A stretch of DNA of 64,000 bases, from the NCBI GenBank assembly GCA_033763315.1, contig JANRKS010000032.1, positions 224,001 through 288,000 of the forward strand. The letters are read 5' to 3'. Under the pieces are notes generated by a model, which was not told where the DNA came from, ran no database searches, and worked only from the letters and a program-made list of their open reading frames with translations. The translations under genes and the position numbers were made by a program. The stretch comes from Deltaproteobacteria bacterium (lineage in GTDB: Bacteria; Myxococcota_A; Polyangia; Fen-1088). Below, in pieces: positions 1-64,000 of the stretch (position 1 is the first letter of the stretch; each line of letters begins with the position of its first letter).

Positions 1-1020
1 GTGGGTGCAACAGCTGACGCACCTGCCGCGGCTCCAGCTGCGGCGGCTGCTCCGGTGTCCGACGTGGCGCAGGCGTCACCCGTGGCTGCCGCGTCACCGC
101 GCCCTGTGGTTCCCGTGAACAATGGCTCTGTCAAAGCCTCGCCTTCGGTTCGCAAGATGATGGCCGAGCACAACATCGCCGCTTCGGATGTTCATGCCAC
201 CGGCCCTGCGGGCCGCATTGAACGCGAAGACGTGGCACGGGCCGCCTCGGCACCCACAGGTGATGTGGTGAGTGCGCCCGCGCGCCGCACAGGCTCAGGC
301 GCGCCCCGCAGCGCGCGTGCCGATCTAGAACGTGTGGTGCCGATGACGCCCATGCGCAAGACGGTGGCGCGCCGCTTGTTGGAGGCGCAACAAAACGCCG
401 CCATTTTGACCACGTTTAACGAGATCAACATGGAATCGGTGATGGGGTTGCGCAAGCGCTACCAAGATCCGTTCTTGGCTCGTCACGGGATCAAGTTGGG
501 CTTCATGTCGTTTTACGTGAAAGCCGTTGTGGAAGCGCTCAAGGCTTACCCCATCGTGAACGCTGAAGTGCGCGGCACGGACATCGTTTACAAAGATTAC
601 TTCGACATCGGTGTGGCCGTGGGTGGTGGGCGCGGTTTGGTTGTGCCCGTGGTGCGTGACGCGCATCGCTTGTCGTTGGCTGAAATCGAAAAGACGGTGG
701 CAGAATTGGCCACGCGGGCGCGCGACAACAAGTTGTCGTTGGACGAGCTGCAAGGTGGCTCCTTCACGATCTCCAATGGCGGCATCTATGGATCGCTATT
801 GTCCACGCCCATTTTGAACCCGCCTCAAAGTGGCATCTTGGGCTTGCACTCAATTCAAGATCGCCCCATCGCTTTGAATGGCCAGGTGGTTATCAAGCCG
901 ATGATGTACGTGGCCTTGTCTTACGATCACCGAATCGTGGATGGCCGCGAAGCCGTGTCGTTCCTCAAGCGCATCAAGGAATGCATTGAGGATCCAGAGC
1001 GCCTGCTGATCGAGGTGTAA
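1..1020 (+). CDS. sucB: Dihydrolipoyllysine-residue succinyltransferase (2-oxoglutarate dehydrogenase E2), 5'-truncated
   Basis: E3-binding motif [14 protein letters not shown]; catalytic domain [51 protein letters not shown] and [15 protein letters not shown]. The lipoyl domain lies before the window. Confidence 0.95.
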
Positions 1021-1075
1021 GCGGCTCGTCGCGCGCGGCGCCTGTGGGTGCCGCCGCGCGCTTGCGGAGCGGGCC

Positions 1076-1639
1076 TTACTTTGCTTTGGCCGCTTTGGTT
1101 TTGCTTGGCTTGCCCTTGGGTGGCGCGGCTTTGGCCGCGGGGGCGGGCGGGGCTTTGGTGGCTTTGCTTGCCTTGGCTGCTTTGGCAGGAGGTTTGGCGG
1201 CCGGTTTGGCGGCTTTGGTCGCCTTGGCCGCTGTTTTGGCTGCCGTCTTGGCCGCGGGCGGCTTCTTTGCGGGAGGCGTCGCCGGTTTGGCCGCTTCCCA
1301 AACGCCCAAGCTGGCGCCCGACGGATCCACGAACACGCCGATCGCGCCCATGTCACCGATGGGCATGTAATCAAGTGCGATCTGCGCCCCAGCCTTGGCA
1401 GCCTTCGCCAACGTGTCCTTCACGCTGTCGACGGTGACGTACGGCAACCATGCGCTTGGCATCTCGGGCGACTGTTTCGTTTGCATGCCGCCGCCGGTGC
1501 CGTCTTGCACGTCGATCATTGTGTAGGGCATGGGGCCGGGCATGTCGCTAAGTTTCCAGCCGAAGATCGCGCCGTAGAACTTTTTGGCCTTTTCGAGATC
1601 GTCAGTGTTGAGTTCGATGTGGGCAAACGCGTTGGGCAT
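1076..1639 (-). CDS. VOC (glyoxalase/bleomycin-resistance) family protein with Lys/Ala/Pro-rich histone H1-like C-terminal tail
   Basis: HIELNTDDLEKAKKFYGAIFGW..WLPYVTVDSV..DPSGASLGVWE, followed by about 70 aa of AAKP/AAKT repeats. AGGAGG SD upstream. Confidence 0.9.
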   Translation of the reverse strand: MPNAFAHIELNTDDLEKAKKFYGAIFGWKLSDMPGPMPYTMIDVQDGTGGGMQTKQSPEMPSAWLPYVTVDSVKDTLAKAAKAGAQIALDYMPIGDMGAIGVFVDPSGASLGVWEAAKPATPPAKKPPAAKTAAKTAAKATKAAKPAAKPPAKAAKASKATKAPPAPAAKAAPPKGKPSKTKAAKAK

Positions 1640-1696
1640 GTTTCCTCCTTAACCTGTGGGTGGGCGCGGCCACTTTAACCCAAGCGAAAGTTTTGC

Positions 1697-2515
1697 CTAG
1701 GGGGTCAACACCCGTTGCAAGATCTGTTGCTCAATGTCGCCGCGTTGCCGCGCGGGCACAGGCACCTGCAGCAGCAGGTTGATCTGATCGGCCGATGCCA
1801 TCTGAATGTAAACACGCGGTTGCGCAGACGTTGTGGCCAACCCATGGTGTGCCGCGGTGGCCTCAAGCGATCGACCTGCGTCCGCTGTGAACTCGCCGCA
1901 CACTTCGTTTGCCAAAGCCAACAAGCGCGTTTGCTGCTCGGCGATGTTGGCGGTGGCGGCCACGGGCACGGTGATGACGTGCAACACGTAGTTGTCCGTC
2001 AGCGTTTCGTTGAACACCTTAGCGCTCAAAAATAGGCTGTTCGGCAACACCACCGTGCGGCCTGTGGGCCGGTGGCCGGGGCCGATCTCAAGCACTGTGG
2101 TGGTGAGCAATTGGTGATCGATCACGTCGCCGCGCACGCCCTCCACTTCGATGCGGTCGCCAATCTCGAAGCTGCCGCCACTGGCGCGCACCAATGTGCC
2201 CGACATGCACATGATGAGCTCTTTGGTGGCCAGCACCAACGCCGCGGCGATGGCCACGAGTGACAAAGCGATCGTGTGCAGCTCGTCCGCCCAGATGACC
2301 ACCAAGCCCAACACCGTGAGCGCCAACGCCACCCAGCGCGTGCGCGCCCGCAGGCGCAGCGGATCGGGACGCGTGCGAAAACGGTTTAGCGATCTGATGG
2401 TCAGCGATCGAAGGCCCACGACCAGCACAAACAACAGCGCGGACAAAATCAGGTTGCGCGTGATGTCTCGGTCGGTCCAAAAGCCGTATAAAAATCGAGG
2501 AAGCGCCACTTTCAT
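1697..2515 (-). CDS. MscS family small-conductance mechanosensitive channel
   Basis: Three N-terminal TM segments, then FEIGDRIEVEGVRGDVID and VVLPNSLFLS motifs. Confidence 0.88.
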   Translation of the reverse strand: MKVALPRFLYGFWTDRDITRNLILSALLFVLVVGLRSLTIRSLNRFRTRPDPLRLRARTRWVALALTVLGLVVIWADELHTIALSLVAIAAALVLATKELIMCMSGTLVRASGGSFEIGDRIEVEGVRGDVIDHQLLTTTVLEIGPGHRPTGRTVVLPNSLFLSAKVFNETLTDNYVLHVITVPVAATANIAEQQTRLLALANEVCGEFTADAGRSLEATAAHHGLATTSAQPRVYIQMASADQINLLLQVPVPARQRGDIEQQILQRVLTP

Positions 2516-2530
2516 CACCCTGGCCGGCTG

Positions 2531-3616
2531 TTAAGAAGCCGCCGCAGGTTTGCGTAGCACATCGTCTTTGGTGACGCCCGCTTTGACTTCCGTGCGCAGC
2601 CCATCCGAAAGCCCAAGCTCAACCGCGCGGTGCTCGATGGTGCCGTTCGGCTTCTGCACGTCAACGAATGGCTTGCCTTTCTCAAAGGTGACGTAGGCTT
2701 CATCAATCGAAAGCACCGCTTTACGCTGGTCCAAAACAATGTTCGCATTGGCGCTGTAACCCGCACGCACCACCACGCCTTCCGGTGGGGTGAAGGCGGC
2801 TTCGATCTCGAAAACAGTTGTGGCGTCTTTCACGATGCTTTTGGGTGCTACGAACTGCAAGACGCCGGGAAACTTTAGATCGTTCAACGCACCGATGACG
2901 ATCTCCACGGGCATGCCTGTGGCCAAACGGCCGACTTCGGATTCATCCACTGTGCCTTTGAAGATCATGTCGCTCATATCCGCGACGAAAGCCACCGTGG
3001 TGCCAGGGTTGAAGCTGTTGGCATTGATGACCGAGCTGCCTTCTTTGATCGGCAGCGACAGCACTGTGCCATCAACCGTGGATTCGATGCGGGTGGGCGC
3101 GCCTTGCGTTTGGCGGATCGATCCGGCGCGCAGCAACTGAACGCGGCTTTGCGAGGTTGCGACTTCTTCCACGGCTAAGTCGTGTTCGCTTTTCACCCGC
3201 TCGCCTTCGGCAATGGGCAACGTACCTTTCTTCACAAGCGCCGTGACGCGATCAAGCTCTTGTTTGGTGCGGGCCTCGCGCAACACAGCGGTTTTCATGC
3301 GCAGCTCACCTTCGTTGAGGCCCACGGGATCCACGATGATTTGCACCTCACCCACCATGTCGCCGCGCTTGACTTTGTCACCCGCCTTGACGAACAGCTT
3401 GCGCAAGATGCCGGCCACTTTGGGCTTAAGCTCCACTTCTTTGCGTGGTGACAGCGAGCCCGAAGCCACGCTCTTCTTAACAATGTCAGCCAGCGCCGGC
3501 TTCTGCGTTTGCATCACCGCGGGTTTGGGGCGAGATTTGCTGTAGAGAAACCACAACGTGCCCACCATCAACGCCACCATCAGAACGCCAAGAATATAGG
3601 GAAGTTGTTTTTTCAT
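2531..3616 (-). CDS. MacA-like efflux periplasmic adaptor (membrane fusion protein)
   Basis: Start moved to MKKQLPYILG (N-terminal TM anchor). Motifs ASGSLSPRKEVELKPKVAG, VDESEVGRL, RAGYSANANI and VELGLSDG. Confidence 0.9.
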   Translation of the reverse strand: MKKQLPYILGVLMVALMVGTLWFLYSKSRPKPAVMQTQKPALADIVKKSVASGSLSPRKEVELKPKVAGILRKLFVKAGDKVKRGDMVGEVQIIVDPVGLNEGELRMKTAVLREARTKQELDRVTALVKKGTLPIAEGERVKSEHDLAVEEVATSQSRVQLLRAGSIRQTQGAPTRIESTVDGTVLSLPIKEGSSVINANSFNPGTTVAFVADMSDMIFKGTVDESEVGRLATGMPVEIVIGALNDLKFPGVLQFVAPKSIVKDATTVFEIEAAFTPPEGVVVRAGYSANANIVLDQRKAVLSIDEAYVTFEKGKPFVDVQKPNGTIEHRAVELGLSDGLRTEVKAGVTKDDVLRKPAAAS

Positions 3617-3633
3617 GGTTTGTTGATCAAGGG

Positions 3634-4899
3634 TTAATCGTGCGCCAAGGCTTGGGTGGGCCGAATGGCCACGGCAGAGCGGGCGGGGGCGAGACCAGCC
3701 AACGCGCCAGCGATTGTGAGGATGGCCACGGCCACAAGGGCCTTGCCCAGATCCAAATCGGGTGGCGCAAAGAATTGTGGGCCTGATGTTTTGGGCAGCA
3801 TCGCAAACACTTTCTGCGCTGCCGCCAAAACACCGACGCCCGCGCATAAGCCCATGCCTCCCGCCGCGCCCGTGAGCACCACCGCTTCTTCCACCACTTG
3901 CGTGATGATCGATGCCGGCGTGGCGCCGATGGCCTTGCGGATGCCGAATTCTTTCGTGCGTTCGGTGATCGAGATCATCAAAATGTTGCTGACGCCGATC
4001 GTGCCCGCCACAAGGGTCATCACGCCCACCACCCAAGACAAGGTAGAAATCCCTAAAAACAGGTTGGACAGGCGGCGAAAGTCTTTCTCGCTGTTATAGC
4101 TTTCGATGCCGCCTGGATCGTCGGGATGCACTTGGTGCTGCGCCCGCAACAGGGCCGCCGCTTCAGCTTCCACGTCCGACGACGATCGTTTGTCATCAAC
4201 GAGGACGGTGAAATAATCCACCTGGTTCAACTTGCCGTTCATGCGGTTAAATGTGGTGCGCGGTGTGAACACGCGGCCATTCATATAGTCGGCGCGCTCG
4301 CCGTTGGCTTCGGAGTGAAACACGCCGACCACGGTGAACGTGATGCCTCGGACCTTGATCTCTTGGCCAAGTGGATTGTCGCCTGCAGGGAACAACACAT
4401 CTTGCACGCGTTGGCCGATCACCGCCACCTTGCGGAACTCAAGCAGATCGTTGTCGTTCAAGAAACGACCCTGATCGATGTTCAGCGCTTCCACCTTCAG
4501 AAAATCAGGAATGTCGCCCGACACCGGGAACGATTCGGACTTTTGACCGCGGCTGACGCTGGTGGTGGAGCCCCACCCGTTGTTGCTGCGCGGGGCCACC
4601 ACCGTGATGCCTTTGACTTTGTTCTGCAGCACGGCGGTGTCCTCGTAGGACAGGTGAATCATGCGGTTGGGCGCGTGGCCTTTGTAGGGCTTCGTTGTGG
4701 TGCCGGTCCAAATGTAGATCGCGTTGCGTGCGAAGCGGCCCAAGCTGGACATCACGCCTGTCTCGAGGCCTTGGCCAAAGCCCAGCATCACGACCAACAT
4801 GAACACACCCCAAAAGACGCCACAAGCCGTAAGGAATGTTCGCAGCTTGTTGCGGCGCAACGTCTCGAAAACTTCTGACCAACGATCGGCGGCGCGCAT
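3634..4899 (-). CDS. MacB/FtsX-type ABC transporter permease
   Basis: LRTFLTACGVFWG, GRFLNDNDL..KVAVIG and GVSNILMISITERTKEFGIRKAIGA. Confidence 0.93.
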   Translation of the reverse strand: MRAADRWSEVFETLRRNKLRTFLTACGVFWGVFMLVVMLGFGQGLETGVMSSLGRFARNAIYIWTGTTTKPYKGHAPNRMIHLSYEDTAVLQNKVKGITVVAPRSNNGWGSTTSVSRGQKSESFPVSGDIPDFLKVEALNIDQGRFLNDNDLLEFRKVAVIGQRVQDVLFPAGDNPLGQEIKVRGITFTVVGVFHSEANGERADYMNGRVFTPRTTFNRMNGKLNQVDYFTVLVDDKRSSSDVEAEAAALLRAQHQVHPDDPGGIESYNSEKDFRRLSNLFLGISTLSWVVGVMTLVAGTIGVSNILMISITERTKEFGIRKAIGATPASIITQVVEEAVVLTGAAGGMGLCAGVGVLAAAQKVFAMLPKTSGPQFFAPPDLDLGKALVAVAILTIAGALAGLAPARSAVAIRPTQALAHD

Positions 4900-4902
4900 A
4901 CG

Positions 4903-6147
4903 TTAAACCTCGGCTCGAAACGCCTCGACGGGCGCGATGCGGGCGGCACGGCGCGCCGGCCACAGGCCCGCCAACAAGCCCGCGGCCACCAAGATCACTG
5001 TGGCAGAGAGGCCCACGCCGATGTCGACGTCGGGGTTTTTGAAAAAGTCATTGTCGGGCAACAAGGTTTTGGCGAACTCGACCAAGGCCACCGCTGCCAC
5101 GAGCCCCAGATAGCCAGACGCCGTGGTGATGACCAAGGCCTCTTCCAACACCATGAGAACAATGGACCACGGCGTGGCACCCAAAGCTTTGCGAACGCCG
5201 AACTCTTTGGTGCGTTCCTTCACCGAGATCAACATGATGTTGCCCACGCCCACCACGCCAGCCAAGATCGTGCCAAGCCCGATCAACCACACGAAGCTGC
5301 GGATGGCCCACAGCACACCCTGCATCTTCTCGTGCATAAAATGGTTGTTGCGCACGCGGATGCCACCCGTGTCGGTGGGATCGAAGCCATGACGTTGCGC
5401 CAGGCGCCGTTTCAGATCCTTGACGATGGTCTCAGCCTGGGGCACAGGTGTGTTGCCGACGGTAAACATGAGCTGATCGATGGTGTGGTCGCTGGCAAAC
5501 ACAAGCTGTGCGGTGGATAGAGGAATGTAGATGTTTTCTTGCTCACCTTGATCGCCTTTGTCGTCAAAGATGCCCACGATGTGAAAGGTTGTGCGCCCGA
5601 CGCGGATGTCCGCGCCCATGGCCTGATCGTCTTGGCCATGCGGGAAAAGCACTTTCACAACCTTGCGACCCACGACGGCCACCTTACGGCGCTCGCGTAG
5701 ATCGGCGTCATTGATATAGCGGCCTTGCGAGATGGTTGTGCGCTCCAAGTATTGATGATCCGGATGCACGGCGCGCACGGGGAATGTGCCTTGGTTCGGG
5801 CCACGCGCTGTCATCAGGTTGCCGCGTGGCAAATAGCGGGCCGTCATGTGGTCGGCCACATCCACGGTGGCTTTGGCCAAATCGTAATCATCGTTTGTCA
5901 TGACGATGCGCCTGTTCTTGGTGCGCCCTTCGAACGGCTTGTTGGTGCGCGTGGGAAACAACCACACGCTGTTCGCTGCGTCGTCGCGGAACGCATTCTC
6001 GGCGCCATTGGCCAGGCCATTGCCGGCGGCCAGCAACACCACAAGCATAAAGATGCCCCACGCCACGGAAAGCGCCGTGAGCGCTGTGCGCAGGCGCCGC
6101 CGCGCCAACGACGCGAAGATCTCTCGCCATCGATCAAGGGCACGCAT
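4903..6147 (-). CDS. MacB/FtsX-type ABC transporter permease
   Basis: LRTALTALSVAWG and GVGNIMLISVKERTKEFGVRKALGA; paralog of the adjacent permease. Confidence 0.93.
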   Translation of the reverse strand: MRALDRWREIFASLARRRLRTALTALSVAWGIFMLVVLLAAGNGLANGAENAFRDDAANSVWLFPTRTNKPFEGRTKNRRIVMTNDDYDLAKATVDVADHMTARYLPRGNLMTARGPNQGTFPVRAVHPDHQYLERTTISQGRYINDADLRERRKVAVVGRKVVKVLFPHGQDDQAMGADIRVGRTTFHIVGIFDDKGDQGEQENIYIPLSTAQLVFASDHTIDQLMFTVGNTPVPQAETIVKDLKRRLAQRHGFDPTDTGGIRVRNNHFMHEKMQGVLWAIRSFVWLIGLGTILAGVVGVGNIMLISVKERTKEFGVRKALGATPWSIVLMVLEEALVITTASGYLGLVAAVALVEFAKTLLPDNDFFKNPDVDIGVGLSATVILVAAGLLAGLWPARRAARIAPVEAFRAEV

Positions 6148-6858
6148 CTATGTTGGCACCGACGCCGACGGTGCATCCACCAACGGCGACAAACTATCGT
6201 CTTGGATTTGCCCGTCGCGAATGCGCACGACGCGCTGGCAGCGTGCGGCCACATCCGGCTCATGCGTCACGATCACCATGGTCACGCCTGCGGCGTTGGT
6301 TTCTTGCAGCAGATCCATAATCTGATCTGACGTTTTTGTATCAAGCGCGCCGGTGGGCTCATCGGCCAGCACAAGCCGAGGCTTGGTGACAACGGCACGT
6401 GCGATGGCCACTCGCTGCTTCTCGCCGCCCGACATCTCAGACGGCAGATGTTCGGCGCGCGCGGTGAGCCCCACCCGCGAAAGCGCATCCATCGCCATTT
6501 CGCGCCGCAACTTGCGGGGGACGCCGCGGTACTGCAACGGCAGCTCAATGTTCTCGACCGCTGATTTTAAGCTCAGCAAGTTGAACGACTGGAACACGAA
6601 GCCCAAAAACTGATTGCGGTAAATCGCCGCCTGCCGTTCAGACAAGTTGCGCATCGGCGTGCCATCCAATTCATAGAGGCCCTCGTCGTAGTCATCAAGG
6701 ATGCCCAGGATGTTTAGCAACGTCGATTTGCCTGATCCCGAAGATCCCATAATCGCCACAAGCTCCCCCGCACCAATGTGCAGGTTGATCTGCCGCAACA
6801 CGGGCAACACGCGAGCGCCCGCCCGGTAGGACTTCGTGATGCCATCAAGGCGAATCAT
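6148..6858 (-). CDS. ABC transporter ATP-binding protein (MacB/LolD type)
   Basis: Walker [19 protein letters not shown], signature [14 protein letters not shown], Walker [12 protein letters not shown]-loop VTHE. Confidence 0.96.
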   Translation of the reverse strand: MIRLDGITKSYRAGARVLPVLRQINLHIGAGELVAIMGSSGSGKSTLLNILGILDDYDEGLYELDGTPMRNLSERQAAIYRNQFLGFVFQSFNLLSLKSAVENIELPLQYRGVPRKLRREMAMDALSRVGLTARAEHLPSEMSGGEKQRVAIARAVVTKPRLVLADEPTGALDTKTSDQIMDLLQETNAAGVTMVIVTHEPDVAARCQRVVRIRDGQIQDDSLSPLVDAPSASVPT

Positions 6859-7085
6859 CGGCGCTCAGGATGCCACGCGAAGGTGGGTGGTGCAGGTCGC
6901 AGGGGGCCTAAACCCCGTACAGTGCTGACTTGCAAAGGCTTGCCCAAACGGCTGTTCCCAACATCTGACGAGCCGACAGCTTGGGTATGCGAGGGGCGCC
7001 AACAGGCAATGCTTGTTGCGTGGGCTAGGGAAAAAAGCGCGCTTGCCGCTGACCCGGAACCAGCGATCGACGCCTCCCTCTTTTC

Positions 7086-8057
7086 ATGAACCCTCGGCCA
7101 TCGAAAGCTCTCGGGCGCATCGGATCCACACGCGTCCTTCCCGCCCCACACCTACAGACGCAAACGCCTTCTGCCTCCTGGGCTCTTCTCGGCGCGCTGG
7201 CGCTCGTCGTCGCTGTGCCGGTTTCGGGCTGCTCGGGCGGGGGAGGTGACGAGGACGAGGTAAGCGGTGACGACGGGACGGGTGGCCCCGGCCAGGGCAA
7301 TGGCGCTTCGGGCGGAGCCGTGGGCCCGGGAGGGAATCCGCCCTCGGGCGGGGCCGGCGCGGGGGGCGATGGCAGCTCGACGGCTGGGGGGCGGCCCGGT
7401 GGTGGAGCAGGTTCGGGAGGACAGACCAGCGCAGGCGGCAACACGGGCGGTGGCGTAAACGGTACCGGAGGAAACCCCGGTGAAGGGGGAGCCTTTGGCG
7501 TCGGAGGTCCAGGCGGCAGGTTCGGTGGGGGCGGCCGCGGGGGGGGCCAGTCTGGCACAGGAGGCAGCCCGCCCGGCATGGGAGGCAGCCCACCCGTTCA
7601 GTCCGAGGGATGCGCCGTCACCAAGCCCAGCGCGTCGGGGAACGAGCCGGGGGGCGCCATTCCGGTGTGCTGCACACCGGGCGGGACGGACAAAGCCATG
7701 ATCGACGAGGTGTTCAGCCTGCTTAACGCGCACCGCATGGCCAACGGCCGTTCGGCTCTGGCCTACGACACCAAGCTCGAGCTGGCGATGCAAGGGCACT
7801 GCAAGCACATGGCGCAGCACTCGTTCTTCGACCATTCAGCGCCCGAAGGGTCCGTCTCGCGTTTCACAGATCGGGCCACCGCCTGCGGGGCCTCGGCGGC
7901 CGGTGAGAACATCGCCTACAACCAGCGCAGCGCGAGCCAGGTGATGACGAGCTGGAAGAACAGCTCGGGACACAACATGAACATGCTGAGCACGGGTTAC
8001 AAGCGGGTCGGCATAGGCCTTTACCAGTGGCGTTGGGGCCAGATCTTCGGCCGATGA
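7086..8057 (+). CDS. CAP (SCP/YkwD) domain lipoprotein with Gly-rich linker
   Basis: Lipobox VSGC and long Gly linker; CAP motifs LLNAHR, HCKHMAQHSFFDH, GENIAY, WKNSSGHNMNML, RVGIG. Confidence 0.88.
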   Translation: MNPRPSKALGRIGSTRVLPAPHLQTQTPSASWALLGALALVVAVPVSGCSGGGGDEDEVSGDDGTGGPGQGNGASGGAVGPGGNPPSGGAGAGGDGSSTAGGRPGGGAGSGGQTSAGGNTGGGVNGTGGNPGEGGAFGVGGPGGRFGGGGRGGGQSGTGGSPPGMGGSPPVQSEGCAVTKPSASGNEPGGAIPVCCTPGGTDKAMIDEVFSLLNAHRMANGRSALAYDTKLELAMQGHCKHMAQHSFFDHSAPEGSVSRFTDRATACGASAAGENIAYNQRSASQVMTSWKNSSGHNMNMLSTGYKRVGIGLYQWRWGQIFGR

Positions 8058-8764
8058 GGCGGCACCACCTGGCCCTTCTTGGGGCGCTCCCCCTAGCCAG
8101 TCTCCTGCTGACCTGGCTCTTGTGGCCGACCCGGCCATCCGAACTGGCGCGGCCAGAGGGGCCCGTGGCAGCCGCCCCTGCGCCCGTCTCCACAACCACC
8201 CCGCCCCTGCCCGAACCCTCCCGTGGAGCCGCGGTCACCGAATTGCGCCAGGTCACGGGGCGCGTGGTGAACGATCAGCGAACCCCGGTGGGCGGCGCAC
8301 TGGTGGGCAGCACGGCGGCCACGGTCGAGGCGGTGCGGACCGACGGCGCTGGGCGCTTTTGGCTGCATGGCCTGCCCCCGGGCTGGCTCCAGGTTTACGC
8401 CGTCGCCCCCGGCCACGCGAGCCGGCACATCCTGCTCGAGCCGCAGCAAGACGTGGTCGAGCTGATCTTGGGCCGTGAGGCGAGCCTGCACGCCTCATTG
8501 TTCGCGCCCGCCCGCTCCGAACTGCTGGCGTCTATTTGCCGCCCCCGCGACTCCTTGCAGGAGGATCCGTTTTGCGTGGCCCGGGTGGTCGTGCCTGCGG
8601 GGCAACGCGCCTTCGAGATCGAACGTCTGCCCGAAGGTGAGCATGAGCTGTGGGTGGAGGAGCAGGGCCAGTTGTTATTGCAGCTACCGCTGTCGACCCG
8701 CGCCGGTGAACGCCTAGAGCTGGATGGGTTGCGGCTGCACGCAGAGGCGCCTGCTTCCCTCTAG
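8054..8764 (+). CDS. Membrane-anchored carboxypeptidase-regulatory-like (prealbumin-fold) domain protein
   Basis: ATGA overlap with the upstream stop; TM segment, then VTGRVVNDQRTPVGGALV..RTDGAGRFWLHGLPPG. Confidence 0.75.
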   Translation: MRRHHLALLGALPLASLLLTWLLWPTRPSELARPEGPVAAAPAPVSTTTPPLPEPSRGAAVTELRQVTGRVVNDQRTPVGGALVGSTAATVEAVRTDGAGRFWLHGLPPGWLQVYAVAPGHASRHILLEPQQDVVELILGREASLHASLFAPARSELLASICRPRDSLQEDPFCVARVVVPAGQRAFEIERLPEGEHELWVEEQGQLLLQLPLSTRAGERLELDGLRLHAEAPASL

Positions 8765-8825
8765 GGCATGTTGTTCCGGCCCTTGTCATCTGCCGGGCTC
8801 GAACTTAGCCACGGCCTAGCGCCGA

Positions 8826-9479
8826 CTACTGACACACGCCCGCGATGCACAGCAGGGGGATCCTGCAATCGGAGATTCGAGTACATGTGGCGGTCGTTGT
8901 TGTAGACGAAGCGCACGTGCCTGTGCTGGTGCATTTCATCGGTGCTTCACAAGTGCCTGGATCGGATGCGCCAGAGAAGGCAAAGACGCACATGCCGGTA
9001 GAATCACATCTCCGACACGTGCCATCACAAGAAGTTTTGCAACAAACACCGTCCACGCAAAAACCAGAAGCGCAACCCAATGGCAGTGAACACACCCTGC
9101 CGTTTTTGCGCGACAACTTAGGAAGCAGACTAAAGTCGTGCCGGTCCACAAGGGTTGTGTCGTACGAACGATAGAACGCCCGCTCCGAAATTTGTAATCC
9201 TTCTTTGAACCCAGTAATAGAAAACGGGCTTGAGCCGCTCACCTTGATGGGGATCGTTAGGATTTTGACTTCTCCCTCCCCGGGCACCTGGCCATTTCCC
9301 GGCGTGAACCAATCATAGGTGTACTCCTCTCCTGGAGTGCCCTCCTCGAACAACACACGAACCTCGTCAAGGCTTTCTGTCGTGTTGTTCGCGACCGTTG
9401 CGATCACAACGCGCTCTTGTGGGCCTTCGCATGAAAGTGTGAACGCAGCGTACGTTACAGCGAACATCAAACGTCGCAT
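8826..9479 (-). CDS. Cys-rich lipoprotein of myxobacterial type
   Basis: Start MRRLMFAVTYAAFTLSC (lipobox) with TGATG coupling to the upstream gene; CASGFCVDGVCCKTSCDGTCRRC motif. Confidence 0.72.
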   Translation of the reverse strand: MRRLMFAVTYAAFTLSCEGPQERVVIATVANNTTESLDEVRVLFEEGTPGEEYTYDWFTPGNGQVPGEGEVKILTIPIKVSGSSPFSITGFKEGLQISERAFYRSYDTTLVDRHDFSLLPKLSRKNGRVCSLPLGCASGFCVDGVCCKTSCDGTCRRCDSTGMCVFAFSGASDPGTCEAPMKCTSTGTCASSTTTTATCTRISDCRIPLLCIAGVCQ

Positions 9480-10033
9480 CAGAACCGCCCTCCTAAGGAA
9501 GCCCGGCCCAATGACATTTTGAATTCGCTTTGGCTGGGACGGCGGAGCAGCAAAAAGGTTCCGACCAAACAAACGATCGCCCCGCCCAGCAGCGTGGGAT
9601 AAAGCAGCGTTTCGTAGCGATCTTTCTCAGACTTGAGCGAATCGACTTCATCGATTTGCTGCTGGCGTTCGTCCTTGAGCTCCCTAGGCCACACCCCTTC
9701 AAAGCCTGCCTCGGCGAGCTCGATCTCGCGCCCTTTTGCGTTGGCGGCCGAGCGCAGCACGAACCCTCCAACGATCGATCCCAATCCAACCGCAATCATT
9801 GTGGGGCCGGCGATCGCGCGCCAGGTGGGCATCGGCTGCAGCGGCTCCACCACCATGACCGGGCCGGACGGCGCTGGCGGATAGGCACCGTCCAACGCTG
9901 CGGCTGCGGTTCCCTCAGCCGTTTGAGCCATTGCCGGTCGTGCCACAGCGCCACAAACGAACGCTGTAGCCCCAATTAAGCAACAGTAGGCGCCGCCAGA
10001 TTTTCGTGGCCCGTGAAAGGTCGGGAATTGCAT
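9479..10033 (-). CDS. Hypothetical exported/membrane protein
   Basis: Signal-like N-terminus, two hydrophobic helices flanking a coiled coil, C-terminal ASLGGRF. Start uncertain. Confidence 0.6.
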   Translation of the reverse strand: MQFPTFHGPRKSGGAYCCLIGATAFVCGAVARPAMAQTAEGTAAAALDGAYPPAPSGPVMVVEPLQPMPTWRAIAGPTMIAVGLGSIVGGFVLRSAANAKGREIELAEAGFEGVWPRELKDERQQQIDEVDSLKSEKDRYETLLYPTLLGGAIVCLVGTFLLLRRPSQSEFKMSLGRASLGGRF

Positions 10034-10125
10034 CGGCTGCGTTCTAGTCCAGTTCGTTACATTTTGTAAATGGGGTGTCGCGTTTGCCTGTACCAAATGC
10101 ATCACGTTGTGGCACTGTGCCGCCC

Positions 10126-12972
10126 ATGCGTTTTGGTCGTTGGGCCCCCGTTGCCACTGTGTTTCTATCTGCCATTTCAGCCTGTGGGCATCGTGCGAGT
10201 CGCGGCCTGCCGGATGCGCAGTCACTCGCGAAGGAACCTGTCCTTCAAAAAGGCGGCTTAGGGTTGGGGACGATTAAGTTCGGGACGGCTCAAACTCAGC
10301 TACCCAGCGGGCTGCGTGTTGGATACGAGCGAACGGCCACCAACGGGATGGTCGGAATCGTAATTACCATCGGCGCAGGTTCCGCCAAAGATCCCGCGGG
10401 ACAAGAAGGGTTGGCACACTTTGCCGAGCACGTTGTCTTTCGCTCCAAGCACAACAAAGACATCACCTTAGACGCACGTCTGAAGTTGACCGGTGCGACT
10501 GGCATTAACGCCACCACATCTCCCGATGTAACCACTTTCTACGCATTCGTTCCCGCTTCGAGGTTCGCTGACCTTGCGAAGGAATTGGGACAGATGTTGG
10601 CAGACCCCGTCTCCGCGATTGAGGAGTCTGACGCTGTCACAGAGCGCGAGGTGATCAAAAATGAATTGCGTCAGCGCGATGAAACAGGGCTCGGTGGCCA
10701 AATGCGATCGTGGATTGCTGAGACACTCATGCCAACAACGCACGCTTACAGGCGTTCCATCGGCGGCTCATTGGAATCCGTGGATAAGCTGTCGCTCGCG
10801 GCGGCGGCTGAATTCACCAAAGCGAATTACCTGCCCATCAACACAAGCGTCATGCTTGTAGCCGAAGACTCGTTTGGGAAAACGCTTGAGGAATTGCGCA
10901 GCGGGCTGGCGGCATCGTGGAAAGGCGAATCCACGGCGACCATCGCACCCCAAATCCCAAGCTTGCCGAACGTGGTTCAAGAAGTTCCTGCAGAACCCAA
11001 AGAAGGCGCCGTCACACACTACGCGGCCGTCGAAGCACCAACGTTGATCATTTCATGGCGTGTTCCGTCGCTGTATTCAGAGGGTGGGCACATCTCGCAA
11101 ATCGTTACGGCCCGCGCAGCGCTTGATGAATTGGAGGTGGCCACCGAGCGGCTGGATGCCGTTGAACACGCCAACGCTTGGGCGCAGCACTATTTGGACA
11201 CCACCATCATCTCTTGTGTGGTTGAGCTCAAAGATCCGTTGGCATGGAAAGACGTCGCGAAGTCGGTCAAGGCGTTCTACACAGAACGTTTTAGCCCATA
11301 CACACAGGACGATTGGCAGTACGTGGCGGCACGCACGGGGTACGCTTCAGCGAATCAGGCCGCATCGAACTACAGCTATTATCTGGCATCCCTTAGGCAA
11401 CGCACCACCGCGGAATCGTTGTTCGCATCCGAGTCGTATGTATCGCGGGTGCAGCAGTTGGCCGGCTTTTTACACTTCACCAATAACCTGAACGCTTTCT
11501 CGGGGCACCTGGGGCAGATCAGAAAAACCAGCTACCGCGAGTTGGCGAGCATTTTGCCCAGCTACCTTTCTGAATCGCACGCGCGCGTGGTCTATATTCA
11601 CGCCAAACAAAGTACCGCGTTACCCAACGTTTCAGGCACAGGTGTCGCGCGCGGCGACGTGCTCGAGAAGGTGGCCGAGCGGCCGGGCGAAGGAACGCTT
11701 TTGTCTGCACCGCCTCGGACGCGACCTGATGAAGCGTACGCGACGATGAAAAGGGTTGTTCTCCCCAATGGACTCACCACCATTGCGTTGAGAAAAGCCG
11801 CCTATCCCACCGTCACGGCGGTGCTGGCTTTCCGCACCGGATGGGCCGCAAGCTCGCCACCCGCTGCCGAGCGGTTGGTGCGCATGCTTGAACAGTATAG
11901 GGGCAGCACCCGAGCTGATGCCGGCCTTAAGGTGCAGGCGATCAACCTGACAGATCTCAGCGCCGATTATGTGGTGGGCGGCCGTTCCAATTTGCCGCAC
12001 GCACTGGGCTTGTTGGCCAGCGGACTCGTGCAGACTGATGCAACGATTGACTGGACCCAGGTGTCATCCTCGTTGAAGGCGCAGCCGCTGCGTTCGTCAT
12101 CGATGTCGCCTGACGAAGCGCTTTATCAAGATCTGATGAACGCACTTTATCCGAACTCGCCGCTGGCGCATGTGCCCTCCCCCAGCAACTTGCGGGCTCT
12201 GTCGGCTTCGGAAGTGCAACGTTGGCTGCAGCGAAGTCGACATCCCTCAAACGCCGTGCTGGTAATGGCGGGCGATCTTGAGCCGGCGGCTGCGTTGAAG
12301 TGGGCGGCACGTATTTTTGGCCAGTGGCGCGGCGCTATGGATGAGCCCGCACCCGCACCCGCCATTGCCGCGCCCGCTCCGTCGTTCACTCAAAAGAAGG
12401 TTTTCACCCGCACTCCTACGAACGATCGACCCCAGGTTGAGGTGACAATCGCGTGCAGGCTTCCGGCGGCTGGCAAGCGTGGTGAGGGTACGTACGACCT
12501 ATTGGCCGGCGTCGTGGGTGGTTGGCTGGGCACGCGGCTTCGCGAAGAAGCGGGGCTTTCGTACGGCGTTTCCGGCGGTGCACGCATCTACCGGGGCGGG
12601 GCTTCGCACATGAGCCTGAATGTGGCAGTTGACCGAACACATCTGATCAAAGCGCTCAAAATCATTAATGGGCACTGGAGTGCGTTCACATCAAATGGCT
12701 TCGACAAAGGTAGTGTGAGCCAGATCCGATGGAACCTGAGCACCGCTTCGAACTTTGGCTCCACCACATCAGCGGCGCTTGCTGTCGCAGTCGCGAACGC
12801 CGTGGTCCGAGGCGATGAACCCGATTACGCCGAACGGTATCGCAATGATCTGATGGCGGTCACCGATTCCGACCTGCGAGAAGCGTTTCGCACGTGCGCT
12901 CAAACCACGCGTTATGGCCTGGTCGGCGATGCTGCCGTGATCGATGAAGCGGTGAGGGCCGCGGGTTTGTAG
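10126..12972 (+). CDS. M16 family zinc metallopeptidase (insulinase/PqqL-like), predicted lipoprotein
   Basis: GLAHFAEH (HXXEH), NATTSPDVTTF, EREVIKNELRQR and C-terminal LREEAGLSYG; lipobox ISAC. Confidence 0.9.
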   Translation: MRFGRWAPVATVFLSAISACGHRASRGLPDAQSLAKEPVLQKGGLGLGTIKFGTAQTQLPSGLRVGYERTATNGMVGIVITIGAGSAKDPAGQEGLAHFAEHVVFRSKHNKDITLDARLKLTGATGINATTSPDVTTFYAFVPASRFADLAKELGQMLADPVSAIEESDAVTEREVIKNELRQRDETGLGGQMRSWIAETLMPTTHAYRRSIGGSLESVDKLSLAAAAEFTKANYLPINTSVMLVAEDSFGKTLEELRSGLAASWKGESTATIAPQIPSLPNVVQEVPAEPKEGAVTHYAAVEAPTLIISWRVPSLYSEGGHISQIVTARAALDELEVATERLDAVEHANAWAQHYLDTTIISCVVELKDPLAWKDVAKSVKAFYTERFSPYTQDDWQYVAARTGYASANQAASNYSYYLASLRQRTTAESLFASESYVSRVQQLAGFLHFTNNLNAFSGHLGQIRKTSYRELASILPSYLSESHARVVYIHAKQSTALPNVSGTGVARGDVLEKVAERPGEGTLLSAPPRTRPDEAYATMKRVVLPNGLTTIALRKAAYPTVTAVLAFRTGWAASSPPAAERLVRMLEQYRGSTRADAGLKVQAINLTDLSADYVVGGRSNLPHALGLLASGLVQTDATIDWTQVSSSLKAQPLRSSSMSPDEALYQDLMNALYPNSPLAHVPSPSNLRALSASEVQRWLQRSRHPSNAVLVMAGDLEPAAALKWAARIFGQWRGAMDEPAPAPAIAAPAPSFTQKKVFTRTPTNDRPQVEVTIACRLPAAGKRGEGTYDLLAGVVGGWLGTRLREEAGLSYGVSGGARIYRGGASHMSLNVAVDRTHLIKALKIINGHWSAFTSNGFDKGSVSQIRWNLSTASNFGSTTSAALAVAVANAVVRGDEPDYAERYRNDLMAVTDSDLREAFRTCAQTTRYGLVGDAAVIDEAVRAAGL

Positions 12973-12983
12973 GACGCAGGCGC

Positions 12984-13027
12984 CACCATCGCCGCTGTGA
13001 TCATGAAGATCGAGCAGAGCGATGGTG
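12984..13027. terminator. Hairpin between convergent genes (possible terminator)
   Basis: CACCATCGC (12984-12992) pairs with GCGATGGTG (13019-13027); no U-tract. Confidence 0.35.
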
Positions 13028-13047
13028 TGCATTGACCGGCGATTCCG

Positions 13048-15063
13048 CTAGTTGGCGCCGCTCTTCTTCGGCGCGCCGATCTTCACAAAAACCACGCTGT
13101 GTTTGAGTACGGTGGCGGTGAACACATCTGAGCGAACCCCGAGATCCTTGCCGCGCCACAGATCGCGGACGGGTTGTTTGCCGGTGATTCCCAGCTTCGC
13201 CCAAGTGGCCGAAATTTTCGTGGGCGCTGAGCCCGTGTTGAAGAGGCCCACGGCAATGGTGCCATCATGCAAGGGCCGCGACCAAACCTGCGTTGTGCCG
13301 TCGGCGGTTTGCGTTTGATCAACGCGTGATGCCGCCTTGCCTAGCGGGTCTTGATCCACGGCAATGACCTCGTCGTTGGTGAGCAGGTCAAGCGTGAACT
13401 TGTCCAACGCGGTCATGTCGCAACCGATGAGCAGAGGCGCGGCAAGCAGGCTCCACAGTGTGATGTGGGTGAGCTGTTCGTGCGGCGCAAGACGTGTGGG
13501 GTGCAGAGCTGGGCCCCAGCCAACCTTGCCAACGATGAGCATGTCAGGATCGTTCCAGGCGCCAGGTCCGGCGTGGGCTTCGTGGCCTGCTTGGCCAAAG
13601 CCTATACCCATCATGCTTGGCCAGGTGTCGGTGATATCGCCCGTGGTTCGCCACACTTGGCCACCCACCGCCTTGCCCCACTCCCACACTTTTCCCATGC
13701 CATATTGGCACAAAGAGAACACGACATCGCGATCGGTACTCTCCAAGGCCGCGCTCATGATCTTATAGGGCTTTTGCAACGCTTCGAGAGACTTGTCGTT
13801 CTTTACGATATCGCCATACGAGCACCAATCGTACTTGAGATAATCGATGCCCCACTTTGCAAATGTGCGGGCGTCTTGCTGTTCGTGTTTGTAACTGCCT
13901 TCGTATTTTCCACACGTCAGCGGCCCCGGAGATGAATAGATGCCAAGCTTCAAGCCTTTGCTGTGAACGTAGTCGGCCAAAGCTTTCATATCGGGGAACT
14001 TCTCATTCGTCTGAATCTCACCCGTGGCGTCGCGTTTCCCTTCCCAGGCGTCGTCGATGTTGATGTACGCGTAACCATGCGCGGCCAAGCCGCTTGAAAC
14101 CATCGCGTCGGCGGCCGCGCGTACCTTGTCGGCGTCCACGGCGGTGCCCCACGCGTTCCACGAATTCCATCCCATGGGCGGTGTTTGTGCCAACTTGCGT
14201 GGGCCCGCCACGATGGTCACTTCGCTTGACGTTGAGCCTCGCTGGCCTGTGACGGTCAGCGTGACCGTGGTTGTTCCCGCCTCTTGTATCGCACCAGAGA
14301 TGATGCCCGTGGCTTCATCAAGCCGCAGTCCGGCGGGCAAATTCGCTGCAGCGAACTTCAAAGGACCTCTGCCCGTGGCAGCAACAAGAAACAAAAAAGG
14401 CTTCTTGGGTGTGGCACCAACTTGGCGGGCGGAGTGAATCGCGGGGCGTTCATCCTTTGCCGAATGGATGATGGGCGCCGGCGGATGTGGTTCGGCGTAC
14501 GAAATGGGCCGCTTGTTGGTGCCGGGCTTCAACGTGAAGAACGCGCCGATCCAATTGGCGTTGTCCCACTTTTCCACGTCGGTGGTGTCGGTGAGAACGG
14601 CCAAACGCATGTTGCGCGCCTTGGAGAGATCTACATCGAGCACCTTGGGCGGGTCGCCAAATTTCATCGGGCCGCTTTCGCTGGCGCGCTTGCCATCAAC
14701 GAAGATCTCAAAGCGCAACACGCCGCCATGGCGCCCACGATCGTCAATGCCCACCAGTGTTGTAAACCGCGTGGCGCTGCCGTTGAGTGCCACATTGAGC
14801 TCTGTGGGCCCTCTCGTGCCGACGCCGTGCGGGTAAACGATGCCCTTGATGGTCAGCTGTTTTCCGTTGATCGCCTTGCGCGCGACCGTCTGGCCTTCAG
14901 AGGCGACCATATGGCTTAAATCGACGTCTTCAAGCCAAACGCCGTGATCCGGCAGCGCTGCGTTGGTGAACTCTTCAACAGAAGGCGTGCGGACCTGTGC
15001 ATGAGCGGCACCGAACGACGCTGCCACGCATGTGGCCAACATCACAAGCGAGTGATTGAACAT
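13048..15063 (-). CDS. GH27 alpha-galactosidase with NPCBM/NEW2 and He_PIG Ig-like domains, secreted
   Basis: TPPMGWNSWN, YINIDDAW, GIDYLKYDWC, WRTTGDI and WNDPDMLIVG; N-terminal NPCBM-like region and LPAGLRLDEATGIISG. Confidence 0.93.
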   Translation of the reverse strand: MFNHSLVMLATCVAASFGAAHAQVRTPSVEEFTNAALPDHGVWLEDVDLSHMVASEGQTVARKAINGKQLTIKGIVYPHGVGTRGPTELNVALNGSATRFTTLVGIDDRGRHGGVLRFEIFVDGKRASESGPMKFGDPPKVLDVDLSKARNMRLAVLTDTTDVEKWDNANWIGAFFTLKPGTNKRPISYAEPHPPAPIIHSAKDERPAIHSARQVGATPKKPFLFLVAATGRGPLKFAAANLPAGLRLDEATGIISGAIQEAGTTTVTLTVTGQRGSTSSEVTIVAGPRKLAQTPPMGWNSWNAWGTAVDADKVRAAADAMVSSGLAAHGYAYINIDDAWEGKRDATGEIQTNEKFPDMKALADYVHSKGLKLGIYSSPGPLTCGKYEGSYKHEQQDARTFAKWGIDYLKYDWCSYGDIVKNDKSLEALQKPYKIMSAALESTDRDVVFSLCQYGMGKVWEWGKAVGGQVWRTTGDITDTWPSMMGIGFGQAGHEAHAGPGAWNDPDMLIVGKVGWGPALHPTRLAPHEQLTHITLWSLLAAPLLIGCDMTALDKFTLDLLTNDEVIAVDQDPLGKAASRVDQTQTADGTTQVWSRPLHDGTIAVGLFNTGSAPTKISATWAKLGITGKQPVRDLWRGKDLGVRSDVFTATVLKHSVVFVKIGAPKKSGAN

Positions 15064-15174
15064 ATCGAACGGTACTCCGAAGGGCCGCTTCGCGCGAGTG
15101 TCGGCGGCAAACTTAAACTCGCGCGGCTGTCAGTGTCCAAGGCTACATATGGCGCGTCAGCTTGCTGCACGAGG

Positions 15175-15912
15175 CTAGTTGTTCCCGCCTTTGGAGATGC
15201 AACAGCGTTTGAATTTCTTGCCGCTGCCGCAAGGGCACAAGCCCTTCCGCGAGGGACCTTGCCGATGAATGGGGGCGTTCTCGTTCGCTTTTTCGTGCGG
15301 CGTGAGACCGTCAAGCTCCGGCCTGGCTGTGTGGTTCCACGCTTCCATCAACACAGGCACAAAGTCTTGTACCGCCTTGGCGCTTGGCGGAGGTGGGAGC
15401 CGCCGCTGCAAGTGCTGAAACACATCCATGGGTGTGCGGCTCGTGCTTAGAAGTTCGCGGAACTCCTGCGAGGTGATGTCCCAGTGCATGCGCTTGAGCG
15501 CGGCGGTCAGTTTGGTGTCAATCTCGTCAGGCTCATAGGGCTCAGGTGGGGTGGGAGGATCTTCATCCATCGCAACCGTCTCATCCAGATGAACCGCAGG
15601 GTGTGGTCCTGCCGCCCAAGGCATGCCGTGCCAATGGTGAATCAGGAACTCTTCTTCGCGGCATGTGTCACACATCGCGAGGATGGTGTCGTCTGGTTGC
15701 TTGATCACCAACAGGAACCCAACGCACCCCACACCTTCGGGGCGAAAGCGGCACGGAATCAGTGTGGCGCGACCCTCGGAATGGCGCAGCGGCCCGCCGT
15801 ACTCGATACACTGGGCCACGCGAATGGCTCTCATTCGCACGGGACCCGATTCAGGGAACGCGCCCGACGGATCGATCCAGTCGTGCGGATCGACGACGAT
15901 CATCTTTGACAT
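15175..15912 (-). CDS. SEC-C motif protein with N-terminal Cys-rich (zinc-ribbon-like) domain
   Basis: C-terminal CPCGSGKKFKRCC; N-terminal C..C..CDTC. Start MSKMIVVD chosen. Confidence 0.78.
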   Translation of the reverse strand: MSKMIVVDPHDWIDPSGAFPESGPVRMRAIRVAQCIEYGGPLRHSEGRATLIPCRFRPEGVGCVGFLLVIKQPDDTILAMCDTCREEEFLIHHWHGMPWAAGPHPAVHLDETVAMDEDPPTPPEPYEPDEIDTKLTAALKRMHWDITSQEFRELLSTSRTPMDVFQHLQRRLPPPPSAKAVQDFVPVLMEAWNHTARPELDGLTPHEKANENAPIHRQGPSRKGLCPCGSGKKFKRCCISKGGNN

Positions 15913-16025
15913 GCGACCGAATCCTAGCGCGAAAATTGCTTGAGGGCCGTGTGGTTCGGCGGCACGGGGAGGGTTCATGAATCGCGCTTTGATTTCAACG
16001 CCGCCGTTCGCGTAAACTCAGCTTC

Positions 16026-16808
16026 ATGGCGCTGAAACTCGATGGCAAAGTGGCAATCGTAACAGGCAGCACGCAAGGCCTTGGCGCGGCGGTGGCACGA
16101 CGATTGTTGGCGGCAGGGGCGCGCGTCGTACTGTCAGGGCGCAAGGTGGCAGACGGCGAGCGTTTGGCGGCCGAGTTGGGGCCTGCGGCTGTTTTTCATG
16201 CCACTGAGCTTTCTCACCCCGACGAATGCAGCGGCCTGGTTGCGAAGGCCATTCGTGCATTCGGTGGCGTTGACATTGTGATCAACAGCGCGGCGGTGAC
16301 ATCGCGCTCCACGCTTGAAACCTTCACAGCCCAGCAGTTCGACGAACAGTTTGCTGTTAATGTGCGCGCCCCGTTGCTGGTAGCACAGGCCGCGCTGGAA
16401 TCCCTGCGCGCGCGAACGGGGGTGATCATCAACATCGGCAGCGTAAACGGCTACGTGGGTGGCGCGAACCTGCTCTTGTACTCCGCCACCAAGGGTGCCT
16501 TGATGACGGCTTCGAAGAACTTGGCCAACGCTTTGGCACACACGCGCGTGCGTGTGTTTTGCTTGAACGTGGGCTGGATGGATACGGAGGGCGAGCGAGC
16601 CGTTTTAGCGCAGGAAGGGCTGCCAGCAGACTTCATCGAGAAGCAAGGCGCAAGCATGCCGTTGGGGAGGATCTTACGCCCCGAAGAGATTGCCGAATGG
16701 TGCCTGTTCCTGTGCGAGCCGGACCGTGCCGCGTTTAGCGGCGCTGTCATCGACTTGGAGCAGTTCCCGCTTGGCGCCTTGTCCTATCCTACGACGCCTT
16801 CGCCCTGA
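16026..16808 (+). CDS. SDR family oxidoreductase
   Basis: TGSTQGLG, INSAA, NIGS and catalytic YSATK. Confidence 0.93.
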   Translation: MALKLDGKVAIVTGSTQGLGAAVARRLLAAGARVVLSGRKVADGERLAAELGPAAVFHATELSHPDECSGLVAKAIRAFGGVDIVINSAAVTSRSTLETFTAQQFDEQFAVNVRAPLLVAQAALESLRARTGVIINIGSVNGYVGGANLLLYSATKGALMTASKNLANALAHTRVRVFCLNVGWMDTEGERAVLAQEGLPADFIEKQGASMPLGRILRPEEIAEWCLFLCEPDRAAFSGAVIDLEQFPLGALSYPTTPSP

Positions 16809-16839
16809 CTTGCTGCGATCGTTCGCATACGGAGAGTCT

Positions 16840-16956
16840 ATGTCTGCAAATAGCCATCGCGGTTTGCCGCTTTTACTGATGTTCACCGCGTCCCTGACGG
16901 GCACGTTTTCTTGTATCCGAACACATGAGCTTTCCACGTTTCATCTAGAAGCATGA
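16840..16956 (+). pseudogene. 38-aa ORF, mostly a lipoprotein signal peptide (probable truncated gene or micro-lipoprotein)
   Basis: GGAG SD at 16831; MSANSHRGLPLLLMFTASLTGTFSC followed by only 13 aa. Confidence 0.4.
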
Positions 16957-17003
16957 CGCGACGTCATCCCGGATCCGCTAAATCCGCAGGAAGATGGGCA
17001 TTT

Positions 17004-17041
17004 TTTGCCAACGGACCGTTGGCAAAGGTCCATGCTAAAAT
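17004..17041 (+). promoter_or_regulatory. Perfect 11-bp inverted repeat (putative TA operator) plus extended -10 promoter
   Basis: TTTGCCAACGG-A-CCGTTGGCAAA (17004-17026); TGcTAAAAT at 17033-17041, 6 nt before the GTG start. Confidence 0.7.
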
Positions 17042-17047
17042 AACCTC

Positions 17048-17287
17048 GTGTCGCAAGCTCTAAGACTCCCGCCTATTGGTTTCACCGAACTGCCAGTGGA
17101 TGCTCAAATCGAGTACGTTCAGGCACTGTGGGACATCATTGCGGCTCATCCTGAGACGGTGCCCGTGCCGGAGTGGCATGGGAAGATTCTCGACGAACGG
17201 CTTGACGATTACGTACGCAATCCAAGCGAAGGAAAGTCGTGGGAAGCGTTCCGTGCTGACCTGGAAATCGAATCCAAGCGCCGATGA
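17048..17287 (+). CDS. Addiction module antitoxin (TIGR02574-like)
   Basis: LPVDAQIEYVQALWDII..VPEWHGKILDERL..GKSWE; ATGA overlap with the toxin. Confidence 0.88.
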   Translation: MSQALRLPPIGFTELPVDAQIEYVQALWDIIAAHPETVPVPEWHGKILDERLDDYVRNPSEGKSWEAFRADLEIESKRR

Positions 17288-17595
17288 ACCAGCTGATTGT
17301 TCGCGCTGCCGCAGAACAGGACGTTCGCGCAATCCGCGAGTGGTACGAAGGCGAGGAGGAAGGGCTTGGTGCCCAGTTCCTCGCCGAGCTTGATGCGGTC
17401 GTTGATCGCCTACGTCGGATTCCGGGTCAGTTTCCCGAAGTTCGGAAGGGTTTGAGGAGAGCACTCCTTCGCCGGTTTCCGTATTGTGTTTACTTCCTGA
17501 ACCCGGATGGTTCGCTCATCGTGTTGGCAGTTCTTCATCAACATAGAAGCCCTCGCGAATGGAAGAACCGAGCAAAGAGTGACGTCGCCGGATAA
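17284..17595 (+). CDS. Type II toxin, RelE/ParE family
   Basis: AAEQDVRAIREWYE..GLGAQFLAEL..LRRALLRRFPYCVYF..VLAVLHQHRSP. Confidence 0.92.
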   Translation: MNQLIVRAAAEQDVRAIREWYEGEEEGLGAQFLAELDAVVDRLRRIPGQFPEVRKGLRRALLRRFPYCVYFLNPDGSLIVLAVLHQHRSPREWKNRAKSDVAG

Positions 17596-17638
17596 CCCGC
17601 TGTTGCATTCGTACGGGACGAGGGGCGCTCGTGCGGCC

Positions 17639-18691
17639 CTAAACCGCCATCAGTTTGGTCACGTCGTTCCACGCTTCGGTGGTGCCCACGTCTTCGATGA
17701 TCATCAACGCTTCGGCCACCGCCCGATCTTTGCGTGTGCCTTGCTTCACGATCGCTTTGGCAATCCCCTCAATCATGGCCAACCGCGTGGCCATCTCTTT
17801 GCGGGCCCGCGCGAAGTTGCCGTGATCGGTCCATTCGAAGCTCCAGATCACGTCTGAAACCCAATCGTTGAGCATGTCGCGCGGCTTCTGAACGTTGGGG
17901 CTGCGCGATTCGGCTTTGTCGAAAAAGCGTGACCACGGTCGAGGGCGCTTGGGAAAGCGCGTGCCGTAAACCACATTCAAGATGGCATCCGCGAACCAAG
18001 ATTTGGCGATCTCGTAGGATGATTCGTCGTCTTGTTCGTGGAATTCTTTTGCCACGTCTTTCCAGCTGCGTTTTTTCAGCTTGGGAAAGGGTTTGGCATT
18101 CAACACCGCATACGGATCTTCGCCCGCCGCCAGCGCCTGCAGCATTGGCGCTTCCACCTGCAACCATTTCGCAAAGCTGATGTGTTGGCGCGGCCCCAGG
18201 GGCACGCGGCCGAACATGCTGCGTTCAGAGCGCAGCGGCTTATTGGGCATGCGAATCTCGGCCTCAACTATCGCAGGCGTCATCTCGGGACGTTCGCCCA
18301 ACGTCCGGCATGAGCAACGGTGCGCGGTGATCACCCGGCGCCCCGCTGGGGTGGCCACCAAGCTGAACGGAAACTTGCGGCACGTGTCTGGCTTGGCATC
18401 CACGCCGAGCTTTGCGTGCACGCCGCACAGAAAATCGGGGCGCAAGAAGATGCACGAGCCATCCTCTTTGAAGCGAAACACCTTGGCGCGGATCGAGGTG
18501 TCGTAAAACACTGGATCGCGGTGCAAGCGCTTAACGGGGATCAGCTCTTGCGCAGAGACGGGCCCCAGCAAGTGAATGCTGGAGCAACACAAACCATCGG
18601 CGAAACAGCGGAAGCGTGCCCCAGGGCGAACCAACAAAGCGTGGCGTGGGTTTGGGGCGCGGCCTTCCGCCGCTTTTTCAGTTGAAAGCAC
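17639..18691 (-). CDS. YkgJ-like (CxxCxxCC-type) cysteine-cluster protein
   Basis: FRCFADGLCC..CIFL..LCGVH..KPDTCRKFPF; GTG start just after the GH116 stop. Confidence 0.75.
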   Translation of the reverse strand: MLSTEKAAEGRAPNPRHALLVRPGARFRCFADGLCCSSIHLLGPVSAQELIPVKRLHRDPVFYDTSIRAKVFRFKEDGSCIFLRPDFLCGVHAKLGVDAKPDTCRKFPFSLVATPAGRRVITAHRCSCRTLGERPEMTPAIVEAEIRMPNKPLRSERSMFGRVPLGPRQHISFAKWLQVEAPMLQALAAGEDPYAVLNAKPFPKLKKRSWKDVAKEFHEQDDESSYEIAKSWFADAILNVVYGTRFPKRPRPWSRFFDKAESRSPNVQKPRDMLNDWVSDVIWSFEWTDHGNFARARKEMATRLAMIEGIAKAIVKQGTRKDRAVAEALMIIEDVGTTEAWNDVTKLMAV

Positions 18692-18699
18692 GCGTGGAT

Positions 18700-21282
18700 T
18701 TAAGCACGCGCCTGTAGCACCTGGCCAGCGTTGAGCACCAACGGTGTGGCAAAGGTAAGCCACACCTCTTGTTTGTTGTCGCTCACGGCGGCTTGTGCCG
18801 CCACAGGCTTGCCATCCACCCACACGGTGGTCTTCGCGCTGGGCTTGTCGATCGCAAGCTTGAGGCCCGAGATCGTCATGCTGCCGGTGGCCAGCTTCAA
18901 GCTCACCCGCTGGCCGCCCCCTGCGCCTGTGCGCTCGTAGTGGCCCGTGGCTGTGGGCACCGCGAAGAACAGCTTGAGTTGCTTCTTGGGCACGGTGGGC
19001 GCGAAACCATAGACGCCCTGATTCTGCGAGAGGCCCGCCATCGCGTTCACAGCCGCCCAAGCCGCCAAGGCGCGGTAGTAATGGCCGCCGAACTCTTGGT
19101 GATCCCAGTATCGCCCCACCTTGCGGTAGCGATCGTCCACCGTGCGCATCACGTCCACGCCTTGCTTGTAAAGGCCCTCGTACATCAAGAACGACGCAAA
19201 CGCCAACTCAACACCCGACCAGCAGGTGTTGGCTTGATCCACCCAGATGTTATCGGGCACGTCGGCCCATGGCGTGGCGCCTGGCCAGCTGCAGTTGCGC
19301 AGGCCGAACTTCGGCTTGTACGACATATCGAGCACAGACTTGAGCGCCGACGTGATGTGCTCACGTGGCACCAGATCGCCCAGACCATTAAAGCGCATCG
19401 TCCATTGACCAATCAGCTGATCGGTCAAGCAGCCCTCATCTTTGCCGCCGTGTTTGCCGCCTTCGTCGTTCCACAAACGGTAATACTTGCCGTTCCAGAG
19501 CCGCTCTTCGAAGATCGCTTTTCCCTTGTCATAAAAGCCAGCGTAGCGTTTCTGCGCGTCGGCATCGCCCAACGCCTTGGCGCCTTCGACCATGCCCGCC
19601 AAGGCCGCGAGCCATTGCGAGCCGATGTACGCAGCCACGCCGTACATAGGGAAGTTGTCGTAGCTCGACATGATGCCTTCCATGTCGGGCATCGAATCGC
19701 CATTCAGATCGCGCTCCTTTACGCAGTATTCGATCGCCTTCTTGAGTGACGGCCACATCTCCTTGAGGAAGTCTTTGTCGCCTGTCCAAAAAAAGTCACG
19801 CATCACCATGCCCACGTATTGCGCGTGCAGATCGAGGCGCCGATCCACGCCCGCCACGCCCGTGAGTCGCTTGCCGAAATCGCGCTGCAGACCATGCGCC
19901 ACTTCGCCTGAGTCTTGCTGAATCGCACGGTGGGCGCGCAACGTTTGCCTTTGCAGGCTGGGGAACATCGTGGCGATGGGCACCGAGCCATACACGCTGA
20001 CGTCGGTGGTGGCGATGGGGCCCCAGTGGTGATCCGAAGTGATGCCTTCCAAAATGCCGAAATTGCCGTCTTTGGTGCACCAGCCGCTGGTGATGAACGT
20101 GTTCAGCTGCGAATTGATCTGATCCAGAACGAACGGCTCTGCATCGCTGTCATAAAAATTTTCGATGAACGCGTTGGTGCGTTTGTGCAGATCGTCGCGG
20201 TTTGCCACCACGTGTTTGGCCACCTCTGCGGCCGATTTGAACTTGCGCGCATAGTACGCACCTTCGATGCGTGTTTTGCTCTCGTTCCACATGTTGGGAA
20301 AGTGCCACGTCATCACGAATGAATGATCGAAGCTTTGCTTCGGTTTCAAATTGGCCGATTTTGCCAAGCTGTTGAACGTGCGTGGCAAGGCCCAGCGTTT
20401 GTTCGTTTTACGGTCGCGCGTTGTGCGCTTTTCTGTTTCGTCGATGTTGCCCAAGGTTTTGCCGCGCAACACACGCTCAAAGTAAGGATGCCGGTGTTCC
20501 CAACCTAAGTAGTGACTAGAGTCGCTTGAGAGCGATGCCAATGCCAGCGTACCAGCGGATGAACGATCCGCAGGCACTTCGCGCGCGCCGGCCTCGAACA
20601 TCTTGTGGCCTTGGCCTTCACTGACATTGGCGGTATAGAATTTTTCCTTGAAGTCGTAGCCCGCGAGGTTGCGCTGGCACGCGATCAACATGACGTCCAC
20701 CGGCGTGTTCGACTTGTTCACGATCTGAAAGTCAAAGCACAAGGCGGGCAGGTTCGAGCTGTCAACGTCGTGCGGGATGAACGGGCTCCACGCCTTCATG
20801 CGCACTTCCACGGGCATCTCGGGATCGGTGAACACAAGTTCCGCGTTGGGGAAACGAGCGCTGTATTCGATCTTTTCGACCCCCGTCATCCACGGGAACT
20901 CATAAACGTGCACCTCCACCGTGCCCACCCGGTAGCCGTCTTCGATTTGCAGCAATTTGATGCGCGGCTCTTGGCCAGGGACTTCATAGCGCAGCTTGAA
21001 GAACATGAAGTCGGCTTGCTCTTCGGGCAAGGGCTCGCCTGTGCCACGGGGGGCGTTGTTAAAGGCGCTCCAGTTGTAAAACCGGCCATCCTTGCGCAAC
21101 TCGGCGCCACCAGAGCCCACGCCACCCAGTGTTACGCCGTTGCGGGCCTTATCGGCGTTGCGCATGACCTCTTTATAGGCGGGGGGCAAACGGCGGGCGG
21201 CTTCGGCTTGGCGGGTGGGAGATAACAGCAAGCTGCCAGCGGCGCCGAGGCCTGCGCCGGCGAGAAGGTCACGTCGTTTCAT
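18700..21282 (-). CDS. GH116 family glycoside hydrolase (beta-glucosidase/glucosylceramidase-like), Tat-exported
   Basis: Tat signal MKRRDLL; GVTLGGVGSG, AWSPFIPHD..SNLP, FGILEG, SYDNFP, LWNGKYY and DQLIGQW. Confidence 0.88.
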   Translation of the reverse strand: MKRRDLLAGAGLGAAGSLLLSPTRQAEAARRLPPAYKEVMRNADKARNGVTLGGVGSGGAELRKDGRFYNWSAFNNAPRGTGEPLPEEQADFMFFKLRYEVPGQEPRIKLLQIEDGYRVGTVEVHVYEFPWMTGVEKIEYSARFPNAELVFTDPEMPVEVRMKAWSPFIPHDVDSSNLPALCFDFQIVNKSNTPVDVMLIACQRNLAGYDFKEKFYTANVSEGQGHKMFEAGAREVPADRSSAGTLALASLSSDSSHYLGWEHRHPYFERVLRGKTLGNIDETEKRTTRDRKTNKRWALPRTFNSLAKSANLKPKQSFDHSFVMTWHFPNMWNESKTRIEGAYYARKFKSAAEVAKHVVANRDDLHKRTNAFIENFYDSDAEPFVLDQINSQLNTFITSGWCTKDGNFGILEGITSDHHWGPIATTDVSVYGSVPIATMFPSLQRQTLRAHRAIQQDSGEVAHGLQRDFGKRLTGVAGVDRRLDLHAQYVGMVMRDFFWTGDKDFLKEMWPSLKKAIEYCVKERDLNGDSMPDMEGIMSSYDNFPMYGVAAYIGSQWLAALAGMVEGAKALGDADAQKRYAGFYDKGKAIFEERLWNGKYYRLWNDEGGKHGGKDEGCLTDQLIGQWTMRFNGLGDLVPREHITSALKSVLDMSYKPKFGLRNCSWPGATPWADVPDNIWVDQANTCWSGVELAFASFLMYEGLYKQGVDVMRTVDDRYRKVGRYWDHQEFGGHYYRALAAWAAVNAMAGLSQNQGVYGFAPTVPKKQLKLFFAVPTATGHYERTGAGGGQRVSLKLATGSMTISGLKLAIDKPSAKTTVWVDGKPVAAQAAVSDNKQEVWLTFATPLVLNAGQVLQARA

Positions 21283-21381
21283 AAAGGCTCCAGAATCGGT
21301 GAGAGATCGGTGAAGGAAAAGGAAGGGGCAGGGCGCGTAACGCCCGTGCGAAGGCTGACACGCTCACCGGATTCATCAAAT

Positions 21382-21431
21382 GTGTCAAGCGCTTGCGCTG
21401 TTAGTGCTGTCACAGCATTAACGCTTGACAC
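21382..21431. promoter_or_regulatory. Inverted-repeat element with LacI-type palindrome and two TTGACA boxes upstream of GH116
   Basis: Outer arms GTGTCAAGCG/CGCTTGACAC; inner arms GTTAGTGCTGT/ACAGCATTAAC; palindrome CAAGCGCTTG (21386-21395) overlaps a minus-strand TTGACA. Confidence 0.55.
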
Positions 21432-21432
21432 G

Positions 21433-22251
21433 CTAGTGACGAAAAAACGTAGGCACCATCAGTAGGATCTCGAACAAAATCAGCAAGACCACGGTGGTTT
21501 CCAGCAGCACGAGGCGGCGATCGCGGACCACATCCAAGATCAGCTCCAAGGCCTCCTGCATGCCCCGCAGCTTCGTTTCCAGGCTATCGAACCGATCGGC
21601 CAGCTCGAACTCGGCGCGCAAATCGCTGTAGATCCGATCCATGCCCGGGTCGTCCCACGTGGCATCGGGCTTGTCCAAAAGGTGCAAAACCGAAAGCACC
21701 TCGTTGCGCGTGCTGATCGCCTCACCGATGAACCTATGCAGCGACCGGATGCGCATCGGCGCCGAACCCGTTTTGCGTAGATGCTCGATGAGCTTGGCCG
21801 TTTCCTCGGAAAGCTTTTGGATGATGGCTTCGTAGTATTCCATCGCCGCGCTTTGCGCCAAGGTCAGCGCGATCACGCCGGCGCGGTTGGGCGTGAGGCT
21901 GTCGAGCACGAGCTTGCCGCCTTCCATGCTGACCTGCGCCCCCGGCGTTTCCGCCACCTCGAAGCGCTCTTCGGAGATCACTGGCACCTTCGCGCTGCCC
22001 TCAAGATGGGGGCGGACCCGATCGATGATGGCCGCGTGCTCTTCGGTGGCAACGTTGTGGAACACCAGCACGCCGAACGAGAACGCATAAACGGTGCCAC
22101 TGCCCGCGGGGAAAACGGCCACGCCGGCGGTGCGCTGCGCGGTTTGCAGAGACGCCGCCAGCGAACGCATGCGAAAATTCTCGGCAAACGCCACGGCACC
22201 GAACATGTGCCGCTGCGCAAGGGTTGTGGGAAGCGCCGTCACTGACGTCAT
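21433..22251 (-). CDS. RMD1/YagE (DUF155) family protein
   Basis: YAFSFGVLVFHN, LAQSAAMEYYE, LLDKPDATWD, FELADRFDSLETKL and a C-terminal TM (LETTVVLLILFEI). Confidence 0.88.
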   Translation of the reverse strand: MTSVTALPTTLAQRHMFGAVAFAENFRMRSLAASLQTAQRTAGVAVFPAGSGTVYAFSFGVLVFHNVATEEHAAIIDRVRPHLEGSAKVPVISEERFEVAETPGAQVSMEGGKLVLDSLTPNRAGVIALTLAQSAAMEYYEAIIQKLSEETAKLIEHLRKTGSAPMRIRSLHRFIGEAISTRNEVLSVLHLLDKPDATWDDPGMDRIYSDLRAEFELADRFDSLETKLRGMQEALELILDVVRDRRLVLLETTVVLLILFEILLMVPTFFRH

Positions 22252-22307
22252 ACGTTTAGTTTACGAGGTGCGGCTGGCGCATGCGAAAGCGGTGCTAAGG
22301 TTGCAAT

Positions 22308-23708
22308 ATGAAACTGGAATTTCATGGCGCAGCGGGAGAGGTGACCGGCTCGTTGCATCGCTTGGTGGTGGGTGACACCAGCATAGGCATCGATTGTGGC
22401 TTGGTTCAGGGCCGTCGCGCCGAGAGCAACGCCCGCAACCGCAGGCTGCCTGCTTGGGCCAACACCGCCCACGCCTGGCTGCTGAGCCACGCGCATCTGG
22501 ACCACAGCGGCAACCTGCCCACGCTGGTGAAACAAGGCTTCACCGGAAACATCTATGCCACGCCCGCCACGCGCGATTTGTGCGGCGTCATGCTGCGCGA
22601 TTCAGCGATGGTGCAAGAACAAGACGCGCGGTATTTGAACCGTAAGGCCGAACGCGAAGGCACCGATCAACACGTGACGCCGCTTTACAATGTGGCCGAC
22701 GCAGATCGCGCCATCAACCAGATGATCGCGTTGCCCTTGCGCCGCACGTTGACCGTGGCGCCGGGGGTGTCGCTGACGTTCTTCGAGGCAGGGCACGTGT
22801 TGGGCTCAGCGCTTGTGTGTTTGGATGTGGAGGAAGCTGGCCGCCGGCGACGGCTGCTGTTTACGGGCGACTTGGGCCGCGAGGAGTTGCCGTTGTTGAA
22901 CCCGCCAGAACACGTGCCGGGCGTGAATGTGCTGCTGACCGAAAGCACTTATGGCGATCGGCTGCACGGACCTCTGTCCGCACTCGACGACACGTTGGCC
23001 CAAGTTGTGACCCGCACGGTGAAACGCGGCGGGCGCGTGTTCATTCCTGCGTTTGCGCTCGAGCGCGCGCAGGAGGTTCTGTTTGCGCTGTCGCGCTTGC
23101 TTGCTGCCAAGCAGATGCCTGCTGTACCCATTTATATCGACAGCCCGTTGGCGATTGCGATCACCGAAATTTACAAGCTTCATCCCGAGAGTTTGGATCC
23201 GGCTTTGCGGCAAAGGCTCAGTGGCGACGACGATCCGTTTGCGCCGCCGGGGCTACACTATGTGAGCACCGCTGACCAATCGCGTGCCCTTCAAAGCAGT
23301 GGCAAGCCATGCATCATCATTGCCGGGTCCGGTATGTGCGAAGGCGGTCGCATTTTGCACCACTTAAACCATGGGCTCGGCGACGCACGGAATACAGTGG
23401 CCATCGTGGGATTTCAAGCGCAACACACGTTGGGTCGTCGCTTGGCCGAACGCCGGAGCACCGTGCGCGTGTTCGGTATGGAGCGCGACGTGCGCGCTGA
23501 AGTGGTGTTGCTCGATGGGCTCTCGGCGCATGCCGATCAAGCGGGCTTGGTTGCTTTCGCGCAAGCCTGCCGCCAGGCGGGCGAGCTTTCGCAGGTGGCC
23601 CTGGTGCATGGTGAGCCCGAGGCCGCGCAAGGTTTGTCGCAAGCCTTGCAAGCCCAAGGCTTCGGCAACGTTGTCGTGGCGTCGCCGGGTGCGGGGATCG
23701 AGCTTTGA
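22308..23708 (+). CDS. MBL-fold beta-CASP ribonuclease (YSH1/TTHA0252-like)
   Basis: GAAGEVTGS, HAHLDHSG, AGHVLGS, FTGDLG, ESTYGDR, SGMCEGGRILHHL, SAHAD and LVHGE. Confidence 0.93.
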   Translation: MKLEFHGAAGEVTGSLHRLVVGDTSIGIDCGLVQGRRAESNARNRRLPAWANTAHAWLLSHAHLDHSGNLPTLVKQGFTGNIYATPATRDLCGVMLRDSAMVQEQDARYLNRKAEREGTDQHVTPLYNVADADRAINQMIALPLRRTLTVAPGVSLTFFEAGHVLGSALVCLDVEEAGRRRRLLFTGDLGREELPLLNPPEHVPGVNVLLTESTYGDRLHGPLSALDDTLAQVVTRTVKRGGRVFIPAFALERAQEVLFALSRLLAAKQMPAVPIYIDSPLAIAITEIYKLHPESLDPALRQRLSGDDDPFAPPGLHYVSTADQSRALQSSGKPCIIIAGSGMCEGGRILHHLNHGLGDARNTVAIVGFQAQHTLGRRLAERRSTVRVFGMERDVRAEVVLLDGLSAHADQAGLVAFAQACRQAGELSQVALVHGEPEAAQGLSQALQAQGFGNVVVASPGAGIEL

Positions 23709-23711
23709 CGC

Positions 23712-24836
23712 TTATTCCTTGAGCGTAAGGACGGTGGGCGTGCGGCCCGATTGTTGGGCGTACGCCTTGGCAATGTGATCGCCTGCGGCTTTGGCTTTGT
23801 CCACGTCGGCCAAGATCACCACGGAGCCACCGAAGCCGCCGCCCGTGAGCCGGGCGCCATACACGCCTGGCGTCGTTCGGGCGATCTCCACAATCAAATC
23901 GATCTCTTTGACGGACACCTCGAAATCGTCGCGCAACGACGCGTGCCCCTCATAAAGCAGCCGACCCAACGCGGGCAGATCACCTGCACGCAGAAGTTTG
24001 GCGAACTCTTGCACGCGCGCGTTCTCTTTGACCACGTGCCGGGCGCGCCTGCACTGCTCGGGGGGCAGCTGTTCGATGCGTGGCAGATCTGCGAGGGTAA
24101 AATCGCGCAACACGCGCACGCCCAAAGTCATGGCGGCGGCTTCACATTCGGCGCGGCGGGTGCGGTATTCGCCGCCGGCGTGGCTGTGCGTGACGCCCGA
24201 GTTCAACACCACCCAATCGGCGGCCGCAGGCAAAGGAACCCGCTCGTACTGCAACGTGCGTGTGTCTAACAGCAGGGCGTGTTCCGTGTCAGCCAAGCTG
24301 GCCGCCATTTGATCCATGACGCCGATGGGCGCACCCACGAAGTCCGTTTCAGATTTTTGACCGAGCAGCGCCAACTTCACATCATCGAGCGTGAGCCCAA
24401 ACGCTTCGCGAATGGCACGCAACACGGCCACCTCGAACGACGCGCTTGACGACAAGCCGGCACCGAGCGGCACGGTGGAAGTCATACGCAAATCAAAGCC
24501 GTTGTGTTGATAGCCTGCGCGTGCCAGCGCGACCGTGCAGCCCTTGAGGTAATCCACCCAGCTGTCGTCTTTGGTTTCCTGCCCCAGCTCAAATTGCACG
24601 GGTGTGGCAGCTCCGGCATTCTCACTGATGGCGCGCACAAGTTTGTCTTGGCGGGGTGAAAGCTCGACCGTTGTAAATCGTGGGATCGCCGTTGGGAACA
24701 CAAAGCCTTCGCTGTAGTCGGTGTGCTCGCCGATGAGGTTCACGCGGCCAGGTGCACGCGTGGTGACCGCTGGGGCCGCACCAAACAACGCGGCGAACGA
24801 AGGAAGGCTCTGTGGACCGTGCGAATCGTGGCTCAT
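23712..24836 (-). CDS. galK: Galactokinase
   Basis: APGRVNLIGEHTDY, PLGAGLSSSA, GVMDQ and GARLTGGGFGG. Confidence 0.96.
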   Translation of the reverse strand: MSHDSHGPQSLPSFAALFGAAPAVTTRAPGRVNLIGEHTDYSEGFVFPTAIPRFTTVELSPRQDKLVRAISENAGAATPVQFELGQETKDDSWVDYLKGCTVALARAGYQHNGFDLRMTSTVPLGAGLSSSASFEVAVLRAIREAFGLTLDDVKLALLGQKSETDFVGAPIGVMDQMAASLADTEHALLLDTRTLQYERVPLPAAADWVVLNSGVTHSHAGGEYRTRRAECEAAAMTLGVRVLRDFTLADLPRIEQLPPEQCRRARHVVKENARVQEFAKLLRAGDLPALGRLLYEGHASLRDDFEVSVKEIDLIVEIARTTPGVYGARLTGGGFGGSVVILADVDKAKAAGDHIAKAYAQQSGRTPTVLTLKE

Positions 24837-24904
24837 GCAACGTGACGACTACCACGCTTTTTGTAGGCCCACCACTGGGCAGGGAACGCGGCGAACGTGT
24901 GACG

Positions 24905-25672
24905 TCAGAAGGCTTTGGACTGCCCGCCGTCAACCGGGATGCATGCCCCCACCACCCAAGCGGCGCGGGGCGAAGCCAAGAACGTCACGACGTTTGCCAA
25001 TTCTTCCGGGGTGCCAAAGCGGCCGCCCGGGATCTCTTTCGCCACGAACTCAGCGATGCCCTGCGGATCGGCGTTGCGCCGCCGCTCCCAGCCGCCGCCT
25101 GGAAACAAGATCGAGCCAGGCGCCACACAACAAACACGCACGCCTTGGGCGATGAGATCGCGAGCCATGCTTTTGCTCAAACTAACCACAGCGGCCTTGG
25201 CCGCGTTGTAGCCCGGTGCACCGCCTGATTCGCGCCCCCAGATGGAAGCGATGTTCACAATCGCGCTGCCAGACGGCATAAGCGGCAAGCACGCCTTGGA
25301 CGTGCGCATGGTGCTCCACAGGTTGCGTTCAAGCGCCTGTTGCAGGTCGGCGTCGTCCATCTCGGCGAACGTGCGCGCGCCCGATCCACCCACGTTGTTG
25401 ACCAGCACGTGCACTTGCCCACCCCATGTGGCGGCCGCGCGCGCCACCCCGTTGGCGCCGTCAATCGTACTGACGTCGGCAACCACGCTTGTGATATTGG
25501 CTTCCCCGAACGCGGCGACGGCGGCTGCGTGCGTTTGGGCCAACGCATCGCCACCGCGCGCGCACAAAACAACGCGGCAACCTTCTTGCGCCAACCCCCA
25601 CGCGATGGCGCGGCCCAAGCCCTTGCTTGAGCCCGTCACCACAGCCACCTTACCGGCCAAACCTAAATCCAT
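24905..25672 (-). CDS. SDR family oxidoreductase
   Basis: TGSSKGLG, LVNNVG, NIAS, YNAAK and VDGG. Confidence 0.93.
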   Translation of the reverse strand: MDLGLAGKVAVVTGSSKGLGRAIAWGLAQEGCRVVLCARGGDALAQTHAAAVAAFGEANITSVVADVSTIDGANGVARAAATWGGQVHVLVNNVGGSGARTFAEMDDADLQQALERNLWSTMRTSKACLPLMPSGSAIVNIASIWGRESGGAPGYNAAKAAVVSLSKSMARDLIAQGVRVCCVAPGSILFPGGGWERRRNADPQGIAEFVAKEIPGGRFGTPEELANVVTFLASPRAAWVVGACIPVDGGQSKAF

Positions 25673-25724
25673 ACGCAGCGATTACCGCCTGGTGGCCATG
25701 GGTGCAAGCCGCGCCTAATGGGCG

Positions 25725-27206
25725 CTATTCTGGATCGAAGCGATAGACGTTGCCGAACAGGTCGAGAACGTAAAGCTCGCCCATCGCGTCTTCGCCAAAC
25801 CCGGTGATGCCCTGCAACGGTGTGGCGTTGGACTTAAGGTCGCTTGTTAGATCACGCTCACAGGTGCTCTTGCCCTTGTCCACCACCAGCGACATGACCT
25901 GGTTCTTGGCGTGATCGGCGTAGATGTAGCGGCCGTTGAGCGTTTGGATCTTCTGGCCGCGGTACACGAAGCCGCCGATCACCGCGCGCGAGCAATCAGC
26001 GTTGGTGCCACCCGAGCAGGCTTTCCCCATCATCATGTAGGAGGCCGGATCCGTCATGACGCCGGTACCATCGTGGAAGTAGCTGACCAGCGGCTTGTCC
26101 GCGGTTCGTTCGCAAGCGATCGGGATGAACCAAGGGAAGCAGCGGTCGCCTTCGAGAAACGCCCAACCCCAGTTGTGCCCTGTGGTGCCGGCGGCGGCAT
26201 AATTGATCTCCTCCCAACTCGCTTCGCCAACGTCTCCAAAGTAAAGATCGCCGGTGACTCGATCAAAGCTGCCACGGAAGGGGTTCCTCACGCCGAGGGC
26301 CCACACGTGAATGTCGCCATCGGGAAAATTGCCGGCCGGGCGCACGGTGGGCTTGTCCACATCAATGCGGAGAATCTTGCACAGGGGCTCTTTGGGATCT
26401 TGGCAAACGCCTGACTTCATCGTCTTGCTGGGCCCATCCCAGGAACCATAGCCATCGCGGCCAGCGTCGCCTGTGCCGGCGTACAGCATCCCGTCGGGGC
26501 CAAAGGTCAAAAAGCCGCCGTTGTGAAAGTCATCGTAGTCATGGCGAACCACCTTCAGAGCCTTGGTTGCCGCTTCGGCCTTGTTCGGATCTGCCGCGGA
26601 TCGTTTGCCTTCCGCAATGACGATGTCGCCCGCGTTGCCCTGCGAATACATATCGTTCCCGCGTCGCGTGTAGAAGATGAAGAAGCGCCCGTTGTCTTTG
26701 TACTGAGGGTGGAACGCCAGGCCCAAGAGGCCGCGCTCGTTGTCACCTGCGGGTGGTACCACGCTGGCACGGTTGTCGAAGAACGGCGCATCAACGAGTT
26801 TGTTGTTCTGGAAGATCCGAATGCGGCCCGCTCGTTCAACGATGTACAGGCGATCGTCGCCCTGCGGTTGCGACAACGCCATGGGCGTATCCACCGTTGT
26901 GATCCGGGTGAGCTTCAACTTCGGCGGATCGCATGCGGCCAGGGGTGGGCTGACGTTGGCGTCCATTTTCACGCCCGCGTCGCCGGGGCTGCCGCCTTGC
27001 TGCGGCGCCACACCGCCACCGCCGGCTTTGCCGCCAGTGCCGCCACGGCCGCCGTCGGCGTTGCCTCCCATTTGGGTGGCGCCGCCGTCGCCCGAGCCAG
27101 CCTCGCCGCCGGCGTTGTCGGTGTCACTGCTTTGGTTGCTTTGGCAGCCCCACGCTAGGGCTGCACAGGTCACGACGGTCCAAACCGGGGCGCGAAGGTA
27201 CATCAT
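25725..27206 (-). CDS. PQQ-dependent glucose/sorbosone dehydrogenase (GSDH) family lipoprotein
   Basis: Lipobox AWGC and Gly linker; ERGLLGLAFHP, HNGGFLTFGPDGMLY..GD, GVRNPFR, GDVG..WEEIN and GGFVYRG. Confidence 0.9.
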   Translation of the reverse strand: MMYLRAPVWTVVTCAALAWGCQSNQSSDTDNAGGEAGSGDGGATQMGGNADGGRGGTGGKAGGGGVAPQQGGSPGDAGVKMDANVSPPLAACDPPKLKLTRITTVDTPMALSQPQGDDRLYIVERAGRIRIFQNNKLVDAPFFDNRASVVPPAGDNERGLLGLAFHPQYKDNGRFFIFYTRRGNDMYSQGNAGDIVIAEGKRSAADPNKAEAATKALKVVRHDYDDFHNGGFLTFGPDGMLYAGTGDAGRDGYGSWDGPSKTMKSGVCQDPKEPLCKILRIDVDKPTVRPAGNFPDGDIHVWALGVRNPFRGSFDRVTGDLYFGDVGEASWEEINYAAAGTTGHNWGWAFLEGDRCFPWFIPIACERTADKPLVSYFHDGTGVMTDPASYMMMGKACSGGTNADCSRAVIGGFVYRGQKIQTLNGRYIYADHAKNQVMSLVVDKGKSTCERDLTSDLKSNATPLQGITGFGEDAMGELYVLDLFGNVYRFDPE

Positions 27207-27398
27207 GCGGTTCCTCTTGGTGATGTCGTTGCCGTTTCCCAAGGCCACCCACCCGCCAGTTGCAACGGGCTAAGTCTACATGCCAAAGGCCACGATGGGT
27301 CTATCTTGTAGGATCTTCTGCTGGTCATGGCGCCGCCCTGACGCGGTTGTTCGTGGCCGCCATCACGCTTGGGGCCTGTTTGGCACCATGGGCATATC

Positions 27399-30300
27399 CT
27401 ATCTGACTTGTTCCAAGAGCGCTTCAGCCTCTTTGAGCTTGGGATCTTCTTGGAGGGCGCGCTTGGCGAAAATCAACGCGCGCTGTCGGTCCCCATTTTT
27501 GGCTGCGATTCGTGCCTGGCGGAAGAAGCTCACGGCCACGGGCATGGGTCCGTCTGGGGAATTGAGGCTAATGGCGCGCAACGCCTTGAGCGCGGCATCG
27601 TCATCGCCCAGTGATTCGGCCAAATCAGCCAGTTCCGCAGCCACCACTCCATTGCGCCGATCGGCATCAAGCGCGCGTTTGAGAACGGCCAGTTGATTCT
27701 CAGTGTCGCCCGCCCCACCCGCCGCACGTGCCATGCGGTGGTAAAGCGCGCACACTTCGCCTCCGTCCATGCCGCGTCCATCACCCACCAACCGCTCGAG
27801 CAGTTTATAAGCTTGTGCGTATTGCCCCGTGGCCAGCAACGTGTCGGCCAACAAACGCTGCACGGTGCGATCCTCAGGACGCAACGCAAACGCCTTGTTG
27901 ATCGCATCCACCGCGGCCTCAGGCGCACCATCTTGCAAGAAGATGTCAGCGCCTTCCGTAAGCGCCGCCAATCGCTCCTCTTCGTTGTCCAAGGTTTCGG
28001 CAGCGGCGATGCGCATCTCAGCCACCTTGCGCTTGTTGCCTGACTGTTCGTAAAGGTTACTGAGAATGTTCAACACAGCGGGTTGGCCAGGGTGATCCGC
28101 CAGCACCGCTTCAAGAGATGGCACCGCGTCTGCGGGGCGGCCCAACAATTCACACGCGTGTGCCAAGCCCAAAGCCGCCTCGACACGTGCTTCACCGCTT
28201 TCCATCCCCACCAATCGTTGGCACACCTGCGCCACTTCTTCCCAGCGCTCGTCGCCTTCAAAGCGATTGCGCAAGGCCTGCAGCGCGGCTTTGTCTTCTG
28301 GATGATTGTCCACCCAACGGAAAAGCAACTCCTGCGCCTTTTCGCCGTTGCCTTGCAAGCTGAACACTTCGGCCACGCGAAGCATCGCCTTGCGTTCACC
28401 TTCAACGTCATCGGCATCAGCCGCGCGGGACGCGAGCAAGAACAACGCATCGGTTAACTCTTCGCCCACCTGCACACCCGCGATGGCAAACGCTGCTTCC
28501 AAGTCGGCCACCGCAGCCACAGGGTTGTTGGCCTCAGAATGCAGATCCGCGCGCAAACGATAAAGCCCGACGCGCGCGTCGTCGGTCAAACCAGGCTTCA
28601 ATACCGCCTGCCCAACGACATCCAGCGCTCCGGCGGAATCGCCCATTTCACGTAAGCACGCTGCCAGCTCACGCACTTGTTCAATGTCAGAGGAGCCAAG
28701 CGCGGCCGCTTTTTTCAGCAACTCTGCGGCGCCCGCCTTGTCCAATAACTTTTCCCGGCGCGTGGCCGCCGCCCGGCGCAACAAAGCCGCTGCGTCTTCA
28801 GGGCGCTCCGTTGCACGGCGGGTGGCTTCGGTGTCCATCAAATCCGCCCAAGCGTCCCAGTTTTGTTCGTTTTCAAGCAGCGCTGCCAGACGATCGAAGA
28901 TTTCGGGATTGGCTGGGGCAAGCTTGCGCCCGACGTTCAGCAGACGCCGCTCGGCAGCCGCATCGCCCATGTCACGATACATCGTGGCGATGAACAAAGC
29001 GCGCGTGGCCGCGGCTTCGCCGGTTTCGCCAGCAAGCAGCTCCTCGGCCAAGGCCGCGCGCTCTTCGCGTTCGTCTTCATCGAGAAGATCCAGAAGGCTC
29101 TTCTGCAGGGAAAGCTTCAACGCTGGATCGGGAATGTTCGAGGACAACGCTTGTCGATACACCTGCTTGGCTTGCGCGGGATCGGCTTTGCGCAGCAGAT
29201 CGCCCAACCGCCGGGAGGTCTCCGCTTGCCAATCGGCGTCGCCACGTGACTCGGCTTCGCGAAGTGAATCCGAAAGCAATGCCACCGCTTCGGACACATC
29301 CCCTCGGCGTTCATGTATTTCGGCCAACGCCATCAAGGCTTCTCTGTGCCCAGGCTCTTCGAGCAAGATGTCGCGCAAAACGGAAGCGGCTTCTTGTTCA
29401 TCGCCAGCGTTTTGCATCAGGTGGCGCGCCCACAACAGACGCACGCGGATGCGATCATTGCGATCCAACAGCTTCTCGAGCGTGTCAGACACAACGGTGC
29501 GCAGGTGGTCTTCGTTGCCCAGCTGGCTGTAAAGCTCGATCAGTGGTTGCCACAGCTCTTTGTCGCTCGGGTTGCGTGCGCGCAAGTATTCGTAGACCTC
29601 CGTTGCCAACATGGCGCCATTGGTCTGGTGCGCGGCTTCGCGGGCCACGTCGCGCAGCAAAGCGGGAATGCGCGGGCTGTCTGAGTTCTCGGCCGCTTCT
29701 TTGAGCCACTTGAAGGCGCTTCGCAAATCGCCTGACGCACGTTTGCGTTGGGCAAGATCAAGCAGCGCCCACGCCGCTTCGCGTGCTTGGCCCCGTTGTT
29801 CGGCCAGCAGCACGGCGCGTTCGAGCAGGCGTTCAGCGCGCGCGCTTTCGCCCATCGACAAGGCCAGCTCCACGGCTTCGCTCACTTCTTGTTGGGTGAC
29901 TTCTTTGCCGGCGGCGCGCCGTTCAAGGAAGTCCAGCAGCATGTGGTCGTCGCCTGAGGCGCGCGCCACCCGTTCATAAAGCGGCATGACCCGAGGCAGC
30001 TCATCCTCTGGAACCTGGGCCGCCTGCACGATGGCTTGCGCACGTGCGAAATCAGGCGATTTATCGAGCGCCGCCGACAACGTTTCAAGCCCGATGAGTC
30101 GCGTTTGGGCCGAGCGAAGTTGCAGCTCAGCCAATTTGAAGGAGATCTCTGCCTGCTCGCTCGGGGCTGTGGTGGTCTCGGCCAACTTCGCCAGCTCACG
30201 CAAAGCGCGGCTTTCTTCGGCTTTGTCTTTGCGGCTGGCCGCCACACGCGCGATCGCCACCAACACTTCCAACATGCGGTTGCCGGTCTGTTCGGCGCGC

Positions 30301-33300
30301 GTGTAAAAGGCGGCTGCCTTTTCGAGATCCTTAAGGTCTTCTTCGGCCACCGTGCCCGCGCGCAGCAGCAGCTCGCACACGCGTTCGCCATCGTCGCGGC
30401 GGCGCATTTGATCGAGCGCCTCTTCCACCAAACGTAGATAGCGCCGCGGATCGTTCATGGCCGATGCGATCTGCCGCCCGAGGTTGTGCGCTTCGGCCAA
30501 GTCAGGGGCTTTGTCTAAAGCCAGCGCGATGGCAGCGATCGCTTCTTCTGGACGCGAAAGTTCGTCGAACAAACGCGCCTTGTCGCACATCACCAGCGCT
30601 TCGTCGGCGCCTGTAGATGCGGCCGCCGCGCGACGTTCGATCAAATCTGCCGCGCGATCGATCTCACCACGGCGCACAAACGCCTTTTGCAAGCGGTGCG
30701 CTTCGTCGACGCTTTGGAGGGCCGCCGCCATCGCCGAGTCGAGGCGCTCTGCCGCTGCGGCTTCGTCTCCACGTTTGGCCGCCACAGACGAAAGCCGCAG
30801 CAAAGTCTCCGCCGCAGAGATGGGCGCCACCGCTGGGTCCGATCGGCGGGCCAACACGAGCAACGCTTGGTACGCACGTTCGGCGCGATCGAATGCGCCT
30901 GCCAATTCAGCCGTTTCGGCCAAGTCAACGAGGATGTCTTGCGCGCCTACGTCCATCGCGGCGGCCTGATCCAAGTGCTCGATTGCAGCGTTAAGGTCGT
31001 TGTCCGCGCGCGCCACCAAGGCCAACTGGTGGTGGATCGCGGCGCGCTCTTTTGACCTGCGACGGCCCATCTCTTCCAGCAAAGCTTCAAGGATGGCCCG
31101 CGCTTCGGCGTTGCGGCCCGCCACGCGCAGCCCTTCAGCCAAGCGCGTCCGCACCCAACGGTCGCCAGGGAGACGTTCGACCGCCATTTGCAGTACCGGC
31201 ACGGCGCGTTCTGGTTGCGACAACTTGTCTTGATAGATCGCAGCCGCTTCACGCGCGTACGCCAACACAACTTCGTCGTTGGCATCCGCGTGACAGCCTT
31301 CGGCCAAAGCCTGCGCCAAAGGTTCCCAAGCCTGCGCTTCGCGGTACGTGGCGAGCAGTTGTTCGCGCAACGCATGTGCCCGCGGGGCCTCGGCCAGCGT
31401 GCGTTCCATGCTGCCGATCGCGCGGTGACGTTGGCCACTGGCCAGGTAGGCGTGCGCCAAACGCAAGGTCACGTCCACGCGATCTTTTCCCACGGCGCTG
31501 GTCAGTCGCTGTTCCAGCCAGCCCGCGGCCGCCCGGTGTTCTGCGCGTTCTGTGCATAACCGTGCCAACGAATCCAGCGCTTCCGACGTGGGCGCCAGTG
31601 CCACCATCTTTTCGTAGCTGCTCAAGGCACGTGGCACGTCTTGTAGGTGGCGTTCCGCCAGAACCGCCACGCGACCCCATAGCGGTGCTGCGTTTTGTAC
31701 CTGCCCACGATCTTCAAGTGTCTTGGCCTGCGTGGTGAGTATGTCGGCCAATTCTGTGTATTGACCTTTGGCTGCCAGCAGATCGCCAAGCGCGGTCAAG
31801 GTGCGTTCATCGCCGGGCGCGTCTTCGAGGTTCGCCATCAGCGTGTTCACGCGCGCGCTGCGCGCTTCGATGAGACCAGCCACACGTGACATCTCTAGAC
31901 GCAAAGCCAAGCGCTCGGGCAGCGGCAGATCAAGCGTCAGCTCTCGGCGGCGCAGGGCAATCAGCTCGCTTAGCAAGTCTGCCTCTTCGAGCAGCTCTGC
32001 CAACACGCGCATCGCTTCACGATCATCAGGCGCATCGTCGACGATCACGCGGTAAAGCGATCGTGCGCGCGCCTTGTCGCCCAACGTCTCCAACGCCAAT
32101 TTGGCGGCCTTGCGCCGCAGCCCTCGCACCAACGCCGTGGGCAATGGCCAGCCGCTCAACTCCACCTGCAGATTCACGGCACGCAGGGCATCGGCTTTGC
32201 TCCCGCTGCTCAACCACAGCGAAGTCAGCGCGCTTGTGGATTGTTCCACCGCGGTGCCCACGTCAACTTTGCCAGCCGGCGTAGCGTCAGTGCGCATGAG
32301 GTGCGACGCTTGTGCCAACAGCGCCAAGGCGCGCTGGGTGATCAGCGCGGCGTCGGCCAACGGATCTTGGGCCACACGCAAGGCTTCGCTGCCTGCATCA
32401 AGGGACTCAGGCGCCAACGTCATCAGGTGGCAAAGCGTGGCGAACAGGGGCTTGCCCGGTTGCTTGCGCTGGGTTTGCGCCAAGCGCTCCCACGTGGGCG
32501 TGTGCGTGGGGCTTTGCTTTGCGGCCCGCACCAACGCGGCTTCCATGCGCGCCTGTGCTTCGGGCGCGTGCGTTTCACACCAAGCCGCAATTTGCAGTTC
32601 AAGATCGCGCGCCAACGCTTCGGGCAAGCCCGTGCGTTTGGCCAACGCTTCTGCCAGCGCATCACAGGCGGGCAGCCAGGCACCGGCGTTCTTGATCGCG
32701 GCCTCGAACGCCGGCAACAACAAACCTTTCACAACCTCCGTGGAGGCGGGCGTGCGCAACATGGCTTCCGCCGCCACGGCCCATTGCTCAAGCCCTCCGG
32801 CCACGCGCACCACCGCCAACTTGACCGCGGTGCGGTCGGGAGCGAGGCTCAGTGCCGCTTGGTAAGCGGCCAACGCCGCCGGCGCATCGTGCGCTTTGTT
32901 TTCAAGGCAATCGCCTTGCGCCAGCCGCAGATTCAACTTGCGTGATTCGCCGTCGCTCAAGGCGGACGCGGCCTTGCCCAAGACATCTGCCGCGGCCTTC
33001 CACGACTCGGAGCTATCGCAAAGACGCAAAAGCTCGATCTCTAGGTGCGCGTTGTGGGGTGTGAGCACCAACGCTTCGCCCAACAGGGCGCGCGCCGTGG
33101 CATCATCGTGTTCCGTGCTTTGCACCCGCGACGCAAGCTCTGCCAGTACACGAGATTTGCTGGCCGGATCGGCGAGCACATTCAGGCGCTTGTCGGTCAG
33201 CGCGAGCAAAGCCGGCACTTCGCCAGCCACATCGAAGGCGCGGGCCAGCGCCGCCACGGCCGTGCGGCTGGCCAGTGGGTTTTCGAGCAGCGCCTGCAAG

Positions 33301-35246
33301 CCCGCACGCGCGCCGGCTTCCTTGTGGTCCAGCTGCAAAGCCACGGCGTAGGCTTCGGCGGCCTCACGGGGGCGTTCAAGGTGTAAAGACAGCACGTCGC
33401 CCAGCTGCACATAAGCGTTCACAGAACGCACGTGGTCTTGCTTTGCGATGCCGCCCAAGCGATCGGCCAAGGCGTCCCACTGCTCTTGTTGCGTGTAAAG
33501 CTCGATCAGGCTCTCGGCGGTTTCGACGCTCACGCCAAATCGACGCTCGATCTCAAGCCACGTTTCCGTGGCGTCGGCTTTGCGATCAAGGGCGTCTTCG
33601 TAAACATGCGCCAGCTGCGCCAGATCGTTGCGCTTGGCTTCGTTGTTTTGCGACAGTTCGGCGCGCGCACGCAGAACTTCGGTGAGCCGTTCCCACTGTT
33701 TGGCTTCCACCAAACCGGTCACCAAAGCGTCAAGCGCGTCGGTATCAGTGGACGACAGCGCCAACCGCGCTTCCCACGCGGCCAAGGCGCGCGGCAGATC
33801 ATTGAGCGCAGTGGCAAGCTTTGCGGCGGTGCCCCAAGCCGCTTGTTTTTCCGCAAGCTCAGGCGCCATCTTGGCCAACGTCTCAAGGGCGGCCAACCGA
33901 CGCGCGGGCTCCCCGTAGCGAGCCAAAAGCTTCGTCAAGCGTCGCAGCGCTGTGAGGTGGTGGCCCTGATCGGCGCCCGCGTCCTCGGTCACTCGTTGCA
34001 ACAGCGTGATCGCTTCGCTGTGCCGGCCGCGCACATCGTCTTCCACGCGCGCGGCTTCCAGCAGCAGCGCGGCCCGCAAATTGTCGTCGGTGCTCGACTG
34101 TGCGGCAGCCAACAGGCCTTGCACGTAGACATCGAATCGTTCCGCCACTTCGGCCAGCTGCCGCAAGCGCACACGTGCAGGCGCGTCGGTGGGGCTAAGC
34201 GACAACAATTCAACCAACCGCTCCATGGCGGCCACGTTGTAGTCCTGCGCCGTCAATCGCTCAGAGGCTTCGCGCAGCAGCCGCAGCTTCTCTTCGCCTG
34301 AAGCAAACTCATGGGCCGTCTCAAGCGCCTCCACAATGCGGGCTTTTTCACCCAGCCGCTCGTAGTCGTTGCGCAACAACGCCAGCGCCGTTTGGCGCTG
34401 CTCAGGCGCAGCGTCAGGCATCTTCAAAATGCGTTCAAGCACTTTGCACGCGGCATCGTCTTCGCGCGCCTTAAGCAGCTGCTGCGCATCGAGCAGCGCC
34501 CCGGCGACGTTGCCCAAATGATCCAGGCGCAAGTTCGCGAGGCGTGCGCGCATCTCGTGTTGTTCCGCGCCCACGAGCGTGTCTAGGCGGGCCACCCACA
34601 ACGTTTGCAGATCTTCCCAACGTTGTTCTTTGTCGAGCAGACGTTCCAGCGAGGCCGCCAAATGCGGATCGTTAGGGCGGCTGCGAAACAATTCATTGAG
34701 GTATCCGATCGCGCGATCCGCGCTGCCCAAAAAGTCTTTCGCAACACCGGCGGCTTCTTCCAGAAGCTTGCGGCGGCGCGGGCTCTCTTTGAGGCCTTTG
34801 AGCAGCTGGTCGTAAACGCTGAGCAGCTCCTCCCAGCGTTGGGACACCGACAGCAACAAGGTCAGCCGTTCGGCGGCCCATTCAAGCTCCGGCGCCTTTA
34901 GCAGCAAGCTGCGCAGCAGCTCGATGATCTCATCAGGTGTATCGCCAAACCATTCTTCGTAAAACGAAAGCGCGCGTTTGCCAAGCGTGTCGGCCACCTC
35001 AACGCTGGCCGTTTTGAGCACTTGCCGGTAAAGCTCGGCGACGTCTTCAGGACGTTGGCGGGCGGCCGCAAGATCTTCAAGCGCGTCCCAGGCGGTGTCG
35101 TCTGTGGGATGCGTGGCCGCGCGGTTTATCGCGGCTGCCAATGCATCGTTTTCAGGACCAGCGGCGCGGGTCATTTCGTCAGAAGGGGCCATCTTGGAAT
35201 CCTTGGAATCCGTGGAGCGCGATGTTCGAGGGTCTGTGAACGTCAT
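27399..35246 (-). CDS. Giant tetratricopeptide-repeat protein (AgmK-like alpha-solenoid)
   Basis: 2615-aa uninterrupted Ala/Leu/Glu/Arg-rich ORF with recurring 'W..L..L' and 'AL..L..L' TPR-like units; resembles myxobacterial gliding-motility TPR proteins. Confidence 0.85.
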   Translation of the reverse strand: MTFTDPRTSRSTDSKDSKMAPSDEMTRAAGPENDALAAAINRAATHPTDDTAWDALEDLAAARQRPEDVAELYRQVLKTASVEVADTLGKRALSFYEEWFGDTPDEIIELLRSLLLKAPELEWAAERLTLLLSVSQRWEELLSVYDQLLKGLKESPRRRKLLEEAAGVAKDFLGSADRAIGYLNELFRSRPNDPHLAASLERLLDKEQRWEDLQTLWVARLDTLVGAEQHEMRARLANLRLDHLGNVAGALLDAQQLLKAREDDAACKVLERILKMPDAAPEQRQTALALLRNDYERLGEKARIVEALETAHEFASGEEKLRLLREASERLTAQDYNVAAMERLVELLSLSPTDAPARVRLRQLAEVAERFDVYVQGLLAAAQSSTDDNLRAALLLEAARVEDDVRGRHSEAITLLQRVTEDAGADQGHHLTALRRLTKLLARYGEPARRLAALETLAKMAPELAEKQAAWGTAAKLATALNDLPRALAAWEARLALSSTDTDALDALVTGLVEAKQWERLTEVLRARAELSQNNEAKRNDLAQLAHVYEDALDRKADATETWLEIERRFGVSVETAESLIELYTQQEQWDALADRLGGIAKQDHVRSVNAYVQLGDVLSLHLERPREAAEAYAVALQLDHKEAGARAGLQALLENPLASRTAVAALARAFDVAGEVPALLALTDKRLNVLADPASKSRVLAELASRVQSTEHDDATARALLGEALVLTPHNAHLEIELLRLCDSSESWKAAADVLGKAASALSDGESRKLNLRLAQGDCLENKAHDAPAALAAYQAALSLAPDRTAVKLAVVRVAGGLEQWAVAAEAMLRTPASTEVVKGLLLPAFEAAIKNAGAWLPACDALAEALAKRTGLPEALARDLELQIAAWCETHAPEAQARMEAALVRAAKQSPTHTPTWERLAQTQRKQPGKPLFATLCHLMTLAPESLDAGSEALRVAQDPLADAALITQRALALLAQASHLMRTDATPAGKVDVGTAVEQSTSALTSLWLSSGSKADALRAVNLQVELSGWPLPTALVRGLRRKAAKLALETLGDKARARSLYRVIVDDAPDDREAMRVLAELLEEADLLSELIALRRRELTLDLPLPERLALRLEMSRVAGLIEARSARVNTLMANLEDAPGDERTLTALGDLLAAKGQYTELADILTTQAKTLEDRGQVQNAAPLWGRVAVLAERHLQDVPRALSSYEKMVALAPTSEALDSLARLCTERAEHRAAAGWLEQRLTSAVGKDRVDVTLRLAHAYLASGQRHRAIGSMERTLAEAPRAHALREQLLATYREAQAWEPLAQALAEGCHADANDEVVLAYAREAAAIYQDKLSQPERAVPVLQMAVERLPGDRWVRTRLAEGLRVAGRNAEARAILEALLEEMGRRRSKERAAIHHQLALVARADNDLNAAIEHLDQAAAMDVGAQDILVDLAETAELAGAFDRAERAYQALLVLARRSDPAVAPISAAETLLRLSSVAAKRGDEAAAAERLDSAMAAALQSVDEAHRLQKAFVRRGEIDRAADLIERRAAAASTGADEALVMCDKARLFDELSRPEEAIAAIALALDKAPDLAEAHNLGRQIASAMNDPRRYLRLVEEALDQMRRRDDGERVCELLLRAGTVAEEDLKDLEKAAAFYTRAEQTGNRMLEVLVAIARVAASRKDKAEESRALRELAKLAETTTAPSEQAEISFKLAELQLRSAQTRLIGLETLSAALDKSPDFARAQAIVQAAQVPEDELPRVMPLYERVARASGDDHMLLDFLERRAAGKEVTQQEVSEAVELALSMGESARAERLLERAVLLAEQRGQAREAAWALLDLAQRKRASGDLRSAFKWLKEAAENSDSPRIPALLRDVAREAAHQTNGAMLATEVYEYLRARNPSDKELWQPLIELYSQLGNEDHLRTVVSDTLEKLLDRNDRIRVRLLWARHLMQNAGDEQEAASVLRDILLEEPGHREALMALAEIHERRGDVSEAVALLSDSLREAESRGDADWQAETSRRLGDLLRKADPAQAKQVYRQALSSNIPDPALKLSLQKSLLDLLDEDEREERAALAEELLAGETGEAAATRALFIATMYRDMGDAAAERRLLNVGRKLAPANPEIFDRLAALLENEQNWDAWADLMDTEATRRATERPEDAAALLRRAAATRREKLLDKAGAAELLKKAAALGSSDIEQVRELAACLREMGDSAGALDVVGQAVLKPGLTDDARVGLYRLRADLHSEANNPVAAVADLEAAFAIAGVQVGEELTDALFLLASRAADADDVEGERKAMLRVAEVFSLQGNGEKAQELLFRWVDNHPEDKAALQALRNRFEGDERWEEVAQVCQRLVGMESGEARVEAALGLAHACELLGRPADAVPSLEAVLADHPGQPAVLNILSNLYEQSGNKRKVAEMRIAAAETLDNEEERLAALTEGADIFLQDGAPEAAVDAINKAFALRPEDRTVQRLLADTLLATGQYAQAYKLLERLVGDGRGMDGGEVCALYHRMARAAGGAGDTENQLAVLKRALDADRRNGVVAAELADLAESLGDDDAALKALRAISLNSPDGPMPVAVSFFRQARIAAKNGDRQRALIFAKRALQEDPKLKEAEALLEQVR

Positions 35247-35463
35247 GGGGCGCCCCTACGCATCGGCAGCTTGTTGGTGAGACTGAGCTGAACAACGCGC
35301 GCGACATCCCTAACCGTTTCGCCCCCTTGCCGCGGAAAAAAACGTGGCGCAGGGCCCACCAGTTTGCCGCTAGATGCCGCGCACCACAACAACAGGCGTG
35401 CGCAATTGTCGGATGTTCAGTATCGCTTGACGCTGCCATCTTAGGCCCCCAATCTGTTGGGTC

Positions 35464-35952
35464 GTGGCTCCGAAGACTCCCTCAACCGCCGCTGGCACCC
35501 CAATCAAGGTGTTGGGTCGCAACAAACGCGCTCGCCACGACTACCACGTGGAGGAAACGATTGAAGCGGGTTTGGTTTTGGTGGGCAGCGAGGTCAAATC
35601 GTTACGCGATGGCAAGGTGAACCTCACCGATGCCTTTGCCGATTTCTCCAAAGGGGAGGCGTGGCTGCACCAAATGGACGTGTCGACGTACAACTGGGCC
35701 CACACCCGAAACCACGAGGCGCGGCGGCGGCGCAAGTTGCTGATGCACCGGCGCGAGTTGGATCGTCTTGACGGCAAGCTTCGACAAAAGGGCTTCACGC
35801 TGGTGCCGCTTTCAATCTATGAAAAAGAGGGCCGGATGAAGGTGGAGCTGGCCCTCGTTTCAGGCAAGCAGGACTGGGATCGCCGCGAGGACATGAAAAA
35901 GCGCGACGCCAGCCGCGAAATCGATCGCGCGATGTCGTCTCGGCGACGGTAA
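35464..35952 (+). CDS. smpB: SsrA-binding protein
   Basis: NKRARHDY..EAGLVLVGSEVKSLR, RRRKLLMHRRE, GFTLVPL and DRREDMKKRD. Confidence 0.97.
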   Translation: MAPKTPSTAAGTPIKVLGRNKRARHDYHVEETIEAGLVLVGSEVKSLRDGKVNLTDAFADFSKGEAWLHQMDVSTYNWAHTRNHEARRRRKLLMHRRELDRLDGKLRQKGFTLVPLSIYEKEGRMKVELALVSGKQDWDRREDMKKRDASREIDRAMSSRRR

Positions 35953-36009
35953 CGAGCCCTCGTTTTAGGCCCGCCCGGATCCTGCCGATGGTAGGGGAGG
36001 ACCGTGTTT

Positions 36010-37170
36010 ATGCGCCCTTTTGCGCCCCTCCTTCTCGTTCTGGTGGCTTGTGGTCGTTTGGGTGTGGAATCCCTGGCCGTGGGCGACGCATCCACGGACG
36101 CAGAGCTTGGGCGAGGCTCGCGGGGAGAGCCCGGCGACGATGGCGGCGTGTTTGATTTGGACGGCTTTACGCCCGTGCCTAACGCGGACGACGACGCCGC
36201 CGCGCCCGCTGGCGGTGGGTCGTTCGGCAGTGGAGGCTCCTCTGGAGCCGGCGGCGCTGTGGCCACGGGAGGCACGCCGGGCACGGGCGGTATGAGCGCC
36301 ACGGGAGGTTCGCCGGGCACAGGAGGCATGAGCGCCACGGGAGGCGCGCCCGGCACAGGTGGGGTGGCTGCCACAGGAGGCACCCCTGGAACAGGCGGGG
36401 TGGCCGCCACGGGAGGCACGCCCGGCACAGGCGGAGTGGTGGCCACGGGAGGCACGCCCGGCACGGGTGGCGTGGTTTCGGCGGCGCCATCGGCAGCCAT
36501 CGCTTCGTATTACGGCTCTTGGATCGGCTCAGCCCGCAACGCCAGCCTGACCTACCCGGTGGAGATCGCCGTCGTCGACCGCAACCCCAACGAAAAGCTT
36601 GGCCTGTTTCACATCCCCTCGTTTGACTGCGGCGGCATCACGACGCTAAGCACCTTAGGCACCACGCTGGTCTACAAAGAGACGCTGCTGTTCGACGCGC
36701 GCTCAAATTGTGGACCGGCCGGTACCACAACGTTAACACCCACCGGCTCGGGCACGTTGGACTACGCGTTCTTCGATGGCAAGAAGACGGACCGCGGCTC
36801 ATTGGCCCGGCGGGCCGGCTACATAGGCCCCAGCCCCACCTCGTGGCTCAACGTAAGCTCGCTGTGGAGCGGCTCCACAACGAACCTCAACCCCGGTGGG
36901 GTGCAGACCGTGTATGTGGCGCTGTTTCCGACGAAGGTAGGAAACATTGGGGGGCACGTGGTTTATCCCAGCAAGCGCTGCGGCGGCACGTTGACGCTCA
37001 CCGGGGTTAACGGGCAAACGTTGACGTACGTGGAGAAGCTGTCGCACGCGATCGCAAGTTGCACGGATGGCAACACCGTGACGGCCACGTCGAACGGCGC
37101 CGGGTTGACGTACACGTGGTCGGCAGGCACGGGCGCCAGCGGCTCGGGTACCTTAAGTCTGTTCAAATAG
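36010..37170 (+). CDS. Lipoprotein with 12-aa Gly/Thr tandem-repeat stalk and duplicated C-terminal beta domain
   Basis: GGAGG SD and lipobox LVAC; two related units (WIGS..PSFDCGG..LVYKE..C and WSGS..PSKRCGG..LTYVE..C). Confidence 0.75.
   Translation: MRPFAPLLLVLVACGRLGVESLAVGDASTDAELGRGSRGEPGDDGGVFDLDGFTPVPNADDDAAAPAGGGSFGSGGSSGAGGAVATGGTPGTGGMSATGGSPGTGGMSATGGAPGTGGVAATGGTPGTGGVAATGGTPGTGGVVATGGTPGTGGVVSAAPSAAIASYYGSWIGSARNASLTYPVEIAVVDRNPNEKLGLFHIPSFDCGGITTLSTLGTTLVYKETLLFDARSNCGPAGTTTLTPTGSGTLDYAFFDGKKTDRGSLARRAGYIGPSPTSWLNVSSLWSGSTTNLNPGGVQTVYVALFPTKVGNIGGHVVYPSKRCGGTLTLTGVNGQTLTYVEKLSHAIASCTDGNTVTATSNGAGLTYTWSAGTGASGSGTLSLFK
36256..36471 (+). repeat. 6 x 36-bp coding tandem repeat (xxATGGxPGTGG)
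   Basis: Units AVATGGTPGTGG, MSATGGSPGTGG, MSATGGAPGTGG, VAATGGTPGTGG (x2) and VVATGGTPGTGG. Confidence 0.92.
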
Positions 37171-37172
37171 CG

Positions 37173-37526
37173 TTAGGCAAGCTGCAGCCCGCAGTCGGGG
37201 CAAGCGCCGTCTTGCAACGCGGCCGTCGAAGCGCACGCAGGGCAGGGGGGCTCGCCATCTGTGGCCGCGCCCGTGGCCACGAAGGTGCCTTCACGTTCAA
37301 GCGCTTGGTTCCATTCGTGTTGCATAAGCGCGGCGACCCGCGGCACTTCCGCGGGTGGCACGACCAGATGAATCTTCGGACCGCAACCGCAGCCACCACC
37401 CGTGTCACACGCTTCTTGCGCCCACAACGCGGCTTCAATGCCCTGCGCTTCGCAGGCCTGCAGCAAGCGCTTGAGATCGGTTAACGGGCCCGACATACAC
37501 GGCACCCAATCAGCTCTGTCAGTCAC
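37173..37526 (-). CDS. Small hypothetical protein with C-terminal zinc ribbon (DUF2007-like)
   Basis: CDTGGGCGC motif and CPAC..CPDCGL. Confidence 0.75.
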   Translation of the reverse strand: MTDRADWVPCMSGPLTDLKRLLQACEAQGIEAALWAQEACDTGGGCGCGPKIHLVVPPAEVPRVAALMQHEWNQALEREGTFVATGAATDGEPPCPACASTAALQDGACPDCGLQLA

Positions 37527-37552
37527 ATGCTGATGGTAGCACCGCGCGTTCG

Positions 37553-37585
37553 AAACGAAAAAGCCACAGCGCAGGCCGTGGCTTC
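37553..37585 (-). terminator. Rho-independent terminator of the CBS gene
   Basis: On the minus strand, stem AAGCCAC/GTGGCTT followed by TTTCGTTT. Confidence 0.7.
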
Positions 37586-37603
37586 GGTGGCAGCGGTGCT
37601 GGC

Positions 37604-38026
37604 TTAAGCGGCGCGCAGGCCGTTGGCGGTCACCTTCTTCGCTGCCTTCAAGGCGGCCGCGGTGAAGGGCGCGTCCATCGCAAACAACAGCCCGAGGAAC
37701 TGGCCACCGTCGTCGATCACGGCGATCGAGCTTGTTCCGTAGTGAGACAACGTCGCTTCAGCGTCGCCCAAGGCATCCGTGGGGCGGCAGCTTGGCGCTT
37801 TGCGCGCCATCACGTCTTCGATCGACATCGCGTGCGAAGCGGTTGACCAACGACGAAGTGCGCCGCGCGCGGCATCGGCCGCCACCATGCCCACCAAACG
37901 TCCCTGGCGGCTCACGACCGGCAAGCTATCCAGTCGATGGTCCATCATCTTCCGCAACGCCGTCTCCACAGAGTCTGTGGGGCGGCACACTGGCACCTTA
38001 CGATTCATCACCTTGTCGACGTTCAT
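37604..38026 (-). CDS. CBS domain-pair protein
   Basis: VDKVMNRKV..LPVVSRQGRLVGMV and IEDVMARK..AVIDDGGQFLGLL; AAGGA SD. Confidence 0.9.
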   Translation of the reverse strand: MNVDKVMNRKVPVCRPTDSVETALRKMMDHRLDSLPVVSRQGRLVGMVAADAARGALRRWSTASHAMSIEDVMARKAPSCRPTDALGDAEATLSHYGTSSIAVIDDGGQFLGLLFAMDAPFTAAALKAAKKVTANGLRAA

Positions 38027-38287
38027 GGCAGTTTCCTTACGCGGGCTTTTCGTTCGGAAGCTTACGGTTGCGACTTAAGACGAAATCACATGCCGGACGC
38101 GGTTTTTCCGAACGCCAACGCAGTGTAGAGGAGCGGTTGTAACGGGACTGCCAAAGCTGTGTTGCTATTGAGTAAAGCATTGCAAAAACACGGAAAAACA
38201 CCGCAGAACTTGCGCACGCGTGTAGGCAAAGGAAGGCCTTGGCGCACGTTGCCGCCTGGTGAAGATCGTTGTAGGTGGCGCTGCAAT

Positions 38288-40261
38288 ATGTTTACTCGCG
38301 AACGTGGAAGCCGTTGGTGTGGGGTGTTTATGGTCTTGAGCATGGCCGTGGCGTGCTCACTGCCTCCTGACGAGGAGGAGGATCTCGCTGCCTCTGAAGC
38401 CCTCGAAAGTGGAGGCGCGGGTGGCGCCGGGGCGGTCGGCGGCGACACGCCCTCGGGCGGCGGCGGAAGTTTCGTCGGCACGGGTGGAGCGGGCACCGGG
38501 GGGGGCTCTGGCGGCACAGCAGGCTCTGGCGGCACAGCAGGCGGAGGCGGCACAGCAGGCGGAGGCACGGCGGGTGGCGGCGCCGGAGGCACGAGTACCA
38601 CTGGTGGCGTCGACATCGACGTTGATCGAAACCGCAACGACAGGGTCGACGACCTCATCGACGATCCGGACGAAGAGCTTCCCATTAAATTTGTGGAACG
38701 CTTGGGGGCGCTTGTTCTGGTCAACTGCGACAGCGATGTGGGACGCACGGCGCGTGACATGGAGGACTTCGACATCGCGGGAGCCGACGACCTGCAGGAT
38801 CTTTCGCCGTTGTCGCTTGAACTCAAAGAAGATCTCAAGCCCAGCGAAGAATTGTGGCTGGTGCTCAAGTCGAAATCTGCTGACGGCAAACTTTGGATCA
38901 ACGTCCTCGATTCGTGGGGTGGCAAGGACAAAGTTTTGGTGGGACCTACGCCTCACGTCGCCGAAGTCAGGCTCGACAACCTTTCTATCGAAGGCAGCGC
39001 CGTCATCTTTCCGGGCGGAACCAAACAGCGCTACAACGACCGCTTTTACATTGAAGGGCTCAACTTCAACAAAGAGATGGAGTTGACCCTCGAAATTCGC
39101 GGCGGCGCGTCTGAAATCAAAGACGTTGTACGCGTGCGGACCACGCCTTGGCTGGCAAACAACAACACGCAGCCTCTGGCGACACCTGCGGCGTGGTCCA
39201 TCCCCGCGAATTTGGCGAATTCAGACTCATACAGGTTCTTGCAAGCGCACGGCGCCACAATGCAAAGCGCGGGTACGGCCCTCGAATTCGTTCAAGACTC
39301 AGTTGAATGGGGTTTTCAGGTGCGACGACGCAACGATGTTCCTGGCTTCTCCCGAGCCATGATCACAGGCTTGCGCTTGTATTCTAAGTGGGAAGACAAA
39401 CACCCTCTCACCCAGTACCTAAGCGCTAAAGTGGGCGTCTATGGCTATGCGACTACGGGCAACAGCGCTGTGTCTTTTGAGCCTTACATTGATCCACCAC
39501 ATTTTACCGATGGCAGTGGCGATCAAGGCGGAAACCTAGAGTGTCTGCCTCCCTCTGTCGCATTTCCCTTCGGTCGCTTGGTTTATGGCGACACGATGTC
39601 GACTGTGCTCCGCGATTTTCTGGCGGCCCAAGAAGTGCAGACCTCGGGTGCGGGCCCTGTGGTGCTGCCCGTGAGCAAGCTAAGCCTGGCGCATGTCGAT
39701 GAGGTCCTGTTTATCGCGCCTGCCAAGAATGCTTACATTGTTGGCATGCCCGATTGGGTGCTGGGTTCCAAGCTCATGGGGAGGTCGAAGAGCGTTCAAC
39801 ACAACGTTCGTCTGGTCGCTCAAGGCGCGAACGATCTTGCCACCTACGGCGACATTCTAAAGTGGCTCAAGAAAGACGGGCAAGCCACGGACAAGTTGTT
39901 CAGCGGCACACTCATCGGGATGCAAAATCAAATCGCAGGTGCCGGTGCGCCCGTGGTGAAGTTGCCCGGACTGTTTTTGGAGGCCGCGGGCGATGTCATG
40001 AATTCTGACAGCCTGCGGGGCTTTCCACGCAACATTGCCAACAGCCAGCCCACCGTGCCTGGCAAATTGGTGGTGTCAGCCCCTCCCAACCAAACAGTAG
40101 GTAAGCAAAAGGAATCCGAGAGCCTCTTCTTACAGGAATGGAAGAAGCTCTTGAAGGCGCAAGGCATCGCCGCCGAGCCTGAGAACATGCGTACGGCGTG
40201 GCTAAAGGGCGGCGAAGCTCATTGTTCGTCGAACACGTTGCGCGAGCCAATTCGTAAGTAG
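38288..40261 (+). CDS. Protein-arginine deiminase (animal PADI-type fold), predicted lipoprotein
   Basis: Lipobox AVAC and Gly linker; GALVLVNCDSD, FVQDSVEWG, GNLECLPP..PFGRLVYG, FLAAQEVQ, AHVDE and GEAHCSSN match PADI motifs. Confidence 0.85.
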   Translation: MFTRERGSRWCGVFMVLSMAVACSLPPDEEEDLAASEALESGGAGGAGAVGGDTPSGGGGSFVGTGGAGTGGGSGGTAGSGGTAGGGGTAGGGTAGGGAGGTSTTGGVDIDVDRNRNDRVDDLIDDPDEELPIKFVERLGALVLVNCDSDVGRTARDMEDFDIAGADDLQDLSPLSLELKEDLKPSEELWLVLKSKSADGKLWINVLDSWGGKDKVLVGPTPHVAEVRLDNLSIEGSAVIFPGGTKQRYNDRFYIEGLNFNKEMELTLEIRGGASEIKDVVRVRTTPWLANNNTQPLATPAAWSIPANLANSDSYRFLQAHGATMQSAGTALEFVQDSVEWGFQVRRRNDVPGFSRAMITGLRLYSKWEDKHPLTQYLSAKVGVYGYATTGNSAVSFEPYIDPPHFTDGSGDQGGNLECLPPSVAFPFGRLVYGDTMSTVLRDFLAAQEVQTSGAGPVVLPVSKLSLAHVDEVLFIAPAKNAYIVGMPDWVLGSKLMGRSKSVQHNVRLVAQGANDLATYGDILKWLKKDGQATDKLFSGTLIGMQNQIAGAGAPVVKLPGLFLEAAGDVMNSDSLRGFPRNIANSQPTVPGKLVVSAPPNQTVGKQKESESLFLQEWKKLLKAQGIAAEPENMRTAWLKGGEAHCSSNTLREPIRK

Positions 40262-40284
40262 GAGTCAAGCTCGATCCTGCGTTC

Positions 40285-40322
40285 GCAGCCTTGACGGCGT
40301 TCAAATCGCCGTCGTTGGCTGC
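40285..40322. other. Intergenic hairpin between PAD and the next gene
   Basis: GCAGCC-TT-GACGGCG ... CGCCGTC-GTT-GGCTGC. Confidence 0.45.
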
Positions 40323-40405
40323 CGCGCGGGTGAGTTTCTTAATGTGGCTGATCGAAATGCCGATGACCGCACCCTGACGGTCTCGAACCGTCCCAATCTC
40401 GAAGG

Positions 40406-42508
40406 ATGGGTATGGTTCACATTTCGCGACCGCACTGTATGTCTCTTTTGCTTATCGCCTCCGTGTGGGGATTGGGAGCATGCGATTCTGACCCGGCGGT
40501 CTGTGCCGTTGATGACGCCGGAGTCACGCTGCCTGACGCCGAACCTCCGCCCGAATCGAATGGAACGCAGACCGTTACGACGCAGGAGAAGCTGCCCAAA
40601 AGCTTCGTCCTCGACGATTCGCTTGAACTTCAGGTGCAATCAGGACGATGGACAACCACCACGCAATACGATGGGAGTTACCAGCCTGCGCAGCCCAGGG
40701 GCTCGCAAATTAACATCAGCGGCACTGTAAGCCTCAAGGCAGGGCCCTACGCCTACTCCCTCAATGGTGCCAGCATCAACATCAACAGTTTCAGTTACCC
40801 CCGCGCTGGCTATCGTGCCGACTACTTGTATGGCTACGCGCGGGTCACAATGCCGGCGCTCCACACGTTTTCGGGAATCAACAGCCCGTTGACGGCTCAG
40901 CTGGGGTTCGGTGAAGGATCCAGTTCTACGCTCAAGGCCTTGGGGATGCCGTTGGCGCCCTCGCGCCACTACTTCTATTTCACCACCACCGCTGGTCTTT
41001 CGTCGTCGTTTGGCACGGGCCCGTTTAGCGCGGACACCAGCCGCACAACCACGGTGATCGTGGACCCGAAGGATCCCGCGTTCTTTGTCGCAGGTCCCAT
41101 GGGGCCTATCTCGGCCGTCGCGTTGTCAGAAAAATCACTGATTCCTTTCAACGCGCAAACGCAGTGGGGGTTCGACACGCCCACCGATGAGTTTCCTTCG
41201 TTTAGCGGTCAAAGCTACATTGCCGGCGAAGTGTCACTGGAAGAGATCCCGATTACGGTCAGTGGCAACGTCACCACAAAATTCGTGAACTGGGATGGAC
41301 AAAGTGCGCTCGACAAAAAACTGTTCGAGCACACCCTGGGCATCAATGGTTCGTTCAACCTAGGATGGGATTTCTTGGACGGGCTGTTTCGCTTGGAGGT
41401 GCCTTTGTCGAAGGCTTCGCTTTACATGGCGTCCACCGTTCATCCCTACAAGGTGAATGCGGCTGTCAGTGGAACGGCTGGCACCGCCACGTTCATGCCT
41501 TCGTGGCTGCCTGTGCTGATGAGTGCCAACAGCAACTTCGCGGGTTACCTGGACACATCGGATGTTTCACGAAACCACATCGATGGCATGAGCGACATCA
41601 CGCTGAAGGCGTCGACCCTCGGCAAGGTCATCGGCATCGATATGAAGGACATCACGATGCAAAACGGCACGTACCACGTCGACAAGATGGGGTTCCGATA
41701 CAACGGCGAAGGCGTTGTTTCGGTGATCCCGTTCATCGAATCCACCAGCTACCGCGTTACGGCGTGTTTTGGCGGTGATACCAAGGCGTGTTTATCCGAC
41801 GATCAAACAGGTACGCCCGTTATGGGGTCCAAGGATTGGCTGTTGCGGCTGGAGGGGGATGCGTCTGTGTTCAACGTGCCTCTTTTGAACGCCACCACCA
41901 TGGCGAGCCCGCAAGGGATTTCGGTTGCAGCCACGTTCAAGACGCAGGGTCAGCGCGTGGCCATCACGGGGGCGCTGACCCCCGGACCGACGCCTGCGTC
42001 ACCGCACGTTGCTTTGACGGGGACCGCATCGTTTAGCCTTCCCCTCATCGGAATCAATGAGATTTTGGCAACCGCCGTGGCCGATGGCAGTTGCGGCTAT
42101 GACAAGATCACCGACGCCGCCAAATGCGGTTACAACCTTCTGAGTCAGGTGGGTGACATTTGCGGCGCCCCCCACTGCTCTTGGTCGTGGAAGCATGGCC
42201 TCAGGTGTAAGGCGATTTCTTGCCAAGTGAAGGTGGCGAAGACGTGCAACGGCTTAGCGAAAAAATGCCCCCCACCAAACGATGACCTCGGCAGGATCGA
42301 CGGCTCCGTTGCGCTCACAATCAACGAGCAAGGGATGTCTGGAAAAATGACGGGGCGGTTCTGCCCCGTGGGCAATGGCTCGTGCTCGTCGTTGTCAGAA
42401 GTTGGGACTTTGGATTTTTCGCAGATATCGAATCCAAAGATCTGCATCAACAGCAACGAGATCTCGTCAACGCTTCCTATTGGAAAGAAGTTCTGTGTGT
42501 CCTTCTAA
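40406..42508 (+). CDS. Hypothetical beta-rich lipoprotein with Cys-rich C-terminal region
   Basis: Lipobox LGAC; 700-aa ORF; CGYDKITDAAKCG..C..C cluster. No family recognised. Confidence 0.75.
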   Translation: MGMVHISRPHCMSLLLIASVWGLGACDSDPAVCAVDDAGVTLPDAEPPPESNGTQTVTTQEKLPKSFVLDDSLELQVQSGRWTTTTQYDGSYQPAQPRGSQINISGTVSLKAGPYAYSLNGASININSFSYPRAGYRADYLYGYARVTMPALHTFSGINSPLTAQLGFGEGSSSTLKALGMPLAPSRHYFYFTTTAGLSSSFGTGPFSADTSRTTTVIVDPKDPAFFVAGPMGPISAVALSEKSLIPFNAQTQWGFDTPTDEFPSFSGQSYIAGEVSLEEIPITVSGNVTTKFVNWDGQSALDKKLFEHTLGINGSFNLGWDFLDGLFRLEVPLSKASLYMASTVHPYKVNAAVSGTAGTATFMPSWLPVLMSANSNFAGYLDTSDVSRNHIDGMSDITLKASTLGKVIGIDMKDITMQNGTYHVDKMGFRYNGEGVVSVIPFIESTSYRVTACFGGDTKACLSDDQTGTPVMGSKDWLLRLEGDASVFNVPLLNATTMASPQGISVAATFKTQGQRVAITGALTPGPTPASPHVALTGTASFSLPLIGINEILATAVADGSCGYDKITDAAKCGYNLLSQVGDICGAPHCSWSWKHGLRCKAISCQVKVAKTCNGLAKKCPPPNDDLGRIDGSVALTINEQGMSGKMTGRFCPVGNGSCSSLSEVGTLDFSQISNPKICINSNEISSTLPIGKKFCVSF

Positions 42509-44669
42509 GAAATATGCAGCACGCTTTGCCGTCTTCGGATGGGTGGCGGTTGGGTTAATGGCGTGCACCGCCTCCGAGCCCACGCCGAACGCCCACATCG
42601 CGATTGTTATAGGGAGCCCTGGCACCAAGTCTGCGGCCTTGCGGCCCGTGTATGATTGGGCGATTGCCGCTGTCAATGATCGAGGCGGCGCGGGCCGCCG
42701 CAAGCTTGAGGCGAAATACTTCGACCTCACGGATCCAGTTGTCGCATCGCCCTCGGCACAGGAGGCGTTGGCCGCACAGATATTGGCGGACCCAGATTTG
42801 GTCGCCGTTGCGGGCCTCTTCTCGTTCGCCATGGCGCCCAAGTTTGTGGCGGCGCGTGTTCCCTATATATCTCCCGAAACGGGCGACGATGACGTGTTTC
42901 GAGCGTTTTCGGCGGGCGGGTATGTCTGGCGTACGCTTGAGTCAGACAGCACGCAGCTGTGGTTCATGCTTGCCGAAGCCAAAGGCCGCGGTGAGAAAAG
43001 TATGCAACCTACAACCAGCGTGGGGCTGCTGACGAGCACCGATCCCTACGGGGACACGTTCTTCGACTGGTACGGGTTTCATGCCACGGAACTTGGTCTG
43101 AAGGCTTTGCCTCCCGTGCAATACGATCAAAGCACGGGAACATGTGAACCAGCCGTAGATCGATTGTTATCGCAAGGCACACCGGATTTTCTCATCGCTG
43201 TGCCTAGTGGCCCCGATCCGGTGTTTCAGGCCACGTGCATTGTCCGCACTATGAAGGCGCTGGCGCCGACAACGAAGGTTTTGTTGGCCAATTCCGCACA
43301 CGTTCCCTCGCTTATCACGTCCCTTGGAGCCGACGCCGAAGGCTTGTCAGGCTTCAGCGCGGCGCCGGATCCCAACGCGGGATTTGCCGAAGCCTTCACA
43401 AAGTTCACAAAGCTTGACCAGGCGCCCGAGTATGCCGCCAACACGTTGGACGCGATCGCCTTGCTTGCCTACGGCCTTGAGAAGTCGCGTGGCAGGGGGG
43501 GCAAGGATTTGGATCTGGCGATGCGATCTGTGGTCAGCGGCCAAGGCGAGAAAACCACGTGGCAGGCGTTCGACCAAACCTTGGCGTTGATTCGCGACGG
43601 GCAGAGCCCGGACGTCTCCGGCGCTTCGGGGCCGCTCTCCTTCGACAAAGACGTTTATACCGATCCAACCTCGTCCTTCTACGATCGTTGGGAGGTGCAA
43701 GGCGGCGCTTTCAAGATCACGCATCACGTGACCACCGCCACCGAAGCGAGTCCGAATGTGTCGTCGCAGTCCGCTGTGGCGCGCGGGCTCAAGGCGATGA
43801 ATGTGCAGGCGATGGTGGGCTCTGGGGGCACGGCCAACCTGCCACCGGTTGCCAACAACTGGGCGTTGGTGATTGCCACATCGGCCACCTGGAAGAACTA
43901 CCGCCATCAAGCCGACGCTTTGGCACACTACCAGGCGCTTCGGGCCAATGGATTTGACGATGACCACGTTGTTCTGATCACTGTGGATGATTTGGCCGAC
44001 GCGCCTGAGAACATCCGCAAAGGACAGGTCATCAACGAGCCAGGCGGCGCCAATGTGCGCGGGGGCGCCGCGAATGATTATGTGGGAACGTCGCTTACGC
44101 CCAGCCAACTTATGACGGTGCTCGAAGGTGGAACCGATCCGGCTTTGCCGGTGGTCTTGCACAGCCAAGCCAATGACAACATTTATGTCTTTATCGTCGG
44201 CCACGGTGGCTTCGAGGGACCGTACCTGGGCATGGATGTGCGCGCGGCAGAGACGATTGATGAGGATAACTATCTTTCTCCCGAGCTGTTTGCCTCAACC
44301 GTGGCGCGCATGAAACAAAACCACCGCTTTCGTCGCATGCTGATTGCCGTGGACGCATGCCATTCAGGCGTGTTGGCGCCGGCCTTTGAGGCGATGGCGA
44401 TCCCTGACGTCGTTGTGTTTGCGGCCGCGAGCGACGCGGAGAGCTCGTTCTCAGCCAATTACGTCAGCGAGCTTGGGGTGTGGAGCGCTGACCAGTTTTC
44501 CTTCAACATGCTTAAGCAAGTGCGTAGCCCCAATGTTTCCATTCGTGAACTCTACACGCGGCTATACGAAGGCGTGGCGGGCTCTCACGTGCAGGTGGCC
44601 AACCAACAAAACTTCGGCGCCACCACGCAGATCATGCTGAGTGAGTTTGTGAAGCCCAACGCGCTCTAG
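42495..44669 (+). CDS. Type I periplasmic-binding-protein domain fused to C13 (legumain-like) peptidase, lipoprotein
   Basis: Lipobox LMAC. PBP-like motifs AIAAVNDRGG, WRTLESDSTQ, DAIALLA and GASGPLSFD; C13 motifs WALVIATS..NYRHQAD, VGHGG and DACHSG. GTG start overlaps the upstream stop. Confidence 0.85.
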   Translation: MCPSKKYAARFAVFGWVAVGLMACTASEPTPNAHIAIVIGSPGTKSAALRPVYDWAIAAVNDRGGAGRRKLEAKYFDLTDPVVASPSAQEALAAQILADPDLVAVAGLFSFAMAPKFVAARVPYISPETGDDDVFRAFSAGGYVWRTLESDSTQLWFMLAEAKGRGEKSMQPTTSVGLLTSTDPYGDTFFDWYGFHATELGLKALPPVQYDQSTGTCEPAVDRLLSQGTPDFLIAVPSGPDPVFQATCIVRTMKALAPTTKVLLANSAHVPSLITSLGADAEGLSGFSAAPDPNAGFAEAFTKFTKLDQAPEYAANTLDAIALLAYGLEKSRGRGGKDLDLAMRSVVSGQGEKTTWQAFDQTLALIRDGQSPDVSGASGPLSFDKDVYTDPTSSFYDRWEVQGGAFKITHHVTTATEASPNVSSQSAVARGLKAMNVQAMVGSGGTANLPPVANNWALVIATSATWKNYRHQADALAHYQALRANGFDDDHVVLITVDDLADAPENIRKGQVINEPGGANVRGGAANDYVGTSLTPSQLMTVLEGGTDPALPVVLHSQANDNIYVFIVGHGGFEGPYLGMDVRAAETIDEDNYLSPELFASTVARMKQNHRFRRMLIAVDACHSGVLAPAFEAMAIPDVVVFAAASDAESSFSANYVSELGVWSADQFSFNMLKQVRSPNVSIRELYTRLYEGVAGSHVQVANQQNFGATTQIMLSEFVKPNAL

Positions 44670-44799
44670 ACGGAACGGTCTGCCTGACGGCAAATGCTGA
44701 AAGATCCTCGGTGCCCGAGCGCACGGTTGCGGCTCAAATTGTCGATGCAAGCGTCGCCACCAATTGTTCCGCCATGGTCCAGCCGCCAGCGGCATCACG

Positions 44800-46092
44800 C
44801 TAAGGGCACGCCTTGATCGACTGGATCCATTCGTCGATGAGCTGCGTACCCAACGGATCGGGAACGGCGGTGCCGATCTGCGGCATGCGAACATTGCTGA
44901 CCTTGCTGTGCATGCGCACCGAGATCATCGAATGGGTTAATTCCCCGAACTGACCAACAGTGCTGTCTCCAGGCGTGAGCAGTTTGATGTTCTGGTACCC
45001 ATAATCGTTCTTGCTGGGAACCACATTGCAGATGCCCATCATCTTGAATGGCGTGTCGTAACGGAAATCTAGGGAAACCGCGTCCATGTTGGTGCGCGGG
45101 TCGATGGTTCCGCCTGGCTGGTGGCAATGTGAACAATTGGCGTGCAGATAAGAGCGTGCTCGCTGTTCGAGTGTGGCCCCCACTGTGTACACGGGCGTGG
45201 GCAAAGCTGGCAGCTTGGCGAGGTCGCCCGGAGCGGTCTCGAACACACCGATGTGGTCCAGCGTCTTTAGCTGGTTGGCACGTTTGCCCATGGGGTAATC
45301 GAACAGCCCATTGAACTGAAGCGTGTCTGGACCAAGCGATCGCCCAGCGGCTTCGGTATGGCAGGTGGCGCAGTTCGTGCGACTGGGGAACGTCCACTCG
45401 TTGTCGCCAAGAAAGCGTGAATCTGAGCCTTCGCCCAAGAGCTCGGCGTCTTTGCCAGCGTCATCCCACTTATAGGTATAGGCCCCCCACATGCCATCGC
45501 TGTGGCGGATCAGGAAGCGCGTTTCCAACATGACGCCATCGAGCGCGAACGACTTCAACAGAACTGTGCCGTTGGGAAAGTCGAAGTCGCCGTTGGTGGT
45601 GAAGCGAACCTTCTTGCCCTCGGGCAAAGCCATCCAACGATGCTTTTCTGCATTGTCGGACCACAGTGGGGACGCCACGCCATAAGGGATCAACCCGGGC
45701 GCGGGCTTGCGTGGGTCGGTTGCGTCAAAGCAGCCTGTGGCGCTGAGCTTTTTGGGGAAAGGATCGTTTGCCGCACCGGTGGGCCGGCCGGGATCCTTGC
45801 AGGTGGTGTTGGCGGGGCGGGTGTCTAGACCGAAATCAGCATTCGCAGGCAAAGGGGCACTGCCGGCCATGCCGCCGCCGCTGGCGCCACCGCTACCCCC
45901 TTGGTTCTTGCCGCCTGAACCGCCACTTGCGGGATCGCCGCCCTTGCCGCCCGCGGCAGGTTCCCCACCTTGGCCGGCCTCGCCACCGCCGTTGCCTCCT
46001 TGGGCGTCATCCGAGCCGCCGGATGACGAGCACGCCGTCACCACACTTACGCAGCCATAAAACAACGAACAGCGTAAAAACTTGCGGAACAT
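44800..46092 (-). CDS. SO2930-family diheme c-type cytochrome lipoprotein
   Basis: Lipobox VTAC; KLSATGCF, PLWSDNAEKHRW, FPNGTVLLKSF, ETRFLI; heme motifs CATCH and CSHCH; RMPQIG. Confidence 0.85.
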   Translation of the reverse strand: MFRKFLRCSLFYGCVSVVTACSSSGGSDDAQGGNGGGEAGQGGEPAAGGKGGDPASGGSGGKNQGGSGGASGGGMAGSAPLPANADFGLDTRPANTTCKDPGRPTGAANDPFPKKLSATGCFDATDPRKPAPGLIPYGVASPLWSDNAEKHRWMALPEGKKVRFTTNGDFDFPNGTVLLKSFALDGVMLETRFLIRHSDGMWGAYTYKWDDAGKDAELLGEGSDSRFLGDNEWTFPSRTNCATCHTEAAGRSLGPDTLQFNGLFDYPMGKRANQLKTLDHIGVFETAPGDLAKLPALPTPVYTVGATLEQRARSYLHANCSHCHQPGGTIDPRTNMDAVSLDFRYDTPFKMMGICNVVPSKNDYGYQNIKLLTPGDSTVGQFGELTHSMISVRMHSKVSNVRMPQIGTAVPDPLGTQLIDEWIQSIKACP

Positions 46093-46137
46093 CACAGCAA
46101 GATTAGCACAGGCGTTTTGTGTGCCATCATTGCATGC

Positions 46138-47271
46138 GTGTTCACGCGTAGACGCCTGTTAAAAATAGGGACCGCGGCCTCCTTAGGCATAGCTGCGGGG
46201 GCCGCCCGCGCCGCCGCTTCGCACGGTGTTTGGGATCCGTCGCGCGCGCGTGTCTGGCAACAACAGCAAGGCTGGTTGGTGGGGTGCAATTACATCCCCA
46301 GCAACGCTGTGAACCAGCTGGAGATGTGGCAGGCGGAGACGTTTAATCTGGCCACCATCAAGCGAGAGGTCGGCTGGGCCGCGAACCTCGGCTTCACCAG
46401 TGTGCGCGTGTTTTTGCATGATCTCCTGTGGGCACAAGATGCCCACGGTTTTACCGACCGGGTTGATGCGTTCCTTGACGTCTTGCACGCGCACAAGATG
46501 GGCGCGTTGCTGGTGTTGTTCGACAGCGTGTGGCACCCCCAGCCACATCTCGGCCCGCAGCCGCCGCCTAAGCCGTTCGTACACAACCCCGGTTGGGTGC
46601 AAAGCCCAGGCGCCGCGCTGTTGCAAGCGCCACGCGCACAACAACGAGTGCTGCTTCAGTATGTCAAAGGCATCGTTTCGCACTTCCGCAACGACAAGCG
46701 TGTGCATGGCTGGGACGTCTGGAATGAGCCTGACAACACGAACAGCGGCAGTTATGGCGAGCTTGAACCCAAAGATAAAGCGGGGCTTGTTTATCCCTTG
46801 TTGCAAGAGGTTTTCCTCTCAGCCCGCGCCGCGAAGCCAACCCAACCGCTGACAAGTGGCGTGTGGGATGGCAACTGGAAATCCGCGGGCACCTTGCAGC
46901 CGCTTGAGACGTTGATGGTGAAGAACTCAGACGTCATAAGCTTTCACTCCTACGGCAAGCCACAAGCGTTGGAGCAAAAGATCAATGAACTGCGCGCGTG
47001 GAAACGTCCCCTTCTGTGCACAGAATTTATGGCTCGCCCCGAAGGCAGCACATTCGAGCCGTGCTTGGAAATCCTCAAGCGCAACAACGTCGGCGCGTAT
47101 TGCTGGGGATTTGTGTCAGGAAAAACGCAAACGATTTATCCGTGGGACTCATGGAAGCGCCCGTATCGCGAGCTTCCAAAGCAATGGTTCCACGACGTTT
47201 TGAATGCTGATGGCACACCTTATGATCCGGCCGAGGTGACGTACATCAAGCGTGTGACGGCAAAGGGCTAA
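46138..47271 (+). CDS. GH5-like (clan A) glycoside hydrolase, Tat-exported
   Basis: TRRRLL Tat signal; GCNYIPSNAVNQLEMW, WDVWNEP (acid/base), ISFHSY, LCTEFMAR (nucleophile), WGFVSGKTQT. Confidence 0.85.
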   Translation: MFTRRRLLKIGTAASLGIAAGAARAAASHGVWDPSRARVWQQQQGWLVGCNYIPSNAVNQLEMWQAETFNLATIKREVGWAANLGFTSVRVFLHDLLWAQDAHGFTDRVDAFLDVLHAHKMGALLVLFDSVWHPQPHLGPQPPPKPFVHNPGWVQSPGAALLQAPRAQQRVLLQYVKGIVSHFRNDKRVHGWDVWNEPDNTNSGSYGELEPKDKAGLVYPLLQEVFLSARAAKPTQPLTSGVWDGNWKSAGTLQPLETLMVKNSDVISFHSYGKPQALEQKINELRAWKRPLLCTEFMARPEGSTFEPCLEILKRNNVGAYCWGFVSGKTQTIYPWDSWKRPYRELPKQWFHDVLNADGTPYDPAEVTYIKRVTAKG

Positions 47272-47274
47272 GCC

Positions 47275-49113
47275 CTACTTCGATAGCTCAGCCAAGAAGG
47301 CTTCGCCGTATTCCGCGAGTTTTTTCGGACCTACGCCTGGCAGCGCCAGAAATTCAGATTCTGAGCGCGGGCACAGCGTGGCCATCGCGCGCAGTGTGGC
47401 GTCGGAAAACACGATGTATGCAGGCAGCTTGCGTTCGTCTGCCAGTTGTTTGCGCAAGGCTTTAAGGCGCGTAAACAGATCGGCGTCCCACGTTTCTGCG
47501 TCCAGATCCATGCGCCGTGCGCCGATTGCGTCTTCGAATCGCGACAGCACTGGCGTCCGCTTCTTCGTGGGCTTCGGCAGGTTGTGCAGCAGATCCCAGC
47601 GCGCGCAGATGTCGCATGAGCTGCCGCAGCTTGAAAGCGATTCGCCTAGGTATTGCACCACCGATTGGTGGCGGCACACGCGACGATCCGCCATGTCGAA
47701 CATCTCACGGGTCTGCGCGCGGTTGCGGGCAGCGGCGTCGGCTGGGCCATCATCGATGAAGCGATCATAACTCATCACATCGGCCCACGAATAAAACAGC
47801 ACGCAATCGGATTGCAAACCATCGCGGCCCGCGCGGCCGATCTCTTGGTAATAGCTTTCCACCGAGCGCGGCATATCGCGGTGAATGACGTAGCGAATGT
47901 TTGATTTGTTGATGCCCATGCCAAACGCGATCGTGGCCACCACCACGTCGTAATCGTCGCGCAAAAACGCGTCTTGCACGCGGTCGCGTTCCACCGGATC
48001 CAACCCCGCGTGATAGGCCGACGCGCGCACGCCGGCTTCCTGCAAGAAAGCCGCGATGCTTTCCACCGACTTGCGCGTGATGCAATAAACGATGCCGCTT
48101 TCACCTTGGCGGCTGCGGATGATGTTCAAGATCGAGTCGCGCGTTTTGCTTGCCCCTTCGCCTTTTTTGTAAGCGTGCAGGTGCAGGTTCGGGCGAAAGA
48201 AGCTGCCGCGAAAGCTGACAGGATCTTCCATGCCCAACTGTTCAACGATGTCGCGCCCAACCTCGGGCGTGGCCGTGGCGGTGAGAGCCAACACCGGCAA
48301 CCCGCCGAATCGTCGTTTCAGCCCCGCAAGATTGCGATACGCAGGGCGAAAATCGTGGCCCCATTGACTGATGCAGTGGGCTTCATCCACGGCCACAAGG
48401 CGAATGCGCGCTTTGGCCAACGCGCGGCCCACGGACGCTTCAATGCCCTCAGGTGCCGCGTATACAAGTTCGTAAGCGCCGGCGGCCAAACCTTCTTCGC
48501 GTTTGCGGCGCTCTTCGGATGGCAAGCTGCTGTTTAAGTACGTGGCGCGCAAACCGTTCTCGTTTACGCCATCCACTTGATCCTTCATCAACGCAATCAG
48601 CGGCGACACCACCAACGTGGTGCCTCCCAAGACGCGCGCGGGAATTTGATATGTCAGTGATTTGCCGGCACCCGTGGGCATGATGCCGATGCAATCGCGC
48701 CCCGCGAGCACGGCGGAAATGATCTCCTTTTGGCCCGGCCGGAAGGCGTCGTAGCCGAACGCTTCTTTGAGCACCTTCAACGCGGAATCAATGGACACGG
48801 GCGCGGCGTGGGCGGCTTTGACGGCTTTGGCCAGCTTGGCCAAGCGGGGCAACGTTGTGTCGGCAAACGCGTGGGGCTGTTCTTTCCACAAGAGGCGAAG
48901 CTCGGCCAACCCAGCTTCAACTTCGGCGCGGCGCACGGGGCTGCCGGGGCCTTGTGACCACAGGGCCTCAAGGGCACTGACTTGGGCGGCAACGTTTTCG
49001 GCGGATGGGGCTTGCACAGAAGGTGTTTCGGTCGCTGGTTCCGGATGTTGCGATAAAAGTGGCCCGATTGCGACCTGGCTGTTGACCACTCGGCCGCAGC
49101 GCGTGAATTGCAT
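47275..49113 (-). CDS. recQ: RecQ family ATP-dependent DNA helicase
   Basis: MPTGAGKS, VDEAHCISQWGHDFRP, ATIAFGMGI, YYQEIGRAGRDG; Zn site CR..CGSSCDIC; HRDC PAYIVFSDATL. Start uncertain. Confidence 0.93.
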   Translation of the reverse strand: MQFTRCGRVVNSQVAIGPLLSQHPEPATETPSVQAPSAENVAAQVSALEALWSQGPGSPVRRAEVEAGLAELRLLWKEQPHAFADTTLPRLAKLAKAVKAAHAAPVSIDSALKVLKEAFGYDAFRPGQKEIISAVLAGRDCIGIMPTGAGKSLTYQIPARVLGGTTLVVSPLIALMKDQVDGVNENGLRATYLNSSLPSEERRKREEGLAAGAYELVYAAPEGIEASVGRALAKARIRLVAVDEAHCISQWGHDFRPAYRNLAGLKRRFGGLPVLALTATATPEVGRDIVEQLGMEDPVSFRGSFFRPNLHLHAYKKGEGASKTRDSILNIIRSRQGESGIVYCITRKSVESIAAFLQEAGVRASAYHAGLDPVERDRVQDAFLRDDYDVVVATIAFGMGINKSNIRYVIHRDMPRSVESYYQEIGRAGRDGLQSDCVLFYSWADVMSYDRFIDDGPADAAARNRAQTREMFDMADRRVCRHQSVVQYLGESLSSCGSSCDICARWDLLHNLPKPTKKRTPVLSRFEDAIGARRMDLDAETWDADLFTRLKALRKQLADERKLPAYIVFSDATLRAMATLCPRSESEFLALPGVGPKKLAEYGEAFLAELSK

Positions 49114-49168
49114 TTGTGGGGGCGGTGTGTGGCTTGCTCCGCTGGCCAGGCGCGGTTACCGTGGCGTT

Positions 49169-50236
49169 ATGTCTTTTCGCGCTGTTGTGATGGCCCTAGG
49201 TCTAGTTCTGCTCGGGGGGCTACCCATATCTGCTTCTGCCGAGGCGGCCCCCACTGAGGCCGATAAGGTTGAGGCTCGCAAGCATTTCGAGCAGGGCAAA
49301 CGGCTGTTCGATCTACGTCACTATATGGAATCCATCCCCGAATTCGAGGAGGCCTACCGCCTCATCGGCGATCCGGCTTTCCTTTACAACATCGCGCAGT
49401 CGTACCGTTTGGCCGACCGCCCGGACGAGGCCATCCACTACTACAACACGTTCTTAAAGCGTGATCCGAACACCCCCCGGCGCGAGGAAGTGGAGCGACG
49501 GCTGTCAGAGTTGCAAAGCGCCAAGGCGCCGCCCAACCAAGTGTCCGAGCCAGGCGCGCACTCCAACGAGCCAGCCCCGACGTCCAGCGAACCCCAGGCC
49601 GCGCCCCCACCGCCTGATACTGGATGGGGCGCCAATCCGGCCCCTGCGGATCCAAACGCACGGCCCTTGCCGGTGATCATTCCCGGACGAGCTGAACGTT
49701 TCTCGCGCGGCCTATTTTTTCAAGCCGAGCTGGGCCTGGGCGCCGTGGGCGCTGGGACGTCTGAGGACTATACGGGCTCGAAAGTTTCGCTGGTGGGTTT
49801 TGGGGCGCTTTTGAACCTGCGACTCGGGGTTTTTGTGCGGCCCCGGTTGGGTTTGTACCTTCAGGTGTCGTCGGCGGCGACCACGGATCCATCGTTTACG
49901 GCGGACGCCGGTGGCATGGACGTGTCGGGCACAGCTTCGGGCACACTCAGCCTTGGCGCGTTCGGTGGTGGCCTCGTCTACTACTTGCCGTCCGATTGGT
50001 TCGGCACGGCGGGGCTCGTGTTTCAGAAGCTGGGTTGGGATGGTGCGGATCCCATCTCAGACACACTCGGTGCCGCCTTGTCAGCTTCCATTGGCCATGA
50101 ATGGCGCCTTGGTGAACGCAGCTCGTGGGGCGTCGTTGCGCAGCTGTTGGCGGGCGGCGTTCCTGACAACGATGCGGGCGACGGATCTTGGACCACCTAC
50201 GCGCTGTGCATCGGCGGCGTGTTTACGTACAACTGA
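49169..50236 (+). CDS. TPR domain + outer-membrane beta-barrel protein
   Basis: Signal peptide; ARKHFEQG..FEEAY..LYNIAQSYR TPR; Pro linker; alternating beta strands ending FTYN. Confidence 0.8.
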   Translation: MSFRAVVMALGLVLLGGLPISASAEAAPTEADKVEARKHFEQGKRLFDLRHYMESIPEFEEAYRLIGDPAFLYNIAQSYRLADRPDEAIHYYNTFLKRDPNTPRREEVERRLSELQSAKAPPNQVSEPGAHSNEPAPTSSEPQAAPPPPDTGWGANPAPADPNARPLPVIIPGRAERFSRGLFFQAELGLGAVGAGTSEDYTGSKVSLVGFGALLNLRLGVFVRPRLGLYLQVSSAATTDPSFTADAGGMDVSGTASGTLSLGAFGGGLVYYLPSDWFGTAGLVFQKLGWDGADPISDTLGAALSASIGHEWRLGERSSWGVVAQLLAGGVPDNDAGDGSWTTYALCIGGVFTYN

Positions 50237-50918
50237 GCACGCCGTCGCGCATCGTCATCACCTGATGCGAAAGATGCGCCACCATGTGCAGGTCGTGCGA
50301 GATGAATACGTAAGCCAGGCCGTGGCGTTGCTGTAAATCCATCAGCAGGTTTGCGATCTGCGCGCCCACGCTCACGTCCAGCGCCGACAGTGGTTCGTCT
50401 GCCACCAGCAGCTTGGGTTGTGTGCACAGCGCGCGCGCGATCGCCACCCGCTGCTGCTGCCCGCCGGAAAGCTCATGGGGATAGCGCAAGGCGATCGCCT
50501 CGGTCAATCCCACGTCGGCTAAGGCTTGCTGCACGCGTTCCCGATGGTTTTGCTTTGTGGTGGTCACACGCTGCAGTGTTAAAGGCTCGCCCACAATCGC
50601 ACCCACGTGCATGCGCGGGTTCAACGACGCCACCGGGTTTTGAAACACCATGCTCATAAGTCGACTGTGCATGGCACTGCGTTGCGGTGGCAGCGTTTCT
50701 CCTTGCCACAGCAGCGCACCGGCATCCGCGCGTTCAAGCCCCACCACGAGCTTCGCCAACGTGCTTTTGCCACTGCCTGAGGCGCCCACGATCCCCAGCG
50801 TTTGCCCTTCATACACCGTGAATGACGCCTCCTTAACCACGCTGCGTGCGCCGCCCGCATAGCCGTATGACTTGCACAGACCTTGCGCTTGCAGCAACGC
50901 CGGTGAAGCCGCGCTCAT
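50223..50918 (-). CDS. Oligopeptide/dipeptide-type ABC ATP-binding protein (OppF-like)
   Basis: [50 protein letters not shown] and FISHDL. Confidence 0.92.
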
Positions 50919-50924
50919 GTGAGC

Positions 50925-51749
50925 CTACGGCTCGCCGCAGTTGACGTCGCGTACCAGCGCATCGGGCGGCGGCGAAAGGTGAAAGCTTTCTTCGGGAATC
51001 TCAGGGTTCACACGACGATCTTTGACCTTGATCTCCACGCCATCGTCAAAGCTGGCGAAGGGTTCAGCAAAGCGAATCACATCAGGGAACGCCACTGCAC
51101 CCGTCCAATGATGCTCTTCGTATCGCACGCGCCACCAACCTTGCTTGCCGCGGCTGTTGCTCGCCAAGCCTTCGGTGCCAATCACCACCCAGCCCTTGGC
51201 TTGCTTGCGCATCAACACGCGTGTTTGCTTTGTGTGGCCTTGCCCGTCGTTGGTGGCGAACACCAATCGTTCGGCGCCCACGTCGCCATCCCAATCGTGG
51301 GCCACAAGCTTTGCGTCGGCGCCCACAGGCGCATCACCCAACAAGATCGCCGCAATCTCATCGGGCGCCAAAGGTATGCGCACAAGCGACGCCACATTCT
51401 GTGGGCACGCGGGCCCTTGCTTAAATTCGTTGCGCTCCATATCCAGCAACGCAAACGCGCGCCCATCGGTTGTGAGCGCCGCCACGCTGCCTTTGAGGCT
51501 CACTTCGGCCTCGAAACGCAGTTTCCCTTGCCGGTTCACCAACATCAGCACGGTGGCGCGGACGCGATCGCCACCCAGCCAGCTGGTGGTGCGCGTTTCC
51601 AAGTTCAGGCTTTGGGTTGCGTTTTGCCTGGCTTGCAGAGCTTTGAGCAGTTCGTCATCCGGCGGCGCTGCGGTGGTGCGTTTGATCTGCGCGTGGCCGC
51701 ACGCCATCAGCGTTACGCAAGCCATTGATAGACGGAGCAGCGCCTTCAT
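50925..51749 (-). CDS. LolB/DUF4292-like lipoprotein
   Basis: Lipobox LMAC; LRFEA, VALTTDG-type strands, PDVIRF and C-terminal NPEIPEESFHLSPP typical of LolA/LolB-fold proteins; lies downstream of a TPR lipoprotein. Confidence 0.6.
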   Translation of the reverse strand: MKALLRLSMACVTLMACGHAQIKRTTAAPPDDELLKALQARQNATQSLNLETRTTSWLGGDRVRATVLMLVNRQGKLRFEAEVSLKGSVAALTTDGRAFALLDMERNEFKQGPACPQNVASLVRIPLAPDEIAAILLGDAPVGADAKLVAHDWDGDVGAERLVFATNDGQGHTKQTRVLMRKQAKGWVVIGTEGLASNSRGKQGWWRVRYEEHHWTGAVAFPDVIRFAEPFASFDDGVEIKVKDRRVNPEIPEESFHLSPPPDALVRDVNCGEP

Positions 51750-53509
51750 TTGCCACCTGGCTTCAAGATCGCGTTGAGCCGCGCGCGCATCGTTGGATCT
51801 TTGGTGAGCTCAAGCGCGCGGGTCACGTTGCGGCTTGCCAATTCCGTTTTGCCCTGCTTGGCGTAGAGCACCGCCACGTGGCCCAGGATCTCTGCGTCGT
51901 TGGGCTCGATGGCGGCGGCGCCTTCAAGAAACGGGGTGGCCGCCGTGGCGTTGTCCATCTGCATGTGAATCCAACCCACCGTATCCATGATCGCTGCGGA
52001 TCCGGGATCAAACGCGAGCGCCGCTTGCGCGCGGCCAAGTGCCTTGGGCAACATGTGTTTCTTTTCGGCGGCCACGAAGGCCCAAAAATTCAGCGCTTCG
52101 GCACTCGATAGGTCTTTTTTCAATACGGCTTCCGAAAGCGCCAACGCCTGCCGCCAATCGCCATACTTGTCTTCAAGCACCGCGCGTGACAGCGTCAGCC
52201 GCTGCGTGTGGCTGGGTTCATCACTGGTGAGCAGCAGCGTGCGGGCCTCGGGCAGCTTGCCCACGCTGGCCAACACCAATGCCCGGGCAACCAAAAGTTC
52301 TGATTGCATCGATTCATCCAGGGCGTCGCCCACCAACGGAGCCAACAACGCTTGCGCCGCTTCGCCTTGTCCTTGATCTCGGCGCAAAGCGGCCGCGCGC
52401 AGGCGGCTTTCAGCAAACGTGGGCGCGTCTTGTGGCACCGCTTCGAACGCGCGCGCGGCCTCATCGGGGCGGTGGCTGGCTTCCAGCACGGCACCTTTGG
52501 CCATCAATATGCGCCCCGCAAGTTCGGGGCCAGGTTGTGTGGCCAACACGGCGTCTGCCATCTCCAAGGCCTTCGGCAAACGCCCTGCCGCGCGCTCAAG
52601 CTCCATGCGCAAACCCAAAGACGAAGAATCCACCTCTGTGGTCTGCATTTGTTCCGCCACCGCGGCCGCTTCGTCGGGCAGACCACGTTGTGCAAGAAAC
52701 CCAGCGTACATGGCGGCCACGGATAGATCGCCTTCCGAACGTGACAACGCTTCGACGTACGTTGAACGCGCCTGATCTGGTTTGCCCAACACCGTTAACA
52801 AACGGGCCAGCAGCAAGCGGGCTTCAAGCTGATCCGGCTCCACGTGCAGCAGCCGCTCAAGGTAGCGTCGTGCGGCGGTAAGATCGCCCAACGCCCACGC
52901 GACAGAGGCCTGCCGGTAAAGGCCCATTTGCGACGTGGGCAAGCCGCTGAGCAACGATTCAAGCGTGGCCAACGCTTCTTGTGGCTGCAGGGCCATGATC
53001 TGCGCGTCCGCGCGCTCAAGGTAAACGCGTTCGGCGGCTTCAGCCTCGTTGGTGAAGTTCACAAGCGCCAGCGCTTGCTTTAGCACCTGGGCGGCAGCGC
53101 TTGCGTCGGCCCTGTGAAGATCGATGTGCGCCGATGCCACAACGCCATCAACGGTCGGGGCCACGCCCAACGATTTGCCCACGGCGGCTTGCGCTTGCGG
53201 CACATCATCGAGAGCCAAGTAAGCCTCGGCCAAGCGTGCATAAAGTTCGGCCGACTCAGGATCGTATTGCAGGGCCGCTTTGTATTCCACGATGGCGTCG
53301 GTGTAGCGATCTTCTTCTTCGTACACCATCGCGCGCGCGGCGTGTTCGTACGCGCGTGGGCTCACAGAGCGCGTTTCGATCAAACGCCCATCGACCAGCT
53401 TGGTGATCTTCGGTTGGCCACCACAAGCTCCAATCGCCACCATCAATGCGATCGCAAGCGGCAGGCGTAGGTTGGCCTGCCGCTTGTTCTTAAAGCGGGA
53501 TGTTGCCAT
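51746..53509 (-). CDS. Tetratricopeptide-repeat lipoprotein
   Basis: Lipobox IGAC; TPR units; C-terminal ALNFWAF..IMDTVGW..EILGH typical of envelope TPR proteins. Confidence 0.85.
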
Positions 53510-55106
53510 GTTTGCGTGCGGGCAACGTTTCGCGCTTGTTAGCCAGATCGTCGAGCGCGCGGCACAAGCGGGCGCGCGTTTGCTGCGGCCGAATGATGCC
53601 GTCGATGTAGCCTAAGGCCGCGGCTTCGTAGGGGTTGGCGAACTTCTCCCGGTATTCGGCCACATACTTTGCGCGTGCGGCTTGCGGATCGGCCGCCTTG
53701 GCGATCTCGTTGCGGAAGATGATGTTCACGGCGCCCTCGGAGCCCATCACAGCGATCTCAGCGCTTGGGTAGGCCAAGTTGAGGTCGGCGCGTATGTGCT
53801 TTGACGCCATCACGTCGTAAGCGCCACCATACGCCTTGCGTGTGATCACGGTGATCTTCGGCACCGTGGCTTCGGCGTAGGCATAGAGCAACTTGGCACC
53901 GTGACGAATGATGCCGCCGAACTCTTGCGTGGTGCCAGGCAGAAAGCCAGGCACATCCACGAACGTCACCAACGGAATGTTGAACGCGTCGCAAAAGCGC
54001 ACGAAGCGCGCCGCCTTCACCGAGGCATCAATGTCTAAACACCCTGCCAGGTGCGCCGGTTGGTTTGCCACCACCCCCACGGGCCGACCACCCAAACGCG
54101 CGAAGCCGACCACGATGTTGCGCGCAAAATCCGGCTGAATCTCGAAGAACGCTGCATCGCCTTGGCCTTCCCCTTGATCCATGATGCGCGTCACCAATGT
54201 GCGCATGTCGTAGGGCCGTGCCGGATCATCAGGAATGAATGTATCCAGATCGGCGTCTTGTCGATCGACGGGATCTTGGCTTGCCCGACGCGGCGGATCT
54301 TCGCGGTTGTTCGACGGCAAGAACGCAAGCAGCGTTCGCAGCGCTTCTAGGCACGCGGGTTCGTTGTGAAAACTTCGGTGGGCCACGCCCGAGCGGCTGG
54401 CGTGCGTGTCGGCGCCTCCTAGATCTTCTTTTGTCACTTCTTCGTGCGTGACAGCGCGGATCACGTCGGGCCCTGTGATGAACATGTGGCTTGTGCCTTC
54501 CACCATGAACACGAAATCGGTGATCGCCGGCGAATAGACGGCACCACCGGCGCATGGGCCTAAAATTGCCGACAGTTGTGGCACCACGCCCGAAGCCATG
54601 GTGTTGCGCAAAAAGATATCGGCATAGCCGCCCAGCGAAGCCACGCCTTCTTGAATGCGCGCGCCGCCAGAATCGTTCAGGCCAATAACAGGCGCGCCAG
54701 TCTTCATCGCCAAATCCATCACTTTGCAGATCTTGCCCGCGTAAGCTTCAGACAACGATCCCCCGAATACCGTGAAGTCTTGCGCGAACACATACACGGT
54801 GCGGCCATCGATGCGGCCGCTGCCTGTGACAACGCCATCGCCTGGGATCTTTTGATCAGCCAAACCAAAAGCCGTTGAGCGGTGCGTGACGAGTTTATCG
54901 TATTCAATGAACGAGCCTGGATCACACAGCAGCTCCACGCGTTCGCGCGCGGTGAGTTTGCCCGACGCGTGTTGCTTCGCGATGCGGTCGGCACCGCCGC
55001 CTTGCTCGGCTTGGCGAAGAAGCGCATCCAAGCGTGCAAACGCGGGGCTGGGCGTGGCGGGAGGTGATGCGTTTGGATCAGAAGGTGGTGCAGAGGCAGC
55101 TGTCAC
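53490..55106 (-). CDS. pccB: Acyl-CoA (propionyl/methylmalonyl-CoA) carboxyltransferase beta subunit
   Basis: [56 protein letters not shown] and RKHGNIPL. Confidence 0.92.
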
Positions 55107-55119
55107 GTGGCATTTCCGG

Positions 55120-55455
55120 TTATGTGGCATCAAGGCCAAGGCGTTCACGAACGTAGGCGTCTAACGTGCGTTTGGCTTCTAAGGAGGCCTGCGGGTAAGC
55201 GACGGCCATGCAGCCGTGCTCACCATCGCCTTCGGCGACTTCGCCCAGCAGTTCGGCGTGGCCCTTTACGATCAAAGGACCGGTACCATCGGGCAGGGTG
55301 AACACAAGTTCCACGGGCGTGCCCGGCTCCCAAGGCAGGGGCGTGTCGAAGGCGGCGCCTTGGGCCCCCACGTGCAGTGCCAAACGATAGGCGCGTCCCG
55401 CAGAGGCGCGGGCTTCCACGGGCAAGGCGCACGGAGCGGTCAGACCTAAACTCAC
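55120..55455 (-). CDS. Degenerate PilZ-like domain protein
   Basis: [27 protein letters not shown] resembles a PilZ barrel; lacks RxxxR and DxSxxG. Confidence 0.6.
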
Positions 55456-55510
55456 GGGGTGCAGGGTACCACGGCGTGGTTAGTGAAGCGGAGCGTGCAC
55501 GTATCTGGGC

Positions 55511-55545
55511 AAAAGGAAACGGCCACGCCTTTCGGGGTGGCCGTT
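55511..55545 (-). terminator. Rho-independent terminator
   Basis: On the minus strand AACGGCCAC-cccgaaaggc-GTGGCCGTT followed by TCCTTTT, just after the stop at 55568. Confidence 0.8.
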
Positions 55546-55567
55546 GTCATCATCTGAAAAGCAGCTG

Positions 55568-56149
55568 TCACTCGTTGCAGGGGATGCTGCACAGACCGTC
55601 ACATTGCACGGTGCCGCCACACCCGCAGGGTTGGCCGTAGTCGATGGGGATCGCCACGCTGCAGGAGTTGTCGCAGTAAACAGTGCCCCCACAGGCGTCA
55701 CATTCCTCGAAGAGTTGCGTGGGCGGGCTGCTGCACTCGCCTTCGCAGCTGTAGCGGCCGGGTTGCACCCCCGTGCCCCGCTCAAAACAACCGCACGCGA
55801 GACCAGCGTTTGGCAGGCACGTGCCGCCACTGCCTCCGGTGCCACCGCTGCCGCCTACGCCACCGCTGCCACCCGCGCCGCCGCTGCCACCGGTGCCACT
55901 TCTGCCCCCGTGGCCGTCGTTGTCGCCGTGGCAGTCGTGGTCTTTGTCCTTCTTGTCCTTCTTATCTTTTTTGTCCTTCTTGTCTCTCTTATCCCTTTTT
56001 TCGCCCTTGTCCTTGTGGCCGTCCCTATGGCCAGCTTTGAGAGCCTGCGACGTTTGAAGGTCACTCTCGGACGTCTCGTCTTCGGGCGCACCGCACGAGA
56101 CAGCGCAAGCGAATAAACAAAGGACCGGAACGGATAGGAGAAGTTTCAT
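55568..56149 (-). CDS. Small lipoprotein with Lys/Asp repeat, Gly linker and Cys-rich C-terminus
   Basis: Lipobox AVSC; DKKDKKDKKDKKDKD; CGGTVYCDNSCS and CGGTVQCDGLCS repeats. Confidence 0.75.
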   Translation of the reverse strand: MKLLLSVPVLCLFACAVSCGAPEDETSESDLQTSQALKAGHRDGHKDKGEKRDKRDKKDKKDKKDKKDKDHDCHGDNDGHGGRSGTGGSGGAGGSGGVGGSGGTGGSGGTCLPNAGLACGCFERGTGVQPGRYSCEGECSSPPTQLFEECDACGGTVYCDNSCSVAIPIDYGQPCGCGGTVQCDGLCSIPCNE

Positions 56150-56242
56150 CGGGCAGCCTTTCGGTGGAGCAGCCCGTCCTTCCTATCTTTGTTGCCTACC
56201 CGCCGTCAACACGATGCATCGTTCGCTAAGTAAGCGAAAATA

Positions 56243-57475
56243 CTATTCATATCGAAGCGCTTCGATCGGGGGCACGCGCGCCGCCCGCACCGCTGGGTAG
56301 AGCCCCGAAAGCAGACCCACCGCCACCGAGACGGCCAATGACACAACGATCGATGAGGGCGTCACCACCGTGGGCCACGCGGCATACGCAGCCACCGTCT
56401 TCGCCAGCACCAGCCCTATGGCCACCCCCAACAGCCCACCGAGCGCGCTCAGCGTGAATGCCTCAACAAGAAACTGCAGCACCACGTCGCCGCGGGCCGC
56501 GCCAATGGCCCGCCGCACGCCGATCTCACGCGTGCGCTCCAACACGGAAGCCAACATGATGTTCATGATGCCGATGCCGCCCACCAACAATGATATGCCC
56601 GCGATGCAGCCCATCACGATGTTAAACAAGCGTTGCGTTTGTCGGCTTTGATCCAGCAACGCTTCAGGCACGATGATCTCGTAATCGTCAACGCCGCCGT
56701 GAAGCTTATCCAGCAACGTTTTCACCACGGCGGCGCTTTGGCGTGAATCCACCACGTCGTCTAACCGAATGATCACTTCATCCAAAGGGGAGGCGAGGGG
56801 ATCGCGTTCGAGCTTGCGTAGCGTGGTGCTGATCGGCAAGAACACGGCGCGGTCAAGCGATCCTGCTGGGCTCTCGCCACTGCTGGCGGCGTTGCCCGAG
56901 GCGGCCAACACGCCGATCACTTCACACCATAACTCATTGACCTTCAAACGCTTGCCCAACGCGGGGCCAAGCACAAACAGATCTCGCCTCACCGCCGCGC
57001 CCACCACGCACACTTGCGCGTGCTCGCGCTCGTCACGTTCGTCGATAAATCGACCCTGCGCCAGCGTCAGCGACAGCACGGCCGGATGCTTGGGCGAAAC
57101 GCCATACGCAGTGCCATCGGTCTTAAGCCCCGCGGATTGAATGCGCCACGGCTCGATCTTCAACCGCGGGCCCACCAAACGCACACCGGGCACCGCCTCT
57201 TCGATCGCAAGAACGTCACGCAGCGACAGGCCCATGGATTTTTTGCGAGCCTCGCGCAATTCATCGGGGCGCAGCTGTCGTGACTGAACCAGCACGTTGC
57301 GCAAGCCCAACCGATCGATCAAGTCGTGTGCCTGCGCGGCCGCACCCGCGCCGATCGCCAGCATACCGATCACCGCGCCCACGCCAAACATCACGCCCAG
57401 CATGGTGAGCCCCGCACGCAATTTGCGTGTGGCCAAGCTGTCGCGCGCGGACCGAAACGCCTCGCCCCAACTCAT
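56243..57475 (-). CDS. MacB-type ABC transporter permease
   Basis: LRAGLTMLGVMFGVGAVI, ISLLVGGIGIMNIMLASVLERTREIGVRRAIGA and PIEALRYE. Confidence 0.94.
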   Translation of the reverse strand: MSWGEAFRSARDSLATRKLRAGLTMLGVMFGVGAVIGMLAIGAGAAAQAHDLIDRLGLRNVLVQSRQLRPDELREARKKSMGLSLRDVLAIEEAVPGVRLVGPRLKIEPWRIQSAGLKTDGTAYGVSPKHPAVLSLTLAQGRFIDERDEREHAQVCVVGAAVRRDLFVLGPALGKRLKVNELWCEVIGVLAASGNAASSGESPAGSLDRAVFLPISTTLRKLERDPLASPLDEVIIRLDDVVDSRQSAAVVKTLLDKLHGGVDDYEIIVPEALLDQSRQTQRLFNIVMGCIAGISLLVGGIGIMNIMLASVLERTREIGVRRAIGAARGDVVLQFLVEAFTLSALGGLLGVAIGLVLAKTVAAYAAWPTVVTPSSIVVSLAVSVAVGLLSGLYPAVRAARVPPIEALRYE

Positions 57476-58782
57476 GGCGGCGCCGCCTTGGCACCCGGCA
57501 TGGGCGCAAGCCCTGAGGTCGCGCTGGCCTTGCCGTCGCGCCCGCCTTGGCCGGCCGGCAGCTTCTCGGGATCACGCAACGCCAGCCGTGTGCCCACAGG
57601 CGGCCCTTGTTCCAACACCAACCGACCGACGGTTCCCGGGCCCAGCTTCACGGGCACACGTTCAAATTTGTTGTTGCCCACTTCCTTCCACACAACGTTT
57701 TCCCCGTCGCGTTCGAACACGGCCTGGCGTGGCACCACCACCGCTTTGTTCCGGTTCTCAAGGAAGATGCGCACCTTCACACTTTGCCCGGGCTTTAAAC
57801 CTGCTGGCAGTCCTTCTGCGCTGATGCGCGCTGTGAAGTATTGCGTGGGCACGTCTGGATGAAGCGGTTTGGGGAACGGTTCAACGGAAGACACTTTGGC
57901 CTTATATGTGATGCCTGGCTGCGATTCGACCACAAGTTCAGCGTCCTTGCCCACCGCCAACCCGCCGGCGTCGGCCTCAAGCACGAACACTTCGGCTTCC
58001 ATGCGGTCACTCGTGGCCACCTCGGCGATGCGCATGCCGGGCCACACCATATCGCCCTTGCGCAAGATGCGGTCGCCGTAACGATCCACCACGAAGATGC
58101 CCGCGCCAGCCGCGCGCACTTCAAGAGAGGCCAGCGATTTCTTCGCGTCCTCGGCTTGTTCCATCGCCTTGCGGCGATCCACACCCAACACTTCCAACTG
58201 CCGCCCCGAGACCTTTTGCTCCATCACTTTGGCATCAGCGGCGTGCTTCAGACGATTGTCGTAGAGCTTTTCGTCAAGCTGCGATTCGATCACTTCGTTG
58301 CGGGGAAAAAAGCGCTGATCTTTGACGCCCAACTCTTTGGTGCGCGCCAGCTCTTCCTTGGTGACGGTGGCTGTCAAATCGCGATCGTTCACCTTGGATG
58401 CAGCGTTGACGCGCTCCTTTTCAAGCGCGCGTTCGGCCTTTGTGCGATCGGCTTGGTTGCTTTTGACCCGCAGCAGCTCTTCGGCGTCGTCAAACCGCAG
58501 CAGCACGTCGCCTTTGGCCACCTTCGCACCGTCATCCGCCATCCACGCAATCACGCGGGGGCGCCGCTGCCCCCGCGGCGAAGTGATCGGCGTTGAATCC
58601 ACAGGCTTTAGATACCCATTCGCTTCAGCCACGCGCAGAAACGGTGCCTCAACGACGGGTGCGGTGGGCACATCGCCGTGCGTGAGCTCTTGCTGCTTTA
58701 ACGACAGCACAAGTCGGTTGGCGCCAAACGCGGCGGCGCTCAACACCAACCCCAGCGCAAGCCAGAACCCGAACCTCTTCAT
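57472..58782 (-). CDS. Efflux periplasmic adaptor (MFP) 3
   Basis: N-terminal TM; DGAKVAKGDVLLRFD, coiled coil, VLEADAGGL, LKPGQSV and VVPRQAV. Confidence 0.88.
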   Translation of the reverse strand: MKRFGFWLALGLVLSAAAFGANRLVLSLKQQELTHGDVPTAPVVEAPFLRVAEANGYLKPVDSTPITSPRGQRRPRVIAWMADDGAKVAKGDVLLRFDDAEELLRVKSNQADRTKAERALEKERVNAASKVNDRDLTATVTKEELARTKELGVKDQRFFPRNEVIESQLDEKLYDNRLKHAADAKVMEQKVSGRQLEVLGVDRRKAMEQAEDAKKSLASLEVRAAGAGIFVVDRYGDRILRKGDMVWPGMRIAEVATSDRMEAEVFVLEADAGGLAVGKDAELVVESQPGITYKAKVSSVEPFPKPLHPDVPTQYFTARISAEGLPAGLKPGQSVKVRIFLENRNKAVVVPRQAVFERDGENVVWKEVGNNKFERVPVKLGPGTVGRLVLEQGPPVGTRLALRDPEKLPAGQGGRDGKASATSGLAPMPGAKAAPP

Positions 58783-59960
58783 GGCGCCTGGCTTCCCATG
58801 TCGGCAGTGGCCACTTCGTCGTCCGGGCGTAAGCCAGCCAAAACTTCTACGTTTGTTTTGCCGTTCGCACCCAACTTCACAGGCACCATCTCAAAACCCG
58901 TGGTGGTTTTACGGAACACCACGGGCCCCGATGGCCGGTGAAAGATCGTGTTCATCGGCGTAATCACCACGTTCGCCTTCTTCTCTATCTCCACCACACC
59001 GCGGAACTGCATCGCGGGGCGCATGGCGATGGGATCAAGTTCGTCCAGTTCGATGTCGATGTGCACCACCTTGAGCGGCGTCTTTGGGGATTGACGGTAT
59101 ACGCTGCGGCCGATTTCGGTGATCTTGCCGCGCCACTCACGTTCAGGGTGTGCCTCCAAATGCAGGCGCACCACTTGGCCCACCGACACGCGTGCTGCGT
59201 CCATCTCGTCGACTTCACCCGACGCCTTCAGTTTCGAAACGTCGGCCACCTCCAAGCACCCTTCCGTGGCCCAGCACGGATCGCCCACCTTCTTTTTTAC
59301 GCCTCGCCAGTCCGTGCGGTAGATCGCCAACCCATTGATTGAGCTTTTAACAGTGAGCGAATCAAGCGCGCTTTGCACTTCGCTGAGGCGTGTTTGCGCG
59401 CGGGCGCGTTTTTCGCCCAAGAAGTTTAGATCCGCTTTGCCCAGTTGATCGGCGTACGTCAGGCGATCTTGGGCACCCTTGAGTTCAGCGCGTGCTGCCT
59501 CCACATCAAGCTGCGCCAATTTCATGGCCACGGCTGATGTGTAGCGCGGTGGCAGATCAGCCTTGAGTTCTGCTTTGCGCAGCGCCGCCTCCGCTTCGGC
59601 AACTTTGAGTTCATTGTCTCGGTGGGCGAGCGCCAACTCTTCGCGTTTGCGTGCGATCTCCTTGACCGCCACATCAAGTTCCGAACGGCGATCCACAAGG
59701 CGCCGCTCAAGCTCCGACCCATCCAGCACAAGCGCCACATCGCCCTTCTTCACTTCGGAACCTTCGGGCGCCATACGCACGATGTTGAAGTTCCACATGC
59801 CCGGAGAAGACGGGGGACTCAGATACACCGACTCAAGCGCCGCCAAGGTGCCACGGGTCTCAACTTCCACACGCAAATCCGATCGCGTGACGGTGACCGT
59901 GGGCGTGGGCAGATCGGCGCCACAAGCCACCAACACCAAGCACAGCGCCAACCGTTTCAC
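58779..59960 (-). CDS. Efflux periplasmic adaptor (MFP) 2, lipoprotein
   Basis: Lipobox LVAC; EGSEVKKGDV, VDEMDAARVSVGQ, MRPAMQF and VKLG. Confidence 0.88.
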   Translation of the reverse strand: MKRLALCLVLVACGADLPTPTVTVTRSDLRVEVETRGTLAALESVYLSPPSSPGMWNFNIVRMAPEGSEVKKGDVALVLDGSELERRLVDRRSELDVAVKEIARKREELALAHRDNELKVAEAEAALRKAELKADLPPRYTSAVAMKLAQLDVEAARAELKGAQDRLTYADQLGKADLNFLGEKRARAQTRLSEVQSALDSLTVKSSINGLAIYRTDWRGVKKKVGDPCWATEGCLEVADVSKLKASGEVDEMDAARVSVGQVVRLHLEAHPEREWRGKITEIGRSVYRQSPKTPLKVVHIDIELDELDPIAMRPAMQFRGVVEIEKKANVVITPMNTIFHRPSGPVVFRKTTTGFEMVPVKLGANGKTNVEVLAGLRPDDEVATADMGSQAP

Positions 59961-61210
59961 GAAGCACCCGCCGGTGTGATGGCCGCGAGTGCTGTGTTGG
60001 GTGCCAGACCCTTATCCACCACGCATACCGAAGCGTTGCACGCCGAAACGCTGATGTCGCGCGTTTGACCTTGCGCCGTCGTGACCGTGGTTTTGCCCTC
60101 GACCAAACGCAACGCCGTCCGCGGCACCAGCGTGACGTCTTTGAGCTTCGACGCGATCACCTCCACACGCGCAGAGAGGCCGGGCCGCAGTTGCTTGTCG
60201 ATCGCGCCTTCCAAAACCAACCCCACCTCGAACACGCGACGCAATGATTTTTCCATCGGCTCGCGTGCGACGGTGGATACAGTGTCCACCCGCGCCGCGA
60301 ACAATTTTCCCGGGAATGTGTCCACGATCACTTCGGCTGACATGCCCGGCACCACGCGGCGATCGTCCACATCCGAAAGATACGCCTTTACACGAATTTG
60401 ATTCAGGTCCGGCATGCGCACGATTGTCATGCCCATGAACACCTCGTCGCCCACCTGCAGCGGCCGGCCTTCGGGGTGATCGCCCACCAACGCCATGCCA
60501 TCAATGGGCGCGCGCAGTTGCAGTCGTTGCAGCCCGGCCTCCACCACCGCCAGCTCTTGCTTCGCTTTGTCCAGCGCCACCTGTTGGATCTGCCGATCAA
60601 GCGCTGACGTGCGCTGTTGGTTGATAAGCGCGGCTTGTGCGCGTTGCAGATCGGTTTCCGCTTTCGTGAGCGCCAGCTTGGCTTCAAGCACATCTCGCTT
60701 TGAAAACAGGCCAACCGGCATATCTGCGTTCAAACGCGCCTTCTCCACGGCGATGCGCTTGCGTTCCATATCAAGCGTCTTTTCGCTCACAAGCAGCGCG
60801 GCCTGCGACAATTGTCGTTGCAGCTCGGTTTCGGCCTGCGACACTTGGATCGTCTTCTGCTGCAGATCGTTGGCGAACGTCGAATTGTCGAGTTCGGCGA
60901 CCAAATCGCCCTTCTTCACCATCGCGCCATTGGCGGCCAACCAACGCAACGGCGCGCGCCCGCGATCCACTTGCGGCACCTTGAGCTCCGCCGCCGCGAT
61001 GGCGTCAATTTCACCCGTCAGCAGTACACGTTGCTCGAATTCACCTTGCTCGCTGCGCAGGCCAAGGGGATCTTGCGCGCCCACAGCCTGTTTGCCTTTG
61101 TCCCCATGTGGGCCACAGCCAACGGCGAGGCACGCGCACGCGCAGACGATCGTCATCCGCGCGTACCGTCCGCGCGAAAGTGTACGAATGAAAACGCCGC
61201 TCAAGTTCAC
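59957..61210 (-). CDS. Efflux periplasmic adaptor (MFP) 1, lipoprotein
   Basis: Lipobox AVGC; NGAMVKKGDLVAELD, LRAPIDG, LRPGLSARV and LVPRTAL. Confidence 0.88.
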   Translation of the reverse strand: MNLSGVFIRTLSRGRYARMTIVCACACLAVGCGPHGDKGKQAVGAQDPLGLRSEQGEFEQRVLLTGEIDAIAAAELKVPQVDRGRAPLRWLAANGAMVKKGDLVAELDNSTFANDLQQKTIQVSQAETELQRQLSQAALLVSEKTLDMERKRIAVEKARLNADMPVGLFSKRDVLEAKLALTKAETDLQRAQAALINQQRTSALDRQIQQVALDKAKQELAVVEAGLQRLQLRAPIDGMALVGDHPEGRPLQVGDEVFMGMTIVRMPDLNQIRVKAYLSDVDDRRVVPGMSAEVIVDTFPGKLFAARVDTVSTVAREPMEKSLRRVFEVGLVLEGAIDKQLRPGLSARVEVIASKLKDVTLVPRTALRLVEGKTTVTTAQGQTRDISVSACNASVCVVDKGLAPNTALAAITPAGAS

Positions 61211-61367
61211 CGCATCATTGTAACCGGTGCCTGCGGATGCGCCCGCGCGACCAAGCGTTTCGTGTGGTGCATCCCACGGAACTTCATCGCTTCACCTTGC
61301 TTTGACACCAAACGCGCGCTTTGCTTCAAGCTTGGACGTTCAACGTCCGAAAAGGTTTTTGTGGTGC

Positions 61368-62087
61368 ATGCCCGATACGACGACGGCCCAGCCGATAGTT
61401 CAAATCTCTGATGTGTCGAAGGTGTATGGCTCGGGCGGCACGCCTGTTTATGCGTTGCGCAGCGTCAGCCTTCGCATTGAGGTGGGGCAAATGGTTGCCA
61501 TCATGGGCGCCTCGGGCTCGGGCAAGTCAACATTGTTGAACCTGCTTGGCACTTTGGATCAGCCCACCGATGGTCGTTACCTGCTTGATGGGCACGACGT
61601 GCGCACGATGGACGATCGATCGCTCGCCAAGTTCCGAAACCGCAAGATAGGTTTTGTGTTTCAGTCCTTTAATCTTTTGCCTCGATACAACGCGATCGAG
61701 AACGTGGAACTGCCCTTGCGGTACGCGAACGTCCCACGCGCCGAGCGCCGGACGCGCGCCGAAGCGGCGTTGCGCAGCGTAGGCCTTGAGGAACGCATGC
61801 ACCACTTGCCGAACCAAATGTCCGGCGGCCAGCAGCAGCGCGTGTCGATTGCGCGCGCTTTGGTCCAAGATCCCGTTTTGCTCTTGGCCGATGAACCCAC
61901 GGGCGCGCTCGACAGCCAGACCACGGATCAAATCATGGCCTTGTTTCAAGATCTGCACGCGGCAGGCAAAACCATCGTACTTGTCACGCACGAGCCCGAA
62001 GTGGCCGAGTACGCCGAGCGCGTGATTCGGTTCAAGGACGGTCGCGTGATGAGTGATGAACTTAGGCGCCCGCGCGCCCGCGCTTGA
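61368..62087 (+). CDS. ABC transporter ATP-binding protein (MacB/LolD type)
   Basis: [44 protein letters not shown] and VTHE. Confidence 0.95.
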
Positions 62088-62613
62088 GCTGCCGGTTCTC
62101 AACCGCGTCGCGCACGTAAGGCTCTTTGTCACGCGAAAGGCGCGCCAACGCTGTTTCGCTGGTGTTCGGGTGCGCCGCCACCAAGGCCCGCACGCGGGGA
62201 TACGCGCTGCTTGCAAGTTCGTCGAGCCGTGCCGTGGTGGTGCTGGGCGCTTCGGCTTGGGCCAAGCTTTCGTCCAGCTCATCGGCCACCTCGGCTTGGC
62301 GGGCCGACGTTTCTTTGTCCAGGAACTTGGCGAACCGATCGCGCGTGGCCGCCCATGCCGACGCCAACGCTTCATCAACGCTCCGTGGTCCCGCGGCTTG
62401 CGAAAGCTTCGTCAAAGTGTTCGCGGCGTCGTCTTCATCAAGCTGCAACGTGAAGGCTTCCGCTTTGGTTACAGACACAGGTGGAGCTTTCGCACCCGCC
62501 AACAAAGCGCGCAGCGCGATGAATGCGGTTGAACGCTGCGTGGCGGCCGCCACTTGCGCCAACTCTTTGGCAACGTCTGCAGGCAGTCTGATTTTCAGAT
62601 CACGCTTGCCCAT
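62062..62613 (-). CDS. Hypothetical protein: ribbon-helix-helix-like N-terminus + LRV/HEAT-like C-terminus
   Basis: LKIRLPADVAKELAQVA..RS pattern; C-terminal VRALVAAHPNT..LARLSRD..YVRDAV. Confidence 0.6.
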   Translation of the reverse strand: MGKRDLKIRLPADVAKELAQVAAATQRSTAFIALRALLAGAKAPPVSVTKAEAFTLQLDEDDAANTLTKLSQAAGPRSVDEALASAWAATRDRFAKFLDKETSARQAEVADELDESLAQAEAPSTTTARLDELASSAYPRVRALVAAHPNTSETALARLSRDKEPYVRDAVENRQLKRGRAGA

Positions 62614-62616
62614 CGC

Positions 62617-63105
62617 TTAACCCACGTACGTGACTGTCCACTCGCGGGCTTCACCTTTGACGGTGATCTCAAGTGTGTCGCCCACACGTTTGCCGAGCAC
62701 CGCTTGGCCGACGGGGCTTTTGGGTGTGACCACAGAGAGGAAGCCATCGCCGCCGGGCCCGGTCAGTTCCACGCCGGCACCCACGGGAGCCAAGAAGAAC
62801 GTGCGTCCTTGATCCCCATCTTCCACTTCAACGATCGCCCCTAAGGCGATCGCCGCGTTCGCCGCAAAATCGGGCGGCCGAAACGTTTCCAGCACCGAAA
62901 GCTCAGCGGCCGCGCGCTGCGCACGTTCGGCCTGCCCGCGCGCCAAACTCGAATACTCCATGTGGACGCGCGCGTCCTCACGTTTTTCGGCCGGGCTTGC
63001 GCCTTCGCGCGCCTCGTCTGCCGCGGCTTGTCCCGCTTTGCGCGCCACGGCCGCCGTTTCACGCAGCCGATCCATGAGCTGTTCGACCAGGAACCGCTTG
63101 TCCAT
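62617..63105 (-). CDS. GreA/GreB family transcription elongation factor-like protein
   Basis: N-terminal coiled coil; IALGAIVEVE..FFLAPVGAG..VVTPKSPVGQAVLGKRVGD. Confidence 0.87.
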   Translation of the reverse strand: MDKRFLVEQLMDRLRETAAVARKAGQAAADEAREGASPAEKREDARVHMEYSSLARGQAERAQRAAAELSVLETFRPPDFAANAAIALGAIVEVEDGDQGRTFFLAPVGAGVELTGPGGDGFLSVVTPKSPVGQAVLGKRVGDTLEITVKGEAREWTVTYVG

Positions 63106-63166
63106 AACCGCCAGCCTACCGGGGGCGCCTGGGCCAAGCAAAAAAGCCACCTGCCTTGCGTCAGCG

Positions 63167-64000
63167 TCAGCGGTGCAGAAGCTGTTTGGCGCGCTCTTGT
63201 ATCGGTTTGCCACCGTGCCGAAAGGCGTTCTCAAGCGCCGCTCGATCGTCGGGTTCCGCGCTTGTGGCCAAGCAATCGAGCAATTCCACACTATCCTCCA
63301 TGGCCACAGGCTCCTGGGCAAACTTGCGCGCCGCCCGCAGCACTTCGGGTGGTATCGGCTCGTTCCCGGGGCGCTGGCACAAACGTGCAGCGGCCGCCGA
63401 TTCCACGATCGCCGCGTCGTCATCCAGGCGCGCCCGCACCACGGCCATGGTCGCAGGATCGCCCGCCACAAGATTCACCGCCGCGCGACGAATCTCGGGA
63501 GCAGGGTCAACCAGAAGATCGGCGGGCGGCGCCGCGCATGTGCGCCGGGTGGTGGCCAACGCTTCGAGCGCCGCAAGCCGCGTCTCCAAAGGCCGTGCAG
63601 GGGCGCTGGCCACGGATACGAACCCCTGGCAAATGCCACGCACAGCCGTGGTGGGCACGTCCCAAGAATGCGGCTGCTCGGGCTGGCGCCCATCCAAGAG
63701 CACGGCCATCGTGCGTGCCACCTTGGCCACGTTGTCTTGCTGTGCAGGCTCGGTCACCCATAACCATGGGGCCAGCACAGGCAACCAGGCCACCGCGCCC
63801 ACTTGCGCCGGCAACACCGCCAGCGCCACCTCCAAATGGTTGGGAGATTCGCGCGAAAGCGCCGCTTGCCAGTCGGCCGACGTCAACCACGCCGCCAACC
63901 GCTGCGCTTCACCGTGATCGCCGCGCTTCCAGGCCGCTTGCACGTCGTGCCACGATCCCAGCAACCGGCCCGTTGCGGGATCGGTGGGTAACGCCTTGGC
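63167..64000 (-). CDS. HEAT-repeat-like protein, 5' end possibly outside the window
   Basis: LLVDPAPEIRRAAV and RLDDDAAIVESAAA repeats. Confidence 0.6.
   Translation of the reverse strand, partial: AKALPTDPATGRLLGSWHDVQAAWKRGDHGEAQRLAAWLTSADWQAALSRESPNHLEVALAVLPAQVGAVAWLPVLAPWLWVTEPAQQDNVAKVARTMAVLLDGRQPEQPHSWDVPTTAVRGICQGFVSVASAPARPLETRLAALEALATTRRTCAAPPADLLVDPAPEIRRAAVNLVAGDPATMAVVRARLDDDAAIVESAAAARLCQRPGNEPIPPEVLRAARKFAQEPVAMEDSVELLDCLATSAEPDDRAALENAFRHGGKPIQERAKQLLHR

Follow-up and report, generated by a model that had tools for sequence, protein, structure and literature searches.

The locus

The gene at positions 38288–40261 on the forward strand of the window (the whole 64,000-nucleotide stretch of DNA that was analysed, from an uncultured myxobacterium) encodes P0001, a 657 amino acid protein of the protein-arginine deiminase (PAD) family with the full PAD catalytic set, as the original prediction for this locus had proposed. 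The open frame spans 38159–40261; translation from the ATG at 38288, which has AGGTGG 9 nt on its 5′ side, gives the 657 amino acids and a stop codon. P0001 is one of five genes, four of them encoding predicted lipoproteins (P0001 included), in a variable block lying between two conserved genes (Table 1). In both same-genus genomes this site lacks the block and holds a different stretch of ~2.4–2.6 kb.

P0009, the first gene downstream of P0001, matches no Pfam or NCBIfam model. Structural leads for this protein are sub-threshold (AsmA/TamB/YhdP-like, TM ≤ 0.46, from a model with pLDDT 0.56), and a paralogue that is 54% identical is encoded in the same genome. That P0009 might be a diverged PAD paralogue was rejected, BLASTP finding no similarity. 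P0009 and P0010 share 14 nt, the latter starting before the former ends. On the opposite strand, P0277 carries two CxxCH motifs in its cytochrome domain and matches residues 611–869 of P0011 (33% identity over 269 aa, E 3e-39), a Verrucomicrobial protein in which an SO2930-family domain is fused upstream of a PAD of the P0001 subclade described below. An SO2930-type domain is found joined to a PAD in that one protein and encoded 4.5 kb away in the P0001 block. No counterpart of the glycoside hydrolase ORF that ends the block was found at the syntenic position in genome G001 or G002. A promoter and terminator scan of 37400–45200 gave counts not above those of shuffled controls and so is no guide to operon structure.

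Table 1 Features of P0001 and of the surrounding gene block, in window coordinates
Feature	Residues	Positions	Strand	Basis
Variable block, ~9.2 kb, conserved CBS-domain gene to recQ		38055..47292	.	Comparison with same-genus genomes
Signal peptide of P0001, predicted lipoprotein type	1–23	38288..38356	+	Lipobox regex match
Tether of P0001, acidic then Gly/Ala/Thr/Ser-rich low-complexity	24–104	38357..38599	+	Sequence
PAD middle domain, Ig-like, Ca-binding (predicted)	105–276	38600..39115	+	PAD_M match to residues 110–200; alignment to PAD4 147–181; model
PAD catalytic domain	277–655	39116..40252	+	Pfam PAD profile positions 3–389 of 395; structure matches
Asp337, equivalent of PAD4 D350	337	39296..39298	+	Profile alignment to PAD2; homologue alignments
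His469-Val-Asp471, equivalents of PAD4 H471 and D473	469–471	39692..39700	+	HMMER alignment
Cys646, equivalent of PAD4 C645 nucleophile	646	40223..40225	+	HMMER alignment
P0009, 700-aa predicted lipoprotein (LGA/C), 145 nt 3′ of P0001		40406..42508	+	Lipobox regex
P0010, predicted lipoprotein (LMA/C from GTG 42495), Peripla_BP_6 and Peptidase_C13		42495..44669	+	Pfam; lipobox
P0277, predicted lipoprotein (VTA/C), Gly-rich tether, SO2930-family dihaem c-type cytochrome domain		44800..46095	-	
GH5/GH10-like glycoside hydrolase ORF, final gene of block		46117..47271	+	Pfam scan

A predicted lipoprotein signal and tether

The N-terminus of P0001 is consistent with a lipoprotein signal that leads into a Gly-rich tether, and the protein is probably lipid-anchored. 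A basic n-region (Arg4, Arg6 and Arg9) precedes a hydrophobic core and the lipobox AVA/C, whose cysteine is Cys23; the lipobox was called with a regular expression like that of PROSITE PS51257. The lipobox has Ala at −3, a less usual residue. Within the tether lies a tandem repeat of three 18-nt units (repeat family D1) at 38504–38557.

It is improbable that P0001 is instead cytoplasmic, or periplasmic and soluble, its apparent lipoprotein signal being a start-codon artefact or a chance lipobox-like string. Such a reading can appeal to the alanine at −3, to a frame that stays open upstream as far as a GTG at 38159 and to a signal call based on a regular expression. It has to contend, however, with the AGGTGG sequence ahead of the ATG, with the textbook order of n-region, h-region and lipobox cysteine leading into a low-complexity tether of ~80 residues, and with the recurrence of the same layout in three further genes of the block, among which the P0277 tether is similarly Gly-rich. 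Sec-type signals and extracellular modules in subclade homologues also speak against it. The claim that this is a bacterial lipoprotein thus has in its favour both an N-terminus that matches the lipobox rule and close relatives with export signals and extracellular modules.

Family membership and fold

P0001 is a PF03068/PF08527 PAD-family protein. In a Pfam scan it matched PAD (PF03068) at 49.1 bits (cut-off 25, E 5.4e-13) and PAD_M (PF08527) at 30.2 bits (cut-off 24.8, E 3.9e-07), so that each domain exceeds its gathering score; an NCBIfam scan matched no model. Identity to the human PADs is 20–24%; phmmer against the PDB links P0001 to PAD4 at E 2.1e-10, and a profile of its subclade reaches PAD2/PAD4 at E 5e-25. 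The AlphaFold (AF2) model of the protein has a pLDDT of 88.8 and a pTM of 0.90. With this model as query, the top PDB matches in Foldseek were all human PAD1–4 (E 1.9e-31, TM 0.71), so that the expected resemblance to PAD4 was borne out, and VIA superposed it on human PAD4 residues 112–656 with Z 34.1 and an rmsd of 3.2 Å over 466 residues. The VIA score is ~34 for Ca- or substrate-bound PAD4 and ~28–29 for apo PAD2 and inhibitor-bound PAD4. The model, Foldseek and VIA all place in P0001 both the Ig-like PAD_M domain and the alpha/beta-propeller catalytic fold.

The Pfam scan found no PAD_N match in P0001, residues 1–104 being taken up by the signal peptide and tether. Neither did it find a PF04371 match at E ≤ 0.01, and because of this the sequence supports the view, put forward at the outset, that P0001 is neither a Porphyromonas-type PPAD nor an agmatine deiminase. 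The label ‘animal-type’ that was first attached to the protein holds at the level of the family only. In PMC8826395 and PMC9174705 the term denotes a PADI with three domains, found in cyanobacteria and animals, and in that sense it fails because P0001 lacks PAD_N, its model covers only residues 112–656 of PAD4 and its Ca2 ligands are absent; the PAD profile score, too, is just 49 bits.

Catalytic residues

Asp337, His469, Asp471 and Cys646 of P0001 align with the PAD4 catalytic set and lie at exactly the codons first assigned to them. In HMMER alignments AHVDE of P0001 pairs with GHVDE of PAD4 and GEAHC with GEVHC; the PDB chain used (3apm_A) has an offset of +3, which makes the aligned PAD4 residues H471, D473 and C645. 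A profile alignment pairs the QD of P0001 with the WIQDE motif of PAD2. The catalytic roles of PAD4 D350, H471, D473 and C645 are as given in a bioRxiv study (10.1101/2020.07.16.207027). All four residues are invariant in the close homologues (8/8); in a wider alignment of 25 sequences, D337 and D471 are invariant (25/25) and H469 and C646 are kept in at least 90%. The motifs listed in the original prediction (GALVLVNCDSD, FVQDS, GNLECLPPSVAFPFGRLVYG, FLAAQEVQ, AHVDE and GEAHC) were all found in P0001.

That P0001 might nevertheless be a non-catalytic PAD-fold binding module or scaffold, in the manner of mammalian PADI6, is very improbable. Its low Pfam score and altered active-site surroundings would suit such a role, but neither the four catalytic residues nor the Ca1 ligands vary within a subclade whose overall identity is 41–50%, and PADI6, as portrayed in the review PMC9174705, lacks the catalytic cysteine that P0001 retains.

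Calcium sites and substrate cleft

The middle domain of P0001 contains the GALVLVNCDSD motif and two Asp-rich loops (D109–D122 and N146–D171) that align with Ca ligands of PAD4, as had been anticipated. N146, D148, D150, D157, D160, D168 and D171 correspond to PAD4 N153, D155, D157, D165, D168, D176 and D179, and in the catalytic domain Q336, E340 and E418 correspond to Q349, E353 and E411. These PAD4 residues are among those assigned to its Ca sites. In profile alignments, the Ca2 site is replaced (PAD4 E351 becomes S338, and the D369–N373 loop becomes R363–K367). On the account given in PMC8826395, Ca sites 1 and 3 are kept in all PADIs, whereas only Clade Ai has sites 2 and 4.

The substrate cleft also differs from that of PAD4 in the profile alignments: W347 is replaced by F334 and H640 by W638, and the D369–R374 loop becomes R363–W368, with no equivalent of R374 kept, loop alignments at 20–24% identity being uncertain. 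Given the altered cleft, R374 and Ca2 residues, both the substrate specificity and the Ca regulation of P0001 may differ from those of animal PADs.

A rare and divergent subclade

Close relatives of P0001 are few. Its subclade has 12 representatives at E ≤ 1e-30 among 1.84 billion, and in a species-genome collection only two subclade loci were found, both in Verrucomicrobiia MAGs and both with gene neighbours that differ from those of the P0001 block. Across 400 further genomes from the phylum there is no subclade-level match, the best hit scoring 39 bits against 1261 for P0001 itself. Two scans of metagenome contigs, made with the A1 profile and then with P0004, gave no confirmed subclade locus. 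A weak PAD hit in a genome of the same family (G023; 39% identity over 79 aa) was considered as a subclade member and set aside as another divergent PAD. As to occurrence in sequencing data, a 0.06 share of words was found in one DNA run, with no RNA run among those listed.

Three PADs encoded in related genomes score 272–325 bits on Pfam PAD, compared with 49 for P0001. In a midpoint-rooted LG+G4 tree of 105 two-domain regions, with no three-domain reference included, the P0001 subclade is monophyletic (SH-aLRT 98) and the PADs of related Myxococcota fall apart from it in the other main branch. PAD_N was found in none of 40 PAD-family hits scanned with Pfam (15 + 25), so none of them offered an animal or cyanobacterial PADI with which to root the tree. 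Subclade members share motifs of their own, namely FVQD[ST].EWGFQVRRQ, PWLANNNTQPL, GDQGGNLECLPP and AW..GGEAHCSSN. By a crude rule, seven of the nine members that start with methionine have a signal-like N-terminus, and Calx-beta, Ig, cadherin-like or LamG modules occur in subclade members. The signal peptides and the Calx-beta, Ig and cadherin modules of these other members point to a subclade of exported proteins.

Origin of the gene

That the nearest relatives of P0001 found among genomes are two Verrucomicrobiia MAGs suggests that its gene was horizontally acquired. The same view draws on the lack of a subclade-level match in the 400 further genomes, on the missing block between the CBS-domain gene and recQ in both same-genus genomes and on the position of related Myxococcota PADs in the other main branch of the tree. 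Composition was considered as evidence of transfer and rejected: GC content is 57–58% over 38.5–44 kb, yet a value of 57.3% is also seen at 10–12 kb. For the block as a whole it is 57–60%, at the low end of, but within, the 57–66% range of the window, and thus by itself lends no support to recent transfer. The block bears no mark of a mobile element: Pfam scans of the window ORFs showed no integrase, no tRNA was found, and the repeats are short and chance-like, with none flanking the block.

Proposed function

The reading that we favour, with a probability of roughly 0.6, is that P0001 is an exported, lipid-anchored, two-domain (PAD_M + PAD_C) PAD belonging to a rare, divergent bacterial subclade and gained horizontally within or alongside a block of exported-lipoprotein genes. 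The protein would be exported by the Sec route and lipidated at Cys23, after which the flexible tether of ~80 residues, acidic and then Gly-rich, would hold it outside the cytoplasmic membrane, most likely at the outer membrane or the cell surface. There it would bind Ca2+ at the conserved Ca1 and Ca3–5 sites, and Cys646, acting as nucleophile with His469, Asp337 and Asp471, would hydrolyse a guanidinium to a ureido group. The likeliest reaction is the conversion of peptidyl-arginine to peptidyl-citrulline in extracellular peptides or proteins, and extracellular peptidyl-arginine deimination is the best reading of what P0001 may do. The roles first suggested for it, neutralisation of Arg-rich antimicrobial peptides or modification of proteins of prey, host or self, would be plausible if the enzyme is exported. 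Its gene would have arrived by horizontal transfer in or beside the block that encodes the other exported lipoproteins. Two characterised bacterial PADs offer precedents for action on peptides and on proteins: a Streptomyces PF03068 PAD that is described as deiminating a lasso-peptide precursor (10.1101/2020.07.16.207027) and a cyanobacterial PADI for which Ca-dependent protein citrullination is reported (PMC8826395).

The same fold and chemistry might instead serve a substrate that is not a protein, such as free L-arginine, agmatine, another small guanidino compound or a small secreted peptide natural product, with nitrogen scavenging or detoxification as possible roles in the case of guanidino compounds. 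We regard this as rather unlikely, if well short of negligible. In its favour, the cleft residues that in PAD4 hold the peptide backbone or side chain are altered in P0001 by alignment (the R374 equivalent is lost, and W347 and H640 have become F and W), the subclade is distant in sequence from all assayed PADs, as the 20–24% identity to human PADs illustrates, and the next gene but one encodes P0010, whose Peripla_BP_6 domain is of the amino-acid-binding type. In addition, the Streptomyces enzyme, by the published account the one two-domain PAD of bacteria whose substrate is known, acts on a small lasso peptide inside that organism. Against it, human PAD2 and PAD3 are likewise not known to retain R374, which makes its loss in P0001 compatible with protein substrates. 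Free arginine and agmatine are handled by deiminases of separate families within the superfamily, all the best structural matches to P0001 are protein-arginine deiminases and Pfam scans of the window ORFs revealed no RiPP or other biosynthetic genes.

A bolder extension of the favoured reading, which we offer as tentative and on balance doubtful, is that P0001 belongs to a new clade of exported, Ca-activated PADs that was transferred between Verrucomicrobiota and Myxococcota and that uses interchangeable surface anchors, lipid plus a Gly-rich tether in the case of P0001 and arrays of Calx-beta, Ig, cadherin or LamG modules in other members. Such enzymes might citrullinate proteins or cationic peptides, either those of prey and competitors or those on the cell's own surface, perhaps in conjunction with an SO2930-type dihaem cytochrome domain.

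Comparison with known PADs

In layout P0001 most resembles the two-domain PADIs, called ‘fungal-type’, that occur in actinobacteria, proteobacteria and fungi and that make up Clade B of Cummings et al. 2021 (PMC8826395); the Streptomyces citrulassin PAD is an example. It shares with these PAD_M and PAD_C without PAD_N, the catalytic D/H/D/C residues, and Ca1 and Ca3–5 ligands that are kept where those of Ca2 are lost. It also shares changes in a Ca6-type loop that PMC8826395 describes as Asp-to-Asn and Glu-to-Asp: N115 and D121 of P0001 stand in the first Asp-rich loop at the columns of D125 and E131. P0001 differs from the two-domain PADIs in being far more divergent, in forming a separate monophyletic subclade with its own motifs and in its predicted export and lipid anchoring. 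At the PAD_M–PAD_C junction, where PMC8826395 describes a triple-His motif, P0001 reads TPWLANNNTQPL and has NNN in place of the histidines, the column match being approximate; NHH or NHN is found in some subclade members.

With the three-domain PADIs (human PAD1–4 and cyanoPADI) P0001 shares the family, the fold over PAD4 112–656, the catalytic tetrad and most of the PAD_M Ca ligands. It lacks their PAD_N, its Ca2 ligands and Ca-switch region are replaced, the R374 equivalent is lost and it is predicted to be extracytoplasmic rather than cytosolic or nuclear. The PPAD of P. gingivalis (PF04371) may be compared by analogy only: like P0001, as predicted here, it is an exported envelope enzyme of the guanidino-modifying superfamily, and the exported cysteine peptidases of its organism might find a parallel in the C13 peptidase lipoprotein encoded two genes 3′ of P0001. 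It belongs to another family, whose profile P0001 does not match, and it uses type IX secretion in place of a lipobox. PPAD is also described as Ca-independent (10.1101/2020.07.16.207027).

The terms ‘signal peptide’, ‘lipoprotein’ and ‘secret’ are absent from the main texts of two surveys of bacterial PADs (PMC8826395; 10.1101/2020.07.16.207027), whose supplements may list such proteins, so that export of bacterial PADs seems to go undiscussed in those texts. The functions of bacterial PADIs are termed ‘completely unknown’ in reviews, as PMC9174705 puts it. P0001 itself, as a compact two-domain enzyme with a cleft altered relative to that of PAD4, could be set against that enzyme in the study of specificity. 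If the interpretation offered here is correct, a clade of exported PADs would enlarge the sequence diversity known from the family ancestral to animal PADIs, and their tethering at the surface would bring citrullination into the life of environmental bacteria outside the cell, as in predation, competition or resistance to cationic peptides.

A two-domain PAD protein with a predicted lipid anchor

The PAD gene lies in an open frame at 38159–40261 (+), and translation from the ATG at 38288, which is preceded 9 nt upstream by AGGTGG, yields the 657 amino acid protein P0001. Its assignment to the PAD family in the original prediction is borne out by profile searches: residues 277–655 match Pfam PAD (PF03068; 49.1 bits against a cut-off of 25, profile positions 3–389 of 395) and residues 110–200 match PAD_M (PF08527; 30.2 bits against 24.8). 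No NCBIfam model matched P0001. The only significant phmmer matches among PDB sequences were human PAD1–4 and PAD6, PAD4 being the best (E 2.1e-10), and a profile built from the eight nearest homologues reached PAD2 and PAD4 at E ~1e-24. An AlphaFold2 model of residues 105–657, built from a 25-sequence alignment (pLDDT 88.8, pTM 0.90), likewise has human PADs as all its best PDB matches (Foldseek E 1.9e-31, TM 0.71). VIA-align superposed it on PAD4 residues 112–656 with Z 34.1 and an rmsd of 3.2 Å over 466 residues, ranking calcium- or substrate-bound PAD4 at the top (Z ~34) and apo PAD2 and inhibitor-bound PAD4 at ~28–29.

The proposed catalytic residues are encoded exactly where they had been placed (D337 at 39296, H469 at 39692, D471 at 39698, C646 at 40223), and the GALVLVNCDSD, GNLECLPP..FPFGRLVYG and FLAAQEVQ motifs are all present in the translation. 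HMMER aligns AHVDE with GHVDE of PAD4 and GEAHC with GEVHC; allowing for a +3 numbering offset in PAD4 chain 3apm_A, the aligned residues are H471, D473 and C645. The QD pair falls on the WIQDE motif of PAD2 in the profile alignment. All four residues are invariant in the eight close homologues (8/8); in a broader set of 25 aligned sequences D337 and D471 never vary, while conservation of H469 and C646 is at least 90%. PAD4 C645, D350, H471 and D473 are given catalytic roles in the available text of bioRxiv 10.1101/2020.07.16.207027. There can be very little doubt that P0001 truly belongs to the PAD family and that its catalytic centre is intact.

Residues 1–23 contain three arginines, a hydrophobic core and AVA/C, and conform to a PS51257-like lipobox rule. 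The lipoprotein claim is upheld as a prediction on this basis, and P0001 is quite probably exported in that form. Residues 24–104 form an acidic, then Gly/Ala/Thr/Ser-rich tether encoded in part by three tandem 18-nt units (38504–38557). Long Gly-rich tethers directly follow the lipobox cysteine in both P0001 and P0277, a predicted lipoprotein of the same block, and this arrangement may be a common surface-lipoprotein design of the source organism. Pfam found no PAD_N domain in P0001 and the structural match to PAD4 starts at residue 112, thus P0001 is a two-domain PAD. The description 'animal-type' has to be dropped, as that is the three-domain type in the available text of PMC8826395 and PMC9174705.

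Calcium sites, active-site cleft and substrate

P0001 N146, D148, D150, D157, D160, D168 and D171 align with PAD4 N153, D155, D157, D165, D168, D176 and D179, and Q336, E340 and E418 with PAD4 Q349, E353 and E411, which are the Ca3–5 and Ca1 ligands of PAD4, respectively. Sites 1 and 3 are described as conserved across all PADI homologues in the available text of PMC8826395, where two-domain PADIs carry D125-to-N and E131-to-D substitutions; the first Asp-rich loop of P0001 (D113-x-N115-x-N117...D121) agrees with this. Elsewhere the alignment departs from PAD4: E351 becomes S338, W347 becomes F334, H640 becomes W638 and the loop D369-S-P-R-N-R374 becomes R363-L-Y-S-K-W368, the loop alignment being uncertain at such distance. 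Because these PAD4 residues are replaced, the Ca2 site and the counterpart of R374 appear to be lost and the cleft lining to differ.

It is this apparently altered cleft that suggests the main alternative reading, in which deimination chemistry is kept and the substrate is a non-protein guanidino compound, which we consider unlikely. A peptide substrate has been proven for one bacterial PF03068 PAD (available text of 10.1101/2020.07.16.207027). The full best explanation, that P0001 would be a calcium-dependent, extracytoplasmic deiminase acting on peptidyl-arginine, has in our estimate a probability of about 60%. Neutralisation of antimicrobial peptides and modification of prey or self proteins, as first put forward, are candidate roles for such an enzyme.

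A rare and divergent subclade

When 1.84 billion representatives were scanned in full with HMMER, residues 105–657 gave 359 hits at E<=1e-3, 65 at E<=1e-10 and only 12 at E<=1e-30, the last with 41–51% identity; a word-indexed search gave seven homologues. Of 153 PAD hits plus the ORFs of four loci, 106 spanned at least 85% of the profile, and 105 entered the tree (LG+G4, short search, midpoint-rooted, without a three-domain reference), the ORF of Verrucomicrobial locus L008 being left out as a near-duplicate of P0011. Ten close homologues form a single group (SH-aLRT 98, stem length 0.36), nested in this midpoint-rooted tree among other low-scoring PADs and apart from the PADs of three related Myxococcota genomes (L002–L004), which score 272–325 bits against Pfam PAD compared with about 50 for P0001.

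None of 40 PAD-family hits scanned by Pfam carried PAD_N. Subclade members bear Calx-beta, Ig, cadherin-like, LamG or CarboxypepD_reg modules and export signals. Among 88 full-domain hits starting with M, a crude home-made rule found a signal-like N-terminus in 38, the lipobox rule picked out six, and 47 had more than 150 residues ahead of PAD_M; exported multidomain PADs thus seem, from these sequences, to be common in metagenomes. The 1859-aa metagenomic protein P0090, which joins PAD to subtilisin-like protease and FAD/NAD-binding oxidoreductase-like regions (weak NCBIfam hits), illustrates the broad variety of bacterial PAD fusions. A same-family genome encodes a highly divergent PAD catalytic domain outside the subclade (L006 3–1646, G023:C335), with large insertions between its HVDE and GEIHC motifs.

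The PAD locus and its origin

Five genes, the PAD gene included, lie between a CBS-domain gene and recQ.

Genes of the CBS–recQ block and a further ORF of the window
Feature	Position	Strand	Description
P0001	38288-40261	+	PAD-family protein
P0009	40406-42508	+	145 nt downstream of PAD gene; 700-aa predicted lipoprotein (LGA/C), no family
P0010	42495-44669	+	GTG start; overlaps P0009 by 14 nt; predicted lipoprotein (LMA/C)
P0277	44800-46095	-	Predicted lipoprotein (VTA/C), Gly-rich tether, SO2930-family dihaem cytochrome domain
GH5/GH10-like ORF	46117-47271	+	Fifth gene of block
TPR ORF	27399-35246	-	2615 aa; TPR repeats in C-terminal part, no other recognised domain; N-terminal end 74.5% identical in one same-genus genome

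Among 200 further genomes from the class, homologues of P0009 were found in two (26–28% identity), and its structural leads are weak and AsmA/TamB-like only. A 54% identical paralogue in the same genome (L031 8152–10236, G000:C5) has a pectate-lyase-like protein encoded on one side and a protein with a Phage_lysozyme2 domain on the other, so that at both loci a P0009-type gene sits between apparent exported-enzyme genes. P0010 is an unusual fusion of a lipoprotein signal, Peripla_BP_6 (branched-chain amino-acid-type) and a C-terminal, legumain-like Peptidase_C13 domain (161 bits), and is the sole strong C13 match among three in the genome.

P0277 matches TIGR03806 over its full length at 255 bits, under the cut-off of 313, and has two CxxCH motifs. 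Its residues 105–353 align at 33% identity (E 3e-39) with residues 611–869 of P0011, a 2188-aa Verrucomicrobial protein with a subclade PAD at its C-terminus (shared domain ~L008 4923–5699). An SO2930-type domain occurs in one of 21 PAD-domain proteins tested, and the source genome holds four full-length SO2930-family copies; this fusion-plus-neighbourhood link between PAD and cytochrome is a single coincidence, a lead rather than a finding.

The source genome (7.6 Mb, 40 contigs, 90.85% complete) has one PAD. PF03068 was detected in four out of 40 related genomes, and the two same-genus genomes gave no match. When 400 further genomes from the phylum were queried with P0001, 19 gave matches, all weak (best 39.4 bits, self 1260.8). 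Subclade-specific peptide patterns located two loci in a species-genome collection, both in Verrucomicrobiia MAGs. The CBS-domain and recQ flanks are kept in both same-genus genomes (G001 and G002), where ~2.4–2.6 kb of unrelated sequence separates them, against 9.2 kb in the window; in G001 the gap includes an AhpC/TSA-domain ORF. The propionyl-CoA carboxylase beta chain encoded in the window has homologues at 86% identity in MAGs named Myxococcales and at 74–79% in MAGs named Polyangia. The patchy matches, together with the absence of the CBS–recQ block from the same-genus genomes, argue for horizontal acquisition of the PAD gene; GC content, tRNAs and repeats of the window gave no added support.

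Implications for bacterial PADs

Bacterial PF03068 PADs are already known, with 837 sequences in one survey (10.1101/2020.07.16.207027, available text) and PADIs in 295 bacterial species (PMC8826395, Table 1). Our search of the published literature found no description of an exported or lipoprotein PADI or of a myxobacterial PAD, and the main texts of these two papers do not mention secretion. What would be new here is a rare, divergent and apparently horizontally spread subclade, the predicted display of a PAD by a lipid anchor, and a probably altered cleft and Ca2 region in P0001.
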